A DNA stretch of 64,000 bases, from positions 1 through 64,000 of the forward strand of contig CASDPK010000005.1 of the NCBI GenBank assembly GCA_949282555.1, written 5' to 3'. The position numbers were made by a program, and so were the translations under genes. Numbering within the stretch: position 1 is the first letter of the stretch; each line of letters opens with the position of its first letter. The DNA is from an uncultured Lentisphaeraceae bacterium (lineage in GTDB: Bacteria; Verrucomicrobiota; Kiritimatiellia; RFP12; DVOR01). The notes under the pieces were generated by a model. The model did no database searches and was not told the origin of the DNA. It saw only the letters and a list, made by a program, of their open reading frames with translations. This document shows positions 1 through 64,000 of this stretch, one piece after another.

Positions 1-1
1 C

Positions 2-781
2 CGCGCCCTTACAAACCCCTTCCGCTTCTCCTCCGAATTCCACGACGACACCCTCGCCCTCGTCTACTACAACTACCGCCACTACAACCCCAAAGACGGC
101 CGGTGGCTGGGAAGGGATCCTGCAGGTGAAGAAGAGATAGGATTATGGCTATTTACTAAAAATTCACCCGTGTTCTTGATAGATATTTTAGGGCTTGAAT
201 GTACAAAACAATCCCCCACAAATGTTTCATTGTCTGCATCAGGGGATCTTTATGAGGGTTTCGGAGGAAGTATTGCTGTTGATTTAACTGGAACAGTTTA
301 CGATTGTTGTTGTGATGGACAACTCTACTACAAAGATGCGTTTGAACTTTCACTTACCATTACTGCTGAAATTGGTTTGGGTATTGGCTATCAGCACACG
401 TTGCCTGTTGTTGGTAAGGTTGGCGGAGTAATAAAGGGGCCTCAATATCACGTTTCTGGCGGCGGTGCCTTCTCAAAAGAATGTCGTAAGGATCAATGGT
501 CTGGCGAAATAACACTACTGGATATGCGGGGACGTGGAAATATAAGTGGAACCGCTGGTCTCTTTTGGGAGGCTAGTGCTGGTTATTCATGGGATTATGG
601 TCTCACAATAAAAGCCATGATGCAAGGGAAAGACAAAATTCGAATTGTCGGAACATATGGTTATCAACGTTCAGGAACAGTATCTGGAGGTGCGGGAGCG
701 GTAACAGTCGGAAAACCATTTGCTGAGGCGGATTTTAGAAAAGTTTTTCTTGACATGCGCATTAAACTACCTTGGAGGTGA
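2..781 (+). CDS. RHS/YD-repeat protein, 3' end (5' end lies outside the window), with the RHS core motif followed by a variable C-terminal toxin domain of about 220 aa
   Basis: Frame-2 translation from base 2 reads ...FRFSSEFHDDTLALVYYNYRHYNPKDGRWLGRDPAGEEE..., the conserved RHS repeat-associated core. It continues without a stop into the 170..781 ORF, a Gly-rich, low-GC domain of unknown fold. GC drops sharply after the core, as is typical of polymorphic toxin tips. Confidence 0.8.
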   Translation, partial: RALTNPFRFSSEFHDDTLALVYYNYRHYNPKDGRWLGRDPAGEEEIGLWLFTKNSPVFLIDILGLECTKQSPTNVSLSASGDLYEGFGGSIAVDLTGTVYDCCCDGQLYYKDAFELSLTITAEIGLGIGYQHTLPVVGKVGGVIKGPQYHVSGGGAFSKECRKDQWSGEITLLDMRGRGNISGTAGLFWEASAGYSWDYGLTIKAMMQGKDKIRIVGTYGYQRSGTVSGGAGAVTVGKPFAEADFRKVFLDMRIKLPWR

Positions 782-783
782 CA

Positions 784-1098
784 ATGCAAAAAGATGTTGT
801 TTCGATATTAATCGTATGGTTCGTTTTCGCCCCCATTTTCTTTACTGCACTTCTACTGTTTGGAATTGTCGCATTTCGACATTTACCGACACTTTTTCAT
901 AGCGTGCGAATTAAATCACTAGAACACAAGGGAAAAGCTTTTCCCAAACGTTTTTTTGTCGTCTTTCGTGAACAGCAGAAAGAGTGGAACCACGCTATGC
1001 AAAAAGAGGAAAAACTCCTTCATGTGGCTTACGTCCTCTATGCGTTAGCAATAGGCGTGTTACTCCTTCTTGCTCCCATCGTCTTCTTGCTCTTTTAA
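784..1098 (+). CDS. Putative cognate immunity protein, small two-TM membrane protein
   Basis: The ATG lies 2 nt after the toxin stop and 4 nt after a GGAGGTGA RBS. The 104-aa product has two hydrophobic helices. Position immediately 3' of an rhs toxin tip fits the immunity position. Confidence 0.55.
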   Translation: MQKDVVSILIVWFVFAPIFFTALLLFGIVAFRHLPTLFHSVRIKSLEHKGKAFPKRFFVVFREQQKEWNHAMQKEEKLLHVAYVLYALAIGVLLLLAPIVFLLF

Positions 1099-1128
1099 TT
1101 TTCGGTAAAGTGTTGAATCCCTCTTCAT

Positions 1129-2274
1129 ATGAGTAAGTGTAACTCTACAGCGAAGAATGCCACCGATGATATCACGGGTGAGTGGGCGGTGGAATGCAAC
1201 GCCGAGAATCGCCCCATCCGTTGGACGCAGGGGAACAAGGTCATCACCATGGGCTTTGACCGCATGGGGCGGCGGGTCTTCTACAAGGAGATGGAAGGCA
1301 ACCGCCAAATCACCCACACCCATCCAACAACTCTTTTCCAACAGCCCGTGGAACGTCTACAAGGAGTTCATTTGGGATCCCACGGAGCCCCTCGCCACGC
1401 GCCCCCTCTGCTTCCGACAGTACGGCCAGCGCTCGGCCTTCCTCCTGCACGACGGCAACAAGAATGTGACCGACGTCGTCACCGTCGGCCCCTTCAATGA
1501 GCCCGTCGCCCACTACGACTACGCCCCCTTCGGCGCCGTCACCGCCACAGGTGCCCGCGCCCTTACTACAACTACCGCCACTACAACCCCAAAGACGGAA
1601 GGTGGCTGGGGAGGGATGCCGTGGAAACCGAAAATGTTTATTCGTTTTGTGGGAACGACAGTATTACAATCGTCGATGTATACGGTAGAGTTGGGATTAA
1701 TACTAAACTTTTGAGCTATTATATGTCGCGTCTAGGTAATGGAAGAGTTATAAACGGAATAATTGACATCCTCAGTTCTGACTCCGAGGGGTACTACTCG
1801 TTTACTGATTCTGAGGATGAATTAAAAAGTGATTTTGTAGCGATAGCAAAAAATGCGGTTATTCACGATGCCGTAGATATTACGATTGACGAGTTCAATG
1901 TATGGACTACTCGTTCTTTTAGTACAACTAAAAGTTGGCAAATATCTGAGAAATTTAGGGTTACGCTCAACTCTTCTTCTCGAGTTGAGCTCTCTGGGAC
2001 ATATAAGGTAAAACAATGTGAAGATGGGAGACGTTTCGTTAAAGATGCAACCTGTGATGTTGTGTGGTATGATGAGATGGATGCGAACTCTTTTCGGGAA
2101 CTTTACTACAAAGAAGTCATAGGTGGGGGTGGATGGGAAAAAGTCTCTTCAAGTCGGGCGATAATTTTGATTACAGAGGGGCTTGTAGACTTAGTTGGGG
2201 ATAAAACATTAGGAGCTGACTTTAAGTTTAAAATCAGCAAGTCTGTCCGTTATGGCGGTTGTTGTGAGGAGTAG
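1129..2274 (+). pseudogene. Orphan rhs C-terminal cassette 1: rhs repeat/core fragment interrupted by frameshifts, carrying an alternative C-terminal toxin domain (1621..2274)
   Basis: Three overlapping frames (1129..1500, 1157..1714, 1621..2274) together encode GEWAVECNAENRPIRWTQGNKVITMGFDRMGRRVFYKEMEGNRQITHT ... YDYAPFGAVTATG ... LYYNYRHYNPKDGRWLGRD plus a new toxin tail. Compared with the gene at bases 1-130, about 55 nt are missing between ccgcgccctta and ctacaactaccgcc, which shifts the frame. There is no start codon at the fragment 5' end. Confidence 0.6.
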
Positions 2275-2275
2275 A

Positions 2276-2845
2276 ATGAAAAAGAAATACGTTTTGTTTG
2301 TTGTCGTTTTCCTCTTGGGGATACTTGTCGGAGGACTGTTTACTGCTTTGGACATGAATGTCACCAAGATTGGGCATTTATCGGACACGCATCTCAATGA
2401 TTCGTTAAATCAATGGTTGAAGGGCACCTTTCCACAGTTCAACGATAACGGCTCATGGATAATTGAGTTCGACAAGAAAAGTAATCCCCGCCACTCAACA
2501 CGGTCTTTTATTGTGCCGATACACACAACGATAGGAAGGTGGCGCGTATGGCGCCAAAAGTGGAATGGAAAGATTCGGGTAAAGTACCGTGTGGCGACAA
2601 ATCTATCGGTGGCTCCATCCAGCGAAACCGCGCTTGAATCTATTCTGTATCGCCTTCTTCAAGAGAAGGAAATTATGAGGTGGGAATGGCCTGATATCGT
2701 TTCAGAAACTGAAGGACGCTTTGTCTATTGTTTTAGCTCAAAAGCGCTTTTGAGAATGGAACAAGAGGCCCCTGATGATTTTCCTATTTTACTGGTTTTC
2801 CTGCTGAATAATGTTCCGCTTTGTGAGTCTGTAAATGATCTTTAG
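2276..2845 (+). CDS. Putative immunity protein for orphan toxin 1 (N-terminal TM/signal anchor)
   Basis: An ATG directly follows the toxin-2 stop (gaggagTAGaATGaaaaag). The product MKKKYVLFVVVFLLGILVGGLFTAL... is low-GC and unrelated to the flanking genes. Confidence 0.5.
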   Translation: MKKKYVLFVVVFLLGILVGGLFTALDMNVTKIGHLSDTHLNDSLNQWLKGTFPQFNDNGSWIIEFDKKSNPRHSTRSFIVPIHTTIGRWRVWRQKWNGKIRVKYRVATNLSVAPSSETALESILYRLLQEKEIMRWEWPDIVSETEGRFVYCFSSKALLRMEQEAPDDFPILLVFLLNNVPLCESVNDL

Positions 2846-3137
2846 TCGCAGAGCCTCTGTTCATCCCATTGCGGGCGAGTGGACGGTGGAATACAACGCC
2901 GAGAATCGCCCCATCCGCTGGACGCAGGGGAACAAGGTCATCACCATGGGCTTTGACCGCATGGGCCGGCGGGTCTTCTACAAGGAGATGGAGGGCAACC
3001 GCCAAATCACCCACACCGTCTTCCTCTACGATGGCTACCTCTGCATCCAGCAACTCTTCCCCAACAGCCCGTGGAACGTCTACAAGGAGTTCATTTGGGA
3101 TCCCACGGAGCCCCTCGCCAAAGGAACACACGAATGA
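2835..3137 (+). pseudogene. Orphan rhs fragment 2, truncated: repeat region only, no core and no toxin
   Basis: GEWTVEYNAENRPIRWTQGNKVITMGFDRMGRRVFYKEMEGNRQITHTVFLYDGYLCIQQLFPNSPWNVYKEFIWDPTEPLAKGTHE*. The roughly 245 nt at 2880-3125 is a near-identical direct repeat of 1180-1400. The frame ends before the YYNYRHYNP core. Confidence 0.6.
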
Positions 3138-3652
3138 AGAAACGTATCGTACATCATTACGTGCTCTTCGTTGGCATATGCCTCTTGGGAGGGATGCTTT
3201 CTTTGTTGCTTTTAACGAAAGGAAGCAAAGCTTTGCCATTGGGCGAGGTGTTGAGCGAGGATTTTGATAACGTAACAAAAGAAACCTCCGCCCTGCTCGG
3301 CGACATTCCGGAGTTAAATGCAAGGACAACGCTGGTTACTTGTCTCAGCACTTATGATCTCATCTTCTATGTGGAGGTTCAGGTTGTTCAACTTTGGATA
3401 ACCCCAACCGTATGGAAGCGATGGCGACAATTATCTTCGTCAGGGGGCACTATGCGAGAATTGACGCTCGAGCGAATGATTCCCATTTGGCGTGAGGTGG
3501 CCCAAACGTTTTTGCCGACCGATTCATCTTACTTATATTGGAATTATCCGTTAAAGAACGGTTGGCGAGTGTCGATGATGTCGGCGTCTCATCAGGCGAA
3601 CCATCGTCTAATTCCTGTGTTGGTCGTATTTAGGCGTCCAGGTGTGCGTTAA
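3134..3652 (+). CDS. Small membrane protein, putative orphan immunity gene fused by an ATGA overlap to rhs fragment 2
   Basis: The ATG overlaps the fragment-2 stop. The 172-aa product has an N-terminal TM (HYVLFVGICLLGGMLSLLLL) and is low-GC. Confidence 0.4.
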   Translation: MKKRIVHHYVLFVGICLLGGMLSLLLLTKGSKALPLGEVLSEDFDNVTKETSALLGDIPELNARTTLVTCLSTYDLIFYVEVQVVQLWITPTVWKRWRQLSSSGGTMRELTLERMIPIWREVAQTFLPTDSSYLYWNYPLKNGWRVSMMSASHQANHRLIPVLVVFRRPGVR

Positions 3653-3753
3653 TCTTTGCTTATAGATGGCAGCGATTGACGTTTTGCGAAGCGATGTTTT
3701 GTGTTACCCACCCAAGAAGGTATAATGTGAATGTGCATAGAAAGGAGTTTCCC

Positions 3754-4299
3754 ATGAGATGCGGTCTGATTCTATTGTTGTCTATGTTTTACACGCTTGC
3801 CACCCCCCTTTTTGGGCAAGCGCAGGCAAATGCCGAGCTTCCAGCGCGCGCCTCTACGGAAATGGCAGAGGAGATCTATGAAAAGGCCACGGAGATCGGC
3901 AAATTGTGGCAACTGATTCCCCCGACAGTAACGCAAAGAGAGGTGAAAAGCAGTCATTGGGGGGATTTTGTCGCAAACATTGTATGGCTCAACGTGCTCT
4001 TTGCCCGTGTTGGAAATCTCCCAGTGAACGAACCCGCGACGTTTGAAACGTTTTGCAAAGAAGAAGAACACAACATAAAGCGGAGAGGGGAAATTCTGTC
4101 GTATTTCACAAAAGAAGAAACACGAATGCTATTTAATCTAACGACGTTTGCCACAAACAAGAAAGTCGCGCAGGGTGTCATCGATTATCTTTCCAAGCAA
4201 AACAAGCTCGATGAGTTCAATGCGCGATTATTGAAGATACGTAATGCGTACACCAAAGAGACAGAGATCGTCCACAAAATCCTCCGTGGACCTATTTAA
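3754..4299 (+). CDS. Secreted hypothetical protein with a signal peptide
   Basis: AAGGAG RBS followed by ATG MRCGLILLLSMFYTLATPLFGQAQA. There is a TATAAT box about 30 nt upstream. The region is low-GC. Confidence 0.45.
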   Translation: MRCGLILLLSMFYTLATPLFGQAQANAELPARASTEMAEEIYEKATEIGKLWQLIPPTVTQREVKSSHWGDFVANIVWLNVLFARVGNLPVNEPATFETFCKEEEHNIKRRGEILSYFTKEETRMLFNLTTFATNKKVAQGVIDYLSKQNKLDEFNARLLKIRNAYTKETEIVHKILRGPI

Positions 4300-4506
4300 T
4301 ACGTTATGATCAACGTCTACCCATGGCGAGAATTTGAGACCTGCGCCGATCTCTAACGCCACTGGGGACGCCGTGTCAAGAGACGCACGGTGAGACATAC
4401 GAAAACTTGCCAAGAATGCACACAGGTTTTCAATTCTCTCTTTTGTGTTACACTTGCATGATGGTTCGACGGTCAATCGATCCTGTAAACGAAAGGACAA
4501 CAACAC

Positions 4507-6924
4507 GTGAAGGCTGGATATTGGTTTGGATGCACGGTTGTGGCATTGGCATTGGCGGGGTGCGAGGCGCCGTTGCCGAAAGTGACCTTGCAGGATGGCA
4601 CAGAGGTCCGCGTGACGGAACTCAAGGCCGGGACGGCCGAAGAACTCCCGGGGAATCCTTCTGCCGCTCGGCTTTCAGAGCGAGAAACTCGGAAAATCAC
4701 CCCTTACACACTGAAACAAGAAGGCCCAGAGGGGCTACGACTTACCCTGAAGAGTTATGACCACAAACTGGAGGGAGGCCACTATCTCCGCGTGTTCATG
4801 ACCATCCAGAACGTCTCCGACCAACCGCTTGCGTTGGATCGCGTGTATGCCGCCGATGCCTTTTCTCCGAAAGACCGAAAGGGGACCTTCTCCCTAAACG
4901 GCAACACGGACGGCGCCGTCTTGATCTTTACGCCCGAACAAGGCGATGGCCTCGAATGGTTTGCCATTGAACACCCCATGGCGCGTTACGAGGTGAGCGA
5001 CGGCCTACGTACCTTGCCGCGAAAGACCACCTACACCTTCGCCGATCTGACGAACGCAAGACAAGGCGGGCAATTCCACGTTCCGGCCAAGGTGACTTTC
5101 GAGACGGTTCAAGTGACCCTATCCTACACCGGCGGGAATCTCAAGGCCATCTACTCCAAGGTGGAAGCCATCGACCCCACGACTGGCGAAGTCTTGGCAA
5201 CAGACGCACACTTGGGCGAAAGTGGTGATACCTCCAAAGACAATGTCTATACACTGACCAACCTGCCCCCCGGCCATGAGGTGGCGTTGCGAATCTCTGC
5301 CCATACCGACGGGACCGGCGCATCGAACGGGCGTATCACCCTTAAAGGCGCGGAACACATCGACTGTGTGAGGTTGGCGCAACCCACCTCACTCACGGCC
5401 TATGTCCCCGTCAATGACACGCTTGCCCCCAGAGAAACGCTCACGTTCTCGGCCGTCTACGGAAAGTGCGACGAAGCGGGACAATTGCGCCGGACGTTCA
5501 ACGCCTATCTCAACGCGGAACGCGCACATCCCCACCGCGTCTTGCCGCATTACAACTCATGGTACGATCTGTGCATCAACCGCAATGACAAAGACGTCTC
5601 CGGGCGTTTCACCGAAGCGGAAGCCCTCTCTTCCATGCGTGCCTTCCGGAAAGAGCTCCACGAGAAACGGGGAGTCTTCATCAGCTCGTATCTTTGGGAT
5701 GACGGTTGGGATGAATGGGACTCTCTTTGGGACTTCAACACCAACTTTCCCCAGGGATTCCGCAATCTCGCCGATGAGGCGCACAAAGTGCCCGGAGCGT
5801 CCATCGGTTGCTGGATGAGCCCTTTCGGCGGATACGGCGGCTCTTTCTCCAGGCGTTTGGCCTACGCAAAGCGGAAAGGCTACGTGGACGCCAACGCCCC
5901 CGGCTTGCAACTCTCCAAGCCCATTTATTATGCCGCCTTCCGGGACCGTGTGCTCACGATGATCCGAGAATACGACATGAACCTGTTCAAGTTTGACCGG
6001 ATGGGGTCAGGCTCCGATGCCACCGGCGCGGCCGAACGTTACGCCGCGGATCTGCGGGCCGTCGGCAAGCTCTGCGGGGAAATGCGCGCGACCAAGCAGG
6101 ACGTCTTTATCAACTGTACCGTCGGCACCTGGGCCTCGCCCTACTGGCTCATGTGGTGCGACAGCATCTGGCGCGGCGGCAACGACTGCGCGGGTATCGG
6201 TTCGGTGGGGACGGCCCGTCAGCGGTGGCTGACCTATCGCGACGACGTGATCCATGACCGCTTCGCGTCCAAAGCGCCCCTCTTCCCGCTCAACTCCATG
6301 ATGATGCATGGCATCATTGTCTGCAAGAGCTCCCCCCACAACACCATGCGGGATTACAAGGGAACCGGCAACCACGTCTACGCCGGCGAGGGCTACGCCA
6401 CCCCCACCGCATGCGCCGACTTCGCCTCCGAAGTGTGGATGAGCATGGCGCTCGGGACTGGGCTTCAAGAGTACTACATCTCCCCCACCCTCATGAGCGA
6501 GACGTGGTGGGACATTCTGGCCGACGGCATCAAGTGGCTCAAGGCAAACGAAGACACGCTCGTGGATTCCCACTGGATTGGCGGGAATCCCGCCGACGAA
6601 GCCAACGGCAATGCCCTGAAAGACATTTATGGTTACGCCTCGCTCGGAAAGGACAAGGGAATCATTCTCTTGCGCAACCCCTCCGACAAGACCCAAACGA
6701 TTAAGGTGGATTTCGATGGTTGGCTGGAGATGCCCAAGGCCCGCCAAGGTTCGCCGTGCCGTCCAACGATGGTCTTCAACTCCACCGCCGCCTACGAGAA
6801 TGCCGGCAAGCCCGGCGCCTTTGTCCCCGTTTGGCCCAAAACCACCGCCGAACAAGTGACATGGCAACTCCCGCCCTTCGCCGTTGTGCTCTTTGAGCTG
6901 GAGTTGGGCACCGCCAAGAAATAG
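4507..6924 (+). CDS. Lipoprotein, putative glycoside hydrolase (TIM-barrel, alpha-galactosidase-like)
   Basis: GTG start. Lipobox LALAGC. The 805-aa product has motifs LWDDGWDEWD, CWMSPFGGYG and FKFDRMG that recall GH27/36-type hydrolases. The family assignment is uncertain. Confidence 0.4.
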   Translation: MKAGYWFGCTVVALALAGCEAPLPKVTLQDGTEVRVTELKAGTAEELPGNPSAARLSERETRKITPYTLKQEGPEGLRLTLKSYDHKLEGGHYLRVFMTIQNVSDQPLALDRVYAADAFSPKDRKGTFSLNGNTDGAVLIFTPEQGDGLEWFAIEHPMARYEVSDGLRTLPRKTTYTFADLTNARQGGQFHVPAKVTFETVQVTLSYTGGNLKAIYSKVEAIDPTTGEVLATDAHLGESGDTSKDNVYTLTNLPPGHEVALRISAHTDGTGASNGRITLKGAEHIDCVRLAQPTSLTAYVPVNDTLAPRETLTFSAVYGKCDEAGQLRRTFNAYLNAERAHPHRVLPHYNSWYDLCINRNDKDVSGRFTEAEALSSMRAFRKELHEKRGVFISSYLWDDGWDEWDSLWDFNTNFPQGFRNLADEAHKVPGASIGCWMSPFGGYGGSFSRRLAYAKRKGYVDANAPGLQLSKPIYYAAFRDRVLTMIREYDMNLFKFDRMGSGSDATGAAERYAADLRAVGKLCGEMRATKQDVFINCTVGTWASPYWLMWCDSIWRGGNDCAGIGSVGTARQRWLTYRDDVIHDRFASKAPLFPLNSMMMHGIIVCKSSPHNTMRDYKGTGNHVYAGEGYATPTACADFASEVWMSMALGTGLQEYYISPTLMSETWWDILADGIKWLKANEDTLVDSHWIGGNPADEANGNALKDIYGYASLGKDKGIILLRNPSDKTQTIKVDFDGWLEMPKARQGSPCRPTMVFNSTAAYENAGKPGAFVPVWPKTTAEQVTWQLPPFAVVLFELELGTAKK

Positions 6925-6948
6925 CACGGTGATAAATCCATCCCCTCA

Positions 6949-6984
6949 CAGCAGGAGCCCTCACTGGGCTCCTGCTGTTTTATT
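6949..6984 (+). terminator. Rho-independent terminator after the hydrolase gene
   Basis: cagcaggagccc-tcact-gggctcctgctg followed by TTTTATT. Confidence 0.6.
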
Positions 6985-7061
6985 CGATCCAACAAAAAAG
7001 GCGTGCCGAAGCACGCCGTAAGAGAAAATCCACCGGGGCGACAAACGCCCAAGCGTTCCAA

Positions 7062-7517
7062 TCATGCCACGCCCAAAGACCCCACGGCAATGAGCGTGAA
7101 GACCATCACGAAGATTGCGGTAGTTTCGATAATGCCGAGCGCGGCGAGGTTGTTGGTGAAGCCCTGCCCGGTCTCGCCCTGGGCATCAGCGGAGCATCCG
7201 CCCGCGCGCCCTTGGAAAATGGCGGACATCCCAATGCCAAGCCCGGCGAAGATGCCGAGGATCAGCATTCCAAAGCCACCACCCGCAATGACCTTTGTGC
7301 CGATCATGGTGAACATCAGAATCATCCCGTAGAGCGTCTGCGTGATGGGCGCGCCGACATAGGCCAGCAGCAGGAAGGGGGCCGGACGGTTTTGGGCGTA
7401 GCACTTCTTCCAAGCGCCGATGGCGCCGGCGGCGGCAAAGCCCGTGCCAATGGCAGAGCCCAACCCAGAGAGTGCGAGACAGGCGACGGCGCCTGCGACG
7501 GTGAGTGCGGTATCCAT
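7062..7517 (-). CDS. atpK: V/A-type ATP synthase subunit K (proteolipid, duplicated hairpin)
   Basis: The 151-aa Gly/Ala-rich product has four TM helices. It carries TQ (PITQTLYG), Q (AIFQG) and ET (GIIETTA) motifs at the positions of the Na+-binding signature. Confidence 0.8.
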   Translation of the reverse strand: MDTALTVAGAVACLALSGLGSAIGTGFAAAGAIGAWKKCYAQNRPAPFLLLAYVGAPITQTLYGMILMFTMIGTKVIAGGGFGMLILGIFAGLGIGMSAIFQGRAGGCSADAQGETGQGFTNNLAALGIIETTAIFVMVFTLIAVGSLGVA

Positions 7518-7530
7518 AGTGTGTGTTCCT

Positions 7531-9348
7531 TTACTGTTGAGGTTGTTTGAAAGGGAGATAGGGAAGGCCCGACCACGTGATTCCCTTGGCGTTCGAGAAC
7601 TCCAAGGTGTTCAGGCGGACAGCGTGCACGAGCACGGAGAGCGCCCCCATCGCAAGATTAAGCCCATGGCCCACCAACAAGATGGCACAGACGGCCAAGA
7701 CGCGGGGCACGATGGGAAGATCAAGCCCCAAGGCCATGGCGTTGAAGTTCTCCGCCACTTTGACGGAGGCAAGGCCAACGGCAAAGAGACGAACATAGCT
7801 GATGATGTCACCCATCGCGCTGATGACGTTGAGCGGGAGCATTCCGATGCTGATGCCCTCGTGGCGGATATCCGCCAACAACGGCACAAGGATCAGCGCC
7901 ACATTGCCTCCGAGGAACCACCACGTCCATGCGGGCGAGGTGAACCAACTCACCACAATGCCGCACACGATCAGGAACATGCTCCACGTCACGCCCAGCC
8001 ATCCCAGCTCACCCACAGCTTTGAGGTTCGGCGCCAGCAGAACGGCATTCCAAAGCCGCGCCACGGAAAGATGAAGCGCGCCGATGAGGAAGCACAGGAA
8101 CATGAGGTTGCTGTCATTCCCCAACCATGCCACCGTCGGGAGGTTCGCCAAGGCCGCGGGCAACGCATCCTTGGCAATGCCAAAGTAGGTTCCCGAAAGG
8201 ATGCCCCAAACGATCGTGGACAGGCAGAACACCGTGAGGATCAGCAACACCGGGCGCGCCACCGCCGACGTTCTCAACTTCCATCCCGCCGCCAGCACGC
8301 CGGCCAACATCACGACGCCATAACCGGCGTCGCCCACGAGCATGGCAAAGAAGAGGGAGAAAAAGAGATAGAACGGCACGGAACAATCCCCCTCCGTGTA
8401 GCCCGGCAGAATGCCAAGCCCCTTGAAGAGCATCCCAATGGAGCGGAATCCACGCGGAGGCTCCAAGAGTACGGGAACGTTCGGATCGTCCGCCTCGGGC
8501 ACTTCCAGCACAATGCCCCACCCCTCGCTCTGGGCCTTGGCCGTCACGGCCTCGGCTGCACGCGCCGGGACATAACCTTGCAAGTAAGCCACTTCGCCTT
8601 CATTCCGAAGGTTCGCGGCGACCTCAACCGCCGTCCGCTCGGCTTGTCGCGTTGCCACCTCTCGGCGGAAAAGCGGACGGAGTTTTGCGGCCTCTGCCGC
8701 CAACCGCTCCACACATCGATCCGCCAATGCCTGCGCCTCCTGCGCCCTTGACTGCAACGTCTGCGTGGAATGCTTCGGCGGAAGGATCGCCTCAAAGCCC
8801 TCCGGCAAAGGTTCTTTGGAGACCCATGCACCATAGACGAATCCACCTTCCACGCCAAACGCGAAGGCTCCCTGCAACTCGGTTTTCTCCGGTGCCCTGA
8901 ACAGCATCACGGGAAGCCCCTCTCGCGTCAAGGCCGCAAGCGTCTCAGGATCAACGGAACCGAACGGCGCCAGCCGACGGAGTTCAAGCTGACACGCGAA
9001 AGCCTCCTCGCGCAGGCGAGTGACAATCTCAGCCGCACGGTTCACGGCCTCAGAAGTCCGGAAATCGGAAGTCTCGCGCGCGGCTTCGGCCAACGCCTCA
9101 AACGCCATCCCGGCGACCGGCGAGGCGGCATCCGGATGGAACGCGAAGGCCCCGTTCCGCTCCGCGACATCAAGCACACGCAGCGCCTGCTCAGTGGCAG
9201 CAACAGATGCGGAAGCCTGGCGGATTTCCTCGCCATCGCGCACCTCAAGACTCACGTGCACACATCCCAATTCGCGCAGGGCAACCAGCGCGGCGGCACA
9301 CGCCTTGGAGGAACACAGCAGCGTGAGTCGTTGCATCGGAACAATCAT
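7531..9348 (-). CDS. atpI: V/A-type ATP synthase subunit I
   Basis: About 605 aa with a hydrophilic N-terminal half and a polytopic C-terminal half. Start MIVPMQRL preceded by GGAGG, overlapping the atpD stop by ATGA. Confidence 0.8.
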   Translation of the reverse strand: MIVPMQRLTLLCSSKACAAALVALRELGCVHVSLEVRDGEEIRQASASVAATEQALRVLDVAERNGAFAFHPDAASPVAGMAFEALAEAARETSDFRTSEAVNRAAEIVTRLREEAFACQLELRRLAPFGSVDPETLAALTREGLPVMLFRAPEKTELQGAFAFGVEGGFVYGAWVSKEPLPEGFEAILPPKHSTQTLQSRAQEAQALADRCVERLAAEAAKLRPLFRREVATRQAERTAVEVAANLRNEGEVAYLQGYVPARAAEAVTAKAQSEGWGIVLEVPEADDPNVPVLLEPPRGFRSIGMLFKGLGILPGYTEGDCSVPFYLFFSLFFAMLVGDAGYGVVMLAGVLAAGWKLRTSAVARPVLLILTVFCLSTIVWGILSGTYFGIAKDALPAALANLPTVAWLGNDSNLMFLCFLIGALHLSVARLWNAVLLAPNLKAVGELGWLGVTWSMFLIVCGIVVSWFTSPAWTWWFLGGNVALILVPLLADIRHEGISIGMLPLNVISAMGDIISYVRLFAVGLASVKVAENFNAMALGLDLPIVPRVLAVCAILLVGHGLNLAMGALSVLVHAVRLNTLEFSNAKGITWSGLPYLPFKQPQQ

Positions 9349-9956
9349 TCCGTAGCCTCCTTTCGTTGGGGAGCACGGCCCTTGGCGATTTTGCCGCGCA
9401 CGACGGCGGCCGTCTGTTCGTCGCCGATGAAGATGCGGATCACGCGGATATTCTCCTTGCACTCCGGAATCTTCACCTTCTCAAACAGATTCACGCGCTG
9501 ACCCGTGGTGTGAAGCTCCTCTTGAACCAACGCGCGTTGGCGGCGAAGGACATCGCCCTCGGCCTTGAGTGCCATCAATTCCGTGAGCATCGCCTGCGCA
9601 TCGTCCGTCCAAGCCGGGGTGCGATACGGATCCAGCGGCGAGGGCTCGGCCTCAATTCCCTCATAGAGAGGGATGGCGACACCAGCGATGTTGCCTTGAC
9701 CGACACGCACGCCCTTGAATGTCACCAACGTTTCGGGCGAAACCTCGGCGTCGGCGTACAACGCGATCCAAGACTCCAGCCGGCGGCGAGCCTCATCCTC
9801 CCGGCTCTGCACCTCTGCCAACTTGGCGGAAATGCCGGCAATCTCGGCCTGAAGTTGCTGCTTCTTGAGCTGAAGCATCGGCAAGAAGCGCTGGAACCGC
9901 CTCAGCGCGTCCGTCTGGGCCTTCAGCTCCGTCTTCGTGTGCTTGATCCGTGCCAT
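9345..9956 (-). CDS. atpD: V/A-type ATP synthase subunit D
   Basis: 203-aa coiled-coil protein MARIKHTKTELKAQTDALRRFQRFLPMLQLKKQQL... lying between B and I. Confidence 0.8.
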   Translation of the reverse strand: MARIKHTKTELKAQTDALRRFQRFLPMLQLKKQQLQAEIAGISAKLAEVQSREDEARRRLESWIALYADAEVSPETLVTFKGVRVGQGNIAGVAIPLYEGIEAEPSPLDPYRTPAWTDDAQAMLTELMALKAEGDVLRRQRALVQEELHTTGQRVNLFEKVKIPECKENIRVIRIFIGDEQTAAVVRGKIAKGRAPQRKEATE

Positions 9957-9988
9957 GGGAACACCTCGAAATCAGAACCAAGCGCCCA

Positions 9989-11287
9989 TCACGCCTTCTT
10001 CGGCCAAAACTTCTCCGCCATCTTGGTGGGGATACCGGTCTCCATCGGCTCAAAGCAGTCGGCAAGGATGGCCCAGCCAAGATCAAGGGCCTGTTCCAAG
10101 GGGATATTGACGGAAAGATCCATCATCTTCTCCTCGAAAAGGGCACCATAACGCAACAACTTGCGGTCCCAGTCGCTCATGCGGAAGCCCATGGACTGCT
10201 TTTCGGCCGCGTCCTTGTACTGCGCGTAAAGCTTGATCATCGCGTCCATGATCGTGCGGTGATCCTCGCGGGTATCCTTGTTCACCTGTTGCTTGAGACG
10301 CGACAAAGAACCGAACGGCTCAATGCGCCCGTTGCGGAGGTAGAACTGTCCCTCGGTGATATAACCGGTGTTGTCGGGCACGGGATGGGTGACGTCATCA
10401 CCGGGCATCGTCGTGACGGCCAAGATGGTGATCGACCCCGCGCCTTCGAAGTCCACGGCCTTCTCGTAACGGGCGGCCAGCTGAGAGTAAAGATCGCCGG
10501 GATAGCCGCGGTTGGAAGGAATCTGCTCCATGGTGATGGCGATTTCCTTCATCGCGTCGGCAAAGGACGTCATGTCCGTGAGAAGCACGAGCACCCGCTT
10601 GCCCTTAAGCGCGAATTGCTCCGCCACCGCAAGCGAAACGTCGGGCACGAGCATGCACTCCACCACGGGATCGGCGGCCGTGTGCACAAACATCACCGTG
10701 CGCGAAAGCGCACCGGAGGCATCGAGCGTGTCGCGGAACGCAAGGTAATCGTCATGCTTGAGCCCCATGCCGCCAAGGATGATGATGTCCACCTCCGCTT
10801 GGAGGGCAATGCGGGCAAGCAGGTCATTGTAAGGCTCGCCGGCACGGGCGAAAATCGGGAGCTTCTGGCTCTCCACAAGCGTGTTGAAGACATCGATCAT
10901 CGGAATGCCCGTACGCACCATGTGACGAGGGATAATGCGTTTGGCGGGATTCACCGAAGGTGTGCCAATATCGGTGAGCGACATGGAGAGCTCGGGGCCA
11001 TTGTCACGGGGCTTGGCCGAACCTGTGAAGACGCGCCCCAGCAATTCGTCACCGAAGGGCACCTGCATCGGGTGCCCAAGGAAGCGCACCTGTGCATCCG
11101 TCGCCACGCCACGGGCTCCGGCAAAGACCTGAAGCGTCACCTCATCGCCGGCGAGTTTGATGACCTGAGCCAACGAGGTGCCGACACGCGAATCAATTTC
11201 CGCCAACTCCTTGTTCCGGACGCCTTCGGCGCGCAGGGTCACCACGGAACCGGAGATATTGTCAATGCGATGATAAAGCTTATGCAT
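9989..11287 (-). CDS. atpB: V/A-type ATP synthase subunit B (regulatory)
   Basis: Start [20 protein letters not shown] preceded by GGAGG. The product shows an alpha/beta ATPase fold without a P-loop lysine context and is very similar in layout to NtpB. Confidence 0.9.
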
Positions 11288-13022
11288 GGGGAGCCTCCGA
11301 AACGAGTTTAAGGATGGCCTCGCGGCGGGCGTCGTAGCCTTCACCGCCCAAGGGGGTGTTGTTCCAGTCGATGAACGCCTGCTGGATCGCCAGAAAAGCT
11401 CTGCGGGCCGCGTCCTTCTCTGGATAAGCGTAGGATTCCGAAACGACCTTTTCGAGCACATCGAAGGCGGCGCGCTGACGCTCCGGCGAACTGCTGGCAT
11501 CGACTTCGTTGAAGGCATTCTGCTGGAGGTAAACCGCGTCGATCAGTTCCTTTTTGAGGAAGACCACAAAATCCTCCATCGCGGTGCCTTCCTCGCCCAC
11601 CACCTTCATCATCTGCTCCACGTCTGCCCCCTTGCGCAGAAGGGATCGAAGCGCCTCGACACGCGGTTGTTCGATGACGGAACGGTATTTGCTCCAAGAA
11701 TCGAGCGGGTCAATGGCAGGGAAACGGCGCGCATCCGAACGCGCACGGGAAAGACCGTGGAACGCTCCAACCACCTTGAGCGTGGCTTGCGTTACCGGCT
11801 CGTCAAAGTTGCCGCCCGCAGGGGAAACGGTGCCGCCGATGGTGACGGAACCGATTGAACCGTCTTTCAGGCGAACGCGCCCGGCGCGCTCGTAAAATCC
11901 GGCAATGACCGATTCGAGGTACGCAGGGAACGCCTCATCGCCGGGGATCTCTTCCAAACGCCCGGACATCTCACGCAACGCCTGCGCCCAGCGGGAGGTA
12001 GAGTCCGCCAACAAGAGCACATTGAGCCCCATCTGCCGATAATAGCCTGCGAGCGTCACGGCGGTGTAAACCGAAGCCTCACGCGCCGCCACCGGCATGG
12101 AGGAGGTGTTGCAGATGATGACGGTGCGATCCATCAGAGTGCGCCCCGTCTTGGGATCTTTCAGCTCGGGGAACTCTCGCAACGTCTCCACCACCTCACC
12201 CGCGCGCTCACCGCACGCGGCCACAATCACGATGTCCACGTCGGCATACTGCGATGTCTGGTGCTGAATCACCGTCTTGCCCGCGCCGAACGGCCCCGGG
12301 ATGCAATAGGTTCCACCCACCGCCACGGGGAAGAAGGTATCCACGGAACGAATGCCCGTGGGAAGGGTTTCCGTTGGGCGAAGGCGCTCAGCATAACACG
12401 TGATGGGAAGTTTCACGGGCCACCGCTGCATCAATTTCACGGAATGCTCCGCACCCTTCGCGTCGGTAACCACCGCGACCTCGTCCTCCACGGTATATTG
12501 TCCCGCAGGACTCACGCGCTTGACGGTGTAGACCCCGCGCCAGGCGAACGGAATCATGATGCGATGCGTGTAAACGCCCTCCGGCACCGTGCCCACCGTC
12601 TCACCCGCCGTCAGCCGATCGCCCGGCTTGGCCACAGGCGTGAAGTCCCACTTCGTCGAGCGATCCAGCGAGGGGAGATAGGTGCCACGTTGGAGGAAGA
12701 AACCACATTGCTCGGCCAGTTCCGGCAACGGGTTCAGCAATCCATCATACACACGCCCGAGAAGTCCCGGCCCCAACTCGGCGGAAAGAAGATCCCCCGT
12801 GAAGTCCAACGTGTCACCCACCATGAGGTCGCGCGTATCCTCAAACACTTGAAGGTCGGCCACGCCGTCGCGCACACGCACGATCTCGCTCATCAGGCGC
12901 AACGTCCGATCCTTCTCGGGAATGCACGCATAGCCCACTTCGTTCTGCGCCACGGCCCCGGTAAAAGCCACCGTGATCATGTTGCCGTTGACGCCCGTCA
13001 CTTTCCCTGTCGTCTTTGCCAT
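11280..13022 (-). CDS. atpA: V/A-type ATP synthase subunit A (catalytic)
   Basis: The 580-aa product has the Walker A sequence GPFGAGKT and the non-homologous insert region typical of A subunits. Confidence 0.9.
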
Positions 13023-13035
13023 TTGTCACGCTTCC

Positions 13036-13569
13036 TTAAAGAGTCTCTTTCGGCAGTGCGGCCTCCAGCCGCTCCGAACCGCGCACAGCATCCAACGCCG
13101 CCCTCCGGAGGGCCAAGCGAAGTTTCACGGCATACGCAAAAATTTGCCCTTTGCTCGCCGGGTCAAACCCGCCAAGACTTTCCGCCGCCGCCCAACGTAC
13201 CCGCATCAACGCCTCTTCGCGCGCCAACGGATCGGGTGCGGATTCAAACGCGGCATCGACCATCCGCGTCAGCCACACGGGACAAGCCGCCGTTTCCGGC
13301 GGAGTGAATTCCCCCGAGGCTGCCGCCCCACGCCGCGTCAAACGCCGCCGGCCAATGGCACCGTCAATCGCGGCCTCCAAATTGCGCCAAGCACACACTT
13401 GGGGATGATCGGAGGTCTCCGCACTCCCTCTCACCAACAGTGCCGCCGCACGCGCATCCCGAGCGGAAAGCGCACTGGCACAGGCCGCAACGAACGCCTC
13501 CGCCGTCACGGTTGGCGCACGGTCGGGGAAAAGCATCGGCAACGAGGCCAACAAATATCCAAGACTCAT
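13036..13569 (-). CDS. Hypothetical protein embedded in the V-ATPase operon (DUF2764-like position between E and A)
   Basis: 177-aa Ala/Arg-rich protein. Its position matches the uncharacterised gene found between E and A in Bacteroidetes- and Chlamydia-type V-ATPase operons. Confidence 0.4.
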   Translation of the reverse strand: MSLGYLLASLPMLFPDRAPTVTAEAFVAACASALSARDARAAALLVRGSAETSDHPQVCAWRNLEAAIDGAIGRRRLTRRGAAASGEFTPPETAACPVWLTRMVDAAFESAPDPLAREEALMRVRWAAAESLGGFDPASKGQIFAYAVKLRLALRRAALDAVRGSERLEAALPKETL

Positions 13570-13632
13570 GAAACCTCCTTACGGTCGGCGGAGAGAGCGA
13601 TCATGCGCAGGCGACCTTCCCTCCGACAGCGC

Positions 13633-14205
13633 TCATTTCAGGAGTTCGGCCAATTGCGGACGCAACAAGCCCGCCAACGCCGCCGTGACGGCCTCACCAG
13701 AAAAATCATGTTCCACGCGTCCCCCCGCAAGGCGAATCCGGAATCCCGTGCCCATCTGAGGATCGGTCACCACCGTGGCATCCCCCTTGATCGCAAGTGT
13801 GGCCTTCAGCGCCACCGCGAGTTCCGGCCCCACCGTTACCTCGCCAACGCCGTCCTTGAAATACGTTTCCACCGCCTCTGCGATCAGACGCTCCACCAAT
13901 GGCCCCGGCTTCAACGCCTCGTCCACCGCACCACCCAGTGTCCGCTCCAACAACGCCGTGACATCTTGCCCCAACTTTAGCAAGACATCCCGCGCAGCCT
14001 GGCGAATCGTTGCCTCGGCCCCTTGGGCCGCTCGCTCCGCCTCCGTCTTCGCCTTCGCCACCGTGTCAGCGGCCTCCGCCTTCGCCTTCGCCACAATGTC
14101 GGCAGCCTCCGCCTTCGCCTTCGCCACAATGTCGGTAGCCTCCGCCTTCGCGGCATCGACACCCTCACTGCGGATTTTGTTCAGAAGCGCATCAAGGTTT
14201 TCCAT
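13633..14205 (-). CDS. atpE: V/A-type ATP synthase subunit E
   Basis: 190 aa, a long N-terminal Ala/Lys/Glu helix plus a C-terminal globular part. Contains an in-frame triple repeat DIVAKAKAEAA. Confidence 0.75.
   Translation of the reverse strand: MENLDALLNKIRSEGVDAAKAEATDIVAKAKAEAADIVAKAKAEAADTVAKAKTEAERAAQGAEATIRQAARDVLLKLGQDVTALLERTLGGAVDEALKPGPLVERLIAEAVETYFKDGVGEVTVGPELAVALKATLAIKGDATVVTDPQMGTGFRIRLAGGRVEHDFSGEAVTAALAGLLRPQLAELLK
14038..14150. repeat. 33-bp tandem repeat, about 3.5 copies, inside atpE
   Basis: gcctccgccttcgccttcgccacaatgtcgg(c/t)a repeated. It encodes DIVAKAKAEAA x3 on the minus strand. Confidence 0.8.
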
Positions 14206-14399
14206 CGCTCTTGCATCCTTTCTCAGACTTGCGAATCACGATACCATGCCAGACGAAAACGCGTCAAGGCAAAGGCTCTTCCGAAGAAGAATAATCCATA
14301 CTATACCAACTCAAAGGTTAGTAAGCAAGCAGAATCCCCTGCCTGCGACCCGATTGCCCAAAAGGGAACTCGATCACATCCACAAACGTCAACGAGGAA

Positions 14400-15938
14400 T
14401 CACCGAGACAATATCCGTTGCCCTATTTGAATCAAATCCTCCACCGTTGGGGAAATGGGCTTGGGAGGCTCTGGTGGATCGCCAACAGCGTCCCGCACGG
14501 CCGGCCATCCGCCAAGGCAGACGGGAAGACCACTCGCAGCGGACAGTTTCATCTCGCGCACCAAACGGCAATAATCATCGTAAGAAGCGCAATAACGCTC
14601 AAACCAATGATACAACGTGTACTTTGGATAACGAAGGAGCAATGCGTCCACGTCATTCAGGAATTGCGGATCATGCGTGTGTTGGTATCGGGCCAACGCT
14701 TCTGTCGCCAAGGCAATAATGGTCCGCTCAGCCCGGGCTCTCGGGAGCTCCTTCCCCCGAAATGACACAAGCTCCTTCAACACCTCCTCCGCTGTCTGCT
14801 CCGATCTCGGCAACGAAAACGTGGACCGTCTGAAAGCCAAGCCGCACCACCGCTCGTCCGACGGGCGCGGCTCAGGAACCCGCTCTGCCGCCAACAGCCA
14901 ACGGCAAGGCATCGGCTCCCGAGGCATGGCCTCACAAAGAAGAACCACGTGCTCGAGATCAAGTCCCTTAGGAAGTGGCTCCCCCTTCCATGGCACCACC
15001 CAGTCACTCTCCGGAAAAGCCGCATGCAAGGCTGCCTGTACCTCGGAAACTCGTTCATTCGGGAATGCTCCGAAAAAGGCGACATCCTTTGGGTTATTCA
15101 AGCGCGACCGAAGCACACCGTAATAGGCCTTCGCCTGTTCTTCAAAGGGTTTCTCACACACCATTCCCTCGGGAAGGCCGATGAAGACCGGCAGGACAAG
15201 GCAAAGTTCGTCTCTCAGCCGACTCCCCATCCAATATCCCGTGGGAAGTTCATGTGCATTCCAAAACACCCTCATTTCCAACGGTGTCACGAGGCGCAAC
15301 GAGGCCGGAGGGGACACGCCGAGCGCTTCGGCGACCTCGCGCCAAAGAATCTCTTCACGCATGGGAATGAACAGATGTGTTCGCGAATCGGCCACTATCG
15401 AGAAAACCTCATCCCGAAAATCCCAACTGCGACCCACCAGATTCACCACCAACGTTTCAGGCTTCCATGTAGCAAATCGCCACGTACCTTGCTTCCGTGC
15501 CTTCTTTTTGGGAATTACGGCCTTCCCCTTGACAACCTTCTCCTTGGGATGAGGCACGTTGACATAGTCATACGCCGGCACCCCCTCAATCCGCAACATC
15601 TCCGCCAAAGCGGCACCGCGCCACACCCGAACATCCAGCTCCGCCTCCAAGTTCCTCTGTCCTACGAGCTGCTCAAAAGGCCGAGCGTAACGTTCGTCAC
15701 AATAGTAGCGCAAATAATTTTTCGGCACCCCTTCCAATGCGGGTGGAAGCGTCCGTGCCGTCAGTTGCACATAGTGCCCCATGAACAAATCGCGCGGGTC
15801 ATAGACTTCGACATGTAACGTTACACGCTCTCCCCGCGTGAGGATGAGATGATGTTTCACGAGCATCCAGGTCGGCACCGCCAGTTGTGCCACAAGGCCC
15901 ACGAGGAGGAGGGCACGCTTCCACGAAATCCTTCTCAT
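14400..15938 (-). CDS. GDYXXLXY-domain protein with a large C-terminal extension
   Basis: The N-terminal roughly 190 aa have a signal anchor and a DPRDLFMGHYVQL motif of the GDYXXLXY type, followed by about 320 aa of unknown function. The start overlaps the upstream gene stop by ATGA. Confidence 0.55.
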   Translation of the reverse strand: MRRISWKRALLLVGLVAQLAVPTWMLVKHHLILTRGERVTLHVEVYDPRDLFMGHYVQLTARTLPPALEGVPKNYLRYYCDERYARPFEQLVGQRNLEAELDVRVWRGAALAEMLRIEGVPAYDYVNVPHPKEKVVKGKAVIPKKKARKQGTWRFATWKPETLVVNLVGRSWDFRDEVFSIVADSRTHLFIPMREEILWREVAEALGVSPPASLRLVTPLEMRVFWNAHELPTGYWMGSRLRDELCLVLPVFIGLPEGMVCEKPFEEQAKAYYGVLRSRLNNPKDVAFFGAFPNERVSEVQAALHAAFPESDWVVPWKGEPLPKGLDLEHVVLLCEAMPREPMPCRWLLAAERVPEPRPSDERWCGLAFRRSTFSLPRSEQTAEEVLKELVSFRGKELPRARAERTIIALATEALARYQHTHDPQFLNDVDALLLRYPKYTLYHWFERYCASYDDYCRLVREMKLSAASGLPVCLGGWPAVRDAVGDPPEPPKPISPTVEDLIQIGQRILSR

Positions 15939-17128
15939 TGCCGGCCTCCTTTCCAGCCTCGGGACAACAAGAGATTGACGACAAACAACGCGATGCCTCC
16001 GGCGATAAGCAACACCCCCTGCACCATGAGTTCCACCCTCATTGCGATCACACTGAACCACGCCGACAGCAACGTGAAGATGAGCCCTTCATTGGCAACC
16101 GCACGTTTCCCAACCCGCACACCGTACGCAATGGCCACAATACCGACGAGCAACGCCCCAATCGTCAACAGAAGCGATGATCTCCCAATCATGCGACCCA
16201 CGTAAAGCGCGGCACTCATCACCGGAAGCAGTAAGAGAAAAATTCCCTCATTGCGCAGAAACCACCGCCCCAACCCCGCCACAAGGAACACACTCATCAC
16301 CACCCACCATAGGGGAGAGGCGAGACGGATCAACGGCGCCTCGACAATCCCCATAAAAATCCCAAAAACAGGAATCAGTAACCCAAGGATGGACAACGGC
16401 CGTCCCCCCGGGCCATACTGCCGCTCAACCCAAGCCCCGATTCCCAACAGCGACCACCCGCACACCAAAAAGATCGGATGAGCCGCCGGCACAATCTCCA
16501 CCCGACGCCAAACAAACACCAGCAGAAAAACCAAGGAGATCATAGCCATCAAAGCCGCAAGCCATCGTTGCCCCCTCGCATGAAGTCCCCCATCCCTCCA
16601 AAATCTCGATATGCACGGCAGAAGAAGTGCAATCCCCGTCAGCAAAATCAGGACCGAGATTTCGACATGTTTCCCCTTAAACGTATCCATGGCCACGAAA
16701 GCGGAAGCAATGACAAATCCCCACGCCGTCATCCATGCCGCCGTGGCCCGTGTGGCCAAAACCACCGGCAACAACAACACCGTCACTGCCAAGCAGAAAT
16801 CTAACGCCGAAGAGCTCAGTTGCAACACTCGGCCCAACAGCGCAATGGAACACACCACGCCGCCCGTCCACAGCACCCCCAGCACCTCATGTGCCGCTAG
16901 TGAAGTCACCCCACGCCACAGCATCCACGCATACACCCCCCACGCCGTCACCAGTGGCGCCATGGCCACCGTCACCTGCACCGCAAAAGGGATCGTATAC
17001 CAATTCGCCGCAAGCAATGCGATCAACCCTCCAATGGCCAGCGCCACACCCGCAGAGCCAAACCACAGAAAACCCTTCATGGATTTCGCTTGCACCGCCT
17101 CAACCTGCCTACCTTCTTCCATCGCCAC
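15935..17128 (-). CDS. Polytopic membrane protein, DUF4401-like
   Basis: 397 aa with about 11 TM helices. It sits between a DUF2157-like gene and a GDYXXLXY gene, matching the conserved three-gene arrangement. Confidence 0.5.
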   Translation of the reverse strand: MAMEEGRQVEAVQAKSMKGFLWFGSAGVALAIGGLIALLAANWYTIPFAVQVTVAMAPLVTAWGVYAWMLWRGVTSLAAHEVLGVLWTGGVVCSIALLGRVLQLSSSALDFCLAVTVLLLPVVLATRATAAWMTAWGFVIASAFVAMDTFKGKHVEISVLILLTGIALLLPCISRFWRDGGLHARGQRWLAALMAMISLVFLLVFVWRRVEIVPAAHPIFLVCGWSLLGIGAWVERQYGPGGRPLSILGLLIPVFGIFMGIVEAPLIRLASPLWWVVMSVFLVAGLGRWFLRNEGIFLLLLPVMSAALYVGRMIGRSSLLLTIGALLVGIVAIAYGVRVGKRAVANEGLIFTLLSAWFSVIAMRVELMVQGVLLIAGGIALFVVNLLLSRGWKGGRQ

Positions 17129-17196
17129 ATCTCCCTATCGACTTTCAAAACAAAACCATCCGACCATCGCCCAGCAAGGACGCTCTGCCTCCTAGA

Positions 17197-17973
17197 TTAC
17201 TCCAGCCCCTCCGCCGTTAGCCGCTCCCAGCGCATATGGTCACATGTCTTCCGCAACGTTTGCACCGGCGGCAGGAAGAGAACGGCGGTGTACACCGCGA
17301 TCCCACCCAACGCCACCCACAACCAAGCAAGCACCGGGCGGCGAAACCGCGTGAAGCAGACCCACGCCAAAAACGCCGTCACAAAAATCGTGGACACCGG
17401 CAGGCGCAATGGGAGAAAGGCGGCAAACAGAGCATGATGAATCTCGCCCCACAAGATGTTCAACGGCATCAGGGCCAAAAAGAAAAGAAAAGGAGACGCA
17501 CACAGACGCCACTGAGGATATCTCAGGGCCGCTCCTATCACCCCTATGCTCGCCATCGCACAAACCAACCAGATACCACCCCTCACCACCGGGTAGGAAT
17601 CGGGGAGGAGCCCAGCCACATCCAGCCCCAAAAACAACAACCGAAATCCGCCTTTCACCACCGTGTACGCCAAATAGGCCCCAACCACCCAACGTGTCAC
17701 CATCAACCACCTTGGCAATGCCAAGCGCCGCGTATGCACGTAGCAGACAATTCCAACACAAGGAAGAACAAGGGCGAAGAAGAGGTCATACCCAAGTCTC
17801 CACAAATCCAATCGTATCGGCTCCAACAACCGCATCAGGCCGATATCCAGCAACACCTTTCTCAGCAGGCTCACCCCCGCCACACCGATCAATCCGATCA
17901 CGTACACAGCGTTTCCGGACGAGAACGTGTCTTGTTCCGACAAGGACGATTCCATAAGGCCTCCAGCCATCAT
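17197..17973 (-). CDS. Membrane protein, DUF2157-like
   Basis: About 258 aa with multiple TM helices. The start ATG overlaps the SPFH-B stop (ATGA). Confidence 0.45.
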   Translation of the reverse strand: MMAGGLMESSLSEQDTFSSGNAVYVIGLIGVAGVSLLRKVLLDIGLMRLLEPIRLDLWRLGYDLFFALVLPCVGIVCYVHTRRLALPRWLMVTRWVVGAYLAYTVVKGGFRLLFLGLDVAGLLPDSYPVVRGGIWLVCAMASIGVIGAALRYPQWRLCASPFLFFLALMPLNILWGEIHHALFAAFLPLRLPVSTIFVTAFLAWVCFTRFRRPVLAWLWVALGGIAVYTAVLFLPPVQTLRKTCDHMRWERLTAEGLE

Positions 17974-19790
17974 GGTTTTTGGGGAACGGCAATGGAAGGC
18001 GCTTTGAGATCCGTCCAAAGCGTTCCCTCGCCCGCATGAATCAAACGGATGGACAAATTGGGATTGAGCCGCTCCACAAAGGTCAAATCGGCCAATGTGG
18101 CCGGTTGCTTGAAGACCTCCGCACGGCGGCGAATCCCGAGCGCCTCTTCGTTGCTGACAAGGAAATCCGCTTTTACCTGGGCCTCACCGAGGGTCTGCGT
18201 GGTTTTGGCCTCGATTCGCGCACGCTCCAAATCCAATTCGGCAACGGCCAATTTGGTGTCCGCCTCCAGCTGGGCGACAATCCGCTTGGTGTCCGCCACG
18301 ATGGTGGCCACCTTTTTGTCCGTCTCCTGCTCCACCTCCTTGCGAAGCTGATCCACCTTCGCCAAGCGCGTGTTGAGCTCGGCTTGCCTGCGAGCCGTAT
18401 TCTGACGTTCACGGTTGGTGAGATCCTGTTCCTTGGCCTCACTCGCGGCCTGAATGGGGGCCAAGATTTCCACAGGGACCTCAACGTGGCGGATAATGGC
18501 ATTGTGAACAAGGATATGCCGTTCCCCAAGGGTCTTGACCAGCTCGGCGGTCATCTCGTTCTGAAACTTCAGCCGCCCCTCCCCGTCAATGAAGTCCCGC
18601 GCCTTGTAATAGGAGCCCTTCATGCGGGAAATGGAAAGGATCTGCGGCAGAATGATCTTGTCCACCACCGCCGGGAGGTCTCCATAAAGCATGTAAACAC
18701 GGGCAATGTTTTCCGGCAACAGCTCAAACTCCACCGTCATGTCCAGCAAGATTTGGAATCCGTCGATGGAAGGGAACTGCACAAACTGGTTCATGCCAAA
18801 CGCCACGGAGTCCGAGAGCGGCACATCCACCGAAGGCGCCGCCGCGGAGCGCGGCAGAAGAACATCCGCACGATCCGCCGCGACAGCTCCCCCCTTGGAA
18901 GAGACCTTCTTCGCCACCCGTTGCGGCATCCGCTCCTGAACGGCATCCGAAGCCGCCCCCGCGGCAAGACGATTTCGTGCGCCTGCCGCCGTGAAATTGG
19001 AGGCCACCGCCTCTTGGGTCATCAGGTTGGCGTTGTCGCTCACATAGGCCGCCCGCCGTTTCTGCTGCTGTTCCAGCACGGATTCCTGCAATTCATCCAA
19101 CGCCTTCGTGGCCGTGCCCACGACATTCCGTGTGAGCACCATCGTGCCGGCACGCCCAACGATGGAGACCTGATTGATCCCCGCCTCCATCAAATCCACC
19201 TGATAGACCTTTGGGTTGATGTAGTAGAGGCCCGGCTGGAGCACCTCCTCCATCACCCCTTTCTCACCCGGCTTTGCGAAAGCCCCGTGCGCCGCGGGTT
19301 TCCCCGTCTGCGAGGTGACGATGCCCACATAGCCCACCGGGATGTTCATCGCATCCATGATCGCCAAATCATAACCTTCGGGATTGAGCCGATACGTGCC
19401 GGGGCCCAGCACCTGCCGCCACACGCCCTTGCTCTCCCGATCCGGCGCGATGATGTCCCCCGGCGGCAACTCCTTGCCGACTTTGGAGGTCACCACGCCC
19501 ACCTTCCCCATCGGGATGGTCTGCGCCGGCACAAGCTTCCACTCATACGCGATCGGATTCAGGAAGTGCCGCCCTTCCGTGAGCGGTTCGCGGCGCACAC
19601 CCTTCTGCCCAGGCCCGGCAAGAATCTCACCCGGAGGCAACGGATCGCCCGATTTTGCCGTGACGATCGCCATCATGCCGGCCGGAACCGTCACACGGCA
19701 AAAGCCCCACATCCACACGCCCCACAGCAACGCCACACCTCCCGCCACGGCGGAAAGAACAACGGCCAACGATTGCTTCGTCATCATCAT
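17970..19790 (-). CDS. SPFH/band-7 (flotillin/HflK-like) protein B with a triplicated N-terminal beta-module and a C-terminal coiled coil
   Basis: N-terminal TM, then three approximately 55-aa repeats (consensus hVGVVTsKxGKxLPPGxIIA...G.WRxVLxPG.YxLNP), an SPFH-like core and a long charged helix. Confidence 0.7.
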   Translation of the reverse strand: MMMTKQSLAVVLSAVAGGVALLWGVWMWGFCRVTVPAGMMAIVTAKSGDPLPPGEILAGPGQKGVRREPLTEGRHFLNPIAYEWKLVPAQTIPMGKVGVVTSKVGKELPPGDIIAPDRESKGVWRQVLGPGTYRLNPEGYDLAIMDAMNIPVGYVGIVTSQTGKPAAHGAFAKPGEKGVMEEVLQPGLYYINPKVYQVDLMEAGINQVSIVGRAGTMVLTRNVVGTATKALDELQESVLEQQQKRRAAYVSDNANLMTQEAVASNFTAAGARNRLAAGAASDAVQERMPQRVAKKVSSKGGAVAADRADVLLPRSAAAPSVDVPLSDSVAFGMNQFVQFPSIDGFQILLDMTVEFELLPENIARVYMLYGDLPAVVDKIILPQILSISRMKGSYYKARDFIDGEGRLKFQNEMTAELVKTLGERHILVHNAIIRHVEVPVEILAPIQAASEAKEQDLTNRERQNTARRQAELNTRLAKVDQLRKEVEQETDKKVATIVADTKRIVAQLEADTKLAVAELDLERARIEAKTTQTLGEAQVKADFLVSNEEALGIRRRAEVFKQPATLADLTFVERLNPNLSIRLIHAGEGTLWTDLKAPSIAVPQKP

Positions 19791-19806
19791 ACGGCCTTTC
19801 CGGGCG

Positions 19807-20454
19807 TCAAAGCGCCCTGAGCAACAAATTCACCAACGGCACGAAAAAGTGACCATTCCAATTGAGCAGCCCCACCTGTACCGGCGACCGCCCAAAGTTG
19901 ATCAACCCAACCTGAAACCACCGAGGGCTCCCGGCATTGAGAACCCCGGCCTGAAAGCCCTGATAGGCCTCTGTGGGGGCGAAGTTGGCCACGCCCAATT
20001 GCACCAAATCGCCGGGGTTCGACTCAGCCCCGCGCCGAGCGAGATTGAGCACCCCGAGATGGGCGCCATCGAAGCGGTCGCCCGTCAGGTTCACGCCGCC
20101 CAGCAACACCCCCGCGCCACCGCCCGGCGTCAGATTCACGGCAGCGCCCTGCACGCCGACAAACCGCTCCGCCTGGGCGAAGATCGGGGACAGATGCAGT
20201 CCCCCACCCTGTTCCGAGACCATTCCCACCAAGGCCACCTGTCCGCCATAAAGCCGACCGCACCCACTGAACACCGCCAGCGAGGGCCCCGCCACCGTGG
20301 AAGCATCCTCCCAATAGAGCGCGAACCGCGAGCACGTCCATCCCGGAACCTCGCTTGCCGCGGCCGCATGGTTGCCGATTTGCGCGAGTCGGTTGTTGCA
20401 ACCCGCGAGCATCCCCGCGAGAAGCGCCAACGCCAAACCACCGCCACGCATCAT
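19807..20454 (-). CDS. Lipoprotein with degenerate G-[VL]-x-N short repeats
   Basis: MMRGGGLALALLAGMLAGC lipobox. Repeats include GVLNLA, GVANFA, GVLNAG, GLINFG and GLLNWN. It lies between the two SPFH genes. Confidence 0.55.
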   Translation of the reverse strand: MMRGGGLALALLAGMLAGCNNRLAQIGNHAAAASEVPGWTCSRFALYWEDASTVAGPSLAVFSGCGRLYGGQVALVGMVSEQGGGLHLSPIFAQAERFVGVQGAAVNLTPGGGAGVLLGGVNLTGDRFDGAHLGVLNLARRGAESNPGDLVQLGVANFAPTEAYQGFQAGVLNAGSPRWFQVGLINFGRSPVQVGLLNWNGHFFVPLVNLLLRAL

Positions 20455-20464
20455 CGCCCCTCCC

Positions 20465-21970
20465 TCACTTGGTCGGTTGCGCGGCCGGCGCGGCAGGTCC
20501 AAGCGGCAATCCGAAAGGACGATCGCCGCGGGGCGTCGTCAAGACCGATTCCACGCGCGGCGCGGCCTTTTCGTAGAGCTTCATCCGCACGTAATCCGCC
20601 TCATCCCGATAGACCCCGACTTCCTGTCGGAGCACATCGGCGAAAGCTTTGGTGCGCGCCTCCACCACCTTCCGTTCGGCCTCGGCGGCCGTGAGTTTGG
20701 CCTCTGCGGTCTTCACGGCCGCCTCATAGGCCACCTTGGCGACGTCGCGCCGGGTTTCGGCGGCAATGGTCTGCTCCGTCTTGCGCCGCTCTGCGGCGAT
20801 GCGCTGCTGGATCTGCTCCGTCTGCGCCATCACCAGCGCAGAGCTTTGCGTGGCCAACGCCTTTTGCCGTTCCAGCTCGGCTTGGGATTCCGCCTGCGCC
20901 ATCTGCTGGTCAATCTTGTGCGACTCCTGAACGGCAAGCTCCCGATCCCGCACAATCCCGGCAATGGCCTGCGGCGCGAAAATATCCCGAATCAACACGG
21001 AATTGAGCGAAATCCCCCACGGCTTGCAGACTTCGCGGAGATAGGCTTCCAGCCGATCCTGAAAGTCTTGGCGGCTTTCGCCGACGATGAACTCCGTGGC
21101 CACCTTCTTGCTGCCTTCAATTCTGGAAAAGCCGCGCGCACTCGGAAGAATCAACTTTTGGAGGATGTCGTCCATGTCGCCGACCTCCTGCGTCAGCAAC
21201 GCCACCTTGTCCTCATCAAGATTGAATTCGAGGGTGCCCTCCGCCGTGACGGAAAAACCGTCGAGCGTCAAAAACGTGATCGCGTCAGCCCCCGAAAGTT
21301 CAAACCGCTGGCTCTGCACGTTGACGATCGAAACGGCATAAAGGAAGGGATTGAGCCGGTGCGTTCCCTCCTTCAGCACGCTCCGGCGAACGCCCTTGGA
21401 GCCCTCCGCGGAGAGAAACCCTCGGGAACCCTCCTCCGTGGCAGGGGCGCCCCCTTGAAGTCCGTCCGCCCCCACCAGCGCCGTCACCACCCCCACATGA
21501 CCGGGACGAATGCGGATGTCATCATACAACCGCACCTCATAGGCATAGGGATTGATGCGGTGGCGGCCCGTGCCCAACACGTCGCGGACAATTCCCTTCG
21601 AGTCGGCATCGCGCGCGATAATCTCGCCCTCCGGCAATGGCTTGCCGTATTTCCGGATGAGCACGCCGAATTTCCCCGCCGGGATATCCGTCATGCGGAA
21701 AATCTCCCAATCCCAAACATACGGGTTGCGGAAATAACGGCCCTCCGGCAACACCTCCGCCTGAATCCCCTTGTATTCGGGCCCCGGCGCCAAAATGGCC
21801 TCCGCCGGGAGATCCTTTCCCGTCTTCCGGATCAACACCGCGAACGTGCCATTGCCCGGCTCGATGCGCCACCCAAACCACACCCATAGCGACCCGAGCA
21901 GGACAACCGCAAACACCGCGGCCACCGCCATTGCCTTAACGTTCAACGTCCACACGCGCTTCACTTCCAT
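20465..21970 (-). CDS. SPFH/band-7 protein A, paralog of B
   Basis: Same architecture as B: TM, three N-terminal repeats (FGVLIRKYGKPLPEGEIIA...; HVGVVTALVG...), an SPFH core and a C-terminal coiled coil. Confidence 0.7.
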   Translation of the reverse strand: MEVKRVWTLNVKAMAVAAVFAVVLLGSLWVWFGWRIEPGNGTFAVLIRKTGKDLPAEAILAPGPEYKGIQAEVLPEGRYFRNPYVWDWEIFRMTDIPAGKFGVLIRKYGKPLPEGEIIARDADSKGIVRDVLGTGRHRINPYAYEVRLYDDIRIRPGHVGVVTALVGADGLQGGAPATEEGSRGFLSAEGSKGVRRSVLKEGTHRLNPFLYAVSIVNVQSQRFELSGADAITFLTLDGFSVTAEGTLEFNLDEDKVALLTQEVGDMDDILQKLILPSARGFSRIEGSKKVATEFIVGESRQDFQDRLEAYLREVCKPWGISLNSVLIRDIFAPQAIAGIVRDRELAVQESHKIDQQMAQAESQAELERQKALATQSSALVMAQTEQIQQRIAAERRKTEQTIAAETRRDVAKVAYEAAVKTAEAKLTAAEAERKVVEARTKAFADVLRQEVGVYRDEADYVRMKLYEKAAPRVESVLTTPRGDRPFGLPLGPAAPAAQPTK

Positions 21971-22154
21971 GGCAAACCCTCATTTCCAGTCTGTCGTAAA
22001 CCATACCACATCCCCCACACCTTTTTCAACGTATGAAATTGCACACAAAAGAACGGGAAGGTGCCCCATTGAGCAGGTCAAAGGCCGGCAAGAAAAGGAA
22101 ACTCTCGCGTATCTATCCCAACCGGTTGATCCAATTGACTTGCAAATGGTATGC

Positions 22155-22922
22155 CTAATGGTATTTCCAATATTTTGACTCTTCGATTTTAATGAATGGC
22201 AGACATTCTTGGATTTGAGCGGCAAGTTTACGCGCTCTTGCTCTCGTCTTATAATAAGAAGAACCAACATACGCGCTTGGTAAGAGTTTATATTTCTTTC
22301 CATTCGATGCTATTCTCAGCGCGAATCCCCAACCTCCCCTTGAATACAGAGGCTCAACGAGTAGTCGCTCTTCGCCTGTAAACCGACACTTTCGTCGCCA
22401 AAGTCTGTTTCCACAGTGCATTGTTCGAGTGTCGATAAATACTTCTGCGGAATAAGGGAAAATACATTCCACCATCTCTTTTACGCACCAAAACATAAGA
22501 ATCGTACCTGCAAGAAAAAATAATTCCACAACGAAATATGCCAGCAATCTGGCATCGCAGGCCTGCCCGTCAAATATGCAAGCAACCAGCAATCGAACCC
22601 ATAAGTAGAAGCAGAGAAGCATAAACATCAAAGAAATGCCCGCCCAAACCACTAATTGTATAACCCATCCCAATGGCAAAAGACCTACGTTCACCCTTAA
22701 TACATGATCAACGTAACTCACAATAATTCTTGGCTCTTTGGTTGTATACAGTATCATTCTTGTTCTCCATGCCATTTCACGATAACATCCATAACGAAGG
22801 ATATGACCTGTGATGGTGTCATAAGTCTCCGACTGCTTACGTTCCCCATCCATGGAAGTGCCCATCGTTCGACCGAAGGCCTCCCAATGGCGGGTGAGAG
22901 TCTTGGCGTAAAGACCGCCCAC
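22155..22922 (-). CDS. Hypothetical membrane protein (low-GC island)
   Basis: 255 aa with 3-4 TM helices, in a low-GC region. No recognisable family. Confidence 0.4.
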   Translation of the reverse strand: MGGLYAKTLTRHWEAFGRTMGTSMDGERKQSETYDTITGHILRYGCYREMAWRTRMILYTTKEPRIIVSYVDHVLRVNVGLLPLGWVIQLVVWAGISLMFMLLCFYLWVRLLVACIFDGQACDARLLAYFVVELFFLAGTILMFWCVKEMVECIFPYSAEVFIDTRTMHCGNRLWRRKCRFTGEERLLVEPLYSRGGWGFALRIASNGKKYKLLPSAYVGSSYYKTRARARKLAAQIQECLPFIKIEESKYWKYH

Positions 22923-23120
22923 GTGCGGCGAAACTTGTTGAGCCTTGGCAATCCATCTTGGGAGATCTTTTCCTCTCCCTCCCGTTTTCTATTCTCCTCT
23001 TCCGGCGCATCATTGCCACACGTTCGAAATACCGCTTGGTAAAGATGGAGAAAACACATGACAATTAATGGAAAGCAGAAATCACATTGCAGCCCTGTTA
23101 CAGTCTACGTGTGCTCAACG

Positions 23121-23711
23121 CTAAAACCCCCTCTCTTGCCACAATTTCACCTCATAGGCATCTGGTACACGTTGGGCCTCCCAGATTTTAGCGTGTTTCC
23201 CATAGGGTATAATAACATCAAAAGGCCACACACAAGAATAATCTCGAAAGCCAAGTCTCGAGATTACGCCTTGCAAATGAATTGTTTCCTCCGAAAAATG
23301 AACAACCTTGCATCGCATTAAAAGTCCACAATAAAGTTCCTCTTTGCACCATTCTTGCCCCTTCAGATAATGGAAATAATCCGATGGCGTATCACGTTTT
23401 TCCACGATAAAAAACTCATTTTCTTTGCTGAAATCACAACGAGGGATTTCAACACCAGGCAAAGTGACACAATCGAGCGATGATTCATTGCCTTGCGCAT
23501 CCTTCCAAACATCCGTCCACCAAGCGCGTAATGTAATCCCTTCCGTAACGCCAGCGTTGTGGATTCGATTCACTTGAAGCGCAATGGACGAAACACGATG
23601 AAGCGATGCAAGCTCAATATGAGGTGTATCACCTTTTGTTGTGCAACCGGATAAAATAAAACACAAAAGGAATCCGACAATACAGAATACATTGGTCAAT
23701 CGTGTCGTCAT
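23121..23711 (-). CDS. Hypothetical lipoprotein (low-GC island)
   Basis: MTTRLTNVFCIVGFLLCFILSGC lipobox, 196 aa. Confidence 0.45.
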   Translation of the reverse strand: MTTRLTNVFCIVGFLLCFILSGCTTKGDTPHIELASLHRVSSIALQVNRIHNAGVTEGITLRAWWTDVWKDAQGNESSLDCVTLPGVEIPRCDFSKENEFFIVEKRDTPSDYFHYLKGQEWCKEELYCGLLMRCKVVHFSEETIHLQGVISRLGFRDYSCVWPFDVIIPYGKHAKIWEAQRVPDAYEVKLWQERGF

Positions 23712-24086
23712 TTTTCGCGATCCTTTCGGTGCAGAATGTCAATCGGGGGAATAGATGATGGACTGTTTGCAGGCGTTGTTCCTATTATTGCTCGGATAAA
23801 TTGTCAAAATGTGCCGATTTTTGAAGAATGGGTTCCCAAAACGTCACGCCAAGTGGATCGTCTTGGCATCGTTCAAGGATGGTCCGACGTGCTTTGGTCC
23901 TGATTCCTGAATCGGCCCATCGTGCGAGCATGTGTTATCCGGAGTTGAAATAAGCTCATTCAACTCGTCCTTGGAGAAATCCTCATATGGATCGGACAAT
24001 CGGCTGGGGCGCGTATACAATTTTTCAACGGCCACTTTCAATCGTTCCCATTCCATACTTCACTCCTCTTTCGGGTGTCCAACACG

Positions 24087-24494
24087 TCAAGGGTCAATCA
24101 CCTTTGTATTCGTAATCGGAGGGAGCATGATGCACTTTCCCGTTGGGTCAATCTCAAGGCGGCGACATGCGGGACGTTCCTTGGGAGGAATAACACTCCC
24201 ATTTGACATCAGTAACGCGAGATCTATGTCATGGTACATTGGGGGTGCATTGGGAGGCACTTCGGGAATCGCAAAATGAACTTCACAATATCCGGGATAT
24301 TTTGGGAAAAAATGAAAATAGTACCGCCCATAATCGGAGAGTCGTTTCCCCTCTTGCTCCAAAAGAAACTTATTTGCGTAATAGATAAGTTTCTCCTCAT
24401 GTGTCAGTGAAGGCCCAAGACAGCCGGAAAACACAAAGGTAAGGGCAAACATAAAGATTAAATAAGGTCGTATAGTCATCTCAATTTTCCTCAT
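24087..24494 (-). CDS. Small lipoprotein, paralog 1 of a tandem pair
   Basis: Signal/lipobox FVFSGC. LTHEEKLIYYANKF and the YPGYCEVHF block align with the downstream paralog. Confidence 0.45.
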   Translation of the reverse strand: MRKIEMTIRPYLIFMFALTFVFSGCLGPSLTHEEKLIYYANKFLLEQEGKRLSDYGRYYFHFFPKYPGYCEVHFAIPEVPPNAPPMYHDIDLALLMSNGSVIPPKERPACRRLEIDPTGKCIMLPPITNTKVIDP

Positions 24495-24996
24495 GAAGCG
24501 TGGTGCTTGTTTTTATGTGCTTTTGCCGGCTCGGGGAACGTTGGTCCGGCACATCATGAAGGGTGTCGTTCGCTTTTATGTGTTTCTGCCGAATGCTGAA
24601 AGGTTTTTCTTCTCTCATTTCCTCTTCACTTGGCCAATCCATCTTCCCATACGTTATGAAAGTATTAAGTGAGAATATTTCCCCTGACGGGCGATAGATA
24701 AATCGCTCAAATGTGGGCGCTGACAGATAACTTCGTTGCCCCCATCGATTATCATTTTTACCTTTCCTGAATCCCCACTCCACATAATATCCTGGAAGGT
24801 CGCCAAACGGCGGCGCGACAAAAAAATCCCCACATTCCGTCATCTTCACATTGTACTCTTCTTTGGCGTATTGATTCGCACGAAAGATGAGTTGTTCCTC
24901 CATCGTCATGTTAAGCCGATAACATCCCAAAGGCAACAAGGACGTTATGACTATCATCAAAGGAAGAAAAGAACATTTCATAAACGTGAAGGGCAA
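24481..24996 (-). CDS. Small lipoprotein, paralog 2, with a C-terminal tandem repeat
   Basis: Lipobox LLPLGC. MTMEEQLIFRANQY and the LPGYYVEWGF block match paralog 1. The C-terminal RQKHIK(A/T)..TLH repeat is encoded by an approximately 42-bp DNA tandem repeat at about 24486-24570. Confidence 0.45.
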   Translation of the reverse strand: MPFTFMKCSFLPLMIVITSLLPLGCYRLNMTMEEQLIFRANQYAKEEYNVKMTECGDFFVAPPFGDLPGYYVEWGFRKGKNDNRWGQRSYLSAPTFERFIYRPSGEIFSLNTFITYGKMDWPSEEEMREEKPFSIRQKHIKANDTLHDVPDQRSPSRQKHIKTSTTLHEEN

Positions 24997-25006
24997 CGTG
25001 AGAGTT

Positions 25007-25483
25007 TTAGTTGTGGAGTGTCAATAGATGTGCGAAGGGCATTTGAGAGAACTCGAAAAATACGCATGCATTAGATGACCTTTTTGGATGGGTGTGGATA
25101 GTGAATGATGGGCGGTAGCACCGTTCCCCATCTCGTTTACGCTCGTGGAGATAGAACGTGACATCCGTGGAGATGAGCTCATCGCAGGCATTGTAGCCAT
25201 TCTGTTCATCGTTGATAAAACGCAACAACAACCAAGGAAGGGTGTCCCCCTCTTCGATTTCCGCACATGTGCTCCCGCAAACACCATATGCGAATGCTAC
25301 CACATACTGGGACTCGTAGTAAAGAATACGCTCAGCAATGTCTCGCGAGCCTCTACCGAAAAGAAGAAACAACAACGTGACGTAGGGCACCACATTGTGC
25401 GATATAGTGCATCCGGGGGAGAGATGCGGAGCACCCCGAGGGGAGATATAGTGTGTCCCGTCAAATGCCGGATGGCGCCACAT
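25007..25483 (-). CDS. Hypothetical protein. The start is uncertain because the listed ORF extends antisense into the GH3 gene.
   Basis: Moderate-GC ORF. The internal Met at MWRHPAFDG was chosen to avoid overlap with the GH3 gene. No family recognised. Confidence 0.25.
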   Translation of the reverse strand: MWRHPAFDGTHYISPRGAPHLSPGCTISHNVVPYVTLLFLLFGRGSRDIAERILYYESQYVVAFAYGVCGSTCAEIEEGDTLPWLLLRFINDEQNGYNACDELISTDVTFYLHERKRDGERCYRPSFTIHTHPKRSSNACVFFEFSQMPFAHLLTLHN

Positions 25484-25610
25484 CCTTGGCCCGTCTTGAA
25501 ACGATATGCCTACAGCAGAAGGCAGGCGAGCCGATGGCACACCTAGGCCGTGTTCCGAAGTGTTGCAATGTGTTACCTTTCCTTTAGGGTAAGTAACCGA
25601 AAGGAATCTT

Positions 25611-27917
25611 ATGAAGCGGCAGATACTCGGACTGGCCTTGACGGTGGCAGCGTTCTCCCCCACAGCCGTGGGCGCCCAGGGCATCGCGACCATCACTCCG
25701 ACGGAGGGCACACAGGGAATGCCCACAGGCTCGGTGGAGCGTGTGGCATTGGTGCGGCAGACAGATTCCCCGCCGGCAGATGCGCTTTATCGTGACCCGA
25801 AGCAACCCATCGAGGCCCGGGTGGAGGATTTGATGAAACGCCTCACGCCCGAGGAAAAAGCGCGGATGGTGCACGCCAGCAGCGGCTCCAGTTCGGGGAA
25901 CCTGCCGCGCGTCGGCCTTGCGAACGTCCGCACACTCGATGGCCCCAACGGCACACGGGCCGATCGCCCCGTCACCTATTTCCCTTCGGCCATTGCCTAT
26001 GCCGCAACGTGGGACATGGACTTGGTGGAGGAGATTGCGCGCACGCTGGGCAAAGAAACGCGCGCGGTTTACAAAACCGAAGAGAGCGGCGCGCGAATGC
26101 TGTTGGGCCCGGGCGCAAACATTGCCCGCACGCCGTTGGGTGCGCGCAACTTTGAATATTTCGGCGAAGACCCCCTCCTCTCGGGCAAAACGGCGGCGGC
26201 TTACTGCCGGGGCTTGCAATCGGTCAAAGTGTCGCCGTGCATGAAGCACTGGGTGCTGAACGATCAGGAGTGGTGCCGCACGGTGCTCGATGTCGATGTC
26301 CCCGACCGCGCCCTCCACGAGATTTACGCAAAACCCTTCGAGATCGCCGTGCGCGAAGCGGGCGTTTGGGCCGTGATGGGCAGCTACAACGCCGTGCGCG
26401 GGCACTATTCCTCGCATTCCTCGGAAATCAATGATCTGTTGCGCTCCTATGGATTCGATGGGGCGATTTATTCCGACTGGGGCGGCTGGCATGGCGACGT
26501 TCCCGCGCTCAATGGCGGCGCCACCTTGGAATCGGGCACTTGGCAGAATGCCGAGCGCGACCGCCGCAACGCGGAACAGGTGGCCAAAGGCATCATCCGG
26601 GCTGACCGTTTTGAGGATGCCGTGCGCCGCAATCTGCGCAACCTGTTCCGAATGGGCGCCTTTGACACGCAGACCGCCGAAGACAAGGCCGAACAGGCCG
26701 CCTACGAACGTGACTTCCGCTCCGAAGCCCATCGCCGCATCGCCCGGAAGGCCGCCGTCTCCTCCGCCGTTCTGCTCAAAAACAAGGATGGCTTCCTCCC
26801 GCTCAACCGCGAGAAGATCCGCACGGTGGCGCTCATCGGCCCCAATGCCGACCAGACCCACTCGATGATTGGCGGTGTGCACCTCAAGGATCGCGGCGGC
26901 AGCGGTGCGGTGCTCGCCGCACGGGAAGTGACGCCCCTCATGGCCTTTGTCGAAGCCTTCGGGAAGGAGAACGTTCTTTTCGCCCCCGGCTTCCGCTTCG
27001 AGAACACCGACCGCAAGGACGCCGTCTCCGTTCCGGGAATGCCCGCCATGGACCCCGTGGAGGCCGCCCGCCGCGCCGATGTCGTGATCTTCTGCGGCGG
27101 CTTGGACCATTCGCTCGACCGCGAGGTGCTTGGCTGGGGCCACATCAACCCCTCCGACCGCCCGAACCTTGAGCTCAAAGGCCCGCAGGCCGAGCTCATC
27201 AAGCGTGTCGCCGCCGTCAATCCGCGCACCGTCGTGGCGCTCACCATCGGCGCCCCCGTCTCCGTGGAGGCGTGGGAGGCCGCGGTGCCCGCCGTGCTCG
27301 TGACCTGGTATTCCGGCGAAGAGGGCGGAAACGCCCTTGTCGATCTCCTGTTCGGCAAAGAGAATCCCTCCGGGAAGCTCCCGTACACCTTCGGCAAGCA
27401 ATTGGAAGATTGGCCCTGCCACCGCATGGGGCCGGCCGTCTATCCCGGCGTCTTCACGCCCGAAGGCCCCTTCACCGCGCGGGAATATTACGCCGATGGC
27501 ATTTGGGTGGGCTATCGTGGGTTTGACCAATTCAAGCGCGAGCCACGGTATCCCTTCGGCTTCGGCCTCTCCTACACCACCTTTGCCATCTCCGAGGCCC
27601 CCTCCGACCCGCAACAGGGCATTTTCCGCGTGAAGGTGCGCAACACCGGCGCCCGCGCCGGGCGCGAAGTCGTGCAATGCTACGTTTCCAAGCCCAAGAC
27701 GGACGGCGAAGGGATGCCCGTCAAGGAACTCGTGGCCTTCGCCTCCGTGACGTTGGCGCCCGGGGAGGAACGGGTGGTTGAACTCGTCCCGAGCCCCGAC
27801 GCTTACCGCTACTGGAGCGAAAAGGCGAATGGTTGGCGGCCTGTCCGCGGCGAGTGCGTCTTCCGGATCGGCAATTCCTCGGCGAATCTGCCCGTCCGCC
27901 ACACGGTTCGCAAATGA
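25611..27917 (+). CDS. Glycoside hydrolase family 3 beta-glycosidase (BglX-like), secreted
   Basis: Signal peptide. Motifs KHWVLNDQE and GFDGAIYSDWGG (the GH3 catalytic Asp region), plus a C-terminal fibronectin-like domain. 768 aa. Confidence 0.85.
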   Translation: MKRQILGLALTVAAFSPTAVGAQGIATITPTEGTQGMPTGSVERVALVRQTDSPPADALYRDPKQPIEARVEDLMKRLTPEEKARMVHASSGSSSGNLPRVGLANVRTLDGPNGTRADRPVTYFPSAIAYAATWDMDLVEEIARTLGKETRAVYKTEESGARMLLGPGANIARTPLGARNFEYFGEDPLLSGKTAAAYCRGLQSVKVSPCMKHWVLNDQEWCRTVLDVDVPDRALHEIYAKPFEIAVREAGVWAVMGSYNAVRGHYSSHSSEINDLLRSYGFDGAIYSDWGGWHGDVPALNGGATLESGTWQNAERDRRNAEQVAKGIIRADRFEDAVRRNLRNLFRMGAFDTQTAEDKAEQAAYERDFRSEAHRRIARKAAVSSAVLLKNKDGFLPLNREKIRTVALIGPNADQTHSMIGGVHLKDRGGSGAVLAAREVTPLMAFVEAFGKENVLFAPGFRFENTDRKDAVSVPGMPAMDPVEAARRADVVIFCGGLDHSLDREVLGWGHINPSDRPNLELKGPQAELIKRVAAVNPRTVVALTIGAPVSVEAWEAAVPAVLVTWYSGEEGGNALVDLLFGKENPSGKLPYTFGKQLEDWPCHRMGPAVYPGVFTPEGPFTAREYYADGIWVGYRGFDQFKREPRYPFGFGLSYTTFAISEAPSDPQQGIFRVKVRNTGARAGREVVQCYVSKPKTDGEGMPVKELVAFASVTLAPGEERVVELVPSPDAYRYWSEKANGWRPVRGECVFRIGNSSANLPVRHTVRK

Positions 27918-28063
27918 AGGTCGCGTCAACAATCGTCGAAGCATAGTGCTTCCCGTTATGTCGTAAACGAAAGACAACTTCATCTGTGACATTGAGGTCC
28001 TCCGGCGGGGAGTCGGAGGACTTGTGTTATACTGACGCGGTTCAAGGAAAGAGAGTGCATGCG

Positions 28064-28843
28064 ATGAAGGTTCTGATGGTCGGCGATATCGTGGGGTCCC
28101 CTGGGCGGCTTTGCTTCGGAAAAGTGGTGCGGCGACTTTTGGAATCCGGTGAAATCCAAGCCGTGATTGCCAATGCGGAGAATGCGGCCGCCGGCAGTGG
28201 GATCACGGCGGCGTTGGCGGAGGAACTTTTCGCCGCCGGTGCCACCCTCATCACCTTGGGGGATCATACATGGGGGCAACGGGGATTCGATGCGGCCATT
28301 GGCGCGGAACGAAGGATCGTGCGCCCGGCAAATTATCCCGAAGGGACCCCAGGCGCCATTGCGGCGGTGGCCGAAACACCGCAGGGCCCCATCGGCGTGG
28401 TCTCGGTGCTCGGGCAGGTGTTCATGGGGCCGGCGGACAATCCGTTCCATGCGGTTCGCCGCGCGATCGCACAGATCCCGGCAAACGTTCCCGTCTTTGT
28501 GGACGTTCATGCGGAGGCCACCTCCGAAAAAATCGCGATGGGGCACTGGCTGGATGGCCGCGTCGCGGCGGTCTGCGGCACCCACACGCATGTGCAAACA
28601 AGTGATGCGACGTTGCTCCCCAAAGGGACCGCCTACATCACCGATTTGGGGATGACAGGGCCTTCACACTCCGTCATTGGGCGGCAGATTGAGCCTGTGC
28701 TCAAAAAGTTCACCACCGGAATACCGGCCCGCTTTGAGGTGGCCTCCGGCCCCGTCAAGCTGGAAGGCGCCATCATCGACCTCCCGCGTGGCACACGGCT
28801 CCCCTCCTCCATCCGTGCCGTGCGGTACGTCCCGGAGGATTGA
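28064..28843 (+). CDS. ymdB: YmdB-family metallophosphoesterase (2',3'-cyclic-nucleotide phosphodiesterase-like)
   Basis: MKVLMVGDIVGSPGR..., GDHTWGQ and CGTHTHVQTSD motifs of the TIGR00282 family. Confidence 0.75.
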   Translation: MKVLMVGDIVGSPGRLCFGKVVRRLLESGEIQAVIANAENAAAGSGITAALAEELFAAGATLITLGDHTWGQRGFDAAIGAERRIVRPANYPEGTPGAIAAVAETPQGPIGVVSVLGQVFMGPADNPFHAVRRAIAQIPANVPVFVDVHAEATSEKIAMGHWLDGRVAAVCGTHTHVQTSDATLLPKGTAYITDLGMTGPSHSVIGRQIEPVLKKFTTGIPARFEVASGPVKLEGAIIDLPRGTRLPSSIRAVRYVPED

Positions 28844-28850
28844 CGCGCCC

Positions 28851-31364
28851 ATGGAGCGGAGTGGAAACGAGACGGCGGGAACAATGGATTTCGCCCGGCT
28901 CCCAACGTGGGCGTTGGACACCATGCTGGCCTGTGCCCGAGGCGCAGGGGCTTCGTCTCTCGCCGGGGCGCTGGAGGCCGTACGCAATGAGCGGCTCTTT
29001 GAGGACGCGCAGGACGAAGTGTGGTATGCCCGATTCCCACAGGTTCAGCGCGCCAAAGCCCGGGATCTTACGCCGCCGGAGGGGTGGTCTCCTGTTCAAG
29101 AAGAGACGCTGGAGGCCATTTTCGGCCCAGAAGGCGATCTCGCCCGTCTCTTCGATCGCTATGAGGCCCGCGTCGGCCAAACAGCGATGGCGCATGCCGT
29201 CGCCAAGGCTCTGAATGATCGCACCTTTCTGCTCGCGGAGGCCGGCACCGGCGTTGGCAAAAGCCTTGCTTATCTCGTTCCCTGTGCCCTGTGGGCGTGT
29301 GCGAACAATCTGCCCATCGTGATCTCCACCAACACCCGCAACCTCCAATCCCAACTTCTCCAAAAGGATCTACCGCTCGTGCGGCGCATCGTGGCGCGTC
29401 ATCTGCCCGCGGGTGTGACGCTGGATGCCGTGGTGCTGAAGGGCCGCAACAACTATCTCTGCCTGAAACGGTTTGGGGCCTTTGTGGAGGGAGGTTTTGA
29501 GGCCCTTCCGGAGCAGGAGGCAATCCTCTTCGCCGATCTTGTCGCTTGGGCGGCCACAACGCCCGATGGCGATTTGGACACGTTCCGCCCCAGCCATGCG
29601 CGTGGAGACATGGGGTTTGTCCGTTCGTTTGGATGCCGTTCTGATGAATGCACCGGGAAGAGTTGCCGATTCTATCGGCGGTGCTTTCTTCAACAGGCCC
29701 GCCAAGCCGCGCTACAAGCCCACCTCATCATCGCGAACCACGCACTTGTCTTCGCCGAGCTCACCAATCCCGGCACCCTCTTGCCTCCGCATGCGCAAGT
29801 GGTGTTTGACGAAGCGCACAATCTCGAAAATGCCGCCACCGACTTTCTCTCCGGTGAGCTGTCCTCTATCCTACTCTATGAATTCTGTCAGAAACTCGCC
29901 CCAAGTCGAGGCCGCGAGGCTGGCAGTCTCTTCCATCAAGCCCGTGTGGATTTCGTGGACAAAGCGGTACAAGACCCCGCGGAACGTGTAGAGCTCATCG
30001 CGTTGCTCGCAGACCTTCGCACCTGCGGCGTGACGCTGGCAAAGGCCGGCACCGACCTTTTCGGTACGCTGTGCGGATTCTTGGACAAAACGCCCGAAGC
30101 CACCGTGCGTTATCGTTCCGTTCCGGATGCCACCAAGCCTCCGCGCCCCAACGGACAACCGCAACTGAGACGCGAAGTCTGCCTCTCGGGAAGCGTCTTC
30201 CTCCCCGCAGAATCATTCGTCCCAGAAGCTGAACTCGTCGCCCGCCGCGATGCCATCAATCATGCGCTCAGCGAAGCGCACCGACTCCTTGAGAGATTGC
30301 TGGGGGCCATCGGGCGGAAATCGCCGCCCGCGGGGCAAGAGAATCCCTTTGAAGATCTCGTTGCCGCCACGCAGGCCGTGATGGAGGGGCTGGACGATTT
30401 CGGGCGAACCTTGGACGGGATTCTTGAGGGAGCCGACCCCAACACGGTTTATTGGTTGTGGCGTCCAACGCAAAATGAGCATGCGGCCGCGCTCACCGCC
30501 GCACCGCTCGATATTGCACGCCCGCTTTCCAAATTGCTTTACGCCACCAAGGAAACGTTGATTTTCTCTTCGGCCACCTTACGCATCCGAAACGACTTTG
30601 CCCACATCCGCCGACGCCTTGGCCTCAATTTCGTGGAACCGCGGGAGCGCGTCCGTGAGTTCGTGGCAGAGAGTCCCTTCGATTATCCCCGGCAATGTTG
30701 CGTGGCCGTGGCAGACTTTCTCCCGGAGGTCGTCACCGGCCAAGAATACACGCTAGAGCTTTCGCGCCTGATGTATCGTTTGTTCACCACCGCAAACGGT
30801 CGTTCGCTTGCGCTCTTCACCTCCTACGAAATGCTTCGCGCCTGCGCCGAGCACCTCACCCCACACTTGGAGGCAAAGGGAATTGACCTGCTTGTGCAGT
30901 CGCCTTCTCTCGGGCGCGATGCGATGACCGAAGCGTTCCGTGCCCAGACGCGCCCCACCGTCCTTTTCGGCACACAGAGCTTTTGGGAAGGCGTGGATGT
31001 CGTGGGCGACGCACTGTCCTGTGTCGTCATCGCCCGGCTTCCTTTCGAAAGCTATGGAGATCCGCTCTTTAAGGCCCGTTGCGAGAAGATCGACCGCGAA
31101 GGAGGATCTGCCTTCACGGAACTCTCCGTGCCACAGGCCGTCATCCGCTTCCGTCAGGGATTTGGGCGCCTAATCCGCAGTCGCTCCGATCGCGGCATGG
31201 TGGTCGTGGCCGATTCGCGCATTATCCGCAAAAGCTACGGAGGCGCCTTCGCCGGAGCCCTTCCCGTCAAGATAGAAGCGCTCCACTCACGGCCTGCGCT
31301 CATTGCCCGCCTGGCGACGCTCCTTCGGGAAGACCCTCGGTATCTCTCCAATCCCAACGCATAA
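28851..31364 (+). CDS. dinG: DinG/Rad3-family ATP-dependent DNA helicase with an Fe-S domain
   Basis: Walker A sequence AEAGTGVGKS, DEAH box VVFDEAHNLE, and the Cys cluster CLKRF...CRSDECTGKSCRFYRRC. Confidence 0.8.
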   Translation: MERSGNETAGTMDFARLPTWALDTMLACARGAGASSLAGALEAVRNERLFEDAQDEVWYARFPQVQRAKARDLTPPEGWSPVQEETLEAIFGPEGDLARLFDRYEARVGQTAMAHAVAKALNDRTFLLAEAGTGVGKSLAYLVPCALWACANNLPIVISTNTRNLQSQLLQKDLPLVRRIVARHLPAGVTLDAVVLKGRNNYLCLKRFGAFVEGGFEALPEQEAILFADLVAWAATTPDGDLDTFRPSHARGDMGFVRSFGCRSDECTGKSCRFYRRCFLQQARQAALQAHLIIANHALVFAELTNPGTLLPPHAQVVFDEAHNLENAATDFLSGELSSILLYEFCQKLAPSRGREAGSLFHQARVDFVDKAVQDPAERVELIALLADLRTCGVTLAKAGTDLFGTLCGFLDKTPEATVRYRSVPDATKPPRPNGQPQLRREVCLSGSVFLPAESFVPEAELVARRDAINHALSEAHRLLERLLGAIGRKSPPAGQENPFEDLVAATQAVMEGLDDFGRTLDGILEGADPNTVYWLWRPTQNEHAAALTAAPLDIARPLSKLLYATKETLIFSSATLRIRNDFAHIRRRLGLNFVEPRERVREFVAESPFDYPRQCCVAVADFLPEVVTGQEYTLELSRLMYRLFTTANGRSLALFTSYEMLRACAEHLTPHLEAKGIDLLVQSPSLGRDAMTEAFRAQTRPTVLFGTQSFWEGVDVVGDALSCVVIARLPFESYGDPLFKARCEKIDREGGSAFTELSVPQAVIRFRQGFGRLIRSRSDRGMVVVADSRIIRKSYGGAFAGALPVKIEALHSRPALIARLATLLREDPRYLSNPNA

Positions 31365-31375
31365 CGGTCAAACCA

Positions 31376-32743
31376 TCATCCCCGCAAATACGCGAGGACA
31401 TCCGCCACCATTCGGCGCGCATCGGCCAAGGCTCGGACAACAAGCGACGGTCCACTGACGCAGTCTCCGCAAGCGAAGCTGGCCACCTCCGGAGCCGACC
31501 CCTTGACCAATGCTTTTCCTTCCTGCCGGGGAAGTTTGTCGAGCAAGGATTGAGGCACCCCCACAAATCCCATCGCCAATAGGACAAGATCGGCCGAAAG
31601 GACACGCTCAGAGTTTGGAACCGAGGCAAAGGAGAGTGGCCGCCCAAAAGCGGACAGTTTCCACACCACATCGCGAACACGCACACCCGAAACCTGGCCG
31701 TTCACGCCCTCGAATGCAAGGCTCTCCACGTTCCATAGGCGTTCACATCCCTCTTCATGACTGGAAGAGGTACGTAGACGCCACGGCCAACGCGGCCAAG
31801 GTGTCGAGGCGGAACGCTCCTCCGGCGGACGTGGGAGGATCTCGATTTGCGTGATCGCTCGTGCACCCTGGCGGATGGCCGTGCCGACGCAATCGCTCCC
31901 CGTGTCCCCTCCGCCAATGACCAACACCTTGCGCCCCTCGGCAGAGATCGGCAAGACTGAACTCTCACCGGAACAGACACGATTTTGTCCGCGCAAGAAA
32001 TCAAGGGCAAAGTGGATTCCGCCAAGGTCCCGCCCCGGCACCGAGAGGTCGCGCGGCGCTCCGGCACCAACGGCCCAAATCACGGCATCATGACGTTTCG
32101 CGAGCCATTCCGGAGAGACATCACGCCCAACCTCCGTGCCCGTGACAAAGCGAATCCCTTCTGCTTCCATTAGGGCAATACGGCGGGCGACAATCGTCTT
32201 ATCGAGCTTAAAGTCAGGGATTCCATAACGAAGAAGCCCTCCAGGGAAACGATCCCGTTCATAAACGGTGACGGAGACCCCCGCACGATTGAGTCCTTCC
32301 GCGACGGCAAGGCCCGCCGGACCAGAGCCCACAACGGCCACCCGTTTTCCCACACGCTCGGCAGGGAGGACCGGCTTCACCCATCCCTTCTCCCATGCGG
32401 TATCGGAAATGTGGCGCTCCAAAGCGCGAATCGAAACGGGGGCCTCCCCGTCCATTCCTCGCGTACACGAACCCTCACAGAGTGCCGGGCAAATCCGCGA
32501 CGTAAACTCCGGAAAAAGATCCGTGCGTGAAAGCAGAGCGTAAGCCAAAGCCTCATCTCCGGCGGCAACCGCCGCGTTGGTTTCGGGAATGACGTTCGCC
32601 AGCGGGCACCCCATTCCATGGCAAAAAGGAAGCCCGCACGCCATGCAAGCCCGAGCATGCACAGCGGCCTCCTCTGCCAGAAGCGGGAGCTCCACTTCGT
32701 TCCAATCAAGGCGGCGCTCGGAAATCGGACGATAACGGTTCAT
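31376..32743 (-). CDS. gltD: Glutamate synthase (NADPH) small subunit
   Basis: N-terminal Fe-S Cys motifs (CMACGLPFCH...CPLAN), then FAD/NAD Rossmann motifs VAVVGSGPAGLA and VLVIGGGDTGSDC. Confidence 0.9.
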   Translation of the reverse strand: MNRYRPISERRLDWNEVELPLLAEEAAVHARACMACGLPFCHGMGCPLANVIPETNAAVAAGDEALAYALLSRTDLFPEFTSRICPALCEGSCTRGMDGEAPVSIRALERHISDTAWEKGWVKPVLPAERVGKRVAVVGSGPAGLAVAEGLNRAGVSVTVYERDRFPGGLLRYGIPDFKLDKTIVARRIALMEAEGIRFVTGTEVGRDVSPEWLAKRHDAVIWAVGAGAPRDLSVPGRDLGGIHFALDFLRGQNRVCSGESSVLPISAEGRKVLVIGGGDTGSDCVGTAIRQGARAITQIEILPRPPEERSASTPWPRWPWRLRTSSSHEEGCERLWNVESLAFEGVNGQVSGVRVRDVVWKLSAFGRPLSFASVPNSERVLSADLVLLAMGFVGVPQSLLDKLPRQEGKALVKGSAPEVASFACGDCVSGPSLVVRALADARRMVADVLAYLRG

Positions 32744-32757
32744 CGCACTGCTCCTCT

Positions 32758-35700
32758 TCAGTGATTCGGCATGACGCGCCCAAGGACACGACGGTATTCT
32801 ACGGGGAAGACCCGGACAAACCGGGGAAGCCAATCCCCTAGAGCCTCCATGATCCGACGCCCCTTGGGGCTCCCGGTCGCCGCGACATGGGCCGCAATCA
32901 AGGCGCGGAGTTCTTCAGCGGCTTCACTTCCAGGCTCCACGTTTTCGAGGTCAACGCTCTCCAGATTGCACCGGAGGTCAAAATCCCCCGTCTCATCGAG
33001 CACATACGCCAAGCCTCCGGTCATGCCCGCGGCGAAGTTACCGCCCGTCGGGCCAAGCACCAAGACCCGGCCGCCCGTCATGTACTCACATCCATGATCC
33101 CCGGTTCCTTCGCACGTGAGCGTGGCACCGGAATTCCGAATCGCAAAGCGTTCGCCCACAAGTCCGCCGATAAAGATCTTCCCGGCCGTGGCACCGTAGC
33201 CAATGACATTCCCGGCCACGACATTCGCCTCCGGCACAAATCCATCGACCACCGGAGGCCTCACAATGACCGTACCTCCGGAGAGCCCCTTGCCCACGTA
33301 ATCGTTGGCCTCACCCTCAAGGTCAAGTGTGACGCCCGCCGTGAGGAATGCCCCAAGGCTCTGCCCCGCGACCCCATGCAAGTGCGCCGTGAGCGTGCCT
33401 TCCGGCAAGCCCTCCCCTCCAAAATGGGCGGCGATTTCTCCGGCGAGCCCGGTCCCAACGGAACGATCCGTGTTCCGGACATCAAACGAGGCCTCTTGCG
33501 GCACAGGTTCCAAGCGGAAAGCGGGAATCAATTGTTCCCTGTCGAAGGTTCCCGCAGGCTCTTTCGCTTCGACCGGTTCCGGGGCGGAAGGCGTAACATG
33601 ACGAAAGACGGCCGAGAAATCCAATGCGGCGGCCTTTCCGATGGACGCTTCCGGATCGACGCACAGCAAATCCGATCGGCCACAAGCCTCGTCAAGGCTG
33701 CGCAATCCAAGCGACGCCAGCGTTTCGCGTGCCTCACGTGCCACAGACCGCAGGAAATTCACGATGTACTCCGGCTTCCCGGCAAACCGCTTGCGCAGTT
33801 CCGGATCTTGTGTCGCCACGCCGGCAGGACAGGTATTGCTGTGGCAGACGCGCATCATCACACAGCCCAGGCAGACAAGAATGGTCGTGGCAAATCCAAA
33901 CTCCTGTGCGCCCAGCAGCGCACCGATGACCACGTCGCGCCCTGTTCGGAGCTGACCATCCACCTGAAGACGCACGCGGTTGCGCAATCGGTTGAGCACG
34001 AGCGTCTGATGTGTCTCGGCAAGTCCCAATTCCCACGGCATTCCGGCATGGTGAATGGAGGAAAGCGGCGATGCGCCTGTTCCCCCGTCGTGCCCCGCCA
34101 CGAGAATGACGTCCGCATGTGCCTTGGCCACGCCAGCCGCGACTGTGCCCACGCCGGCTTCCGACACGAGCTTGACGGAGATCCGAGCCTTTGGATTGAC
34201 CGTGCGGAGATCGTAAATCAGTTGCGCCAAATCCTCAATGGAGTAAATGTCATGATGCGGCGGCGGCGAAATGAGCGTGAGCCCGGGCACGGCATGGCGA
34301 AGACGTGCCACAAAGGCATCCACCTTGTGCCCGGGGAGCTGCCCACCCTCACCGGGCTTGGCCCCCTGGGCCATCTTGATTTGGAGATCGCGGGCATGGC
34401 GAAGATAATCCGCCGTCACCCCAAAGCGTCCCGAAGCCACCTGCTTGATGGCGCTTCCCCGCTCGGTTCCGAACCGTTCGGCATTCTCACCGCCTTCACC
34501 GGAATTGCTCATTGCGCCAATGGCGTTCATGGCCCGGGCAATGGTCTCATGGGCCTCCGGGCTCAGCGACCCAAGGCTCATGGCTCCGGAAACGAAATGG
34601 CGCAAGATCGCCTCCTCTGGCTCCACCTCCTCCAGCGGGATCGCCTGCGTCGGAACGAACCCGAAACATCCACGCAACGTGCAAAGTCGGTGTGCCTGAT
34701 GGTCAATCGCGTCGGAATAGCGCCGAAAAAGCGTATAGTCCCCCTCTCGCACGGCTTGACGGAAATCCGCCAAAGATTGTGGCGTCCATAGATGGCGTTC
34801 GCCATCCGCCCGCCACTGATGCTCACCTCCGGCGGGAAGAATCGGCCCTTTGGCCTGCGGTGCGGCCTCTCCGCCCTCTCCATGGGACAACCCATTGCGA
34901 CGATTCGCATCACGCGCGACATCGTCAAGCCCAATGCCGCCAATCCGGCTGACCGTTCCCGGAAGATAGCGGGAAACCAGCTCTTCCCCAAGGCCGACAG
35001 CCTCGAAAAGCTGCGCAGAGCGATAGGAGCGGAGCGTTGAGATGCCCATCTTGGACATCACCTTGAGAATCCCTTTATCCACCGCGCGGATATAGTTGCC
35101 CGTCGCCGTGACAGGATCGCATCCCGTAAGGCCGCGCGCGGAGAGGTCCGCCACCGTCGCCAATGCAAGCCAAGGATGAATGGCCGTGGCGCCATAGCCC
35201 AGCAGAAGCGCAAAGTGCATGACCTCACGCACCTCACCGGACTGCACCACCAGTCCCGTTTCCGAGCGCAAACCCGCCTCCGTGAGGGCCCGATTGACCG
35301 CGGCAACGGCCAAAAGCGAGGGGATTGGCGCCTCTTCGGCGCTAAGATCCCGGTCTGAAAGGATCACGATCCGATGTTCCCGCGCGGCAGAGACCGCCTC
35401 GTCAGCCAATCGCTCCAGTGCGTCAGCCAAAGCGATCCCATCGCCTCCCGCAGGGAAGGCCAAGCGCAACGTGACAGGCCTAAACTCTTCCGCACCCACA
35501 CGCCCAAGGTGTTCAAGCTCGGCATCCGTCAGCACCGGGCGACGCATCTTGATCAGGCGGGCGTGGGCCGGCGTCTCCGCAAGAATGTTGGCCCGATTGC
35601 CGACATAGGTCATCAAGCTCATGACCGAGCGTTCGCGGATAGGATCGATGGGCGGATTGGTGACTTGCGCGAAGCGTTGCTTGAAGTAATCGAACAGGAG

Positions 35701-37206
35701 GCGAGGCCGATCGGAAAGCACGGCCAATGCGGCATCGTTGCCCATGGAGCCGACGGGTTCCTGCCCCTGCGTCGCCATCGGGCGAAGAATCGTGGAAACG
35801 TCCTCCCGCGTGTAACCGAAACGCAGCTGACGTTCGGCAAGATCGCCGGGCACCGCCTCGGGAGCCGTCTCCCGGAAAAGGCCATCCACCGTGATACGGT
35901 TCTCCTCCACCCATCGACGATACGGACGGCGCCGTGCGACGTGGGCCTTGATTTCCGCATCATTCAGCAAGCGATGGGCCTCCAAATCCAGCCAAAGCAT
36001 CTCTCCGGGACGCAACCGTCCACGGCGGGCGACGGCCTCCGGCGGGAAATCAAGCACGCCCGTTTCGGAAGCCAACACAAACGTGCCATCTTTGCACAGC
36101 GTGTATCGGGCAGGGCGCAGGCCATTGCGATCCAAGACCGCACCTGCGCGCACACCATCGGAAAAGACGGCCGCCGCCGGTCCGTCCCACGGCTCCATCA
36201 GTGCCGAATGATATTCCAAAAAGCCGCGCACATCATTGCCCATGGCGTGTGTCGGCCCCCATGCCTGCGGCATCAGCATCAGCATGGCATGGGGCAACTC
36301 CCGCCCCGCCCGAACAAGCAATTCCAACATATTGTCAAGGCAAGCGGAGTCCGACTGCCCCGGCGGCACCAGCGGAAGCACCTTGGCCAAATCGACCCCG
36401 AACAATGGACTCTCAAAGCCACCTTCCCGTGCGCGGAGCGCGTTGAGGTTCCCGCGCAACGTGTTGATCTCACCATTGTGCGCAAGCAGACGGAAGGGTT
36501 GCGCGAGGTTCCATGTGGGGAAGGTGTTGGTGCTGTAACGCTGATGGGCAAGCACCAACGCGGAAGCGAAATCCTCCGCCCTCAAATCCTCGTAAAAGGC
36601 GTCCAACTGATGCGCCAGCAACAACCCTTTGTAAACCACACTCCGTGCGGACAGACTGCAAACGTACAAATCCTCACCCAACGCCTTCTCCAACCGCCGC
36701 CGGGCGACAAACAGTTTCCGCTCGAACGCCTCCCCTTGTCCCGTCAACGCCTCCCCCGTGGATTCCGCCACAAACACTTGGCGGATTCTGGGACAGGTGG
36801 CGCGGGCAGAACGCCCAATGGCCTCGGGATGGATTGGGACCTCACGCCATGCGAGCGTCTTCAACCCCTCCTCCGCCAAAAGGGCCTCCATCTGTGCCTC
36901 CCGGCCTTCCCCGCCAAACACCATCGCCACGCCATAGGTTCCCGGGGAGGGAAGATGGGGAAGACGTGCGCGGAAAAAGGCATCCGGCAGGGCAACCAAA
37001 ATGCCCGCACCGTCCCCCGTCTCGGGGTCCCACCCCGCCGCACCGCGATGCGTCAGCCGCCGAAGCACCGTCAATCCCTGTTCCACGATCCGATGGCTGG
37101 GATGGTTATTAAGGTCAGCCACCATCCCCACGCCGCACGCATCGTGCTCATTTTGTGGATCATAGAGGCCCTGTCGAGGCGGAAAACTGGTCGATTGTCC
37201 GTACAT
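32758..37206 (-). CDS. gltB: Glutamate synthase large subunit
   Basis: 1482 aa. Ntn amidotransferase start ...HDACGVG, FMN and Fe-S central domains, and a C-terminal GXXG repeat domain. Confidence 0.95.
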   Translation of the reverse strand: MYGQSTSFPPRQGLYDPQNEHDACGVGMVADLNNHPSHRIVEQGLTVLRRLTHRGAAGWDPETGDGAGILVALPDAFFRARLPHLPSPGTYGVAMVFGGEGREAQMEALLAEEGLKTLAWREVPIHPEAIGRSARATCPRIRQVFVAESTGEALTGQGEAFERKLFVARRRLEKALGEDLYVCSLSARSVVYKGLLLAHQLDAFYEDLRAEDFASALVLAHQRYSTNTFPTWNLAQPFRLLAHNGEINTLRGNLNALRAREGGFESPLFGVDLAKVLPLVPPGQSDSACLDNMLELLVRAGRELPHAMLMLMPQAWGPTHAMGNDVRGFLEYHSALMEPWDGPAAAVFSDGVRAGAVLDRNGLRPARYTLCKDGTFVLASETGVLDFPPEAVARRGRLRPGEMLWLDLEAHRLLNDAEIKAHVARRRPYRRWVEENRITVDGLFRETAPEAVPGDLAERQLRFGYTREDVSTILRPMATQGQEPVGSMGNDAALAVLSDRPRLLFDYFKQRFAQVTNPPIDPIRERSVMSLMTYVGNRANILAETPAHARLIKMRRPVLTDAELEHLGRVGAEEFRPVTLRLAFPAGGDGIALADALERLADEAVSAAREHRIVILSDRDLSAEEAPIPSLLAVAAVNRALTEAGLRSETGLVVQSGEVREVMHFALLLGYGATAIHPWLALATVADLSARGLTGCDPVTATGNYIRAVDKGILKVMSKMGISTLRSYRSAQLFEAVGLGEELVSRYLPGTVSRIGGIGLDDVARDANRRNGLSHGEGGEAAPQAKGPILPAGGEHQWRADGERHLWTPQSLADFRQAVREGDYTLFRRYSDAIDHQAHRLCTLRGCFGFVPTQAIPLEEVEPEEAILRHFVSGAMSLGSLSPEAHETIARAMNAIGAMSNSGEGGENAERFGTERGSAIKQVASGRFGVTADYLRHARDLQIKMAQGAKPGEGGQLPGHKVDAFVARLRHAVPGLTLISPPPHHDIYSIEDLAQLIYDLRTVNPKARISVKLVSEAGVGTVAAGVAKAHADVILVAGHDGGTGASPLSSIHHAGMPWELGLAETHQTLVLNRLRNRVRLQVDGQLRTGRDVVIGALLGAQEFGFATTILVCLGCVMMRVCHSNTCPAGVATQDPELRKRFAGKPEYIVNFLRSVAREARETLASLGLRSLDEACGRSDLLCVDPEASIGKAAALDFSAVFRHVTPSAPEPVEAKEPAGTFDREQLIPAFRLEPVPQEASFDVRNTDRSVGTGLAGEIAAHFGGEGLPEGTLTAHLHGVAGQSLGAFLTAGVTLDLEGEANDYVGKGLSGGTVIVRPPVVDGFVPEANVVAGNVIGYGATAGKIFIGGLVGERFAIRNSGATLTCEGTGDHGCEYMTGGRVLVLGPTGGNFAAGMTGGLAYVLDETGDFDLRCNLESVDLENVEPGSEAAEELRALIAAHVAATGSPKGRRIMEALGDWLPRFVRVFPVEYRRVLGRVMPNH

Positions 37207-37486
37207 GGGATTCCTTTCTAGTCGTTCCCCTCTCTTGCAACATCCATGCCAAACCTCTCCTGCCCCATCCTTTCGGGGCTACAGCACGCCCTCCTCCCGT
37301 TCAAAAAGAACAAAATTGTAATACCCCAATCTACCGCCAAAAGACAACGCCCACACAACCCCCGAGAAATCAAATGGAAGGCTTCCCGGTTTACAAAAAC
37401 GAAATATCATATATAAGGAATTACATAACTGTAATTCCCACCTTTTCCCAACCGGGAGCTCTTCCATTCATAACCGATCCTTATAG

Positions 37487-37545
37487 GAGAGGCTCCGTAT
37501 CACAACGTGCGATACGGAGCCTCTCGTGTCGGGATACGGAGGGTT
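37487..37545. promoter_or_regulatory. Perfect 15-bp inverted repeat GAGAGGCTCCGTATC-N9-GATACGGAGCCTCTC plus a third half-site, in the gltB/glnA divergent intergenic region
   Basis: Read directly from the sequence. The same 15-mer with reverse-complement partners recurs at about 56984-57062. Confidence 0.5.
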
Positions 37546-37690
37546 TCCAAATCCCTTGCACTGGGACGGGAATCAAAAAACACCGTTTATTTTCCCCTCT
37601 CCCCAACGTTTGGCACGCCCATTGCAAAGAATGTTGTCGGACACATTTCCACAACAGAATGCCTCCGACCAACCCCAACCCAAGGAAGCC

Positions 37691-39757
<2,067 letters not shown>

Positions 39758-39766
39758 GTCCGCGCC

Positions 39767-41491
39767 ATGTCCGACCCTCTGAAACATGAATGCGGCGTGG
39801 CGCTCCTCCGGCTCCGGAAGGATGCGGCCTATTACGAAAAGAAGTACGAAACGCGTTCGTACGGCTTTCAGAAGGTCGCCCTTATGCTGGAGAAGCAACA
39901 CAACCGGGGCCAGGACGGTGCGGGCCTTGCGTGCCTCCACCTCCACCCCGGGCAGGGCCGCCCCTGTTACGATCTGGAGCGTTCGGTAGCCCCACTTCCC
40001 CTTGCCGATCTGATCGCACGGTGCAGCCGTCGCCTCTCCGAAGACCCCCTCGCCTTCCGCGGGGAGGTCTTTCTCGGTCATCTGCGCTATGCCACCTTTG
40101 GACGACATGACCTCTCGGCCTGCCACCCCTTTGTCCGAGACAGTGCCTTCCTTGACCGCCTGCTCCTGCTTGCGGGAAACTTCAACCTCACCGACACCCG
40201 CGAACTCTCCGAAGCTCTCGCCGCCTCCGGCCACCATCTGCCCAGCACCGCCGATGGCGCGGTGATTTTGCAATGCCTCACCCACGCACTGGAGCGTGAA
40301 CGTTCCCGCCACGGGGATTTGCGCGGGTTGGCTCCTATCCTACGCGCCGCGGCAAGCCGATTCGATGGAGCCTTCGTTCTCTGCGGCACCACCGGGCAAG
40401 GCGATGCCTTCGCCCTGCGCGATGCCAATGGCATCCGACCGGCCTACTATTACGTGGACGAGGAAGTGGCCGTGGTTGCCTCCGAGCGGCCCGCCATCCA
40501 AGCGGCGTTTGATCGCCCCACAGGAGAGGTCCACGAGTTGCCTCCCGGCAAGGCCTTGCTCATTCATCCCAACGGCACGGTGGAGCTTCAGGACTGCCTC
40601 GACCCCGCCCCACGCCGAGCGTGTGTCTTTGAGCGCATCTATTTCTCCCGTGCCAACGATGCCGAAATCCACGCCGAGCGCAAACACTTGGGCCACGCAC
40701 TCGTGCCGCAGATTGTCCGCGCGCTCGGCGGCGATTTGGGACATGCCTTCGTCAGTTACATCCCGAACTCCGCGCAAGTCTGCTTCCACGGGCTCTTGGA
40801 AGCGCTCTTGGCCGTGGCATTGCACGATGGGCACACCGTCCGCTTCGGGCAAGTGGCGGTGAAAGACGCGAAGTTTCGCACGTTCATCGCCGATGCCGAG
40901 GCTCGCAAAGGGCTTGCCATGCACGTCTACGACGTCACCTACGGGCTCGTGCGGCCCGGTTCGGACACGCTCGTGGTGCTCGATGACTCTATTGTGCGCG
41001 GGAACACGATGCGCAACGCCATCCTGCCTGTGCTCGACCGTCTTGGCCCCAAACACATCATTGTGGCCAGTTCGGCCCCGCCGGTCCTTTATCCCGATTG
41101 TTACGGTATCGACATGGCCACGCTCCGCGAGTTGGTCGCCTTCAACGCACTGGTTGATTGCCTGCCCGAAGGCGCCCTCGCAGACGCTTATGCCGAAGCT
41201 CGCCGACAATTGGCCCTGCCCGCGGCAGAACAGAGCAACGTGTTGCGTTCGCTCTATGCCCTCGTGCCTTTACCCACCCTTATTGAAGCCATCGCCCGGC
41301 GTCTGCGCCCCGAAGGCTTGCGTGCCGGTTTGACGCTTGTCTTCCAAACGGCGGAGGATCTCCGGCGTTGCTGCCCGAACCACACGGGAGACTGGTACTT
41401 CACGGGCGATTATCCCACCCCCGGCGGCGTGCAAGTGGCCAATCGTGCCCTCGTCAACTACATGGAGCATCGCGATGAACGCGCTTACTGA
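39767..41491 (+). CDS. purF: Amidophosphoribosyltransferase-like protein (class-II glutamine amidotransferase plus PRTase), with an N-terminal propeptide
   Basis: ...KHECGVALL (Cys after a short propeptide, as in Bacillus-type PurF), the PRTase motif VVLDDSIVRGNTMRN, and a C-terminal SSAPPVLYPDCYGID Fe-S-type motif. At 574 aa it is longer than canonical PurF. Confidence 0.6.
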   Translation: MSDPLKHECGVALLRLRKDAAYYEKKYETRSYGFQKVALMLEKQHNRGQDGAGLACLHLHPGQGRPCYDLERSVAPLPLADLIARCSRRLSEDPLAFRGEVFLGHLRYATFGRHDLSACHPFVRDSAFLDRLLLLAGNFNLTDTRELSEALAASGHHLPSTADGAVILQCLTHALERERSRHGDLRGLAPILRAAASRFDGAFVLCGTTGQGDAFALRDANGIRPAYYYVDEEVAVVASERPAIQAAFDRPTGEVHELPPGKALLIHPNGTVELQDCLDPAPRRACVFERIYFSRANDAEIHAERKHLGHALVPQIVRALGGDLGHAFVSYIPNSAQVCFHGLLEALLAVALHDGHTVRFGQVAVKDAKFRTFIADAEARKGLAMHVYDVTYGLVRPGSDTLVVLDDSIVRGNTMRNAILPVLDRLGPKHIIVASSAPPVLYPDCYGIDMATLRELVAFNALVDCLPEGALADAYAEARRQLALPAAEQSNVLRSLYALVPLPTLIEAIARRLRPEGLRAGLTLVFQTAEDLRRCCPNHTGDWYFTGDYPTPGGVQVANRALVNYMEHRDERAY

Positions 41492-42599
41492 TACATTCCG
41501 TGCCCGTTGGGCGGCCCAGCGGGCACATACCGCTTACCTGGCCCTTGCCGATGGCGCCATATTCCACGGTGTTGCCTTTGGTGCGCGAAAAGATACGCTT
41601 GGCGAAGCCGTTTTCAACACCGGCATGACCGGCTATCAGGAAATCCTCACCGATCCCTCTTATGCCGGGCAGTTCGTCGTGCTCACCACGCCGGAGGTCG
41701 GCAACACCGGATGCAACCCCGAGGATGAGGAAAGCCGCGCGCTTTTCCTGAGTGGGCTGATCGTGCGAGAGGTCAATCCCCCCAGCAATTATCGAGCGAC
41801 CGAAAGCCTTGAGAATTATCTTGCGCGGCACGGACGCCCTGGATTGGCAGGCGTGGACACGCGGGCGATCACCCTCCATCTCCGTGACCATGGCGCCCAA
41901 AAGGCCTTTCTTCACGTGGAGGACACTCCGCTTCCGGAATCCGAAGCCGTTGCCCGTGCCCGTGCATGGGTGGGACTTGACGGACAAGATTATGCCGCAC
42001 GCGTTTCCACGCCTTCGCCCTACACATGGAATGCCGAGGGGCGTTTCCGTGTAACGGTCTATGACTTCGGCGTGAAGCGCAACATTCTGAGGTGTTTGGC
42101 CGCGCAGGGATGCCAGGTGTCGGTGGTGCCGGCCCAAACTCCCGCCGCAGAGGTCTTGGCTGAACGGCCTGACGGCGTTTTCCTCTCCAACGGTCCCGCC
42201 GACCCTTCTGCCCTACCCTACGCACAGGAGAATATCCGTGCCCTTCTGACGGTTGGCATCCCATTGATGGGGATTTGCCTCGGGCACCAACTTTTAGGCT
42301 TGACGTGTGGGGCCCGGTGCATGCGCCTCCCCTTCGGACATCATGGATGCAATCATCCCGTGCGAAACTTGCTTGACGGTTCGGTGGCCATCACCAGCCA
42401 AAACCACAACTACGCGCTTTCCGATCTTCCCGAAACATTGGAACTCACCCACGTGAACCTCAATGATGGGACGGTGGAGGGAATCCGGCATCGCACACTC
42501 CCGGCCTACAGCGTTCAGTTTCACCCCGAAGCGGCCCCCGGCCCACACGAGGCACAGGCCCTCTTTCGTCCCTTCCTTTTTTTGATGGAGCACGCATGA
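41475..42599 (+). CDS. carA: Carbamoyl-phosphate synthase small (glutaminase) subunit
   Basis: Class-I GATase triad region GICLGHQLL and the CarA N-domain. The start overlaps the purF-like 3' end. Confidence 0.9.
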
Positions 42600-44221
42600 G
42601 CACCAAACACATTTTTGTCACCGGTGGTGTGGTGAGCAGCCTCGGCAAAGGCGTCACCGCAGCGGCCTTGGCCTTCCTTCTGCGCCAGCGCGGCTATCGG
42701 GTGGCCATGCAGAAACTTGACCCCTACCTGAATGTCGATCCCGGCACCATGAGTCCATACCAACACGGTGAAGTTTTCGTCACCGATGACGGCGCGGAAA
42801 CCGATCTCGATTTGGGGCACTATGAGCGCATTGCCGGCGTCACCTGCTCCAAAGCCTCCAACTACACCAGTGGGCGGATCTATGGTGCGGTGATCGCCCG
42901 CGAACGCGCAGGCGGCTATCTCGGTGCCACCGTTCAAGTGATTCCACACATCACGGATGAAATCAAGCAGGCCATGCGTGCCCTTCATGCCCCCGACGTT
43001 GACATCGCCATCACCGAAATCGGCGGCACGGCAGGCGACATTGAGAGTTTGCCCTTTCTGGAGGCCGCGCGACAATTCCGAATGGAAGGGGAGCCTGGAG
43101 ACACGCTTTTCATCCATCTCACTTATGTGCCCTACCTCAAAGCCGCCAAAGAACTCAAGACCAAGCCGTCTCAGCAATCCGTGGGAGTGCTTCGAAACAT
43201 CGGGATACAGCCCGACCTGCTCATCTGCCGGGCCGAACGGCGCTTGGAGCCCGAGCATCTTCGGAAGCTCGCAGTCTTTTGCAACGTTCCGGAACGCTGT
43301 GTCATCGAAGAACTGGACGTCCGCCACTCTATCTACGAAGTGCCGATCCGCCTTTCGCAACGTCGGCTTGACGAACAGGCCCTGCTCGGTCTGCGTCTGA
43401 CGCCGCGCTCCCTTGACCTGCGCGACTATCGCCATTGGCTCGCCGGGGTGCTCCGCCCCACCCATGAGGTGACAATCGCCGTTGTCGGCAAGTACATCCG
43501 GCATCAGGATGCCTATAAAAGCATTTACGAAGCGCTCTCCCATGCCGCCATGGCTCACGGCGCGAAACTCCATCTTCTGCGCGTGGAGGCGGAGGAACTT
43601 GAACAGGACAATATCACCGAACGGCTCGGCAAAGCCGATGGCATCCTCGTGCCGGGCGGATTTGGGCAACGTGGACTTGCGGGCAAACTCCGTGCCGTGC
43701 GCTTTGCTCGTACACATCATGTGCCGTTCCTCGGCATCTGTCTTGGGATGCAATGCGCCGTCATTGAATTCGCGCGAAACGTTCTGGCGTGGGCCGATGC
43801 CGACAGTGCCGAGTTTGCTGAGACCACTCATCCCGTCATTGCCCTCATGGAAGAGCAAAAAGGCCTCAAAAACATGGGGGGCACCATGCGACTGGGGGCC
43901 TACGCTTGTGATCTCACCCCAGGCTCTCTGGCGGCCCGACTTTATGGGACAACACACATTTCCGAGCGACATCGCCATCGTTACGAATTCAACGGAGCCT
44001 TCCGTGCGGATCTTGAATCCGCGGGCTTGTCCGTTTCCGGAACGAACCCCGACACGGGACTCGTAGAGGTTGTGGAGCTTCCGCAACATCCCTTCTTCAT
44101 TGGATGCCAGTTCCACCCTGAATTCAAGTCGCGTCCACGTCTGCCCCATCCGCTTTTCGATGGTCTTATCGCGGCGGCGCTGGCTCGCCGCACCCATTCC
44201 CAAGAGGCCCTCCATGCCTAA
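42596..44221 (+). CDS. pyrG: CTP synthase
   Basis: [20 protein letters not shown]..., C-terminal GATase GICLGMQ. 541 aa. Overlaps the carA stop by ATGA. Confidence 0.95.
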
Positions 44222-47200
44222 ACGCACCGACATTCACAAGATTCTTCTCATCGGTTCCGGCCCCATCGTCATTGGCCAGGGATGCGAGTTTGACTACTCC
44301 GGCACTCAGGCGTGTAAGGCCCTGCGCGCCGAAGGTTACGAGGTCGCCCTCGTCAACTCCAATCCCGCCACCGTGATGACCGACCCAGCCACCGCCGATC
44401 GTACGTACATCGAACCGATGACACCCGAAAGCCTCGAGGCCATCATCGCCCGTGAACACCCCGACGCACTTCTCCCCACATTGGGTGGGCAAACCGCTCT
44501 CAATCTTTCCATGGAGCTCTATCGCCGCGGTATTCTTGGGCATTATGGCGTGGAGATGATCGGTGCGAATGCCGCCAGTATCGATCGCGCCGAGGACCGA
44601 CAGAAGTTCAAGGAAGCCATGCTTGCCATCGGGCTCGACGTTCCCCGCTCCGGGTCTGCCCATACCCTTGCGGAGGCTCGTGCCATCGCGAAAAACATCG
44701 GCTCTTGGCCACTCATCATTCGCCCGGGCTTCACCCTCGGTGGGACCGGCGGCGGCATCGCCCAAGACGCGGAGGCCTTTGACCGAATCGCACAGGGAGG
44801 GCTTGATGCCTCCCCCACGTCCGAAATCCTGATCGAAGAATCGCTCCTCGGCTGGAAAGAGTTCGAGATGGAGGTCGTCTGCGACCGCAAGGGAAACGCC
44901 GTCATCGTCTGTTCCATTGAGAACCTCGACCCCATGGGCGTACACACGGGCGACTCCATTACCGTCGCCCCCATTCAGACGCTCACGGACGTGGAATATC
45001 AAGCCATGCGCGACGATTCCTTCGCCGTGATGCGCGCCATTGGCATCGCGACGGGGGGCTCCAACGTTCAGTGGGCCGTGGACCCCAAGACTGGCCGCCG
45101 CATCATCATTGAGATGAACCCCCGCGTCTCGCGTTCCTCCGCCTTGGCCTCAAAAGCCACGGGGTTCCCCATCGCCAAGATTGCCGCGCTTTTGGCTGTC
45201 GGGTTCACGCTCGACGAGCTCCGCAACGACGTTACGGGAACCACCCCGGCATCCTTTGAGCCGGCCCTTGACTATGTCGTCGTGAAAGCCCCTCGCTTCG
45301 CGTTTGAGAAGTTCCATGGCGCCGATGACACACTGGGCACCCAAATGAAATCCGTTGGCGAGGCAATGTCCATCGGGCGGACCTTCAAAGAGGCATTGCA
45401 AAAGGCATTCCGTTCGCTTGAGACGGGCCGTGCAGGCTTCGGCGCAGATGGGAAGGACGCGCCATTCGAAAGCCTTTCCGATGAGGCGCTTGCCGAAGCC
45501 CTCTCTCGGCCCACCGTCAACCGTCTCTTCTTCGTCCGCGCGGCCTTTCGCCGTGGCTGGTCGGTTGACAACGTTCACGCGCTCACCGCCATCGACCCTT
45601 ACTTTCTCCGCCACCTTCAAGAGCTCGCGCTCTATGAAGACGAGATTGCCACCCATGAGCGGCTGGAAGCGTTCACTGCCGACCCCGAATGTCTGCGCCA
45701 AGCGAAGGCAATGGGCTTCTCCGATCGTCAAATCGCCCATCTTCTCCACACCGACGAACTCGCCGTGGCTGCCGCCCGTCGGCATCTTGGAGTGTTCCCA
45801 AGCTACGGCCTCGTGGACACCTGTGCCGGCGAGTTCGCCGCCCAAACGCCCTACTATTACGGCACCTACGGCAGCCCCGACACAACGTGCCCCCAAGGTC
45901 ACAATCGTCCACCTTCCATCCTGATCATTGGCGGCGGCCCCAACCGTATCGGGCAAGGAATTGAGTTTGACACCTGCTGTTGCCAAGCCGCAAGTGCCCT
46001 GCGCGCCCTCGGTTACCGTGTGGTCATGGCGAATTCCAATCCTGAGACCGTCTCCACCGATCCGGACACTTCCGATGCCCTCTACTTTGAGCCGCTCACG
46101 CTGGAAGATCTTGTCGGCGTTTATGAACGTGAACAGTGCATTGGAGCAATCGTCCAGTTCGGCGGACAAACGCCTCTCAACCTCGCTCAAGCCCTCAAGG
46201 CTGCCGGGGTCCGCATTCTTGGCACCAGCCCGGACGACATCGACCTTGCAGAAGATCGTGACCAGTTCCGCACCCTTGCCGACCGCATTGGCATTCTTCA
46301 GCCCCCCAGTGGAATCGCCCACTCCGTCGAGGATGCCATTGCCATTGCCGAACGGATCGGCTATCCGGTCCTCGTCCGGCCCAGCTTTGTTTTGGGCGGA
46401 CGCGGCATGGTGATTGTCCGGCGGCGAGAGGATCTGGAGGAGCTTGCCCGCCAAGCCGTCGAAATCGCCGAGGGGAAACCAATCCTCATCGACCGTTTCT
46501 TGGAAAACGCCGTCGAGCTCGACGTGGATAGCGTGAGCGACGGCCAAGGGAACACCGTCGTTGGGGCGATTTTGGAGCACGTGGAGCCCGCGGGTGTCCA
46601 CTCCGGAGATGCCGCCTGCGTGACGCCGCCCATCTCGCTTCCTCCGCCCATTCTTGAACGTATTCGGGCGTATGCCCAAGCCTTCGCCTCCGCCCTCCAC
46701 GTCCAAGGGTTGATGAATCTCCAGCTCGCCGTCCGTGAGGGGGAGATCTACATCATCGAGGTCAATCCCCGCGGCTCACGAACGGTTCCCTTTGTCAGCA
46801 AAGCCATCGGCCTTTCGCTTGCGGCGGTCGCCGCGCGTGTCATGGTCGGGAAAAGCCTTGCCGAAGCCGGCCTTCCCCACGAACGCCATCCCCCTTGTTT
46901 CGCGGCGAAGGAATCCGTCTTCCCCTTTGCACGTTTCCCCGGTGCCGCCATTGCGCTCGGCCCCGAAATGAGATCCACCGGAGAAGTGATGGGGCTCGCG
47001 CCCACCTACGGTTTGGCCTATCTCAAGAGCCAAATCGCCGCCGGCACCTGTCTGCCACGTCCGGACGCCAAACGAAATGCAATCTTTCTCTCTTTGTGCG
47101 ACACGGACAAGGAGAAAGGCGTCGAAGCCGCCAAAAAACTCGCGACAATGGGTTTCCCCCTCTATGCCACTCGTGGCACCGCAACAGCCCTTTGGGCCGC

Positions 47201-47480
47201 AGGACTCCGCCCCAATGCCGTTTTCCGCATCGGCGAAGGCCATCCCAACGCCCTCGATCTGATTCGTGAAGGGGCCATCGGCTGGGTCGTCAATACCGCC
47301 GGCACCGGGGCGGATCACGCAGGCGATGGCCTTCGCATCCGCGCAGAGGCGCTCCTCCACGGCCTCCCCATCACCACCGTGCGCGAAGGATTCCTCGCCG
47401 CCGTGGAAGGGCTCGCCGAATGGCACGGAGGGCACCCCAACACCCCACGCACCCTCCAAGAGCTTCACGGAGAGCCGTAA
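44214..47480 (+). CDS. carB: Carbamoyl-phosphate synthase large subunit
   Basis: About 1088 aa, duplicated ATP-grasp halves ([21 protein letters not shown]... twice) and an MGS-like C-terminus. The start overlaps the pyrG end. Confidence 0.95.
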
Positions 47481-47511
47481 CACAATCCCTTTTATCGAAA
47501 CGCAAATCATT

Positions 47512-47550
47512 GGCCCTGCGGCGGGTGCCGCAGGGCCGCTTCGCTTACTT
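47512..47550 (+). terminator. Terminator hairpin after carB, convergent with the sulfatase gene
   Basis: ggccctgcggc-gggt-gccgcagggcc followed by a T-rich tract. Confidence 0.5.
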
Positions 47551-49371
47551 TTCGGCCAACGCAGGCAACGGCACCTCATCCGGGAAAGGAACCATCTCCC
47601 CTGTGGCCTGGACAAACGGCATTTGCGCGCGCCGTTCACGAAGAAGGCGGCCCATCTCCTTTCGCAACCGCTCCACGAGATCTGGGCGCTTGGCCGCAAG
47701 ATTTCGCTCTTCGGAAAGATCGCCCTCCAAATCATACAGCTCGAAAGAGCGATCACTGTGCTGGTAAATCAGCTTCCAGCGTCCAAGGCGAAGTGCGGAA
47801 TAGAAGTTATACGCCTTTCCTGCCGGACCTTCTCCCCATTTGTTCGGATAATGCCACAGGAAGGCACGATCCGAGCCATCGGTGCGCACCGTTGGGCGCT
47901 CCCCCAACAGCACAGGCAGGAAACTCTCCCCATCAATCACCTGACGCAAGGGGCCGTCGGCATGGACACCGTTCGGCGTCTCCGCCAAAGTCTCAGGCAA
48001 AGCGACCTCCGCGGCCGCCAAAATCGTAGGATAAAAATCCTCGATGATGACCGGCTCTTGGCAAACGCTCCCGCGTGCGACACGCCCGGGCCATCGAACA
48101 ATGAGCGGCTCACGTGTGCCGCCCTCATAACAAGAACCCTTGCCGGCACGAAGCGGGGCATTGGCGCTGGCCAAGCGCCCAGAAACGGAAAGCCCCCCAT
48201 TGTCGGCCATGAAAATCACCATCGTGTTTTCCGCCACACCGAGCGCTTCCAGCTTGGCAAACAACGTGCCAAGCGCATCATCCATTCCCTTGATCAGGGT
48301 GGCATAATTGCGCTCCATCGCATTCCAATTGAGGCCATCGTTCGGATTCGGATTCTTGGTGTCCAACGCAATGTCCTCGTTGGCCGAACGCGAAGCGTCC
48401 CACGCCTTGGCGTTATTGAGGGGCGCATGAATGGCATAAAGCGCAAAGTAAAGATAGAACGGCTGTTCCGGGCGTTCCGTCACATGACGCTCCAACGAAC
48501 GCATGGCCATATCCGCCAACGCATCCGTCTGAAACACATTCCGCTCGTAATATCCGTTCTCATCCAGTCCCGGCGTCGCGAACTGATTATAGCCACCGAC
48601 ATTGCCATATTTTCGGTCACCCCGATAATTCGCCGGACCGCCAATCTCACTCCCGGCGATGTTCTCATCAAATCCAAACGCCCGCGGATCTGCTCCCGGC
48701 GTGGAAGGCGCGCGCGAATCCTTTTCATTGTAATGGCACGAACCGGAGCCCCAATGCGCCTTGCCGCAATGAATGGTGTGGTAGCCCGCCGCCCGCAACA
48801 CTTCCGGGAAGGTCTTGGCATTGGTGTAAGGCATCGTCAGCCGATAATCCACCGCACCTTCAAAGGTGCCCAGGGCAGGTTGACAAAACTTCCCCTTCGC
48901 ATCGGTCCGCCACGGCGGCTGGCACCGCCCAACCGGTTGCGTGCCCATCGGCTGAAGCCCATTCGCCGACCACCTCGGCGGACGCAATCCCTCCCCGCGC
49001 GCATTCAAACGATCTGCCTGATTGACCCCAAGCGTCCAATCCGTGACACGGTGCCGCGCCGCATTCATTCCACTCATGAGCGAGCAACGCGTCGGCGAAC
49101 AGACCGAACAGGCATAAGCATCCGTGAACAACATCCCTTCCCGCGCCATTCGCTCCATATTGGGGGTGCGATAACGGCGATTCAACCGCGTCTTCACCGC
49201 CTTTCCTTCGTGATACAAAAACGGCACCGACGTGTCCTGCCACCCCATGTCATCCACCATAAACAACACAATGTTCGGCCGGCGGCGTGCCTCTTTTGCC
49301 CATGCAGGCCCCACGGCAAATCCGCCCAAACCCGCACCCAACGCGGCAAGAAACGAGCGACGCGATAACAT
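47545..49371 (-). CDS. Sulfatase (formylglycine-dependent, Cys-type) with a Tat signal
   Basis: MLSRRSFLAALGAGLG (twin-Arg), the signature C-S-P-T-R-C-S-L-M-S-G, and metal ligands DDMGW. Confidence 0.85.
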   Translation of the reverse strand: MLSRRSFLAALGAGLGGFAVGPAWAKEARRRPNIVLFMVDDMGWQDTSVPFLYHEGKAVKTRLNRRYRTPNMERMAREGMLFTDAYACSVCSPTRCSLMSGMNAARHRVTDWTLGVNQADRLNARGEGLRPPRWSANGLQPMGTQPVGRCQPPWRTDAKGKFCQPALGTFEGAVDYRLTMPYTNAKTFPEVLRAAGYHTIHCGKAHWGSGSCHYNEKDSRAPSTPGADPRAFGFDENIAGSEIGGPANYRGDRKYGNVGGYNQFATPGLDENGYYERNVFQTDALADMAMRSLERHVTERPEQPFYLYFALYAIHAPLNNAKAWDASRSANEDIALDTKNPNPNDGLNWNAMERNYATLIKGMDDALGTLFAKLEALGVAENTMVIFMADNGGLSVSGRLASANAPLRAGKGSCYEGGTREPLIVRWPGRVARGSVCQEPVIIEDFYPTILAAAEVALPETLAETPNGVHADGPLRQVIDGESFLPVLLGERPTVRTDGSDRAFLWHYPNKWGEGPAGKAYNFYSALRLGRWKLIYQHSDRSFELYDLEGDLSEERNLAAKRPDLVERLRKEMGRLLRERRAQMPFVQATGEMVPFPDEVPLPALAEK

Positions 49372-49624
49372 ACAGCATTCTCCTTTCATAAAATTCAAGG
49401 CATCATGTCCATGAGCCATAGCCTAGCAAAAAGTATCCCCCTCTCGCCATCACAGCGCGCCATCAATATATCCTGGGACGAACTGCGGTATATCTCACTC
49501 TTTCGCATAGAGCATCCCACATCAAGACATAGTACATCCCAAAATCGAAGGCTCTGCAATGATTGCGTGAAGGATTCTACCCTCCTTCTCACGCTTTGGA
49601 GGCTTGGCCTTCTGCAATAGCCCC

Positions 49625-49660
49625 AAAAAACGACGTGGCCTCGCAAGGCCACGTCGTTTT
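49625..49660. terminator. Bidirectional rho-independent terminator immediately 3' of tRNA-Ser
   Basis: AAAAAA-cgacgtggcc-tcgcaa-ggccacgtcg-TTTT. Confidence 0.6.
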
Positions 49661-49667
49661 GCATAAC

Positions 49668-49755
49668 TGGCGGAGGGGGAGGGATTCGAACCCCCGGAAC
49701 CTTACGGCTCAACGGTTTTCAAGACCGCCGCATTCGACCGCTCTGCCACCCCTCC
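49668..49755 (-). tRNA. tRNA-Ser (anticodon TGA), type II with a long variable arm and an encoded CCA
   Basis: The reverse complement reads GGAGGGGTGGCAGAGCGGTCGAATGCGGCGGTCTTGAAAACCGTTGAGCCGTAAGGTTCCGGGGGTTCGAATCCCTCCCCCTCCGCCA. The 7/7 acceptor pairs, the anticodon loop CUUGAAA and the GGTTCGAATCC T-loop all fit. Confidence 0.85.
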
Positions 49756-49768
49756 TAGTGAAGGTTCC

Positions 49769-52399
49769 TCACTTCGTGGAGGCCGCATCGGTCAAAGCGA
49801 CCGTAACCGGGCGCTTGCCGCGATACCACGCGAACATCACCATGGGGGCAATGAAGAGCGAAGAGTACGCACCCACCACCAAGCCGATGAAAAGCGCGAA
49901 GGCAAAGTCGTGCATCGCCGCGCCGCCGAAGAAGTAGAGCGCGAAGATCGGCAGGAGGGTTGTCGCCGTGGTAAGGAACGTACGGCTGAGGGTCTGATTC
50001 AGCGCGCGCCGCACAATCTCCGAGAAGGGCGAGACGGCATCGCGGTTCATGGCCTCGCGAATACGGTCAAAGATAACGATGGTATCATTGATTGAATAAC
50101 CGACAATCGTCAGCAACGCCGCCACCGTCGTCAAGCTCACCTGATTGCCGAAGATCGTGTAGATGCCCAAGGTGATCAGCGCGTCATGAGCAAGCGCGAC
50201 CACGCCGCCAAGAGCGAAACCGAACTGGAAGCGGAAACTCACATACACGATGATGCAGATCAAAGCGATCACCACCGCCCAAAAGGCATCCTTCTTGAGT
50301 TCGGAGCCAATCTGGGAACCCACGCGATCCTCATGATTCAGCGTCACGGCGATCTCCGGGAAGGCCGCATCAATGGCCTTCTCAATCACCGTGGCGGAAG
50401 ACGTGAGCTGGCCGTTCTCGCCCGGGAGCTCCACCGTGGAAGTCTTCACAAGAAGCTGGACGTTGCCGCCCTCGCCAATGGTGGTCTGAACCGTCTGGTC
50501 CGTAACCCCGGTGGAAGCGATCGCCTTGCGGGCCTTCTCCACGTCAAGGGAGACCGATTCGCCCGTAGCCTTGTCCTTCGCATCGTAGGTGATGGCAAGT
50601 CCGCCCGTGAAATCCACCGCCATGACGCTGGCAGGATTGGCAAATGCACGGGCGAAGAAAATGCCCAACGTGATGACGATGACCGCCGCGGCCGCCACAG
50701 TCACCGGCTTGGCCCAGCGCATGAAGTCGAAATTGACCGTCTCGGGCACCCACTGGAGCATCCGGAAGGGCTTCGTCGTATCCTCCGTCACCAAGTTGAA
50801 AATCAGACGCGTAATGCAGAGCGCCGTGAACATCGAAATGATGATACCGCCGCACAGCGTCACCGCGAATCCGCGGATGGGGCCGGAACCGAAGATGAAG
50901 AGGATGACACCCGTGATAAGCGTCGTCAGGTTCGAGTCGAAGATCGCCAAGAAAGCCCGATCATAACCAGCGGAGACGGCCCCCTTGGCCGTCTTGCCAA
51001 GGCGGAACTCTTCACGCATGCGCTCGAAGATCAGAACATTGGCGTCCACGGCCATACCAACGGAGAGCACGAGGCCCGCGATGCCAGGAAGCGTGAGCAC
51101 CGGGAGTTGACCGAGGGAATTGCTGCCGGTCCCATCGCTGATGAACACGCTCATAATCCCGGAAGCGATGATCATGCCCGCCGGCCAAAGCACCATGTTG
51201 AGCAACAGCGCAACATCGGCGATGATGCCGCAGAAAAGGTAGTAAATCACCATGAAGACGAAGACCGCGACCACACCGACCGCCGCAGAAGCGGACCCCT
51301 TCGTGATGGCCTCCTTACCCAAGCTCGGCGAAACCGCGCGCTTTTCGATGATGCGGATAGGAGCCTTGAGCGCACCGGCGTTCAAAACACCAGAGAGCTC
51401 CGCCACTTCCTTCCACGTGAAGCCACCGGTAATCTCACACGTTCCATCGGACAACTCACTGCGGAGCACAGGAGCCGAACGAACGGTACCATCAAGGATA
51501 ATGGCAAGCTGACGGCCAACGCGCCCAGAGGTGACACGGGCAAGTTGCTTGCGCCCGTCATCATTGAAACGCAAGCTCACGGCATTTTCACCGGTGGTGG
51601 GATTGCGCTCAGGGGTGGCCTTCGCGACGGTGTCGCCGTTGACGGTCGCATCACGGCTGCGGGACACGAACATCGGCACATAAGCAGGACGCCCTGCGGC
51701 ATCGACGCCAGCCTCTTCCATCACGCACTCATAGAGGGCGGAAGGCGCCGCGAAACGCCCCAACTTCACCGCAAAGTCAGGCGCCGCGGAAAGCGTGGGA
51801 TAATCCTCGGAACGGACAAAGCAAGCCGCCCCGGTACCGGCGATTTCAGAGCGCTCAAACCCTTCAGGCGTGCGATTCGCATCATCCATCACCTTGCGCG
51901 CCAAGGCCGCATTGTCCTTGTGCACCAAGCGGAAGGAAAGGAATGCGGCACTCTTCACCGACTCCTCGGCCATGCGAGCCTGCTCAGCATCGGCACCGGG
52001 AATCTGGATATAGATGCGGTGATCCCCGCCCTTGGCAATGATCGGCTCATTGGTGCCAATGGCGTCAATACGCTTACGGAGCACTTCCAGCGTGAGATCG
52101 TCAGCCTCCGTCATGCGCCGCTGGGCTTCGGTCTCGGCCTGAGTGGTCACCTGAGCGATTTGTGCAGGAGTGGCCTTGGAGGGATCAATTCCCGCCGCAG
52201 CGAAACCCTCGGCCTTGAGATCTTCGACCAGCTTCGCCTTGTCGATCTCCACCGTAAAGCTCGTTCCTCCCTGGAGGTCAAGTCCCAAACGGACCTTTTG
52301 CTTGGCGGGGAACGTCACATAACACGAAAAAGCGACCAAGACGGCGAGAATCGCCCACTTGATCAAACTCGGCGTATCCAATTGCTTGAAGTTCAGCAT
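49769..52399 (-). CDS. secDF: Protein translocase subunit SecDF (fused)
   Basis: 876 aa with two 6-TM bundles and periplasmic domains. Follows yajC. Confidence 0.9.
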
Positions 52400-52413
52400 G
52401 GCAATGGTTTCCT

Positions 52414-52773
52414 TTAATTCTTCGCGTCTTCGATGACTGCGGCGATCGCGCCACGCGCGACCTCCACCGTCGAACCCGCGCTCTCAATCACGAAGGTCTG
52501 TTCCTTCGCCTCAACAATCGTACCGACCAAACCTCCGGCAAACGAGACCTTACGCCCAGCACGGAGCTCGGAAATCATCCGCTGGCGCTCCTTTTCCTTG
52601 CGCTGCTGCGGACGAATCATCATGAAATAGAAAATGCCAAACAGCAAAATGATGGGCAAAAAGGCCCCCATACCGCCAAATCCCTGCTGCTGGGGCTGCT
52701 CGGCGGGGGACGAAATAGGCTGCGTCGTGGAGGCCGTCGTGGCCGTGGACGCGGGCTGAGCTGTCTCGTTCAT
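52414..52773 (-). CDS. yajC: Preprotein translocase subunit YajC
   Basis: 119 aa, single TM, FLPIILLFGIFYFMMIRPQQRKEKE. Confidence 0.8.
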   Translation of the reverse strand: MNETAQPASTATTASTTQPISSPAEQPQQQGFGGMGAFLPIILLFGIFYFMMIRPQQRKEKERQRMISELRAGRKVSFAGGLVGTIVEAKEQTFVIESAGSTVEVARGAIAAVIEDAKN

Positions 52774-52902
52774 GCGTTATCCTTCAAGGTCCTGTCGGGC
52801 TGAACCACCCGACAATGTAAAGCACTAGTATACCCTTTTTGGACAGGAAAGGGAAGTCCACACTTCATCTGCGTACGATCGAAAGCAAGCGGCCTAGAGC
52901 GA

Positions 52903-53952
52903 TCAAATTGCCAGCATTCGCTCGACACAGACGCGTGCATCGGCCACAAACGCGTCCGGCACCCGCACGATGCAATCCTCCGGCCACGACTGCAGCACGT
53001 TCAACACCTGCAACGGCGTCGTACGTCCCATGTCCTCACACACAATGGGCCGCAAAGGACGAATGGACAATCCAGAATACTTTTCTGCCAACCGTGCAAC
53101 CAAATGCTGTTCTGTGCCAACAATGAAATCCGTCCCCTGCTCCGCCCGTGCAATCGCCTCAATGATTGCCTTCGTGGAGCCCGTCCGATCCGCACGCGCG
53201 GCCACAGGGCTCGGCGCCTCGGGATGAATGAGCAACGTTGCCCCCGGCATCCCTGCACGCGCCGCCGCAACGTCACCCAACGTGTATCCCGCATGAATCG
53301 GGCAACAACCGTCCCACGCAATGGCACGCGCACGACGGATAACGGCCGGAGTAAGCCCTCCATCGGCCTGATCTCGACGCCACACCGCGACCGCTTCCGG
53401 CTGATACCCCAACTCACGGAAGATGTTTGTGCACAAGTGTTGGTCGGGGGCAAAGAGGATTTTTGCGTTTTCGTCGAGGAAATGACGAAGCACACGTCGG
53501 CCATTGCCGGACGTGCACGCGGCCCCGCCGTGACGGCCGCAAAAGGCCTTCGCCTCTGCGGAAGAATTCACATAGACCACCGGCACCCAATGTGCGTCAG
53601 GGTCGGCCGCCCGAATCGCGGCCCACGCGCGCTCCAGCGCAGGCGCATCGGCCATGTCGGCCATCGGGCATCCGGCTTCCGGGGCAGGTTGATAAACACG
53701 CCGCCCATTGTCCGAGCCATCCCGTGCGCGCGTCAGCACATCTGCGGTCTCGGCCATGAAGCGGACACCGCAGAAAACGATACGTTCGGCCTCAGACTCC
53801 GCCGCAATCCGCGAAAGCTCCAACGAATCCCCCACGGCATCGCACAACGCCACCACGGAGGAATCCTGATAATGATGCCCCAAAATCAGCAGGCGCTTCC
53901 CCCACTGTTGGCGCAACGCCTCAATGGCTTGGACGATCTCTGCTTCGTTCAT
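52903..53952 (-). CDS. nadA: Quinolinate synthase A
   Basis: 349 aa with LILGHHYQ and Cys ligands of the NadA family. Confidence 0.8.
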   Translation of the reverse strand: MNEAEIVQAIEALRQQWGKRLLILGHHYQDSSVVALCDAVGDSLELSRIAAESEAERIVFCGVRFMAETADVLTRARDGSDNGRRVYQPAPEAGCPMADMADAPALERAWAAIRAADPDAHWVPVVYVNSSAEAKAFCGRHGGAACTSGNGRRVLRHFLDENAKILFAPDQHLCTNIFRELGYQPEAVAVWRRDQADGGLTPAVIRRARAIAWDGCCPIHAGYTLGDVAAARAGMPGATLLIHPEAPSPVAARADRTGSTKAIIEAIARAEQGTDFIVGTEQHLVARLAEKYSGLSIRPLRPIVCEDMGRTTPLQVLNVLQSWPEDCIVRVPDAFVADARVCVERMLAI

Positions 53953-53956
53953 GACC

Positions 53957-54400
53957 TCATTCCTCCTTCAAATCCGCGCGACGCACGCCATCCGAATCCA
54001 CGGAAAGACGCAACCGCAAACGGTGCGGGAACTCTCGGGCCAGCACCGGCCACGCACGCTCCGGCCACTCCACCACCATTCGCGCCCCCCGCTCCAAGGC
54101 ATCCTCCAGCCCAAGGTCATAAAGCCCTTCGGGGGAGGCCAGCCGATAAAGATCGAAGTGGACGAGACTCCCCCCCTCCGGCAACCGATACTCGTTGGCC
54201 AACGTAAACGTGGGGCTCGTCACCGTGCGCGTAACACCATAGATGCGAGCCAGCGCCTGCGTAAACGTGGTCTTGCCCGCGCCCAAATCCCCTTCAAGGA
54301 GCAACACTCCGCCCGGGCGCAACCGCGGCGCGACCTCCGCCGCCAGCGCGGCGGTGTCGGCCAAGGTGTGCAACTCACGGACGAGAGCTTCCATGCTCAC
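53957..54400 (-). CDS. tsaE: tRNA threonylcarbamoyladenosine biosynthesis protein TsaE
   Basis: LLLEGDLGAGKTTFTQALA P-loop. 147 aa. Confidence 0.8.
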   Translation of the reverse strand: MSMEALVRELHTLADTAALAAEVAPRLRPGGVLLLEGDLGAGKTTFTQALARIYGVTRTVTSPTFTLANEYRLPEGGSLVHFDLYRLASPEGLYDLGLEDALERGARMVVEWPERAWPVLAREFPHRLRLRLSVDSDGVRRADLKEE

Positions 54401-54660
54401 ATCACGCGCTCAACGACGATCTCGGGATCGATCTCCTCGCGGAGCACGCGCTCAACGCCGCTCTTGAGGGTCATCATCGCATGAGGGCAGCAACCGCACG
54501 CCCCACGGAGACGCAGGTGGACAACCTTGCCCTCGATATCGATCACTTCCAAATCCCCGCCGTCGGCCTGAAGCATCCCCCGGAGGTCTTCAAGTTTGGC
54601 ACGAATCCGATCATTCAGTTCATTCATGGTCTGCATTCCTTTCGCCCTCCAGTATAGCAA
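54397..54660 (-). CDS. NifU-like (Nfu) Fe-S cluster carrier domain protein
   Basis: About 80 aa with the CGCC motif LRGACGCCPHAM. The start may be an internal Met (MQTMNE). Confidence 0.65.
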   Translation of the reverse strand: MLYWRAKGMQTMNELNDRIRAKLEDLRGMLQADGGDLEVIDIEGKVVHLRLRGACGCCPHAMMTLKSGVERVLREEIDPEIVVERVM

Positions 54661-55396
54661 ACGACGACGCCTTTCGGCCGGCCCAGCTCATCTGATGGGC
54701 CACCCCGAGCATGATGCGCGCGTCAGGATCCGTGCGAACCCCCCGCGAGAAAATCCGCTGGAAACCCTGCATCATGTGGTCGGCCTTCTGTTCATCCATG
54801 AACCCGACATCCAACATCGCGGCCCGCCATTTCCGCATGAGCGCATCCTTGGTGGCCTGAGTCGCGAGCGAGACGGCCTCCTCCACCGGGCTCACGTAGG
54901 CCCCGGTGGCCGTGTAAAGCTCGTAAGCCACGATCAAAAGCGCCTGTGAGAGATTCAGGCTTTGGTAATGCTCATCCACAGGAATGCGAATCAAATGCGT
55001 ACACTGGGCGATTTCATCATTGTGCAATCCCTGATCCTCCCGGCCAAACACGATGGCGACCGGCGCTTGAGTCGCGATTCTAAGGATCTCAGGCGCGAGC
55101 ACACGGGGCGTCTGCACGGTGGCGCGGTAAAGCCCCCCACGCGCAGTCGTGCCGATCACGGCCGCACAATCGGCAATCGCCTCTTGAAGCGTGGCCGTCT
55201 CACGGCGGGCGTCCATGATATCGGTGGCATGAACGGCCATGCGGTGCCCGTCCGACCAGTCATCAAGAATGCGCGGGGCCGCGAGCGTCAGCTGCCGAAG
55301 CCCCATATTGGCCATCGCCCGGCAAACGCTCCCCACATTCCCGGAGTAGAGCGTGCCCACCAACACAATACGGATGTTATCAAGCGGATTCATCAT
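54620..55396 (-). CDS. trmJ: SpoU/TrmH-family RNA 2'-O-methyltransferase (TrmJ-like)
   Basis: IRIVLVGTLYSGNVGSVCRAMANMGL start typical of TrmJ. 258 aa. Confidence 0.7.
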   Translation of the reverse strand: MMNPLDNIRIVLVGTLYSGNVGSVCRAMANMGLRQLTLAAPRILDDWSDGHRMAVHATDIMDARRETATLQEAIADCAAVIGTTARGGLYRATVQTPRVLAPEILRIATQAPVAIVFGREDQGLHNDEIAQCTHLIRIPVDEHYQSLNLSQALLIVAYELYTATGAYVSPVEEAVSLATQATKDALMRKWRAAMLDVGFMDEQKADHMMQGFQRIFSRGVRTDPDARIMLGVAHQMSWAGRKASSFAILEGERNADHE

Positions 55397-56370
55397 TCAA
55401 CGTCCTGAACAATAGGCATAAAGAGCGTTCGCGCCACGGCGGCAATGGCCGCAGGCCAAGCCTCAAGGTCGCGCACAGCAATGGTTTCACGGGGAGAATG
55501 ATTCCCCCGCGTCGGCAGAAGCAAGGGAATCACCGGCATGGCAAGCCCCTGCTGGGGAAAAGCCTTCGCATCCGTACCGGAAAAATTGTACACCTCCGTC
55601 TGCAAAGGAACCCCGCAGGCCAAAAGACGATCCCGCAACGTCGGCGAAAGCAACGCCGAGGCATCGGACAGCGTCACCACAGGCCCCTGCCCCATCGCCA
55701 CGCATTGACGTTCGTTTTCGTACGTCACATCCAGCGCCAACACCGCATCCGCCCGCACATTGCGCGCAAGGACAGACGCCCCGAACCCATTGACCTCCTC
55801 CATCGCCGTGGCGGCCAACACCACATTGAACTCCGCCAACAATGACGCATGGCGCTCATACCATTCCACCAACAAAGCACAAGCAATGCGATTGTCCAAA
55901 AACGGCGACACCACCTGCCCGCCATCGGTCTCCCAATGGGCTTCCCAGCAAAGGCGATCCCCTTTTTGGACGGAAGGGCACGGCTCGGCAAGCGTCACAT
56001 GCAAAGGTTGACGGCGCGTCCATGTGTCCGGGTCTTCCGGCAAACGCAAGCGCCCACGAAAACGGCCAGCGGCGGTCTTCAGCGTCACATCGGCCTCCGT
56101 GGGCTCTATCCCGCCCAGTGCCAGCACCTCCACTTCCGTTGGCGACCACACCGAGCTGACGATAAAACCGGGGCTGTCGGCATGCGCCACCAAAAGCACC
56201 GTGTCTGACTTCTTTCGCTCTCCGGGCGCGGCCGTCACGGCATACGAACCCAACCGCGCGGTGTCCAATCCCTGGGCACGCCACCGGCGCAAGAGCTCTT
56301 GGAAAACCTCCTCCTCGTCTCCGGGGGTCGAATGGAGTGCGCAAAATCGTTTGAGTGTCTCAAGTTCCAT
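55393..56370 (-). CDS. M42-family aminopeptidase / FrvX-like
   Basis: LLVAHADSPGFIV and the metal-binding architecture of M42. Start MELETLK. Confidence 0.6.
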   Translation of the reverse strand: MELETLKRFCALHSTPGDEEEVFQELLRRWRAQGLDTARLGSYAVTAAPGERKKSDTVLLVAHADSPGFIVSSVWSPTEVEVLALGGIEPTEADVTLKTAAGRFRGRLRLPEDPDTWTRRQPLHVTLAEPCPSVQKGDRLCWEAHWETDGGQVVSPFLDNRIACALLVEWYERHASLLAEFNVVLAATAMEEVNGFGASVLARNVRADAVLALDVTYENERQCVAMGQGPVVTLSDASALLSPTLRDRLLACGVPLQTEVYNFSGTDAKAFPQQGLAMPVIPLLLPTRGNHSPRETIAVRDLEAWPAAIAAVARTLFMPIVQDVE

Positions 56371-56420
56371 GGCCCAATAGTATAATATAATCGGTTCTGT
56401 GCGCGCCCCACTCTCCTTCT

Positions 56421-56825
56421 CTAATCCCGAGAAATCACCCTTACCTTCTCTTTGGGAGGGATGCACCAACGACGACAGAAAGATGGAGTATCTCCCGGGT
56501 CCAACGACCAATCCAAAAGGACATCCGTCTTTTTGTCGAACAAATAATGTGGCATTGAAGATGGAAAATGAAAAGGTTTCAACCACCACGGCATACGGTC
56601 GAAATTCAACGCGTAAACGACAATCCGTCTCCCCGCATGCTCGTACTCATAACTGAAGTGGACATCATGCTCATTTTTAGAAAGAAAGGACTGCCTTGTT
56701 TCCCCCTCTGAAGGAGCATAGAGTGCATCACTTCTAAGTGCGGTATAAACACCTCCAAACAAAAAGAAACAACCCATTGCAATCAAAGCAAGGGCACCAC
56801 AACAACTTCTCTTCGAGATTCTCAT
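56421..56825 (-). CDS. Hypothetical lipoprotein, low-GC orphan
   Basis: MRISKRSCCGALALIAMGC lipobox. About 134 aa. Low GC relative to the neighbours. Confidence 0.35.
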   Translation of the reverse strand: MRISKRSCCGALALIAMGCFFLFGGVYTALRSDALYAPSEGETRQSFLSKNEHDVHFSYEYEHAGRRIVVYALNFDRMPWWLKPFHFPSSMPHYLFDKKTDVLLDWSLDPGDTPSFCRRWCIPPKEKVRVISRD

Positions 56826-56983
56826 GAGGGCTCCTCCTTTCGCTCTGCTCACGTTACATTACATCGTATGATTTTTTCGCGTAGATATCAAACAAAAGTG
56901 CCAGCAGACGTTGTCCTGTCCTCGCGCGTTCACACAGAGCACCTACAAACGAACGTGCCGCGTAACCCCCAGGAGCCACGCAC

Positions 56984-57062
56984 GAGAGGCTCCGTATCCG
57001 CCGTGGGGATGCACTATGTCTCAACGTGAGATACGGAGCATCCCGATGGCACATACGGAGCC
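56984..57062. repeat. Second copy of the GAGAGGCTCCGTATC motif with two reverse-complement partners (GAGATACGGAGC, CATACGGAGCC) and a nested GGGGATGC/GCATCCC pair
   Basis: Read directly from the sequence. It lies upstream of folP on the plus strand. Confidence 0.5.
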
Positions 57063-57187
57063 TTCGGAGAAAAGGGGGTCGGGAGAAGAGATCCATCCCC
57101 TTCCGTCTCGATCTTTGAGCGCACGTTTTCGCAGAAACTCGCCCTTTTTACAGGACGTTTTCCCGCCTTTTTGCTATACTTCTGCTT

Positions 57188-58078
57188 ATGCAGAGAAAGG
57201 GGCCAAAAGTTTGGAGTTGTCGAGGACGGACGGTGACGTTCGCCCTGCCTGCGGTGATGGGCATCGTGAATGCGACGCCGGACTCCTTCTATGTGGGCGG
57301 ACGCACCCCAAATCCGGATGAGGCGATTGCCCGCGGATGCCGCCATTTTGCCGACGGCGCCGTCATTTTGGACGTGGGAGGGGAATCCACACGGCCTGGC
57401 GCGGAACCTGTCGCCCCAGACGAAGAGGCCGCGCGCGTGGTGCCGGTGATCCGTGGATTGCGCGCCGCCTGCCCAGAGGCCTTGATCTCCGTGGACACGC
57501 GGCGCACATCGGTGGCACGTGCCGCATTGGAAGCCGGCGCAGACATCATCAACGACGTTTCGGGATGCAATCCGGATGAAGGCATGTGGGATTTGGTGGC
57601 GGCCTCCGGCGCGGGTTATGTGCTGATGCATATGCGCGGCGACCCCAAAACCATGGATTCCCTCACAGACTATGGCGATGTCGAAACGGCGGTGGCGGGG
57701 GCGCTGGTCTCCTGCGCCGCCCGCCTGGAGGCCAAGGGGGCACGCCCCGCACAAATCATGCTTGATTCCGGGCTGGGATTCGCCAAGACGCATCGCGATT
57801 CGCTTCGCCTGCTTGCGGCCACGGAACGCTTTGCGGCGTTGCCCTACCCGTGGTTGGTGGCGGCCTCGCGCAAGCGGTTTTTGGGTGAAATCGCCGGATG
57901 TCCGGATGCCGAAGCCCGCGGCCCTGCCAGCGTGGGGGCGGCGTTGTGGGCCATTGGGCAGGGTGCGGATGCCGTGCGTGTGCATGATGTGCGCGAAACC
58001 GTCCAAGCCATGCGTGTCTTCCTCGCGGCCCAAGCGGTCGCCCAAACGGAGGCGCCAACGCCCGGAGAGGAGGCATAA
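57188..58078 (+). CDS. folP: Dihydropteroate synthase
   Basis: VMGIVNATPDSFYVGG, ILDVGGESTRPGA and the pterin-binding TIM barrel. 296 aa. Confidence 0.85.
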   Translation: MQRKGPKVWSCRGRTVTFALPAVMGIVNATPDSFYVGGRTPNPDEAIARGCRHFADGAVILDVGGESTRPGAEPVAPDEEAARVVPVIRGLRAACPEALISVDTRRTSVARAALEAGADIINDVSGCNPDEGMWDLVAASGAGYVLMHMRGDPKTMDSLTDYGDVETAVAGALVSCAARLEAKGARPAQIMLDSGLGFAKTHRDSLRLLAATERFAALPYPWLVAASRKRFLGEIAGCPDAEARGPASVGAALWAIGQGADAVRVHDVRETVQAMRVFLAAQAVAQTEAPTPGEEA

Positions 58079-58944
58079 TGGGGGCGACGTGGTGGCCGAA
58101 TCTGCAGGATCTCTTCCAGATTTACCTGCTGACGGTGGGATTTTACTACCTTTTCCGTTCGCTTCGGGGAACGCGCGCGGCACAGATGTTGATTGGCGTG
58201 GGGACGCTCTTCTTGGTGATTTTCCTTGTCACGTCCTTCTTGGAGTTGGACGTCATCAACGTGGTGTTGCGGTGGGTTTCGCTCTTCATGTTGCTGGCCC
58301 TGTTGGTGGTCTTCCACCCGGAGTTGCGGCGTGCCTTGGCAATGCTGGGGCGCAACACGTATGTGCAGTTGCTCCAAGGCCGCATTCCCGAAACGCCGGC
58401 CGAGCAACTGGTTCGCGCCGCAAGGAGTTTGGCCAACCGCCGCCTCGGGGCACTGTTGGTGGTGGAGCGCGCGGTTTCGCTGGATCGTTGGTGCGAAACG
58501 GGAACGCCGCTGGATGCCTTGATCAGCGAGGAACTGTTGATTTCCATTTTCACGCCCCCGCTCCCATTGCACGACGGCGCGGTGATCTTAAGGGACAACC
58601 GCGTCCGCGCCGCGCGGTGCATCCTGCCCATCGACAACGAATTGCGACTGGAGGGCGCGGGAACGCGACACCGGGCGGCATTGACGCTCTCCGTGGAATG
58701 TGACGCCTTGATCCTTGTGGTTTCCGAGGAGCGGGGACAAATTTCCGTGGCGCGCGATGGCAATTTGATGCGGGACCTCTCAGACCGCCAGCTTGAACGT
58801 CTTTTGCGGGCGGCTTTCGTCCCCAAAGAGGAGCAACACCGCTTCTTCCCCTATGTGTTCGGCCCACGCCACACGGTGCCTTGGTTCCTGCGCCCCTTCG
58901 TGGGCCGCATGGTCCGGCGGAAAGGAAGTGCGCCCCATGCGTGA
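58078..58944 (+). CDS. cdaA: Diadenylate cyclase CdaA (c-di-AMP synthase)
   Basis: Three N-terminal TM helices, DAC domain motifs DGAVIL and GTRHRAALT. The ATG overlaps the folP stop. Confidence 0.85.
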   Translation: MGATWWPNLQDLFQIYLLTVGFYYLFRSLRGTRAAQMLIGVGTLFLVIFLVTSFLELDVINVVLRWVSLFMLLALLVVFHPELRRALAMLGRNTYVQLLQGRIPETPAEQLVRAARSLANRRLGALLVVERAVSLDRWCETGTPLDALISEELLISIFTPPLPLHDGAVILRDNRVRAARCILPIDNELRLEGAGTRHRAALTLSVECDALILVVSEERGQISVARDGNLMRDLSDRQLERLLRAAFVPKEEQHRFFPYVFGPRHTVPWFLRPFVGRMVRRKGSAPHA

Positions 58945-59977
58945 GTTTTGGAAAGAATGGTTCCCCCGCAGGCAAAAAGCGGCGGGGACGCGGCGTTCCC
59001 CTTTGCGCCGCATCATGAACGATTGGCCATGGAAGCTGGCCGCGCTGGGCGTGGCCCTGATCGTTTTCTTCGGGGTGCGGCGTTCCGTGAGCTACACGCA
59101 AACCTTGACCCTTACGGTCGAGGCCGAAATGACCGATGGCGGGCAGGCGCTCACGGGGTTTGAGCCCGGTGTGGTCGCCGTGACGTTCCGAGGGTCCGAA
59201 GCGGCCATCCGCCGATTGTCCCTCCCCGGCGCCGAACCTCCGCGCGTGCGTTTGCGTCTTCACCAACCGCCGCCGGGCGTCTCTCAGGTGCGTTTGGCCC
59301 TGACGCGGCGCGATGTGTCATGCGACGGCGGCCTGCGCGTGGTCTCCATTGAGCCCGCACATGTGGTGGCCTTCTTCGATTCAAGCGACACACGGGCGCT
59401 GCCGGTGGCCGAACCCGTCATCACCGGGGCGCCGGAAAATGGCACCGTGCGCGTGACCATTGAGCCGCAGACCGTTGAAGTGATCGGTTCCCGGGTGCGC
59501 CTCGACGAACTCACGGCAGGAAACATCCGCCTTGCGACGGCCAACCTGGATGTCTCCAACCGCTCCGAAGGGTTCCAGACCGTTTTGCGCGTGCTTCCGC
59601 CCGACAGTCGCGGCGGATGGACGTTGCGCCCCGACACCGTCCGCGCAGATGTGCGGTTTGTGCGCGAAGATGTCGAGCGGGTGTTTCCGGAGGTCCCGGT
59701 GCAGGTGCTCCAATCCGCTTCGGGCGTGCGCTACCTGCCGGAGACCCCAACGGTTGAAGTGACCGTGTTCGGCCCCCGCCGCGAGTTGGCGACGCTTGAC
59801 CCCGAAAGCGTCGTGGCGCTGGTGGGTGAACCCGAGGAGAAAGCGCCCGGAGCGAATCCGCTGCGCTGTGTCCCCACCATCGTGCTTCCTTGCACCAACC
59901 GTGTGACGCGCGTCTCCGTGCGCCCGGCGAAGGTTTATCTTCGCCCGCTCCCCCAAAAGGAGGAACTCTCCGAATGA
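58937..59977 (+). CDS. cdaR: CdaR-like YbbR-domain regulator of CdaA
   Basis: N-terminal TM, repeated YbbR-like beta domains. The start overlaps the cdaA end, with an AAGGAAG RBS. Confidence 0.65.
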   Translation: MREFWKEWFPRRQKAAGTRRSPLRRIMNDWPWKLAALGVALIVFFGVRRSVSYTQTLTLTVEAEMTDGGQALTGFEPGVVAVTFRGSEAAIRRLSLPGAEPPRVRLRLHQPPPGVSQVRLALTRRDVSCDGGLRVVSIEPAHVVAFFDSSDTRALPVAEPVITGAPENGTVRVTIEPQTVEVIGSRVRLDELTAGNIRLATANLDVSNRSEGFQTVLRVLPPDSRGGWTLRPDTVRADVRFVREDVERVFPEVPVQVLQSASGVRYLPETPTVEVTVFGPRRELATLDPESVVALVGEPEEKAPGANPLRCVPTIVLPCTNRVTRVSVRPAKVYLRPLPQKEELSE

Positions 59978-61365
59978 AGCTTTCCGGAATCCAACGAGGC
60001 TGGTTTTTCGGTGCGCTGTGCTGCGTCTTTCTTGCCGCACTGGCCGCCGTTCTCGCCGATGCCCTGCTGGCGCAGTGGAATCCTGGCGTTGATTTGAGCG
60101 GTTTAGGGGTGGGCCCTGCGCTCTCCGAGCGCGCACAAGCCGTCCTCTCCGACACCTCCGGCACCGTTTCCGCCACCTGCGTGCTACCGACGGAATCACC
60201 CGCCGCGTTGCCCACCGGGCGCCTTCTCCGGGCGCTCGCGCAGGCTTCACGCTCCGTTGCGGGTGCGACGCTTGAAGTCGCGTATGTGGACCCCCGTGTG
60301 GAAGTCGCTGCCGCCGCGCAACTGATGGCCCAGGGGGCAGAAGGGCCGGGTGTGCTTTTGCGCCGTTCCGGACGTGATGTCTTTGTCCCAGAGCGTGCGC
60401 TTTTGGACGATGAGGGGGTCTATGATCCCGCGGAGGCGGAAGGCGCGCTTGTCGCGGCCCTCGCACGGCTTTCCCGTGCCGACGGGGTGACGGTGGGTTG
60501 GTTGACCGGGCACGGCGAACCAAGATTTGACGGCACTGACCCTCAAACAGGCTTTTCCGGGCTCCGCCGAACGTTGGAAAACGAGGGTTTCCGCATTCGG
60601 GAGTTGGCGCTGGACGCGGCTTCGCCCGATGCTTCCATCCCGGAAGACCTTGGCACTTTGGTGATCATGGGGCCGCGTTATCCCGTCACGGCGCCCGAAC
60701 GTGCATTGTTGTCCGATTGGTTGGATCGAGGCGGACGTCTCTTCCTCGCGCTTCCGGCCTCCGGTGACGCAGGGCTCGGGCCCTTGTTGGAGCGATGGGG
60801 CATCCATGCCGGCACCCAGCCGCGGCGTCCCGTCCGAAGGACCGAAGGAGGCGCAGGGCTGACGGATGAGCTCTCCGCGGAGCATCCCGTCACGCGCGAG
60901 CTGGTAACGCATGCACAGCTCACGTTTGTGGCGCCGCGTGCATTGGTCACCGAGAGTGTTCCACACGGCATCGCCGTGACTCCGCTCGTCAAGATGAGAG
61001 TCCGCTCGCTTCCGGATGCGGGAGTGCGAACCAATGAGACCGTCTCCGTGATGATTGCGGCCGAGCGCGGTGGGACGGCGGGGTCCGATTTGGCCTTCCG
61101 ACCCGGGCGTGTGGTCGTGGCGGGCGGAACGGCATTTGCGGAGAATCGCTACGTGCTGAATCATGCTTCGGCGAACCGGGACCTGCTTTCCAACGTCTTC
61201 CGTTGGTTGACGGGCCTCTCGGGAAGCGGTGCGCGCGGAGGCGCCGGCGTGTTGCGTGTGGGGCAGGATGAGCGCGCGTGGCGTGCAGATTTCCTGACCG
61301 TTGCGCTGGGGGTGCCGCTCGTGTTGTGTGCCGGATTGTGGTTGCTGAGCCGGAGGAGGCCATGA
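59974..61365 (+). CDS. GldG-like / ABC-transporter auxiliary-type exported protein
   Basis: N-terminal and C-terminal TM anchors and a large periplasmic domain resembling GldG/ABC_transp_aux. ATGA overlap with cdaR. Confidence 0.45.
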   Translation: MKLSGIQRGWFFGALCCVFLAALAAVLADALLAQWNPGVDLSGLGVGPALSERAQAVLSDTSGTVSATCVLPTESPAALPTGRLLRALAQASRSVAGATLEVAYVDPRVEVAAAAQLMAQGAEGPGVLLRRSGRDVFVPERALLDDEGVYDPAEAEGALVAALARLSRADGVTVGWLTGHGEPRFDGTDPQTGFSGLRRTLENEGFRIRELALDAASPDASIPEDLGTLVIMGPRYPVTAPERALLSDWLDRGGRLFLALPASGDAGLGPLLERWGIHAGTQPRRPVRRTEGGAGLTDELSAEHPVTRELVTHAQLTFVAPRALVTESVPHGIAVTPLVKMRVRSLPDAGVRTNETVSVMIAAERGGTAGSDLAFRPGRVVVAGGTAFAENRYVLNHASANRDLLSNVFRWLTGLSGSGARGGAGVLRVGQDERAWRADFLTVALGVPLVLCAGLWLLSRRRP

Positions 61366-63206
61366 GATTCGGACGGAACATTGTCATTCTTTCGGTGCTG
61401 GTATGTGCGCTGGCGGGGATCTTGCTGGCTCTTCGGCTGTGGCGTCCCGAGGCTCCGTTGCAGGGCGGCGATCCCCTTTTCCCCATGCCGGTGGAAACCA
61501 TTGTCGGCGTGACGTGGGACACCAAAGATGCAGAGGGGCATCGCGTGCCAATGGAGTTGCGGCGTGAGGGTGAACTGTGGAGGATGACGCGGCCCTACGC
61601 CGGAGCCGTCTGTGACGTTGCCGCCGTCGCGGACCTTTTGGATGCGGCCCAAGCCTTGCGTGTGACGGCTCGCCTTGGGGGGCAAACCGTGACCGACTTC
61701 CGCCCAGACCGCCAATTGACATTGCGCACCGCTGATGGGGCACGCACGTGCGGTTTTGGCGAAGTTTTGCCGATGCGTCTTTCCGAGACGTTGGCAGAGA
61801 TTCGCGGATCATTGGTTTCCGTCGAGGCCACCGCTGTGGCCAGGCTTCCAGTTCATGCCGCGACGCTCCGATCGCGCGCGGTATTGCCCGTGGCCCCCGA
61901 ACGGTTGCTTTCATTGGAGTGGCGTGCGCCAGGGCGCCCATTTACGCGTGCCCAACGAATGACAAACGGCAACTGGAGCGTCACACAGCCGTTTCCCTTT
62001 GAAGTCAAGGCCAGTGAGGCGCTTGAGGCATTGAGTGCCCTGACGGAAGCACGCGCGATCGCGGCCTATGTTCTGCCGGCAGATAACGATGCGTTCACGC
62101 CGGAAGGTTATGCTCGCCCCTGCCCCACTTCGGAATCGGCTCTCGCGGGATACGGACTTGATGAGGAAAGTGCCATCCGTGTTGCCGTACACATACGTGG
62201 CCTCGGAGAAACCACGACCCTTCGATTTGGGGCAGAGGACCCCGAACGGCCAGGACATGTGTTTTGTTTGCTCAACGGCATGCAAGCCGTGGTTTCCGTT
62301 CCTGCCGCACTGCGTGAGCTCTTTGGTGCGCAAGGGCCTTTTGTCACAGACTATCGTGACCTTCCGGTGTTGGGAGACGCAGAACTTTTCGATCGCTTGA
62401 TTTTCCGTGCAGGATCTGCGGATGCGCCAACGGAATTGACTCGGACGCGTGCCGGATGGGCCATGACGCTTCCGATAAACCTTCCGGCAGATAGTGTAAC
62501 CGTGCGAAACCTCTTGAGAGGCTTGGCCTCACTTACCGGGGATTTGACCGGGACAGAGCAACCGAAGGACGAGGCTCTTTGTCTGCTGACGCTTGATCGC
62601 GCTTCCGGTGGTTCTCCCGTGGAGCTTCTCCTTTACCCAGAGAAGAGCAACGGAGATTTGTTGTTGGCCTATCGTGCAGATTTGCATCGGCTCTACCGTG
62701 TGCGCCGAGAGGCCATACCGGAAATCCTGTTGCGGGGAGGTTTTGCCCATGCGCTGGCGGATCGTACCGTTCTCGCTGAGCCGGCCGCCGGCATTCGCCG
62801 AATCACGGTGCTTCGCCGTGATGGGTCGCAGATCTCGGTGGTGCGGCCGGGAGCCTCACTCGTTTGGGAGACCGAAAAGCCCAAGGGTGCCTATATCAAT
62901 CCGACCCTCCTTGATGCCTGGCTGACACAGTTTGCGGACCTCAAAGCAGTGCGTGTGCTACGTGGCGTGCCTACGGCTTTCGGTGCCCTGAGATCTTACG
63001 GCCTTGACCGTCCGTTGTTGCGGTTAACCCTCGATCTCGAAGGAGAAGCAGGGCTTCGACGGGTACTGTTGGTGGGGGATCCCGATCCTCAGACTGGCGT
63101 TGCGCCCGCATGGGTTCAAGGCCGTCCTATTCTATACGAACTTGATGCCGAAACAGTCGCCCTGCTAAGTCGCCCCATTGTCAATCAGGAGAATATGGAC
63201 AAATGA
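61362..63206 (+). CDS. DUF4340-like protein (usual partner of GldG-like proteins)
   Basis: N-terminal TM, a 614-aa periplasmic repeat architecture. ATGA overlap with the upstream gene. Confidence 0.4.
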   Translation: MRFGRNIVILSVLVCALAGILLALRLWRPEAPLQGGDPLFPMPVETIVGVTWDTKDAEGHRVPMELRREGELWRMTRPYAGAVCDVAAVADLLDAAQALRVTARLGGQTVTDFRPDRQLTLRTADGARTCGFGEVLPMRLSETLAEIRGSLVSVEATAVARLPVHAATLRSRAVLPVAPERLLSLEWRAPGRPFTRAQRMTNGNWSVTQPFPFEVKASEALEALSALTEARAIAAYVLPADNDAFTPEGYARPCPTSESALAGYGLDEESAIRVAVHIRGLGETTTLRFGAEDPERPGHVFCLLNGMQAVVSVPAALRELFGAQGPFVTDYRDLPVLGDAELFDRLIFRAGSADAPTELTRTRAGWAMTLPINLPADSVTVRNLLRGLASLTGDLTGTEQPKDEALCLLTLDRASGGSPVELLLYPEKSNGDLLLAYRADLHRLYRVRREAIPEILLRGGFAHALADRTVLAEPAAGIRRITVLRRDGSQISVVRPGASLVWETEKPKGAYINPTLLDAWLTQFADLKAVRVLRGVPTAFGALRSYGLDRPLLRLTLDLEGEAGLRRVLLVGDPDPQTGVAPAWVQGRPILYELDAETVALLSRPIVNQENMDK

Positions 63207-64000
63207 GCGACGTCTGTGTCCCCTTGGATGCCTTCTATGAGGCGGTTTTCCTCACAGATCGGGACTTCCGAGTCGTGGCTTGTAACCTCCGAGCGGTAGA
63301 GCTTTTCCGCGCAACATCAAAAGAATCCCTTGTAGGGCGCCCTCTCGAACGATTTTCGCCGGAAGGAGCTGCGCGGTTGGCGGAAGGCTTTCGGGATCGT
63401 CTCACCAAAGAGCCTTTTGTTGTGGCGGAAAGTCGTGCATTGCGCGATGACGGGACGATATTTGTGGCGGAAGGGGCGGCACATAGAATTGATGAAAATG
63501 CTGTACTCGTCACGGTGCGCGATGTAACGCAACGTGTGGAAACCCTGCATCGAGCCGAAGAGGCCAACGAACGTTTGCGAGCCGTGGATCGTGACCGCAT
63601 GGAATTTGTCTCCAATGTGTCTCACGAGTTAAGAACTCCACTCACCTCCATGTCTTATGCACTCACGAATATGCTTCGTGGCGTCTGCGGCCAACTCCCG
63701 GAGAAAGCGGTAGGCTACTTGGAACGTCTTCAATCCGACGTTCGACGTCTGACAACCACCGTCAATGATATCTTAGATCTCCGACAGATTGAAAACGGAA
63801 CGTTAACGTTACACAAGACCTGCTTACCATTACGACAATTATTGGCCGAGGCCGCTGACGCGCTCTCCGTTCAAGCAGAGGCGAAACGCCAGCAATTGAC
63901 AGTGCTCCAAGGCGAACGAGAGGTCTATGCCTTGGCAGATCGGAATAAAATAGAGCGTGTGTTTTTTAACCTTCTGTCCAATGCGGTGAAGTACACTCCG
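63203..64000 (+). CDS. PAS-domain sensor histidine kinase, 3'-truncated by the window end
   Basis: A PAS region, then the HisKA H-box VSHELRTPLTSM. ATGA overlap with the upstream gene. There is no stop before base 64000. Confidence 0.75.
   Translation, partial: MSDVCVPLDAFYEAVFLTDRDFRVVACNLRAVELFRATSKESLVGRPLERFSPEGAARLAEGFRDRLTKEPFVVAESRALRDDGTIFVAEGAAHRIDENAVLVTVRDVTQRVETLHRAEEANERLRAVDRDRMEFVSNVSHELRTPLTSMSYALTNMLRGVCGQLPEKAVGYLERLQSDVRRLTTTVNDILDLRQIENGTLTLHKTCLPLRQLLAEAADALSVQAEAKRQQLTVLQGEREVYALADRNKIERVFFNLLSNAVKYTP

Follow-up and report, generated by a model that had tools for sequence, protein, structure and literature searches.

The window, the 64,000-nucleotide stretch of DNA analyzed here, comes from an uncultured Kiritimatiellota bacterium of the gut, and the sequence at its 5′ end is very probably the 3′ portion of an rhs polymorphic-toxin locus. 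We read the locus, with high confidence, as the tail of a leading rhs gene with its toxin tip (tip 1) and immunity gene (imm1), followed by what is left of toxin modules that either came before the current one or were alternatives to it, all on the forward strand. Judged by homology, it is a main-plus-orphan rhs array, in that fragments with homology to the core of the main gene recur downstream with a tip and immunity gene of their own. A first-pass annotation of this DNA had confined the locus to positions 1-3652; the elements it listed are all located there and none is a product of chance, but the locus runs on to ~4299 and includes a fourth, orphan immunity gene.

Leading rhs gene, tip 1 and imm1

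The leading rhs gene spans positions 2-781, with its core extending to ~nt 120-196, tip 1 at ~197-778 and the stop codon at 779-781. Read in frame 2, nt 2-781 encode RALTNPFRFSSEFHDDTLALVYYNYRHYNPKDGRWLGRDPAGEEE... up to that stop, and the core end (~nt 120-196) reads YYNYRHYNPKDGRWLGRDP ... IDILGL. The rhs identity proposed in the first-pass annotation was borne out by a match of positions 2-778 to TIGR03696 (Rhs_assc_core) at 50.2 bits, relative to a cut-off of 32.5 bits, which covered model positions 13-76 of 76. The proposed handover from this core to a low-GC tip was likewise evident, since GC content dropped from 51% to 41% within ~100 nt of the core motif and the GC3 of tip 1 was 0.29. 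More generally, tips and immunity genes had GC3 values of 0.29-0.52, versus 0.6-0.78 in housekeeping ORFs. The tips themselves were retained with revised limits: tip 1, formerly drawn at ~150-781, and tip 2 of the first orphan cassette, formerly drawn at ~1621-2274, are placed here at ~197-778 and ~1693-2271, respectively, position 2274 being the end of the cassette.

Tip 1 is a glycine-rich sequence of ~195 aa from a family that is rare, with 22 representatives, and was modeled as an amphipathic, membrane-barrel-like all-beta sheet. Most family members have a CxCC-type motif in common, and many end in an aromatic residue resembling the BAM beta-signal. Scans with Pfam and NCBIfam returned no match for tip 1 or tip 2. 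Among PDB sequences, tip 1 matched only chains with the deposited name 'S-layer homology domain-containing protein', and weakly so (E = 0.03); a Foldseek search of the tip 1 model against the PDB gave nothing with E < 0.01. Based on the modeled fold, tip 1 probably acts as a toxin of the pore-forming type that inserts into membranes. The C-terminal toxin of Tse5 is helical, unlike the all-beta amphipathic sheet modeled for tip 1. Tse5, an Rhs pore-forming toxin of Pseudomonas aeruginosa, is nevertheless comparable in its proposed membrane action and its membrane-associated immunity protein (PMC9637101), and no sequence or fold match between it and tip 1 was seen.

Located 2 nt past the tip 1 stop, imm1 (784-1098) encodes a putative immunity protein of 104 aa with two TM helices, at approximately residues 1-38 and 76-104 by hydropathy, and a basic central loop. 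The annotated two-TM gene following tip 1 was thus found in this ORF, its immunity role being putative. Two contigs with other tip-1-family toxins (L091 and L092) have as the next ORF a protein of ~100 aa in which two hydrophobic stretches could be read by eye, and no sequence similarity between these ORFs was detected, as in the comparison of imm1 with its L091 counterpart. Among the four immunity ORFs of the locus, Pfam and NCBIfam produced only sub-threshold matches, all on imm1. The assignments are putative and were drawn solely from position and conserved pairing; the order and pairing of toxin and partner were conserved across the loci compared, which would fit a toxin and its cognate immunity gene.

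As a tentative proposal, less probable than not in our estimation, tip 1 and its ~20 relatives may constitute an undescribed Rhs-delivered class. Specifically, an amphipathic-beta toxin resembling an outer-membrane barrel or beta-pore would insert into the target membrane or jam its assembly, the imm1-type 100-aa two-helix protein would block it inside the membrane, and a Sec-exported, T6SS-independent Rhs protein would serve as the vehicle in a diderm PVC bacterium.

Orphan cassettes and their putative immunity genes

The two further rhs 3′ fragments noted downstream were confirmed by direct repeats among the three cassettes, with 94-96% nucleotide identity: positions 65-118 recur at 1564-1617 (94%), 1175-1320 at 2872-3017 (96%), and 1321-1397 at 3044-3120 (96%). 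The last YD repeats survive in cassettes 1 and 2 (YNAENRPIRW, FDRMGRR).

Orphan cassette 1 (1129-2274) is a pseudogene in the window strain, recognized from the repeats, alignments, an intact allele in another sample (contig L087) and a TIGR03696 remnant that scored 31.5 bits, just under the cut-off. The approximate 55-nt deletion annotated in it is exactly 55 nt long, corresponding to the absence of main-gene positions 10-64 with TAC microhomology, and is accompanied by a 26-nt deletion at 1320|1321 that the annotation had not specified. Frame 1 is followed from 1129 to 1320, frame 2 from 1322 to 1561 between the deletions, and frame 1 again from 1564 to 2274. The annotated frameshifts correspond to this out-of-frame intervening stretch, in which frame 1 has a stop at 1498-1500; as the deletions together remove 81 nt, the frame is restored after the second. 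Both junctions have only 0-3 nt of microhomology, and neither deletion was present in any other fetched contig. In L087, cassette 1 is an intact 406-aa ORF (3182-4402), which identifies it as a genuine module.

Tip 2 and the tip of a homologous protein (P0002) have 43% identity, and the family of tip 2 is very small, with a handful of relatives in two homologue searches. Judged from their homologue searches, which had no members in common, tips 1 and 2 are separate families. The AF2 model of tip 2 was unusable (pLDDT 48), and a profile search of the PDB with tip 2 found nothing. Its putative immunity gene, imm2 (2276-2845), encodes 189 aa with one N-terminal TM or signal anchor by hydropathy, and was always found beside tip 2 in L087-L090, at 99-100% identity.

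Cassette 2 is reduced to a remnant (2872-3137), comprising 249 nt of shell (2872-3120) joined to the last codons and stop of a deleted toxin, a junction revealed by alignment with contig L017. The shell is 96% identical to that of cassette 1 and 99% identical to contig L013. The annotation had described this cassette as lacking core and toxin and running straight into a membrane gene, and we concur: it had no TIGR03696 match and no toxin, and the ORF that follows (3134-3652) has one N-terminal TM. This ORF is imm3, a putative orphan immunity gene of 172 aa whose cognate tip2-family toxin has been deleted here. It has 79% aa identity to L017 positions 5626-6141 and 64% to contig L010 positions 3089-3526, each of which is directly behind an intact tip2-family toxin; no similarity between imm2 and imm3 was detectable. 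Finally, imm4 (3754-4299) is a putative lone orphan immunity gene of 181 aa with a signal-peptide-like N-terminus and no rhs remnant. It is also present in L087 and has 64% aa identity to positions 11375-11917 of contig L018, an ORF that immediately follows the gene of a full-length, 1737-aa Rhs with an HELRH motif in its tip.

A scan for sigma-70-type promoters over positions 1-4600 yielded 3 sites versus a shuffled mean of 5.4, although this consensus may not suit the phylum. Terminator-like sites numbered 7 versus 4.6 ± 2.0 in shuffled controls, which we counted as no excess.

Variation of the locus among samples

Contig L087 is 95.6% identical to the window over positions 658-4417. Its leading tip is different, tip 1 being reduced to its last 124 nt while imm1 is retained. 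Another contig, L001, is identical to the window over 1-1320, and its cassette 1 carries another tip, of the tip-1 family. In total, cassette 1 exists in at least three different versions among the samples. The order tip2-imm2-cassette2-imm3-imm4 was reproduced in the independently assembled L087, while L088 repeats tip2-imm2 and the start of cassette 2, and L089 covers tip2-imm2 only. No genome locus syntenic with the window was found past position 4300.

These differences between strains at the same locus support tip displacement, as judged from sequence comparison, and are in accord with the displacement and tip switching in relatives that the first-pass annotation had anticipated; the direction and mechanism of the tip changes are ones that we infer. 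The different states of decay it described also hold, with cassette 1 intact in L087 and interrupted by two deletions in the window, and with imm3 outlasting the cassette 2 toxin. The possibility that the orphan fragments are really one intact gene was checked, and they are not.

Full-length relatives and export

The closest relatives encode full-length proteins, 1735-2112 aa long, that have RHS/YD repeats and TIGR03696, and shorter orphan copies come after these full-length genes. RHS/YD repeats were the only domains in the full-length relatives, which have signal-like N-termini. PF05593 was present in 3-6 matched stretches in L008, L009, L014, L018, and L045, and TIGR01643 was found in the four of these scanned with NCBIfam (L009, L014, L018, and L045). 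No PAAR or VgrG match was returned by Pfam or NCBIfam in those four relatives, by Pfam in the L008 protein, or by Pfam in the 13 window ORFs to which it was applied, out of 50 candidates. The T6SS, VgrG or PAAR context that had been expected was accordingly not found in the relatives examined. Because the relatives have N-termini such as MKKRAVFMLAAFSVLGGLWA and no PAAR or VgrG domain was found in them, the lineage probably exports these proteins by a Sec-dependent, T6SS-independent route.

The full-length relatives resemble WapA of Bacillus subtilis in having an N-terminal signal, a YD-repeat shell, a C-terminal toxin, and a downstream immunity gene, with no T6SS adaptor domains. WapA is a Sec-exported YD-repeat toxin that acts across the Gram-positive wall; as Kiritimatiellota are diderm, an extra outer-membrane step would be needed relative to WapA.

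Alternative explanations

As position 1 already falls within the core, apparently where a contig ends, the shell and N-terminus of the leading gene are out of sight, and its full length is one that we infer. Contigs L001 and L003 start at the same base, and all 22 imm1-bearing contigs break in the core; among them, the best recovers only 131 nt of additional upstream sequence. It is conceivable, if doubtful, that the leading gene is itself one more orphan cassette, that the array is longer than seen here, and that the true main gene lies upstream on another contig. This would fit the break within the core, the upstream extensions of 37-131 nt in L004-L006, which match the cassette 1 core at 98-100% identity, the two or three copies found after the main gene in arrays of relatives (e.g., L008), and the hundreds of 150-450-aa core-plus-tip fragments in the clade. 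However, in the relatives inspected (L008, L009, and L018), the first copy of the array is full-length. Moreover, six fetched contigs, each from a different sample (L001-L006), have intact copies of tip 1 and imm1 with 99-100% conservation, as would fit an actively used module. We also considered whether the short hits represent a distinct 'mini-Rhs' family and rejected this, as the points in the shell at which their N-termini begin are arbitrary and, in relatives, they come after full-length genes. Contig L090, in which an open shell of at least 561 aa leads into tip 2, was not relied on as a view of the full gene, since the two are connected over an N gap.

Two other explanations concern the orphan cassettes, which we otherwise interpret as displaced remains. 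It is unlikely that they are translated as Rhs-CT proteins of ~400 aa that form toxin-antitoxin-like modules with their immunity genes, as reported for a Salmonella orphan Rhs-CT (PMC7043789). The ATG-led ORF at the start of cassette 1 (MSKCNST...) is intact in L087 (406 aa), L001 (393 aa), and P0007 (444 aa), but such fragments start at arbitrary shell points across the clade, and promoter-like sites were fewer than in shuffled sequence, subject to the above caveat on the consensus. The cassette 1 ORF of the window is disrupted and therefore cannot act as such a module in the window strain. Less probable still is that the cassette 1 deletions, and possibly the module order, arose as artefacts when metagenomes with mixed strains were assembled across this repeat-rich region. 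The contigs of these samples all fragment here (21 of 22 are <2 kb), L090 was scaffolded over an N gap, and the deleted allele, one of the multiple cassette 1 versions, was found only in the window. On the other hand, with so little microhomology at the junctions, a de Bruijn graph cannot jump without junction-containing reads, deletions of 26 and 55 nt are atypical of consensus errors, and the downstream module order was reproduced in L087 and partly in L088 and L089.

Comparison with known systems

The main and orphan rhs-CT/rhsI loci of enterobacteria, as described by Poole et al. 2011 (PMC3150448) and by Koskiniemi et al. 2013 and 2014 (cited in PMC8920140), have the same transition from core to a sharply delimited, lower-GC tip followed by a small immunity gene. 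They also have the same downstream 3′ core fragments with alternative tip/immunity pairs, and their leading tip differs by strain. The present locus differs in phylum (Kiritimatiellota, PVC group), in the signal-peptide-like N-termini and lack of PAAR/VgrG in the full-length relatives examined, in tips that are unrelated to characterized Rhs-CTs, and in orphans that are at three successive stages of decay. Orphan immunity genes in T6SS clusters of Vibrio cholerae likewise outlast their cognate toxins, as imm3 and imm4 do here, but those arrays follow T6SS auxiliary clusters and not an rhs gene (PMC5361080).

Homologous cores, with 45-50% aa identity, are present in Rhs/WapA-like repeat proteins of Akkermansia muciniphila, which has many copies and fragments per genome. 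In this gut PVC bacterium without a described T6SS, Rhs proteins have been proposed to function in intraspecies exclusion and are enriched in extracellular vesicles (PMC8920140, PMC11923206). Those papers do not contain the orphan-array anatomy, and the present organism is a different one.

Proposed mechanism and significance

Drawing on established Rhs biology, the YD-repeat shell would encapsulate the C-terminal toxin, which, freed after the DxLGL-type end of the core, would be delivered to neighboring cells, while the immunity gene would shield kin. New tips may enter via recombination in the conserved core, pushing older tip/immunity pairs downstream, where the displaced toxins would decay and the immunity genes stay, in our proposal because they still protect against neighbors carrying those toxins. 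Cassette 1 (shell/core fragment, tip 2, and imm2) would thus have been knocked out in the window strain by the 26-nt and 55-nt deletions, cassette 2 would have lost its core end and toxin so that only its immunity gene imm3 is left, and imm4 would persist without any rhs sequence.

Loci of this kind are well known in bacterial competition, and the phylum is little studied; the present case extends the classic main-plus-orphan rhs architecture to gut Kiritimatiellota that have not been cultured. The version of the locus differs among several samples whose ENA assembly accessions form one run, and it therefore provides an unusually direct snapshot of the process, with a module intact in one sample, knocked out by two deletions in another and replaced in another, and with immunity genes that outlive toxins. 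Two toxin families without matches in family scans are flagged, one of which is predicted from its model to form membrane pores. Together with the Akkermansia findings, the locus adds to hints that PVC gut bacteria may use Rhs toxins without a T6SS.

Organization of the rhs locus

The leading rhs gene (nt 2–781, plus strand, frame 2, starting RALTNPFRFSSEFHDDTLALVYYNYRHYNPKDGRWLGRDPAGEEEIGLWLFTKNSPVFLIDILGLECTKQ, with its stop at 779–781) encodes a product whose first 65 residues matched TIGR03696 (Rhs_assc_core) at 50.2 bits (curated cut-off 32.5 bits), and since the match spanned model positions 13–76 of 76, the window begins within the core domain. Just beyond the core motif, GC dropped from 51% to ~41%, while GC3 in the toxin tip (tip 1) was 0.29 versus 0.6–0.78 in housekeeping ORFs further along. 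Two nucleotides past the stop was imm1 (784–1098, plus strand, 104 aa), a putative immunity gene in which two hydrophobic segments flank a basic loop.

Three direct repeats found by a repeat search of the window (1175–1320 with 2872–3017, 96%; 1321–1397 with 3044–3120, 96%; 65–118 with 1564–1617, 94%) defined two orphan copies, cassette 1 (1129–2274) and cassette 2 (2872–3120); tblastn with the core protein as query recovered no further copies of the core end elsewhere in the 64 kb. Cassette 1 lacked 26 nt (GTCTTCCTCTACGATGGCTACCTCTG) between 1320 and 1321, as aligned to cassette 2 and to comparison contigs L002, L013, and L007, and 55 nt corresponding to nt 10–64 of the main copy, as aligned to the leading gene, L002, and L007, with TAC microhomology at the latter junction. 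The first-pass annotation had described a deletion of roughly 55 nt alongside frameshifts; the former was exactly 55 nt by alignment, and the latter are explained by the 26-nt deletion. The 243 nt separating the deletions are out of frame, with a frame 1 stop at 1498–1500, while the combined loss of 81 nt brings tip 2 back into register with the ATG at 1129. The tip 2 ORF (GTG at 1621 to 2274, plus strand) is followed by imm2 (2276–2845, plus strand, 189 aa), which has a single N-terminal hydrophobic segment.

Cassette 2 (plus strand) consists of 249 nt of YD/RHS-repeat shell only (GEWTVEYNAENRPIRW...FIWDPTEPLA), abutting sequence that aligned to the very end of a toxin gene in locus L017 (its last few codons plus the stop); this toxin-gene end overlaps the ATG of imm3 (3134–3652), bearing out the earlier description of a cassette with neither core nor toxin that runs into the next gene. 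The imm3 ORF was 79% identical to L017 5626–6141 and 64% to L010 3089–3526, each directly behind an intact tip 2-family toxin, so that cassette 2 would formerly have borne such a toxin, with imm3 its putative remaining immunity partner. Beyond the region first described (1–3652), imm4 (3754–4299, plus strand), with a signal-peptide-like N-terminus, was 64% identical to the ORF immediately behind a 1737-aa full-length Rhs of the relative L018, the tip of which contains HELRH, and is predicted to be a fourth immunity gene without any rhs remnant.

Long antisense ORFs crossed the GC-rich core fragments (window 1060–1341 and 2784–3329, and L087 3113–3709, all minus strand), and in several public contigs these were called as genes instead of the true plus-strand cassette; in L087, a 198-aa minus-strand call hides an intact 406-aa orphan. 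Such ORFs are an annotation trap for rhs orphans.

Variation between samples

A series of consecutive ENA assembly accessions contained 22 imm1-bearing contigs (six are shown, ERZ16268052 to ERZ16268236), nearly all <2 kb and broken in the core. Contigs L001 and L003 begin at the window's first base, so that the window start is probably a contig end. The 6.6 kb L087 had 95.6% identity to window 658–4417, and behind its 406-aa cassette 1 ORF came imm2, the remnant of cassette 2, imm3, and imm4; the leading core there carried another tip and three other small ORFs, and tip 1 was reduced to its last 124 nt, ahead of imm1. L001 was identical to the window over 1–1320, beyond which its cassette 1 had a 159-nt in-frame deletion, a tip different from the window's and belonging to the tip 1 family, and different downstream ORFs. 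These differences at both the leading gene and cassette 1 are the strongest support for the proposed toxin-tip displacement.

Among the contigs compared, the doubly deleted cassette 1 allele occurred in the window only, as might be seen if the deletions were artefacts of k-mer graph assembly; the deletion junctions share ≤3 nt, however, making such an artefact unlikely. One or both deletions were absent from L002, L003, L005, L088, and L089. The intact ORF in L087 shows cassette 1 to be a real module, in a state of decay in the window's strain, as first proposed.

At the cassette 1 site (window 1129–2274, L001 1129–2310), the 5′ junction was the same across samples (MSKCNST...). The shell occurred in three versions, intact (L087, L002), with the 159-nt deletion (L001), and with the 26- and 55-nt deletions (window), and internal deletions of orphan shells seem recurrent.

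Toxin tips

Tip 1 had no Pfam or NCBIfam matches, and HMMER, run exhaustively against 1.84 billion representatives, recovered 22 relatives; those inspected were C-terminal to Rhs-type cores or were short fragments starting at the tip. Near-invariant positions included C60, C61, and several glycines. Hydrophobic residues alternate strongly along the tip (z = 5.8 versus shuffles), glycine makes up 16% of it, and the C-terminal residue is F, W, or Y in 12 of 19 homologues. ORFs of ~100 aa with two hydrophobic stretches also follow the tip 1-family toxins of L091 and L092, without sequence similarity to imm1. Tip 1 is thus predicted to be a toxin of the pore type that inserts into the membrane and is neutralised there.

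For tip 2, only four relatives were detectable, the structure model was unusable (pLDDT 48), and there was no sequence match in the PDB. Both imm2 and imm3 have an N-terminal anchor, a weak hint that toxins of this type act outside the cytoplasm.

Relatives and export

A scan of species-representative genomes with the reconstructed core yielded 261 relatives, the nearest (83–90% amino acid identity) from gut MAGs labelled Kiritimatiellaeota or, in some cases, Lentisphaeraceae; Akkermansia cores were 45–50% identical. In relatives' genomes the core occurred both in full-length genes (1735–2300 aa) and in shorter copies (~190–1150 aa) whose ORFs start anywhere in the shell, as in L008, where a 2077-aa RHS-repeat protein is followed by two small ORFs and an 876-aa copy. 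Four full-length relatives contained RHS/YD repeats and TIGR03696 only and lacked PAAR, VgrG, and any further trafficking domain, so the anticipated T6SS context did not materialize there. Many full-length relatives had signal- or anchor-like hydrophobic N-termini (e.g., MKKRAVFMLAAFSVLGGLWA), which, together with the lack of trafficking domains, points to Sec-dependent, T6SS-independent export. Akkermansia Rhs proteins have been reported to be enriched in extracellular vesicles (PMC11923206).

In L018 (2000–18700), tandem full-length rhs genes (6149–11362 and 13356–18695) were near-identical over their N-terminal two-thirds and differed in their tips. Both were preceded by the same ~1.5 kb block with transposase-like sequence on the opposite strand (helix-turn-helix, then '...ILTDNASEF...'), suggesting duplication by an IS.

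Elsewhere in the window, a second islet of low GC3 (0.39–0.48) lay at 22155–25726 on the minus strand. At the start of its ORF 22155–22922 is a remnant of rhs shell, to which a hydrophobic tail is fused, and tblastn with full-length Rhs of L018, L009, and L090 matched 23003–22767 (46–54% identity, E 1e-11 to 1e-7). Upstream on the same strand were three small ORFs, which lacked Pfam matches and had lipoprotein-like N-termini. The islet is probably what is left of an older rhs copy, in a more advanced state of decay and accompanied by orphan immunity genes. The first high-GC gene past the rhs locus (4507–6924) encodes 805 aa with a lipoprotein/signal-like N-terminus and had no Pfam or NCBIfam matches at E up to 0.1; ORFs 7531–9459 (minus), 9950–11308, and 25584–27989 (minus) had no Pfam matches.

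Comparison with known systems

No publication on rhs loci in Kiritimatiellota turned up in a full-text literature search. The architecture matches descriptions of polymorphic toxin systems, enterobacterial rhs loci among them, in which a main gene is accompanied by orphan CT/immunity modules and new tips arrive by recombination (PMC3150448, PMC3482391). In Vibrio, displacement is known to have left behind arrays of orphan immunity genes (PMC5361080). The locus differs in its phylum and two uncharacterised tip families, and its examined full-length relatives differ in having no T6SS adaptor domains. The analysis confirmed an rhs toxin array with decaying orphan cassettes at the start of the window, and supports the first-pass interpretation of an interbacterial-competition arsenal that records past toxin swaps.

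What the first reader, a model, noticed from the sequence alone, without database searches (positions are those of the whole stretch)
21980..25600. Low-GC island of small membrane and lipoprotein genes, candidate orphan immunity or defence islet
Between two high-GC operons lies about 3.6 kb of markedly lower GC. It encodes on the minus strand a 255-aa TM protein, a 196-aa lipoprotein, a tandem pair of paralogous small lipoproteins and further small ORFs. There are no mobility genes. Small exported proteins of foreign composition clustered together resemble arrays of acquired immunity genes against polymorphic toxins. The island also sits directly upstream of the SPFH operon promoter.
Basis: inference. 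Interest (0 to 1): 0.55.

Follow-up and report, generated by a model that had tools for sequence, protein, structure and literature searches.

The report
Orphan RHS-toxin immunity gene islet
This low-GC patch in a gut Kiritimatiellae genome looks like the stripped-down remains of an RHS toxin cassette array that kept its small membrane and lipoprotein "antidote" genes and lost the toxins, a known kind of bacterial self-defence islet seen here in an unstudied phylum.

Summary
Window 22000-25500 has 45.8% GC against 60.7 +/- 1.7% for the host. It carries five co-oriented minus-strand genes with no Pfam, NCBIfam, PHROG or PADLOC match, and no mobility gene.

- The island contains a frameshifted remnant of an RHS orphan module (25111-25324).
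- In other contigs, homologues of gene A (true length 200 aa, not 255) sit directly after an RHS C-terminal toxin, with overlapping stop and start, or after a decayed RHS end.
- Homologues of lipoprotein B sit between two RHS core ends.
- The same genome has a low-GC RHS toxin/immunity array at window 1-4500.
- A, B and E evolve under purifying selection (dN/dS 0.2-0.35).
- Strains differ by whole cassettes. C-B-A is present or absent, and an extra lipoprotein gene flanked by duplicated RHS remnants occurs in some.

Gene A models confidently as a PH-like domain split by a transmembrane hairpin. Its only significant structural match is the eukaryotic chaperone EROS.

Protection was not tested, and the evidence for C, D and E is positional only. 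I rate this a new member of a known kind, of moderate interest.

The parts
22000..25500 (.). Low-GC island (45.8% GC; host 60.7%)
   Evidence: Same compositional class as the RHS CT/immunity array at window 1-4500.
25111..25324 (-). Frameshifted remnant of the 5' end of an orphan RHS module ('MVFAGAHVRKSKRGTPFLG', then in another frame 'FINDEQNGYNACDELISTD')
   Evidence: 73% nt identity to L062:164-371, the start of a 508-aa orphan RHS module. tblastn E = 6e-9. It matches residues about 1200-1223 of the species' own 1354-aa RHS protein. It is duplicated in L014/L016 around an extra lipoprotein gene.
25007..25483 (-). ORF F (158 aa), called in some assemblies; probably not a gene, since it is read across the RHS remnant
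   Evidence: It was not called in several identical contigs. No homologues outside the species.
24481..24981 (-). Gene E: 166-aa exported protein (signal peptide MKCSFLPLMIVITSLLPLGC, non-canonical lipobox), first gene after the RHS remnant; candidate orphan immunity gene; hot spot of strain divergence
   Evidence: 50 of the 66 differences between the window and L002 over 10.1 kb fall in 24500-24999, inside this gene (61 of 66 lie in 24000-25250). dN/dS is 0.27-0.35. The C-terminal tail holds a 63-nt-period internal repeat.
24087..24479 (-). Gene D: 130-aa lipoprotein (MTIRPYLIFMFALTFVFSGC), weak paralogue of E; its ATG lies 1 nt after the E stop codon
   Evidence: Its stop codon is exactly the breakpoint of the variable C-B-A module.
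23844..24056 (-). Gene C: 70-aa acidic protein without signal peptide, AGGAG ribosome-binding site; function unknown
   Evidence: Found only in this species.
23121..23711 (-). Gene B: 196-aa lipoprotein (lipobox ILSGC), predicted all-beta; candidate orphan immunity gene
   Evidence: Only 3 homologue clusters among 5.8 billion. In L060 and L061 the 74%-identical homologue starts 24 nt after an RHS core end with a deleted toxin, and is followed by another RHS fragment. dN/dS is 0.24. The AF2 model is poor (pLDDT 57).
22155..22757 (-). Gene A: 200-aa inner-membrane protein, a PH-like domain split by a TM hairpin (EROS-like); orphan copy of the cognate immunity gene of an RHS-CT toxin family
22100..24086 (.). 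Variable module (C, B, A): present in the window and most contigs; replaced by about 240 bp of unrelated sequence in L014, L015 and L016
21971..22099 (-). Conserved SPFH upstream region, not part of the island: terminator-like hairpin 22052-22070 and promoter-like site 22000-22029
   Evidence: consensus matches only.
1..4500 (+). Context: end of an RHS gene plus an orphan RHS-CT/immunity array of the same genome (RHS core ends at 2-121 and about 1171-1653, partial core at 2853-3119; small TM or exported ORFs at 772-1098, 2276-2845, 3134-3652 and 3754-4299)
   Evidence: TIGR03696 50.2 bits against a cut-off of 32.5. The full 1354-aa RHS protein is seen upstream in L065.

Best explanation
The island is a toxin-less relic of RHS 'orphan' cassettes, retained as an array of orphan immunity genes.

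In this Kiritimatiellae lineage, RHS polymorphic toxins are encoded as a GC-rich RHS shell. This is followed by low-GC modules, each made of an RHS core end, a variable C-terminal toxin and a small immunity gene whose start overlaps the toxin stop. At 22000-25500 the RHS and toxin parts have been deleted down to a 214-bp frameshifted remnant. The downstream small genes stay intact and under purifying selection.

Gene A is a membrane-embedded PH-like protein, inferred to have its N- and C-termini in the cytoplasm. It would bind and neutralise an incoming beta-rich, Cys-motif RHS toxin at the inner membrane. The lipoproteins B, D and E would neutralise periplasm-acting toxins. Because the strain lacks the matching toxins, the genes would protect it against toxins fired by competing strains.

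Cassettes are gained, lost and swapped by homologous recombination at RHS remnants and gene boundaries, without a dedicated recombinase.

Shown: composition, the RHS remnant, toxin linkage of A and RHS linkage of B in other contigs, selection, strain variability, and the fold of A.
Inferred: neutralisation, topology, toxin targets, and the role of C, D and E.
For: - RHS remnant in the island at 25111-25324.
- L062: a 508-aa orphan RHS module (TIGR03696 56 bits, cut-off 32.5) carries an approximately 210-aa C-terminal toxin. Its stop overlaps the start of an A homologue that is 86% identical.
- L064: a 43%-identical A homologue lies behind the same toxin family's C-terminus, again overlapping.
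- L063: a 62% A homologue lies behind an RHS core end with an internally deleted toxin.
- L060 and L061: a B homologue lies between two RHS core ends, the first 90% identical to the window's own RHS end.
- The same window has an RHS toxin/immunity array at 1-4500 with matching GC and GC3 and similar small TM or exported ORFs.
- dN/dS is 0.20-0.35 for A, B and E.
- Cassette-level polymorphism occurs among strains whose SPFH protein is 100% identical. C-B-A is present or absent, and an extra 229-aa lipoprotein gene is flanked by two copies of the RHS remnant.
- Divergence is concentrated in gene E.
- The island proteins are absent next to the SPFH pair in 42 related-species loci.
Against: - No experiment shows protection or expression.
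- D, E and C have no homologues outside this species, so their role rests on position after the RHS remnant and on protein type only.
- B's cognate toxin was never seen. Its linkage comes from essentially one independent context, since L060 and L061 are near-identical.
- One A homologue (L059, 46%) is not next to RHS. It lies next to an IS110 transposase fragment, a lipoprotein and a zeta-toxin-like kinase.
- No immunity-family Pfam model matches any island protein.
- The contexts of the 20 more distant A-family members could not be retrieved.
Confidence: 0.75

Rival explanations
1. Functionless relic. The island is a decaying former rhs locus, or a piece split from the nearby array. Its small ORFs persist only because too little time has passed for them to erode.
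For: - The toxin and RHS parts are deleted or frameshifted.
- ORF F looks like a pseudogene.
- The C-B-A module is dispensable in some strains.
- D, E and C have no homologues elsewhere.
Against: - A, B and E keep intact reading frames across alleles that differ by 10-57% in amino acids, with dN/dS of 0.20-0.35.
- Deletions removed the toxins precisely while sparing the downstream genes and their start regions. The same pattern is seen in L063 and L060.
- The island is identical in many independent metagenome samples.
Confidence: 0.12
2. Generic horizontally acquired islet of envelope proteins, such as surface, adhesion or niche factors. The link to RHS would then be coincidental, because both tend to land in the same variable, AT-rich regions.
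For: - B, D and E are exported or lipoproteins without recognisable domains.
- The composition is foreign.
- The L059 context of an A homologue lacks RHS.
Against: - The stop/start overlap of an RHS-CT toxin with A homologues in two divergent contexts (86% and 43% identity) is the signature of a cognate toxin-immunity pair, not of chance neighbourhood.
- An RHS remnant lies inside the island itself and is duplicated around a further lipoprotein cassette in L014.
Confidence: 0.1
3. Anti-phage defence islet or toxin-antitoxin module.
For: Low-GC, strain-variable islets of small unknown genes are also typical of defence islands. One A homologue lies next to a zeta-toxin-like kinase.
Against: - No PADLOC, PHROG, Pfam or NCBIfam hit for any island protein.
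- No enzymatic or nucleic-acid-binding domains. All products are small membrane or exported proteins.
- A has no match in phage or plasmid collections.
Confidence: 0.03

Closest known systems
Orphan rhs-CT/rhsI modules and orphan immunity genes downstream of rhs loci in Enterobacteria (for example Serratia Rhs orphan immunity, PMC10539506; Salmonella orphan rhs, PMC7043789)
   Same: - Low-GC modules follow a GC-rich RHS core.
- Each immunity gene lies immediately after, and overlapping, the toxin.
- Truncated RHS fragments serve as recombination handles.
- Strain-level variation is by cassette.
- Orphan immunity genes occur without a cognate toxin.
   Different: - Here the array lies 17 kb from the rhs locus, in the opposite orientation, between housekeeping operons.
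- The RHS and toxin parts are almost completely erased.
- The host is a Kiritimatiellae bacterium (PVC group). I found no paper on RHS systems in this group.
- The delivery system is unknown.
Acquired interbacterial defence clusters (AID-1/2 and recombinase-associated rAID-1) of gut Bacteroidales (Ross et al., bioRxiv 10.1101/471110)
   Same: - A gut bacterium carries an array of co-oriented orphan immunity genes.
- GC content is skewed.
- The genes are homologous (43-86%) to cognate immunity genes found next to toxins elsewhere.
- The presumed role is defence against neighbours' contact-dependent toxins.
   Different: - No XerD-like recombinase, no ICE and no integron-like intergenic repeats.
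- Much smaller (5 genes).
- The cassettes derive from RHS modules rather than from Bacteroidales T6SS effector loci.
Putative T6SS immunity islet of Salmonella Typhi (PMC7400221)
   Same: A small chromosomal islet of immunity-type genes without the toxins.
   Different: I only saw this paper's title and abstract in the search list. The gene families, phylum and RHS-remnant architecture differ.
EROS (CYBC1, PDB 8kei_D) membrane chaperone
   Different: There is no detectable sequence relationship (12-14% identity; no Pfam hit in any of 24 family members). The similarity is of fold and topology only. The biological context, bacterial toxin immunity, is unrelated.

Membership tests
RHS orphan toxin/immunity module array | RHS/YD-repeat core sequence adjoining the cassette | tested here: met
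   Only as a remnant. Window 25111-25324 is homologous to the 5' end of an orphan RHS module and to residues about 1200-1223 of the species' RHS protein. No TIGR03696 core end remains in the island.
RHS orphan toxin/immunity module array | Variable C-terminal toxin domain after the RHS core end (DPxGL-type motif) | tested here: not met
   No toxin domain or core end is present in the island. The toxin partnered with A elsewhere has no match in the 64-kb window. The island is therefore a toxin-less derivative, not a complete module.
RHS orphan toxin/immunity module array | Small immunity gene immediately downstream of the toxin gene, often overlapping it | tested here: met
   Met for homologues of A: ATGA overlap in L062, overlap in L064, and a decayed toxin in L063. 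Met for homologues of B: 24 nt after an RHS end in L060 and L061. In L014 the extra lipoprotein start overlaps the stop of the remnant ORF.
RHS orphan toxin/immunity module array | CT/immunity part has lower GC than the host and the RHS core | tested here: met
   Island genes A, B, D and E have GC3 of 0.39-0.47. The window 1-4500 array genes have 0.29-0.53. Host genes have 0.67-0.80.
RHS orphan toxin/immunity module array | The immunity protein specifically neutralises its toxin | not testable with these tools
   Needs co-expression or competition assays.
rAID-1 / AID clusters (Bacteroidales) | 5' XerD-family tyrosine recombinase (rAID-1), or location on an ICE (AID-1) | tested here: not met
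   The definition is taken from 10.1101/471110. The island is flanked by GH3 and SPFH genes, and no island ORF has a recombinase or mobility domain.
rAID-1 / AID clusters (Bacteroidales) | Repetitive, integron-like intergenic sequences | tested here: not met
   The repeat search found only short chance-level pairs and an intragenic repeat in E. The only cassette-flanking repeat is the RHS remnant duplicated in L014.
rAID-1 / AID clusters (Bacteroidales) | Two or more co-oriented genes of skewed GC, homologous to cognate immunity genes | tested here: met
   Five co-oriented low-GC genes. A is 43-86% identical to toxin-adjacent homologues.
EROS / Ycf4-type split PH membrane proteins | PH-like beta-sandwich interrupted by a two-helix TM hairpin | tested here: met
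EROS / Ycf4-type split PH membrane proteins | Sequence membership in the corresponding Pfam families | tested here: not met
   No Pfam family matches A or is shared among the 24 A-family members. The PDB sequence search gives nothing relevant.
Known anti-phage defence systems | Match to a PADLOC model | tested here: not met
   0 hits for 7 island ORFs at E <= 0.1.
Bacterial lipoproteins | Signal peptide ending in a canonical lipobox, [LVI..][ASTG..][GAS]C | tested here: met
   By inspection of the sequence. B (ILSGC) and D (VFSGC) are canonical. E (LPLGC) and the L014 229-aa protein (LQTGC) deviate at position -3, so for them lipidation is uncertain.

The most novel reading that the evidence does not exclude
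Gene A founds a previously undescribed family of RHS immunity proteins, with about 27 representatives at 50% identity among 1.8 billion proteins. Its mechanism would be unusual: a PH-like domain split by a transmembrane hairpin, the architecture of the eukaryotic chaperone EROS, that captures a new beta-rich, Cys-motif RHS toxin at the inner membrane. In this reading the islet also shows that immunity-only arrays can form and diversify away from the rhs locus, purely by recombination at eroded RHS remnants and without any recombinase or mobile element. This would be a recombinase-free counterpart of Bacteroidales AID clusters in the PVC superphylum.
Probability: 0.45. Interest if true: 0.5.

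Novelty: new member of a known kind. Interest (0 to 1): 0.4.

Why it matters
Orphan immunity genes are thought to shape strain coexistence in gut communities. They have been characterised mainly in Bacteroidales and Proteobacteria.

This locus extends the phenomenon to gut Kiritimatiellae, which are uncultured and genetically unexplored. It links two orphan protein families (A and B) to RHS toxins. It also supplies a testable toxin-immunity pair: the L062-type RHS-CT domain with the A family. A's confidently modelled membrane-embedded PH-like fold suggests how a membrane-acting toxin might be intercepted.

Practically, the result shows that small low-GC islets of unannotatable lipoprotein or TM genes can be assigned by looking for eroded RHS fragments and for the neighbours of their rare homologues.

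Tried and rejected
- Profile searches of all island ORFs gave nothing meaningful: Pfam, NCBIfam, PHROGs and PADLOC, and Pfam on 24 A-family members.
- PDB sequence searches for A, B and the L062 toxin domain gave nothing relevant.
- The AF2 model of B was too poor to use (pLDDT 57), so I made no fold search with it.
- afdb50 was unavailable.
- tblastn of the RHS core, toxin and array immunity proteins against the island found no remnant other than 25111-25324. The spacers between D and B and between B and A remain unexplained.
- The array immunity-type ORFs at window 1-4500 are not homologous to island proteins.
- The repeat, promoter and terminator scans gave no cassette-defining repeats.
- I considered an inversion that split one ancestral RHS array into the two low-GC regions, because the RHS fragments at the two sites are in inverted orientation. 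It could not be tested, because synteny around the SPFH pair is not conserved between species.
- The different left flank in L006 is a 443-bp piece of an unrelated CGGC-domain gene, most likely an assembly chimera.
- Two exact-protein look-ups of array ORFs found nothing, because the gene starts differ.
- A has no plasmid or phage matches.
Full report
**Observation**

The composition profile shows GC dropping from 0.60-0.68 in both flanks to 0.41-0.50 between about 21980 and 25450. The island at 22000-25500 has 0.458 GC. All 3.5-kb windows in the rest of the host sequence average 0.607 (sd 0.017, minimum 0.565). GC3 of the island genes A, B, D and E is 0.39-0.47, against 0.67-0.80 for neighbouring genes.

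- A: 22155-22922 as listed, but really 22155-22757.
- B: 23121-23711.
- C: 23844-24056.
- D: 24087-24479.
- E: 24481-24981.
- F: a doubtful ORF at 25007-25483.

D and E are weak but significant paralogues (32% over 47 residues just after the lipobox Cys, E = 8e-6). No Rfam family or tRNA lies in the island. None of the ORFs matches Pfam, NCBIfam, PHROGs or PADLOC. The flanks are a GH3 glycosidase (25611-27917, plus strand) and an SPFH/Band-7 gene (20465-21970, minus strand).

**Organism and distribution**

The SPFH protein finds its closest relatives (up to 85% identity) in gut and rumen MAGs labelled Kiritimatiellae, 'Candidatus Spyradenecus' or Lentisphaeraceae. In all 42 related-species loci the SPFH pair is present. 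None of the island proteins, GH3 or YmdB lies nearby, and there is no low-GC stretch upstream of SPFH. Synteny around the pair is generally not conserved between these species, so this is absence rather than a clean empty site.

The clean comparison is within the species. Contigs carrying the 100%-identical SPFH protein fall into variants.
- Most are identical to the window.
- L015 lacks 22100-24086 (C, B, A), which is replaced by about 240 bp of unrelated sequence. One breakpoint is exactly the stop codon of D.
- L014 and L016 lack the same module and carry an extra 930 bp near 25150-25198.
- In L002, 61 of the 66 differences over 10.1 kb lie in 24000-25250, and 50 of them lie in 24500-24999, inside gene E.

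The 129 bp next to the SPFH start are conserved in all variants.

**How rare the proteins are**

- B has three homologue clusters among 5.8 billion (97, 74 and 73% identity).
- A has four (100, 86, 62 and 46%).
- The D/E profile finds only its own clusters.
- All exact-sequence clusters are small and unnamed.
- An exhaustive HMMER profile search with the A alignment found 27 representatives at E <= 1e-3 among 1.84 billion. Almost all are about 200 aa and share a 'P.Y.RGDWG[FY]' motif.
- The alignments show that A starts at Met56 of the listed ORF (200 aa).

**The decisive lead: neighbours of the rare homologues**

In L062, the 86%-identical A homologue starts with an ATGA overlap on the stop of a 508-aa ORF. 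That ORF is an orphan RHS module. It has YD-type repeats and an RHS-associated core domain (TIGR03696, 56.1 bits against a cut-off of 32.5) ending '...YYNYRYYDPVMGRWLGRDNVED'. An approximately 210-aa beta-rich C-terminal domain follows, ending 'DDYNCCCEEKYGKQK'.

In L064, from an unrelated metagenome, a 43%-identical A homologue again overlaps the end of the same toxin family ('...LNWYAYANFGWKWF...GCCCEKKYGRRK*'). In L063, a 62% homologue follows an RHS core end (TIGR03696, 49.6 bits) whose toxin has been internally deleted.

In L060 and L061, the 74% B homologue begins 24 nt after an RHS core end with only nine residues of C-terminal extension. It is followed by another RHS fragment (TIGR03696, 35.4 bits).

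One A homologue (L059, 46%) is instead next to an IS110 transposase fragment, a lipoprotein gene and a zeta-toxin/AAA_33 kinase.

**RHS in this genome and in the island**

The window itself begins inside an RHS gene. Residues translated from 2-121 ('NPFRFSSEFHDDTLALVYYNYRHYNPKDGRWLGRDP') match TIGR03696 (50.2 bits) and are 90% identical to the L060 fragment. The reading frame continues into a C-terminal domain that runs to 781, overlapped by a 108-aa two-TM ORF. A second core end lies at about 1171-1653 and a partial core at 2853-3119, each followed by small TM or exported ORFs. In L065 the full upstream RHS protein is visible (1354 aa; RHS_repeat E = 1.7e-46). This array has the same low GC and GC3 as the island.

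Inside the island, 25111-25324 is 73% identical in DNA to the first 200 nt of the L062 orphan RHS module. It translates, with a frameshift, to 'MVFAGAHVRKSKRGTPFLG' and 'FINDEQNGYNACDELISTD', which correspond to residues about 1200-1223 of the species' own RHS protein.

In L014 and L016 this remnant is present twice, and the first copy extends further into a YD repeat ('DELISADDISYAYVDIENRT'). The two copies flank an additional 229-aa exported protein whose start overlaps the stop of the remnant ORF. This is the expected footprint of cassette gain or loss by recombination between RHS fragments. No other RHS remnant was detectable in the island, and the toxin partnered with A elsewhere has no match in the window.

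**Are the genes maintained?**

| Gene | Compared with | dN/dS |
|---|---|---|
| A | L062, L063, L064 | 0.28, 0.22, 0.20 |
| B | L060 | 0.24 |
| E | L015 and L002 alleles | 0.27 and 0.35 |

The dS between E alleles is 0.14-0.22, while the flanking GH3 has 0.02. This indicates allele replacement by recombination rather than local decay. ORF F behaves like non-coding sequence.

**Structure of A**

With a 24-sequence alignment, AlphaFold2 gives pLDDT 89.8. The model has a beta-hairpin (11-24), two long hydrophobic helices (29-63, 69-99), six strands (102-165), a C-terminal helix (168-185) and a last strand. It is a PH-like sandwich split by a TM hairpin.

The basic N-terminus and very basic C-terminal domain, against an acidic inter-helix loop, suggest that both termini and the PH-like domain face the cytoplasm. 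This is an inference from the positive-inside rule. B models poorly (pLDDT 57, all-beta).

**Interpretation**

The best explanation is a toxin-less derivative of RHS orphan cassettes that is kept as an orphan immunity array.
- A is the best-supported member, because it holds the cognate position in two divergent toxin contexts.
- B is supported by one independent RHS context.
- D, E and C are supported only by position after the RHS remnant, by protein type and, for E, by its evolutionary behaviour.

The mechanism is inferred, not shown: membrane or periplasmic immunity proteins binding incoming RHS toxins from competitors.

Rivals are a functionless relic (argued against by purifying selection and the precise sparing of the small genes), a generic envelope-protein islet (argued against by the toxin-immunity overlaps and the internal RHS remnant), and anti-phage defence (no support).

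**Comparison with known systems**

The architecture matches enterobacterial orphan rhs-CT/rhsI arrays and orphan immunity genes (PMC10539506, PMC7043789). Functionally it matches the acquired interbacterial defence clusters of gut Bacteroidales (10.1101/471110).

It fails the defining rAID features of a XerD-like recombinase and integron-like repeats. It is not on a recognisable mobile element, and A has no plasmid or phage matches. It is therefore an RHS-derived immunity islet and not an AID member. I found no paper on RHS systems in Kiritimatiellae, and none on PH-like immunity proteins.

**Verdict**

This is a new member of a known kind, with a modestly novel element in the A family's fold and its toxin partner. 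Interest is 0.4.

Noticed in passing
window 1-4500: The window starts inside an RHS gene. There are RHS core ends at 2-121 and about 1171-1653, and a partial core at 2853-3119. Each is followed by a low-GC C-terminal domain and small TM or exported ORFs (772-1098, 2276-2845, 3134-3652, 3754-4299). This is a full orphan RHS toxin/immunity array. Assemblies of this species usually break here.
   Followed up: partly
L065:2398-6462 (strain variant upstream of window start): In this strain the 1354-aa RHS protein ends prematurely at 'FIWDPTEPLAKGTHE', with no core end or toxin, and the array holds only two downstream ORFs. The number of RHS modules therefore differs between strains.
   Followed up: partly
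window 19807-20454 (-): A high-GC 215-aa lipoprotein gene (LAGC lipobox) sits between the two SPFH genes. In all related species the two SPFH genes are only about 90 bp apart and this gene is absent, so it is a lineage-specific insertion of native composition inside the SPFH operon.
   Followed up: partly
L059:1-3324: The most divergent close A homologue (46%) is not next to RHS. It lies after an IS110-family transposase fragment and before a 214/220-aa lipoprotein, a zeta-toxin/AAA_33-like kinase and a 61-aa ORF. This may be a different kind of toxin/immunity or TA neighbourhood.
   Followed up: partly
L060:705-795 and L061:680-770: A 46-nt tandem duplication of the 3' end of the B homologue ('FDVILPYEKQVKIW') lies at the junction with the following RHS fragment, which is read in another frame. 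It is either a recombination scar or an assembly artefact.
   Followed up: no
window 24491-24591 (-), C-terminus of gene E: There is an internal tandem repeat of 63-nt period (38-nt matched core), giving 'RQKHIKANDTLHD...RQKHIKTSTTLHE' in the tail of E.
   Followed up: no
L006:1-443: One contig (ERZ16268178 scaffold_1520) departs from the window at 25731, inside the GH3 5' end, and continues with an unrelated CGGC-domain gene. This is most likely a chimeric assembly and not a real rearrangement.
   Followed up: partly
window 56301-56950 and 37151-37700: Two further short low-GC patches. The first holds a 143-aa membrane-anchored ORF (56421-56852, minus strand). The second is the intergenic region between a large glutamate-synthase-like gene and a divergent 743-aa gene.
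   Followed up: no
window 170-781 and L062:1056-1727: Two unrelated RHS C-terminal domains both contain a 'Y[DN]CCC[DE]' motif and glycine-rich beta segments, and both are paired with small two-TM immunity-type proteins. They may be membrane-acting toxins. Neither has a Pfam or PDB match.
   Followed up: partly

Follow-up and report, generated by a model that had tools for sequence, protein, structure and literature searches.

The window analysed here is the whole stretch of 64,000 nt, a sequence that is also present in ENA and Logan assemblies. It belongs to an uncultured gut bacterium of the Kiritimatiellia, and its close homologues bear the names Candidatus Spyradenecus or Kiritimatiellia. 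Two divergent intergenic spacers within it are of particular interest. One separates gltB (32758-37206, minus strand) from the glnA-III operon (37691-47480), in which glnA-III is followed by genes for a class-II amidotransferase, carA, pyrG and carB. These four genes are glutamine-using or pyrimidine genes, and the gene order of the operon is also found in L001-L008, L012 and L014. The other spacer separates a 134-aa ORF (56421-56825, minus strand) from the folP operon. A preliminary description of this DNA had placed a recurrent palindromic element upstream of folP-cdaA; the position holds, and the operon is corrected to folP-cdaA-ybbR-ABC_transp_aux/DUF4350-DUF4340-HisKA.

A perfect sigma-54 promoter, TGGCACGCCCATTGCA (TGGCAC-N5-TTGCA), lies at 37611-37626 on the plus strand, directed toward glnA, and an 11/12 match at 37251 on the minus strand is directed toward gltB. 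The same divergent pair is found in L007 (1202, 2431) and L012 (422, 2468), while L014 has one such promoter at glnA. On the basis of these matches, divergent sigma-54 promoters (11-12 of 12) are predicted to drive gltB and glnA-III. The exact palindrome TTACA-N4-TGTAA is confined to sigma-54 gltB-glnA spacers (Table 1), and is likely the better candidate for the site of a nitrogen regulator or enhancer-binding protein in this clade. Upstream of folP a TTTGCTATACT box is located at 57170-57180, and is kept upstream of folP in L179 and L181. In these Kiritimatiellia TTTGCTATACT recurs as a promoter-like box of the extended -10 type, at a distance of 10-60 nt before start codons. The 134-aa ORF is preceded by the sequence TGGCAC-TTTTG-TTTGAT (56898-56903, minus strand), which resembles a sigma-54 -24 box; the -12 GC is missing from it, and strain L170 has a mutation in the GG.

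The sequence of 56984-57062 upstream of folP reads letter for letter as it had been described (component motifs in Table 1), and the exact 15-mer GAGAGGCTCCGTATC does recur 19 kb away in the glnA spacer, on the plus strand. We found a third exact copy, absent from the preliminary description, at 37511-37525 on the minus strand, which brings the count in the window to three (37487+, 37511-, 56984+). With up to three mismatches allowed there are 8 matches against 1.39 expected, a number reached by 0/100 shuffles. The 9-mer core CTCCGTATC/GATACGGAG is, at zero mismatches, confined to the two window loci (37493+, 37511-, 37533-; 56990+, 57030-), with a further copy at one mismatch at 57052-. The two loci also share an exact 18-mer, GATACGGAGCCTCTCGTG, and the spacer motif CAACGTG; another exact 18-mer, ACGTGAGATACGGAGCAT, is common to the folP locus and the relative L009. 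This confirms that the recurrence of the 15-mer is real and non-random.

The 22-bp module and its dispersed copies

Both window loci have the same architecture, which consists of one inverted unit, a short spacer and two or three direct 22-nt units starting with GATACGGAG. At each locus the two downstream GATACGGAG copies are spaced exactly 22 nt apart, and the forward and reverse copies are 18 nt apart at one locus and exactly 22 nt further apart (40 nt) at the second. The element is built from a 22-bp module that reads approximately GATACGGAG-(C/T)CTCTCG-NGGTGA, of which GATACGGAGTCTCTCGGGGTGA and GATACGGAGCCTCTCGTGTCGG are examples. The module is not itself palindromic; the palindrome of the preliminary description arises because the inverted module pairs with a direct module, and the 15-mer sits inside the inverted module. 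Each copy of the element contains one inverted module, a short spacer and head-to-tail direct modules, and occurs in one of two forms. The short form (W1, L2) has two direct modules, a length of about 60 bp and a 9-nt spacer, whereas the long form (W2, W3, L1, L3) has three direct modules, a length of about 85 bp and a 31-nt spacer, so that the two spacers also differ by exactly 22 nt. Both forms are found in both species that carry the element (Table 1).

Five long-form sequences, representing four loci and a strain variant of one of them, can be aligned gap-free along 87 nt. Degeneracy in the long form affects the first module, and in the same way across species and loci (GATGCACTATGTCTC at folP in W2, GATGCACTATATCCC at mutS in L188), and GATATAGTGCATC is common to L1 and W4. 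The 7-nt centre of this module occurs in both directions (GAT-GCACTAT-ATC versus GAT-ATAGTGC-ATC) and appears flipped in L1 and W4, as would be expected from a hairpin-mediated inversion or strand-switch at the DNA level. Across copies it is the sequence of two boxes, GAGAGGCTCCGTATC and GTGAGATACGGAG, and not pairing that is constant; the boxes are kept even in copies that have no good hairpin.

Table 1. Coordinates of the element copies, their parts and the associated sites.
Feature	Position	Strand	Context or remark
W1, short form	37487..37547	+	divergent gltB/glnA-III spacer
W1 inverted unit GAGAGGCTCCGTATC	37487-37501
W1 9-nt spacer ACAACGTGC			between inverted and direct units
W1 direct unit GATACGGAGCCTCTCGTGTCGG	37511-37532
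W1 next-unit start GATACGGAGGGTTTC	37533-37547
W2, long form	56981..57067	+	divergent spacer, 134-aa ORF/folP
W2 inverted unit CACGAGAGGCTCCGTATC	56981-56998		spacer after it
W2 degenerate unit GATGCACTATGTCTCAACGTGA	57008-57029
W2 unit GATACGGAGCATCCCGATGGCA	57030-57051
W2 partial unit CATACGGAGCCTTCGG	57052-57067
15-mer GAGAGGCTCCGTATC	56984-56998	+	within W2, the folP-upstream copy
GGGGATGC	57005-57012		within W2
GAGATACGGAGC	57028-57039		within W2
GCATCCC	57038-57044		within W2
CATACGGAGCC	57052-57062		within W2
W3, long form	L184 20718-20801		between GH2 and ABC-permease genes, 8 kb past window end
W4, diverged	25401..25466	+	three tandem 22-nt units GATATAGTGCATCCGGGGGAGA, GATGCGGAGCACCCCGAGGGGA, GATATAGTGTGTCCCGTCAAAT
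L1, long form	L187 ~3010-3078		sulfatase/PHP spacer, second species
L2, short form	L187 9793-9856		pckG-glnA spacer, second species
L3, long form	L187 20407-20480		111-aa ORF/mutS spacer, second species
Degenerate-module centres compared	window 57008-57022 versus 25401-25413; L187 ~3036-3050; L188 ~20433-20447
TTACA-N4-TGTAA sites	window 37421-37434; L007 1379, 1525, 1554; L012 1531
Further TTTGCTATACT sites	window 54661	-
Further TTTGCTATACT sites	L179 2462; L181 2414; L011 2463
Bacteroidota array contigs	L117-L168 (L140 3294-3370; L117 8138-8267; L152 6602-6753), L089, L106

The diverged copy W4 was found by nhmmer with the long-form profile at E = 5.6e-5 and is not part of the training alignment. 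The score of 68 bits obtained for W2 is not independent, as W2 is one of the five training sequences. The short forms W1 and L2 also match the long-form profile. In total, the window species has 4 copies in 73 kb and the species represented by L187 has 3 copies in 22 kb around glnA; any estimate of copy number per genome is an extrapolation from these seven known loci.

All seven element loci are extragenic, and at every one of them a start codon follows 100-170 nt downstream, with promoter-like boxes about 65-135 nt downstream. Five of the seven are in divergent spacers and none is in a spacer between convergent genes. From the end of W1 it is 63 nt to the sigma-54 -24 box and 143 nt to the glnA ATG, W2 ends about 108 nt upstream of the TATACT in the conserved TTTGCTATACT box, and the end of W4 is separated by 145 nt from a GH3 glycosidase gene starting at 25611. 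W1 and W2 are consequently placed upstream of the predicted promoters and outside the predicted leaders. A script-based scan gave no sigma-54 match of at least 10/12 near W2 or in L009, and only -10-like boxes were seen at W3, W4, L1 and L3, as judged by eye, leaving W1 as the only copy with a sigma-54 promoter downstream, at about the 70-150 bp expected of an upstream activating sequence (W2 and L009 by script; W3, W4, L1 and L3 by eye). The neighbouring genes have no common functional theme.

Occurrence in relatives and variation between strains

The second carrier species (contigs L009, L010 and L187-L190) has a GlnA 78% identical to that of the window and a different synteny, in which pckG is followed by glnA. 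Its copy is located about 150 nt upstream of glnA in the orientation opposite to that of W1 (L009/L187); the reverse complement of the L009 copy reads GAGAGGCTCCGTATC-CCCACGTGA-GATACGGAGCATTCC-ATGTGCGA-AGACGGAGC. The region upstream of glnA is thereby occupied by the element in both carrier species, which are found together in sample ERZ16268096. The element is absent upstream of glnA in L012 (GlnA 92%), L007 (87%), L014 (84%), L015 (76%) and L011 (72%), and upstream of folP in L179 (FolP 83%) and L181 (67%), and a profile search of 47 kb from seven other relatives returned no copies. The closer relatives without the element keep the sigma-54 glnA promoter, TTACA-N4-TGTAA and the folP TTTGCTATACT box. 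Specifically, L007, L012 and L014 have 12/12 sigma-54 promoters and no element, and L007 and L012 have the exact TTACA-N4-TGTAA. Such a patchy distribution, with the element in two species that live together, is a hint of horizontal spread.

Outside the promoter boxes the spacers of relatives cannot be aligned with the window, and for this reason no clean empty site could be defined in them. No target-site duplication was evident at the borders of the aligned copies, and no strain lacking a copy was seen among the 4-11 strains available per locus. No transposase or RAYT was identified among the part of the window ORFs checked with Pfam and the gene calls available, the element pattern had no match in collections of viral contigs, phages and plasmids, and literature searches by sequence string and topic found no published description of the Kiritimatiellia element.

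The spacer upstream of glnA seems to gather repeats in this clade. In L015 (2310-2440) it contains tandem 8-9-nt repeats, TAGGACGAA and CCGTTCTC, each three to four times; in L012 (364-2500) the 2.1-kb gltB-glnA spacer is full of inverted CCTCA-rich repeats. In L007 the glnA sigma-54 promoter is closely preceded (2313-2395) by an array GGGCGGGGC / CCCGCCCCG / CCGGGGCGG / CCGGGGCGGG, in which the last two copies are spaced 22 nt apart, and then by TTCTTTTTT. We considered the CCGGGGCGG array as a co-varying counterpart of the element and rejected it, as it looks more like a terminator-type GC hairpin with a T-run and its folding does not exceed that of shuffles (z = -1.1); this suggests that an upstream transcript ends there.

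Variation between strains is uneven. Variable sites number 1/79 in the element and 30/329 in the flanks at W2, 2/61 and 21/423 at W1, and 6/64 and 19/251 at L2. At L1 they number 1/69 in the element and, as an estimate, about 10/157 in the reliably aligned flank (raw count 60/226), while L3 has 11/74 in the element, including a 5-nt indel, and an unreliable flank figure due to partial failure of the alignment. Flank variation is roughly 5-9%; W2 and L1 fall below their flanks, and at L2 and L3 the differences between strains extend to core bases. This uneven polymorphism fits copies at different stages of decay, and it leaves room for some constraint by protein binding.

Folding, regulation and dispersal as explanations

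Whichever strand is folded, W1 and W2 give strong hairpins, with z between -5.5 and -8.3. The interleaved, mutually exclusive hairpins proposed for the folP copy were recovered: the minimum-energy fold nests GGGGATGC/GCATCCC in an outer stem, and in an alternative fold of 56984-57062 the left arm pairs with the middle copy, which excludes the nested fold. These properties would suit a cis-regulatory RNA (riboswitch or attenuator) or a multicopy sRNA common to the glnA and folP-cdaA leaders and coupling nitrogen to folate/c-di-AMP, as would the strong folds of W1, W2 and L2 (z = -3.9 to -8.3) and the ability of the left arm to pair with either of two downstream copies. We nevertheless consider such an RNA very improbable. 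The predicted promoters lie downstream of the element (37611; 57170, the latter kept in L179 and L181), and the glnA copy is reversed in L009/L187, whereas a leader RNA needs a fixed orientation. At four of the seven loci (W3, L1, L3 and W4) folding does not surpass that of shuffled sequence (z = +0.9 to -1.5). Covariation contributes a term of only 0.04 kcal/mol in RNAalifold, pairs in the five long-form sequences being either invariant or broken, and W1 has no compensatory changes between strains (the variable positions 37489 and 37520 are not partners). There is no terminator-like site after W1 or W2, no Rfam family was matched at the gathering threshold in the window, with only noise in both spacers at E <= 10, and the element is absent at the orthologous genes of relatives. 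A glutamine, c-di-AMP or PyrR-type RNA element, prompted by ACGGAG and GAGAGGCU, was rejected on the same grounds of no Rfam match and a position upstream of promoters. The link between nitrogen assimilation and folate/c-di-AMP that had been suggested, whether through an RNA or an operator, is not supported by these observations or by the unrelated neighbouring genes; moreover, the candidate nitrogen site that is conserved in the gltB-glnA spacer, TTACA-N4-TGTAA, is not the palindrome of the element. Chance recurrence of the 15-mer, or unrelated hairpins with a like stem, can draw on the fact that hairpins with the 10-bp stem GCTCCGTATC/GATACGGAGC are common in unrelated genomes (at least 100 matches, in Streptomyces, Acidobacteriaceae, Firmicutes terminators and others). 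It is already refuted, and keeps next to no probability, given the three exact 15-mers of the 64-kb window and its shared 18-mers (0/100 shuffles reach the count), a three-part, 22-nt-phased architecture at seven loci, and the profile matches of W1, L2 and, from outside the training set, W4.

We favour, as reasonably probable, the explanation that the element is a lineage-restricted dispersed intergenic repeat, probably non-autonomous and mobile, of the REP/BIME/MITE kind. This reading is supported by copies that adjoin unrelated genes, by the resemblance of non-orthologous copies from two species along their entire length, by a varying number of modules, by intermediate relatives without the element, and by indifference to orientation, the element being reversed at glnA. 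The small REP/MITE-like repeat family of the preliminary description is in this respect upheld by more copies in unrelated intergenic sites of two species, by short and long forms that recur across species, and by the absence of the element from the orthologous glnA and folP spacers of closer relatives. The same description had looked to further copies and to conservation in relatives; copies were found, and the orthologous sites of closer relatives are without the element. The main rival, which we regard as rather unlikely, is that the element serves some abundant DNA-binding protein, such as a global regulator, a nucleoid-associated protein or an enhancer-binding protein, as an operator or upstream-activating array. 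Dimers of the protein would bind the inverted pair CTCCGTATC/GATACGGAG and direct units phased by two helical turns (22 bp), and the array would influence many promoters, those of glnA and folP included. Spacing quantised in 22-bp steps agrees with such an array, as do boxes GAGAGGCTCCGTATC and GTGAGATACGGAG that survive where the hairpin does not, the position of all seven loci relative to start codons and promoter-like boxes, the location of W1 63-124 nt upstream of a perfect sigma-54 promoter, the copy upstream of glnA in two species, and the lower polymorphism of W2 and L1 compared with their flanks. However, the same promoters in all closer relatives are without the element, yet the promoter and TTACA-N4-TGTAA are kept. 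Parts that would make no contact, including the degenerate unit, are conserved between non-orthologous copies, which points to common descent by copying. Just one locus in seven is followed by a sigma-54 promoter, a polymorphism in one strain disrupts the sigma-54-like box near W2, core bases vary at L2 and L3, and the neighbours have no functional theme. An NtrC-like upstream activating sequence was likewise rejected as the main reading, since relatives keep the promoter without the element and it is TTACA-N4-TGTAA that is the conserved palindrome.

If the element is a dispersed repeat, the whole module set would be copied and pasted into promoter-distal intergenic DNA, most likely by a trans-acting protein that recognises the module, such as a transposase or a domesticated recombinase. 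Hairpins may form in single-stranded DNA during spread, copies would decay after insertion, and any effect on glnA or folP would be incidental, for example through protein-bound or bent DNA. The position 100-170 nt upstream of start codons could reflect a promoter-related function rather than survivorship. It can alternatively be explained by survivorship, with insertions persisting only where they are promoter-distal, near the middle of spacers of 300-480 nt.

Known repeat systems and the Bacteroidota arrays

The closest known kinds of element are REP/REPIN/BIME elements and bacterial MITEs. The former are short extragenic repeats of Proteobacteria, in which inverted copies and a spacer can form a hairpin in single-stranded DNA or mRNA (Bertels and Rainey 2011, PMC3116915; PMC3337134). 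The Kiritimatiellia element resembles them in having copies scattered in the intergenic DNA of unrelated genes, in the use of one motif in mosaic, alternating orientations within lineage-restricted families, and in that doublets are better conserved than decaying singlets. It differs in its non-palindromic 22-bp module, present as one inverted and two to three direct copies, whereas a REPIN is a symmetric doublet of palindromic REPs; the imperfect-palindrome unit in a symmetric inverted doublet that defines REPs is not found in the element. Unlike REPs, it is on the 5' side of genes at all seven loci. REPIN-RAYT systems are reported to be mainly vertically inherited (10.1101/2022.05.22.493013), and the occurrence of the element in two non-sister species and not in intermediate relatives fits horizontal spread better than such inheritance.

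The element is 60-85 bp long, non-coding, bounded by inverted repeats, intergenic, multicopy and patchy in distribution. Bacterial MITEs such as Correia/NEMIS, RUP and ERIC are likewise small, non-coding, inverted-repeat-bounded, intergenic, multicopy elements with a patchy occurrence among related genomes. Unlike MITEs, the element is asymmetric, with one unit on the left and two or three on the right, and neither a target-site duplication nor a matching autonomous IS was seen. The ends of Tn7 (TnsB sites) and Mu (MuA sites) contain several transposase-binding sites of about 22 bp, which are direct within an end and inverted between ends. The likeness of the element to them, in its repeated units of about 22 bp, is purely architectural; its arms enclose neither cargo nor a transposase, and its sequence is not similar to theirs. 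NtrC-type enhancers (UAS) are located upstream of sigma-54 glnA promoters. W1 resembles these as a palindromic multi-site array 63-124 bp upstream of a perfect TGGCAC-N5-TTGCA promoter; it differs in that it is not conserved together with the sigma-54 promoter in relatives.

In a metagenome scan we used a strict three-box pattern derived from the element. The 52 stretches obtained represent 14 distinct loci, all Bacteroidota-like (40-52% GC, with SusC/TonB-type, DUF4251 and similar neighbours), and none of the 52 is a match of the Kiritimatiellia type. These loci are palindromic arrays with 3-9 tandem 11-nt repeats per arm, a core GrTACGGAG and a short centre such as TATAG (for example, CTCCGTATCTG CTCCGTACCAA ... 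TATA ... GATACGGAGCAG GTACGGAGCAG). They are intergenic, in most cases with a gene start 75-215 nt downstream, and have unrelated neighbour genes; Bacteroides timonensis and Bacteroides sp. UBA939 also carry 11-nt arrays, among the matches listed. The arrays correspond to no Rfam family and gave no match in the collections of phages, plasmids and viral contigs, and no published description of them was found in the literature searched. They share with the Kiritimatiellia element an identical core, GATACGGAG/CTCCGTATC, direct copies that face inverted copies around a short centre, and spacing in multiples of 11, features that the search pattern itself required. They differ in a period of 11 rather than 22 nt, in 3-9 copies per arm, in having no CTCTCG...GTGA half-module, and in belonging to low-GC genomes of a different phylum. 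It is doubtful, though conceivable, that the element and the Bacteroidota arrays form one cross-phylum class of helically phased arrays, recognised by one family of DNA-binding or transposition proteins that would pass horizontally between gut anaerobes. The arrays would then prefer sites 75-215 nt ahead of gene starts and influence the architecture of promoters.

A scan of a genome collection with the pattern GCTCCGTATCN{7,33}GATACGGAGC gave at least 100 matches, mostly unrelated hairpins of Streptomyces and Acidobacteriaceae and terminators, with no Kiritimatiellia genome among the matches listed. Two conserved hairpin loci with the 10-bp stem GCTCCGTATC/GATACGGAGC and conserved flanks were noticeable among them, in at least about 25 Streptomyces genomes (including L019, L025, L035, L043 and L049) and at least about 30 Acidobacteriaceae genomes (including L021, L023 and L027). 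The hairpins of these two groups that were examined had no Rfam match.

These results remove a tempting regulatory inference, namely that an operator or RNA couples glutamine synthesis to folate/c-di-AMP, and they add a small modular repeat family for the poorly studied uncultured gut Kiritimatiellia. The family may be of use for marking strains or lineages and for tracing the protein that mobilises or binds it. If the core in common with the Bacteroidota arrays is not coincidental, it would point to a broader class of phased intergenic arrays among gut bacteria that is as yet undescribed.
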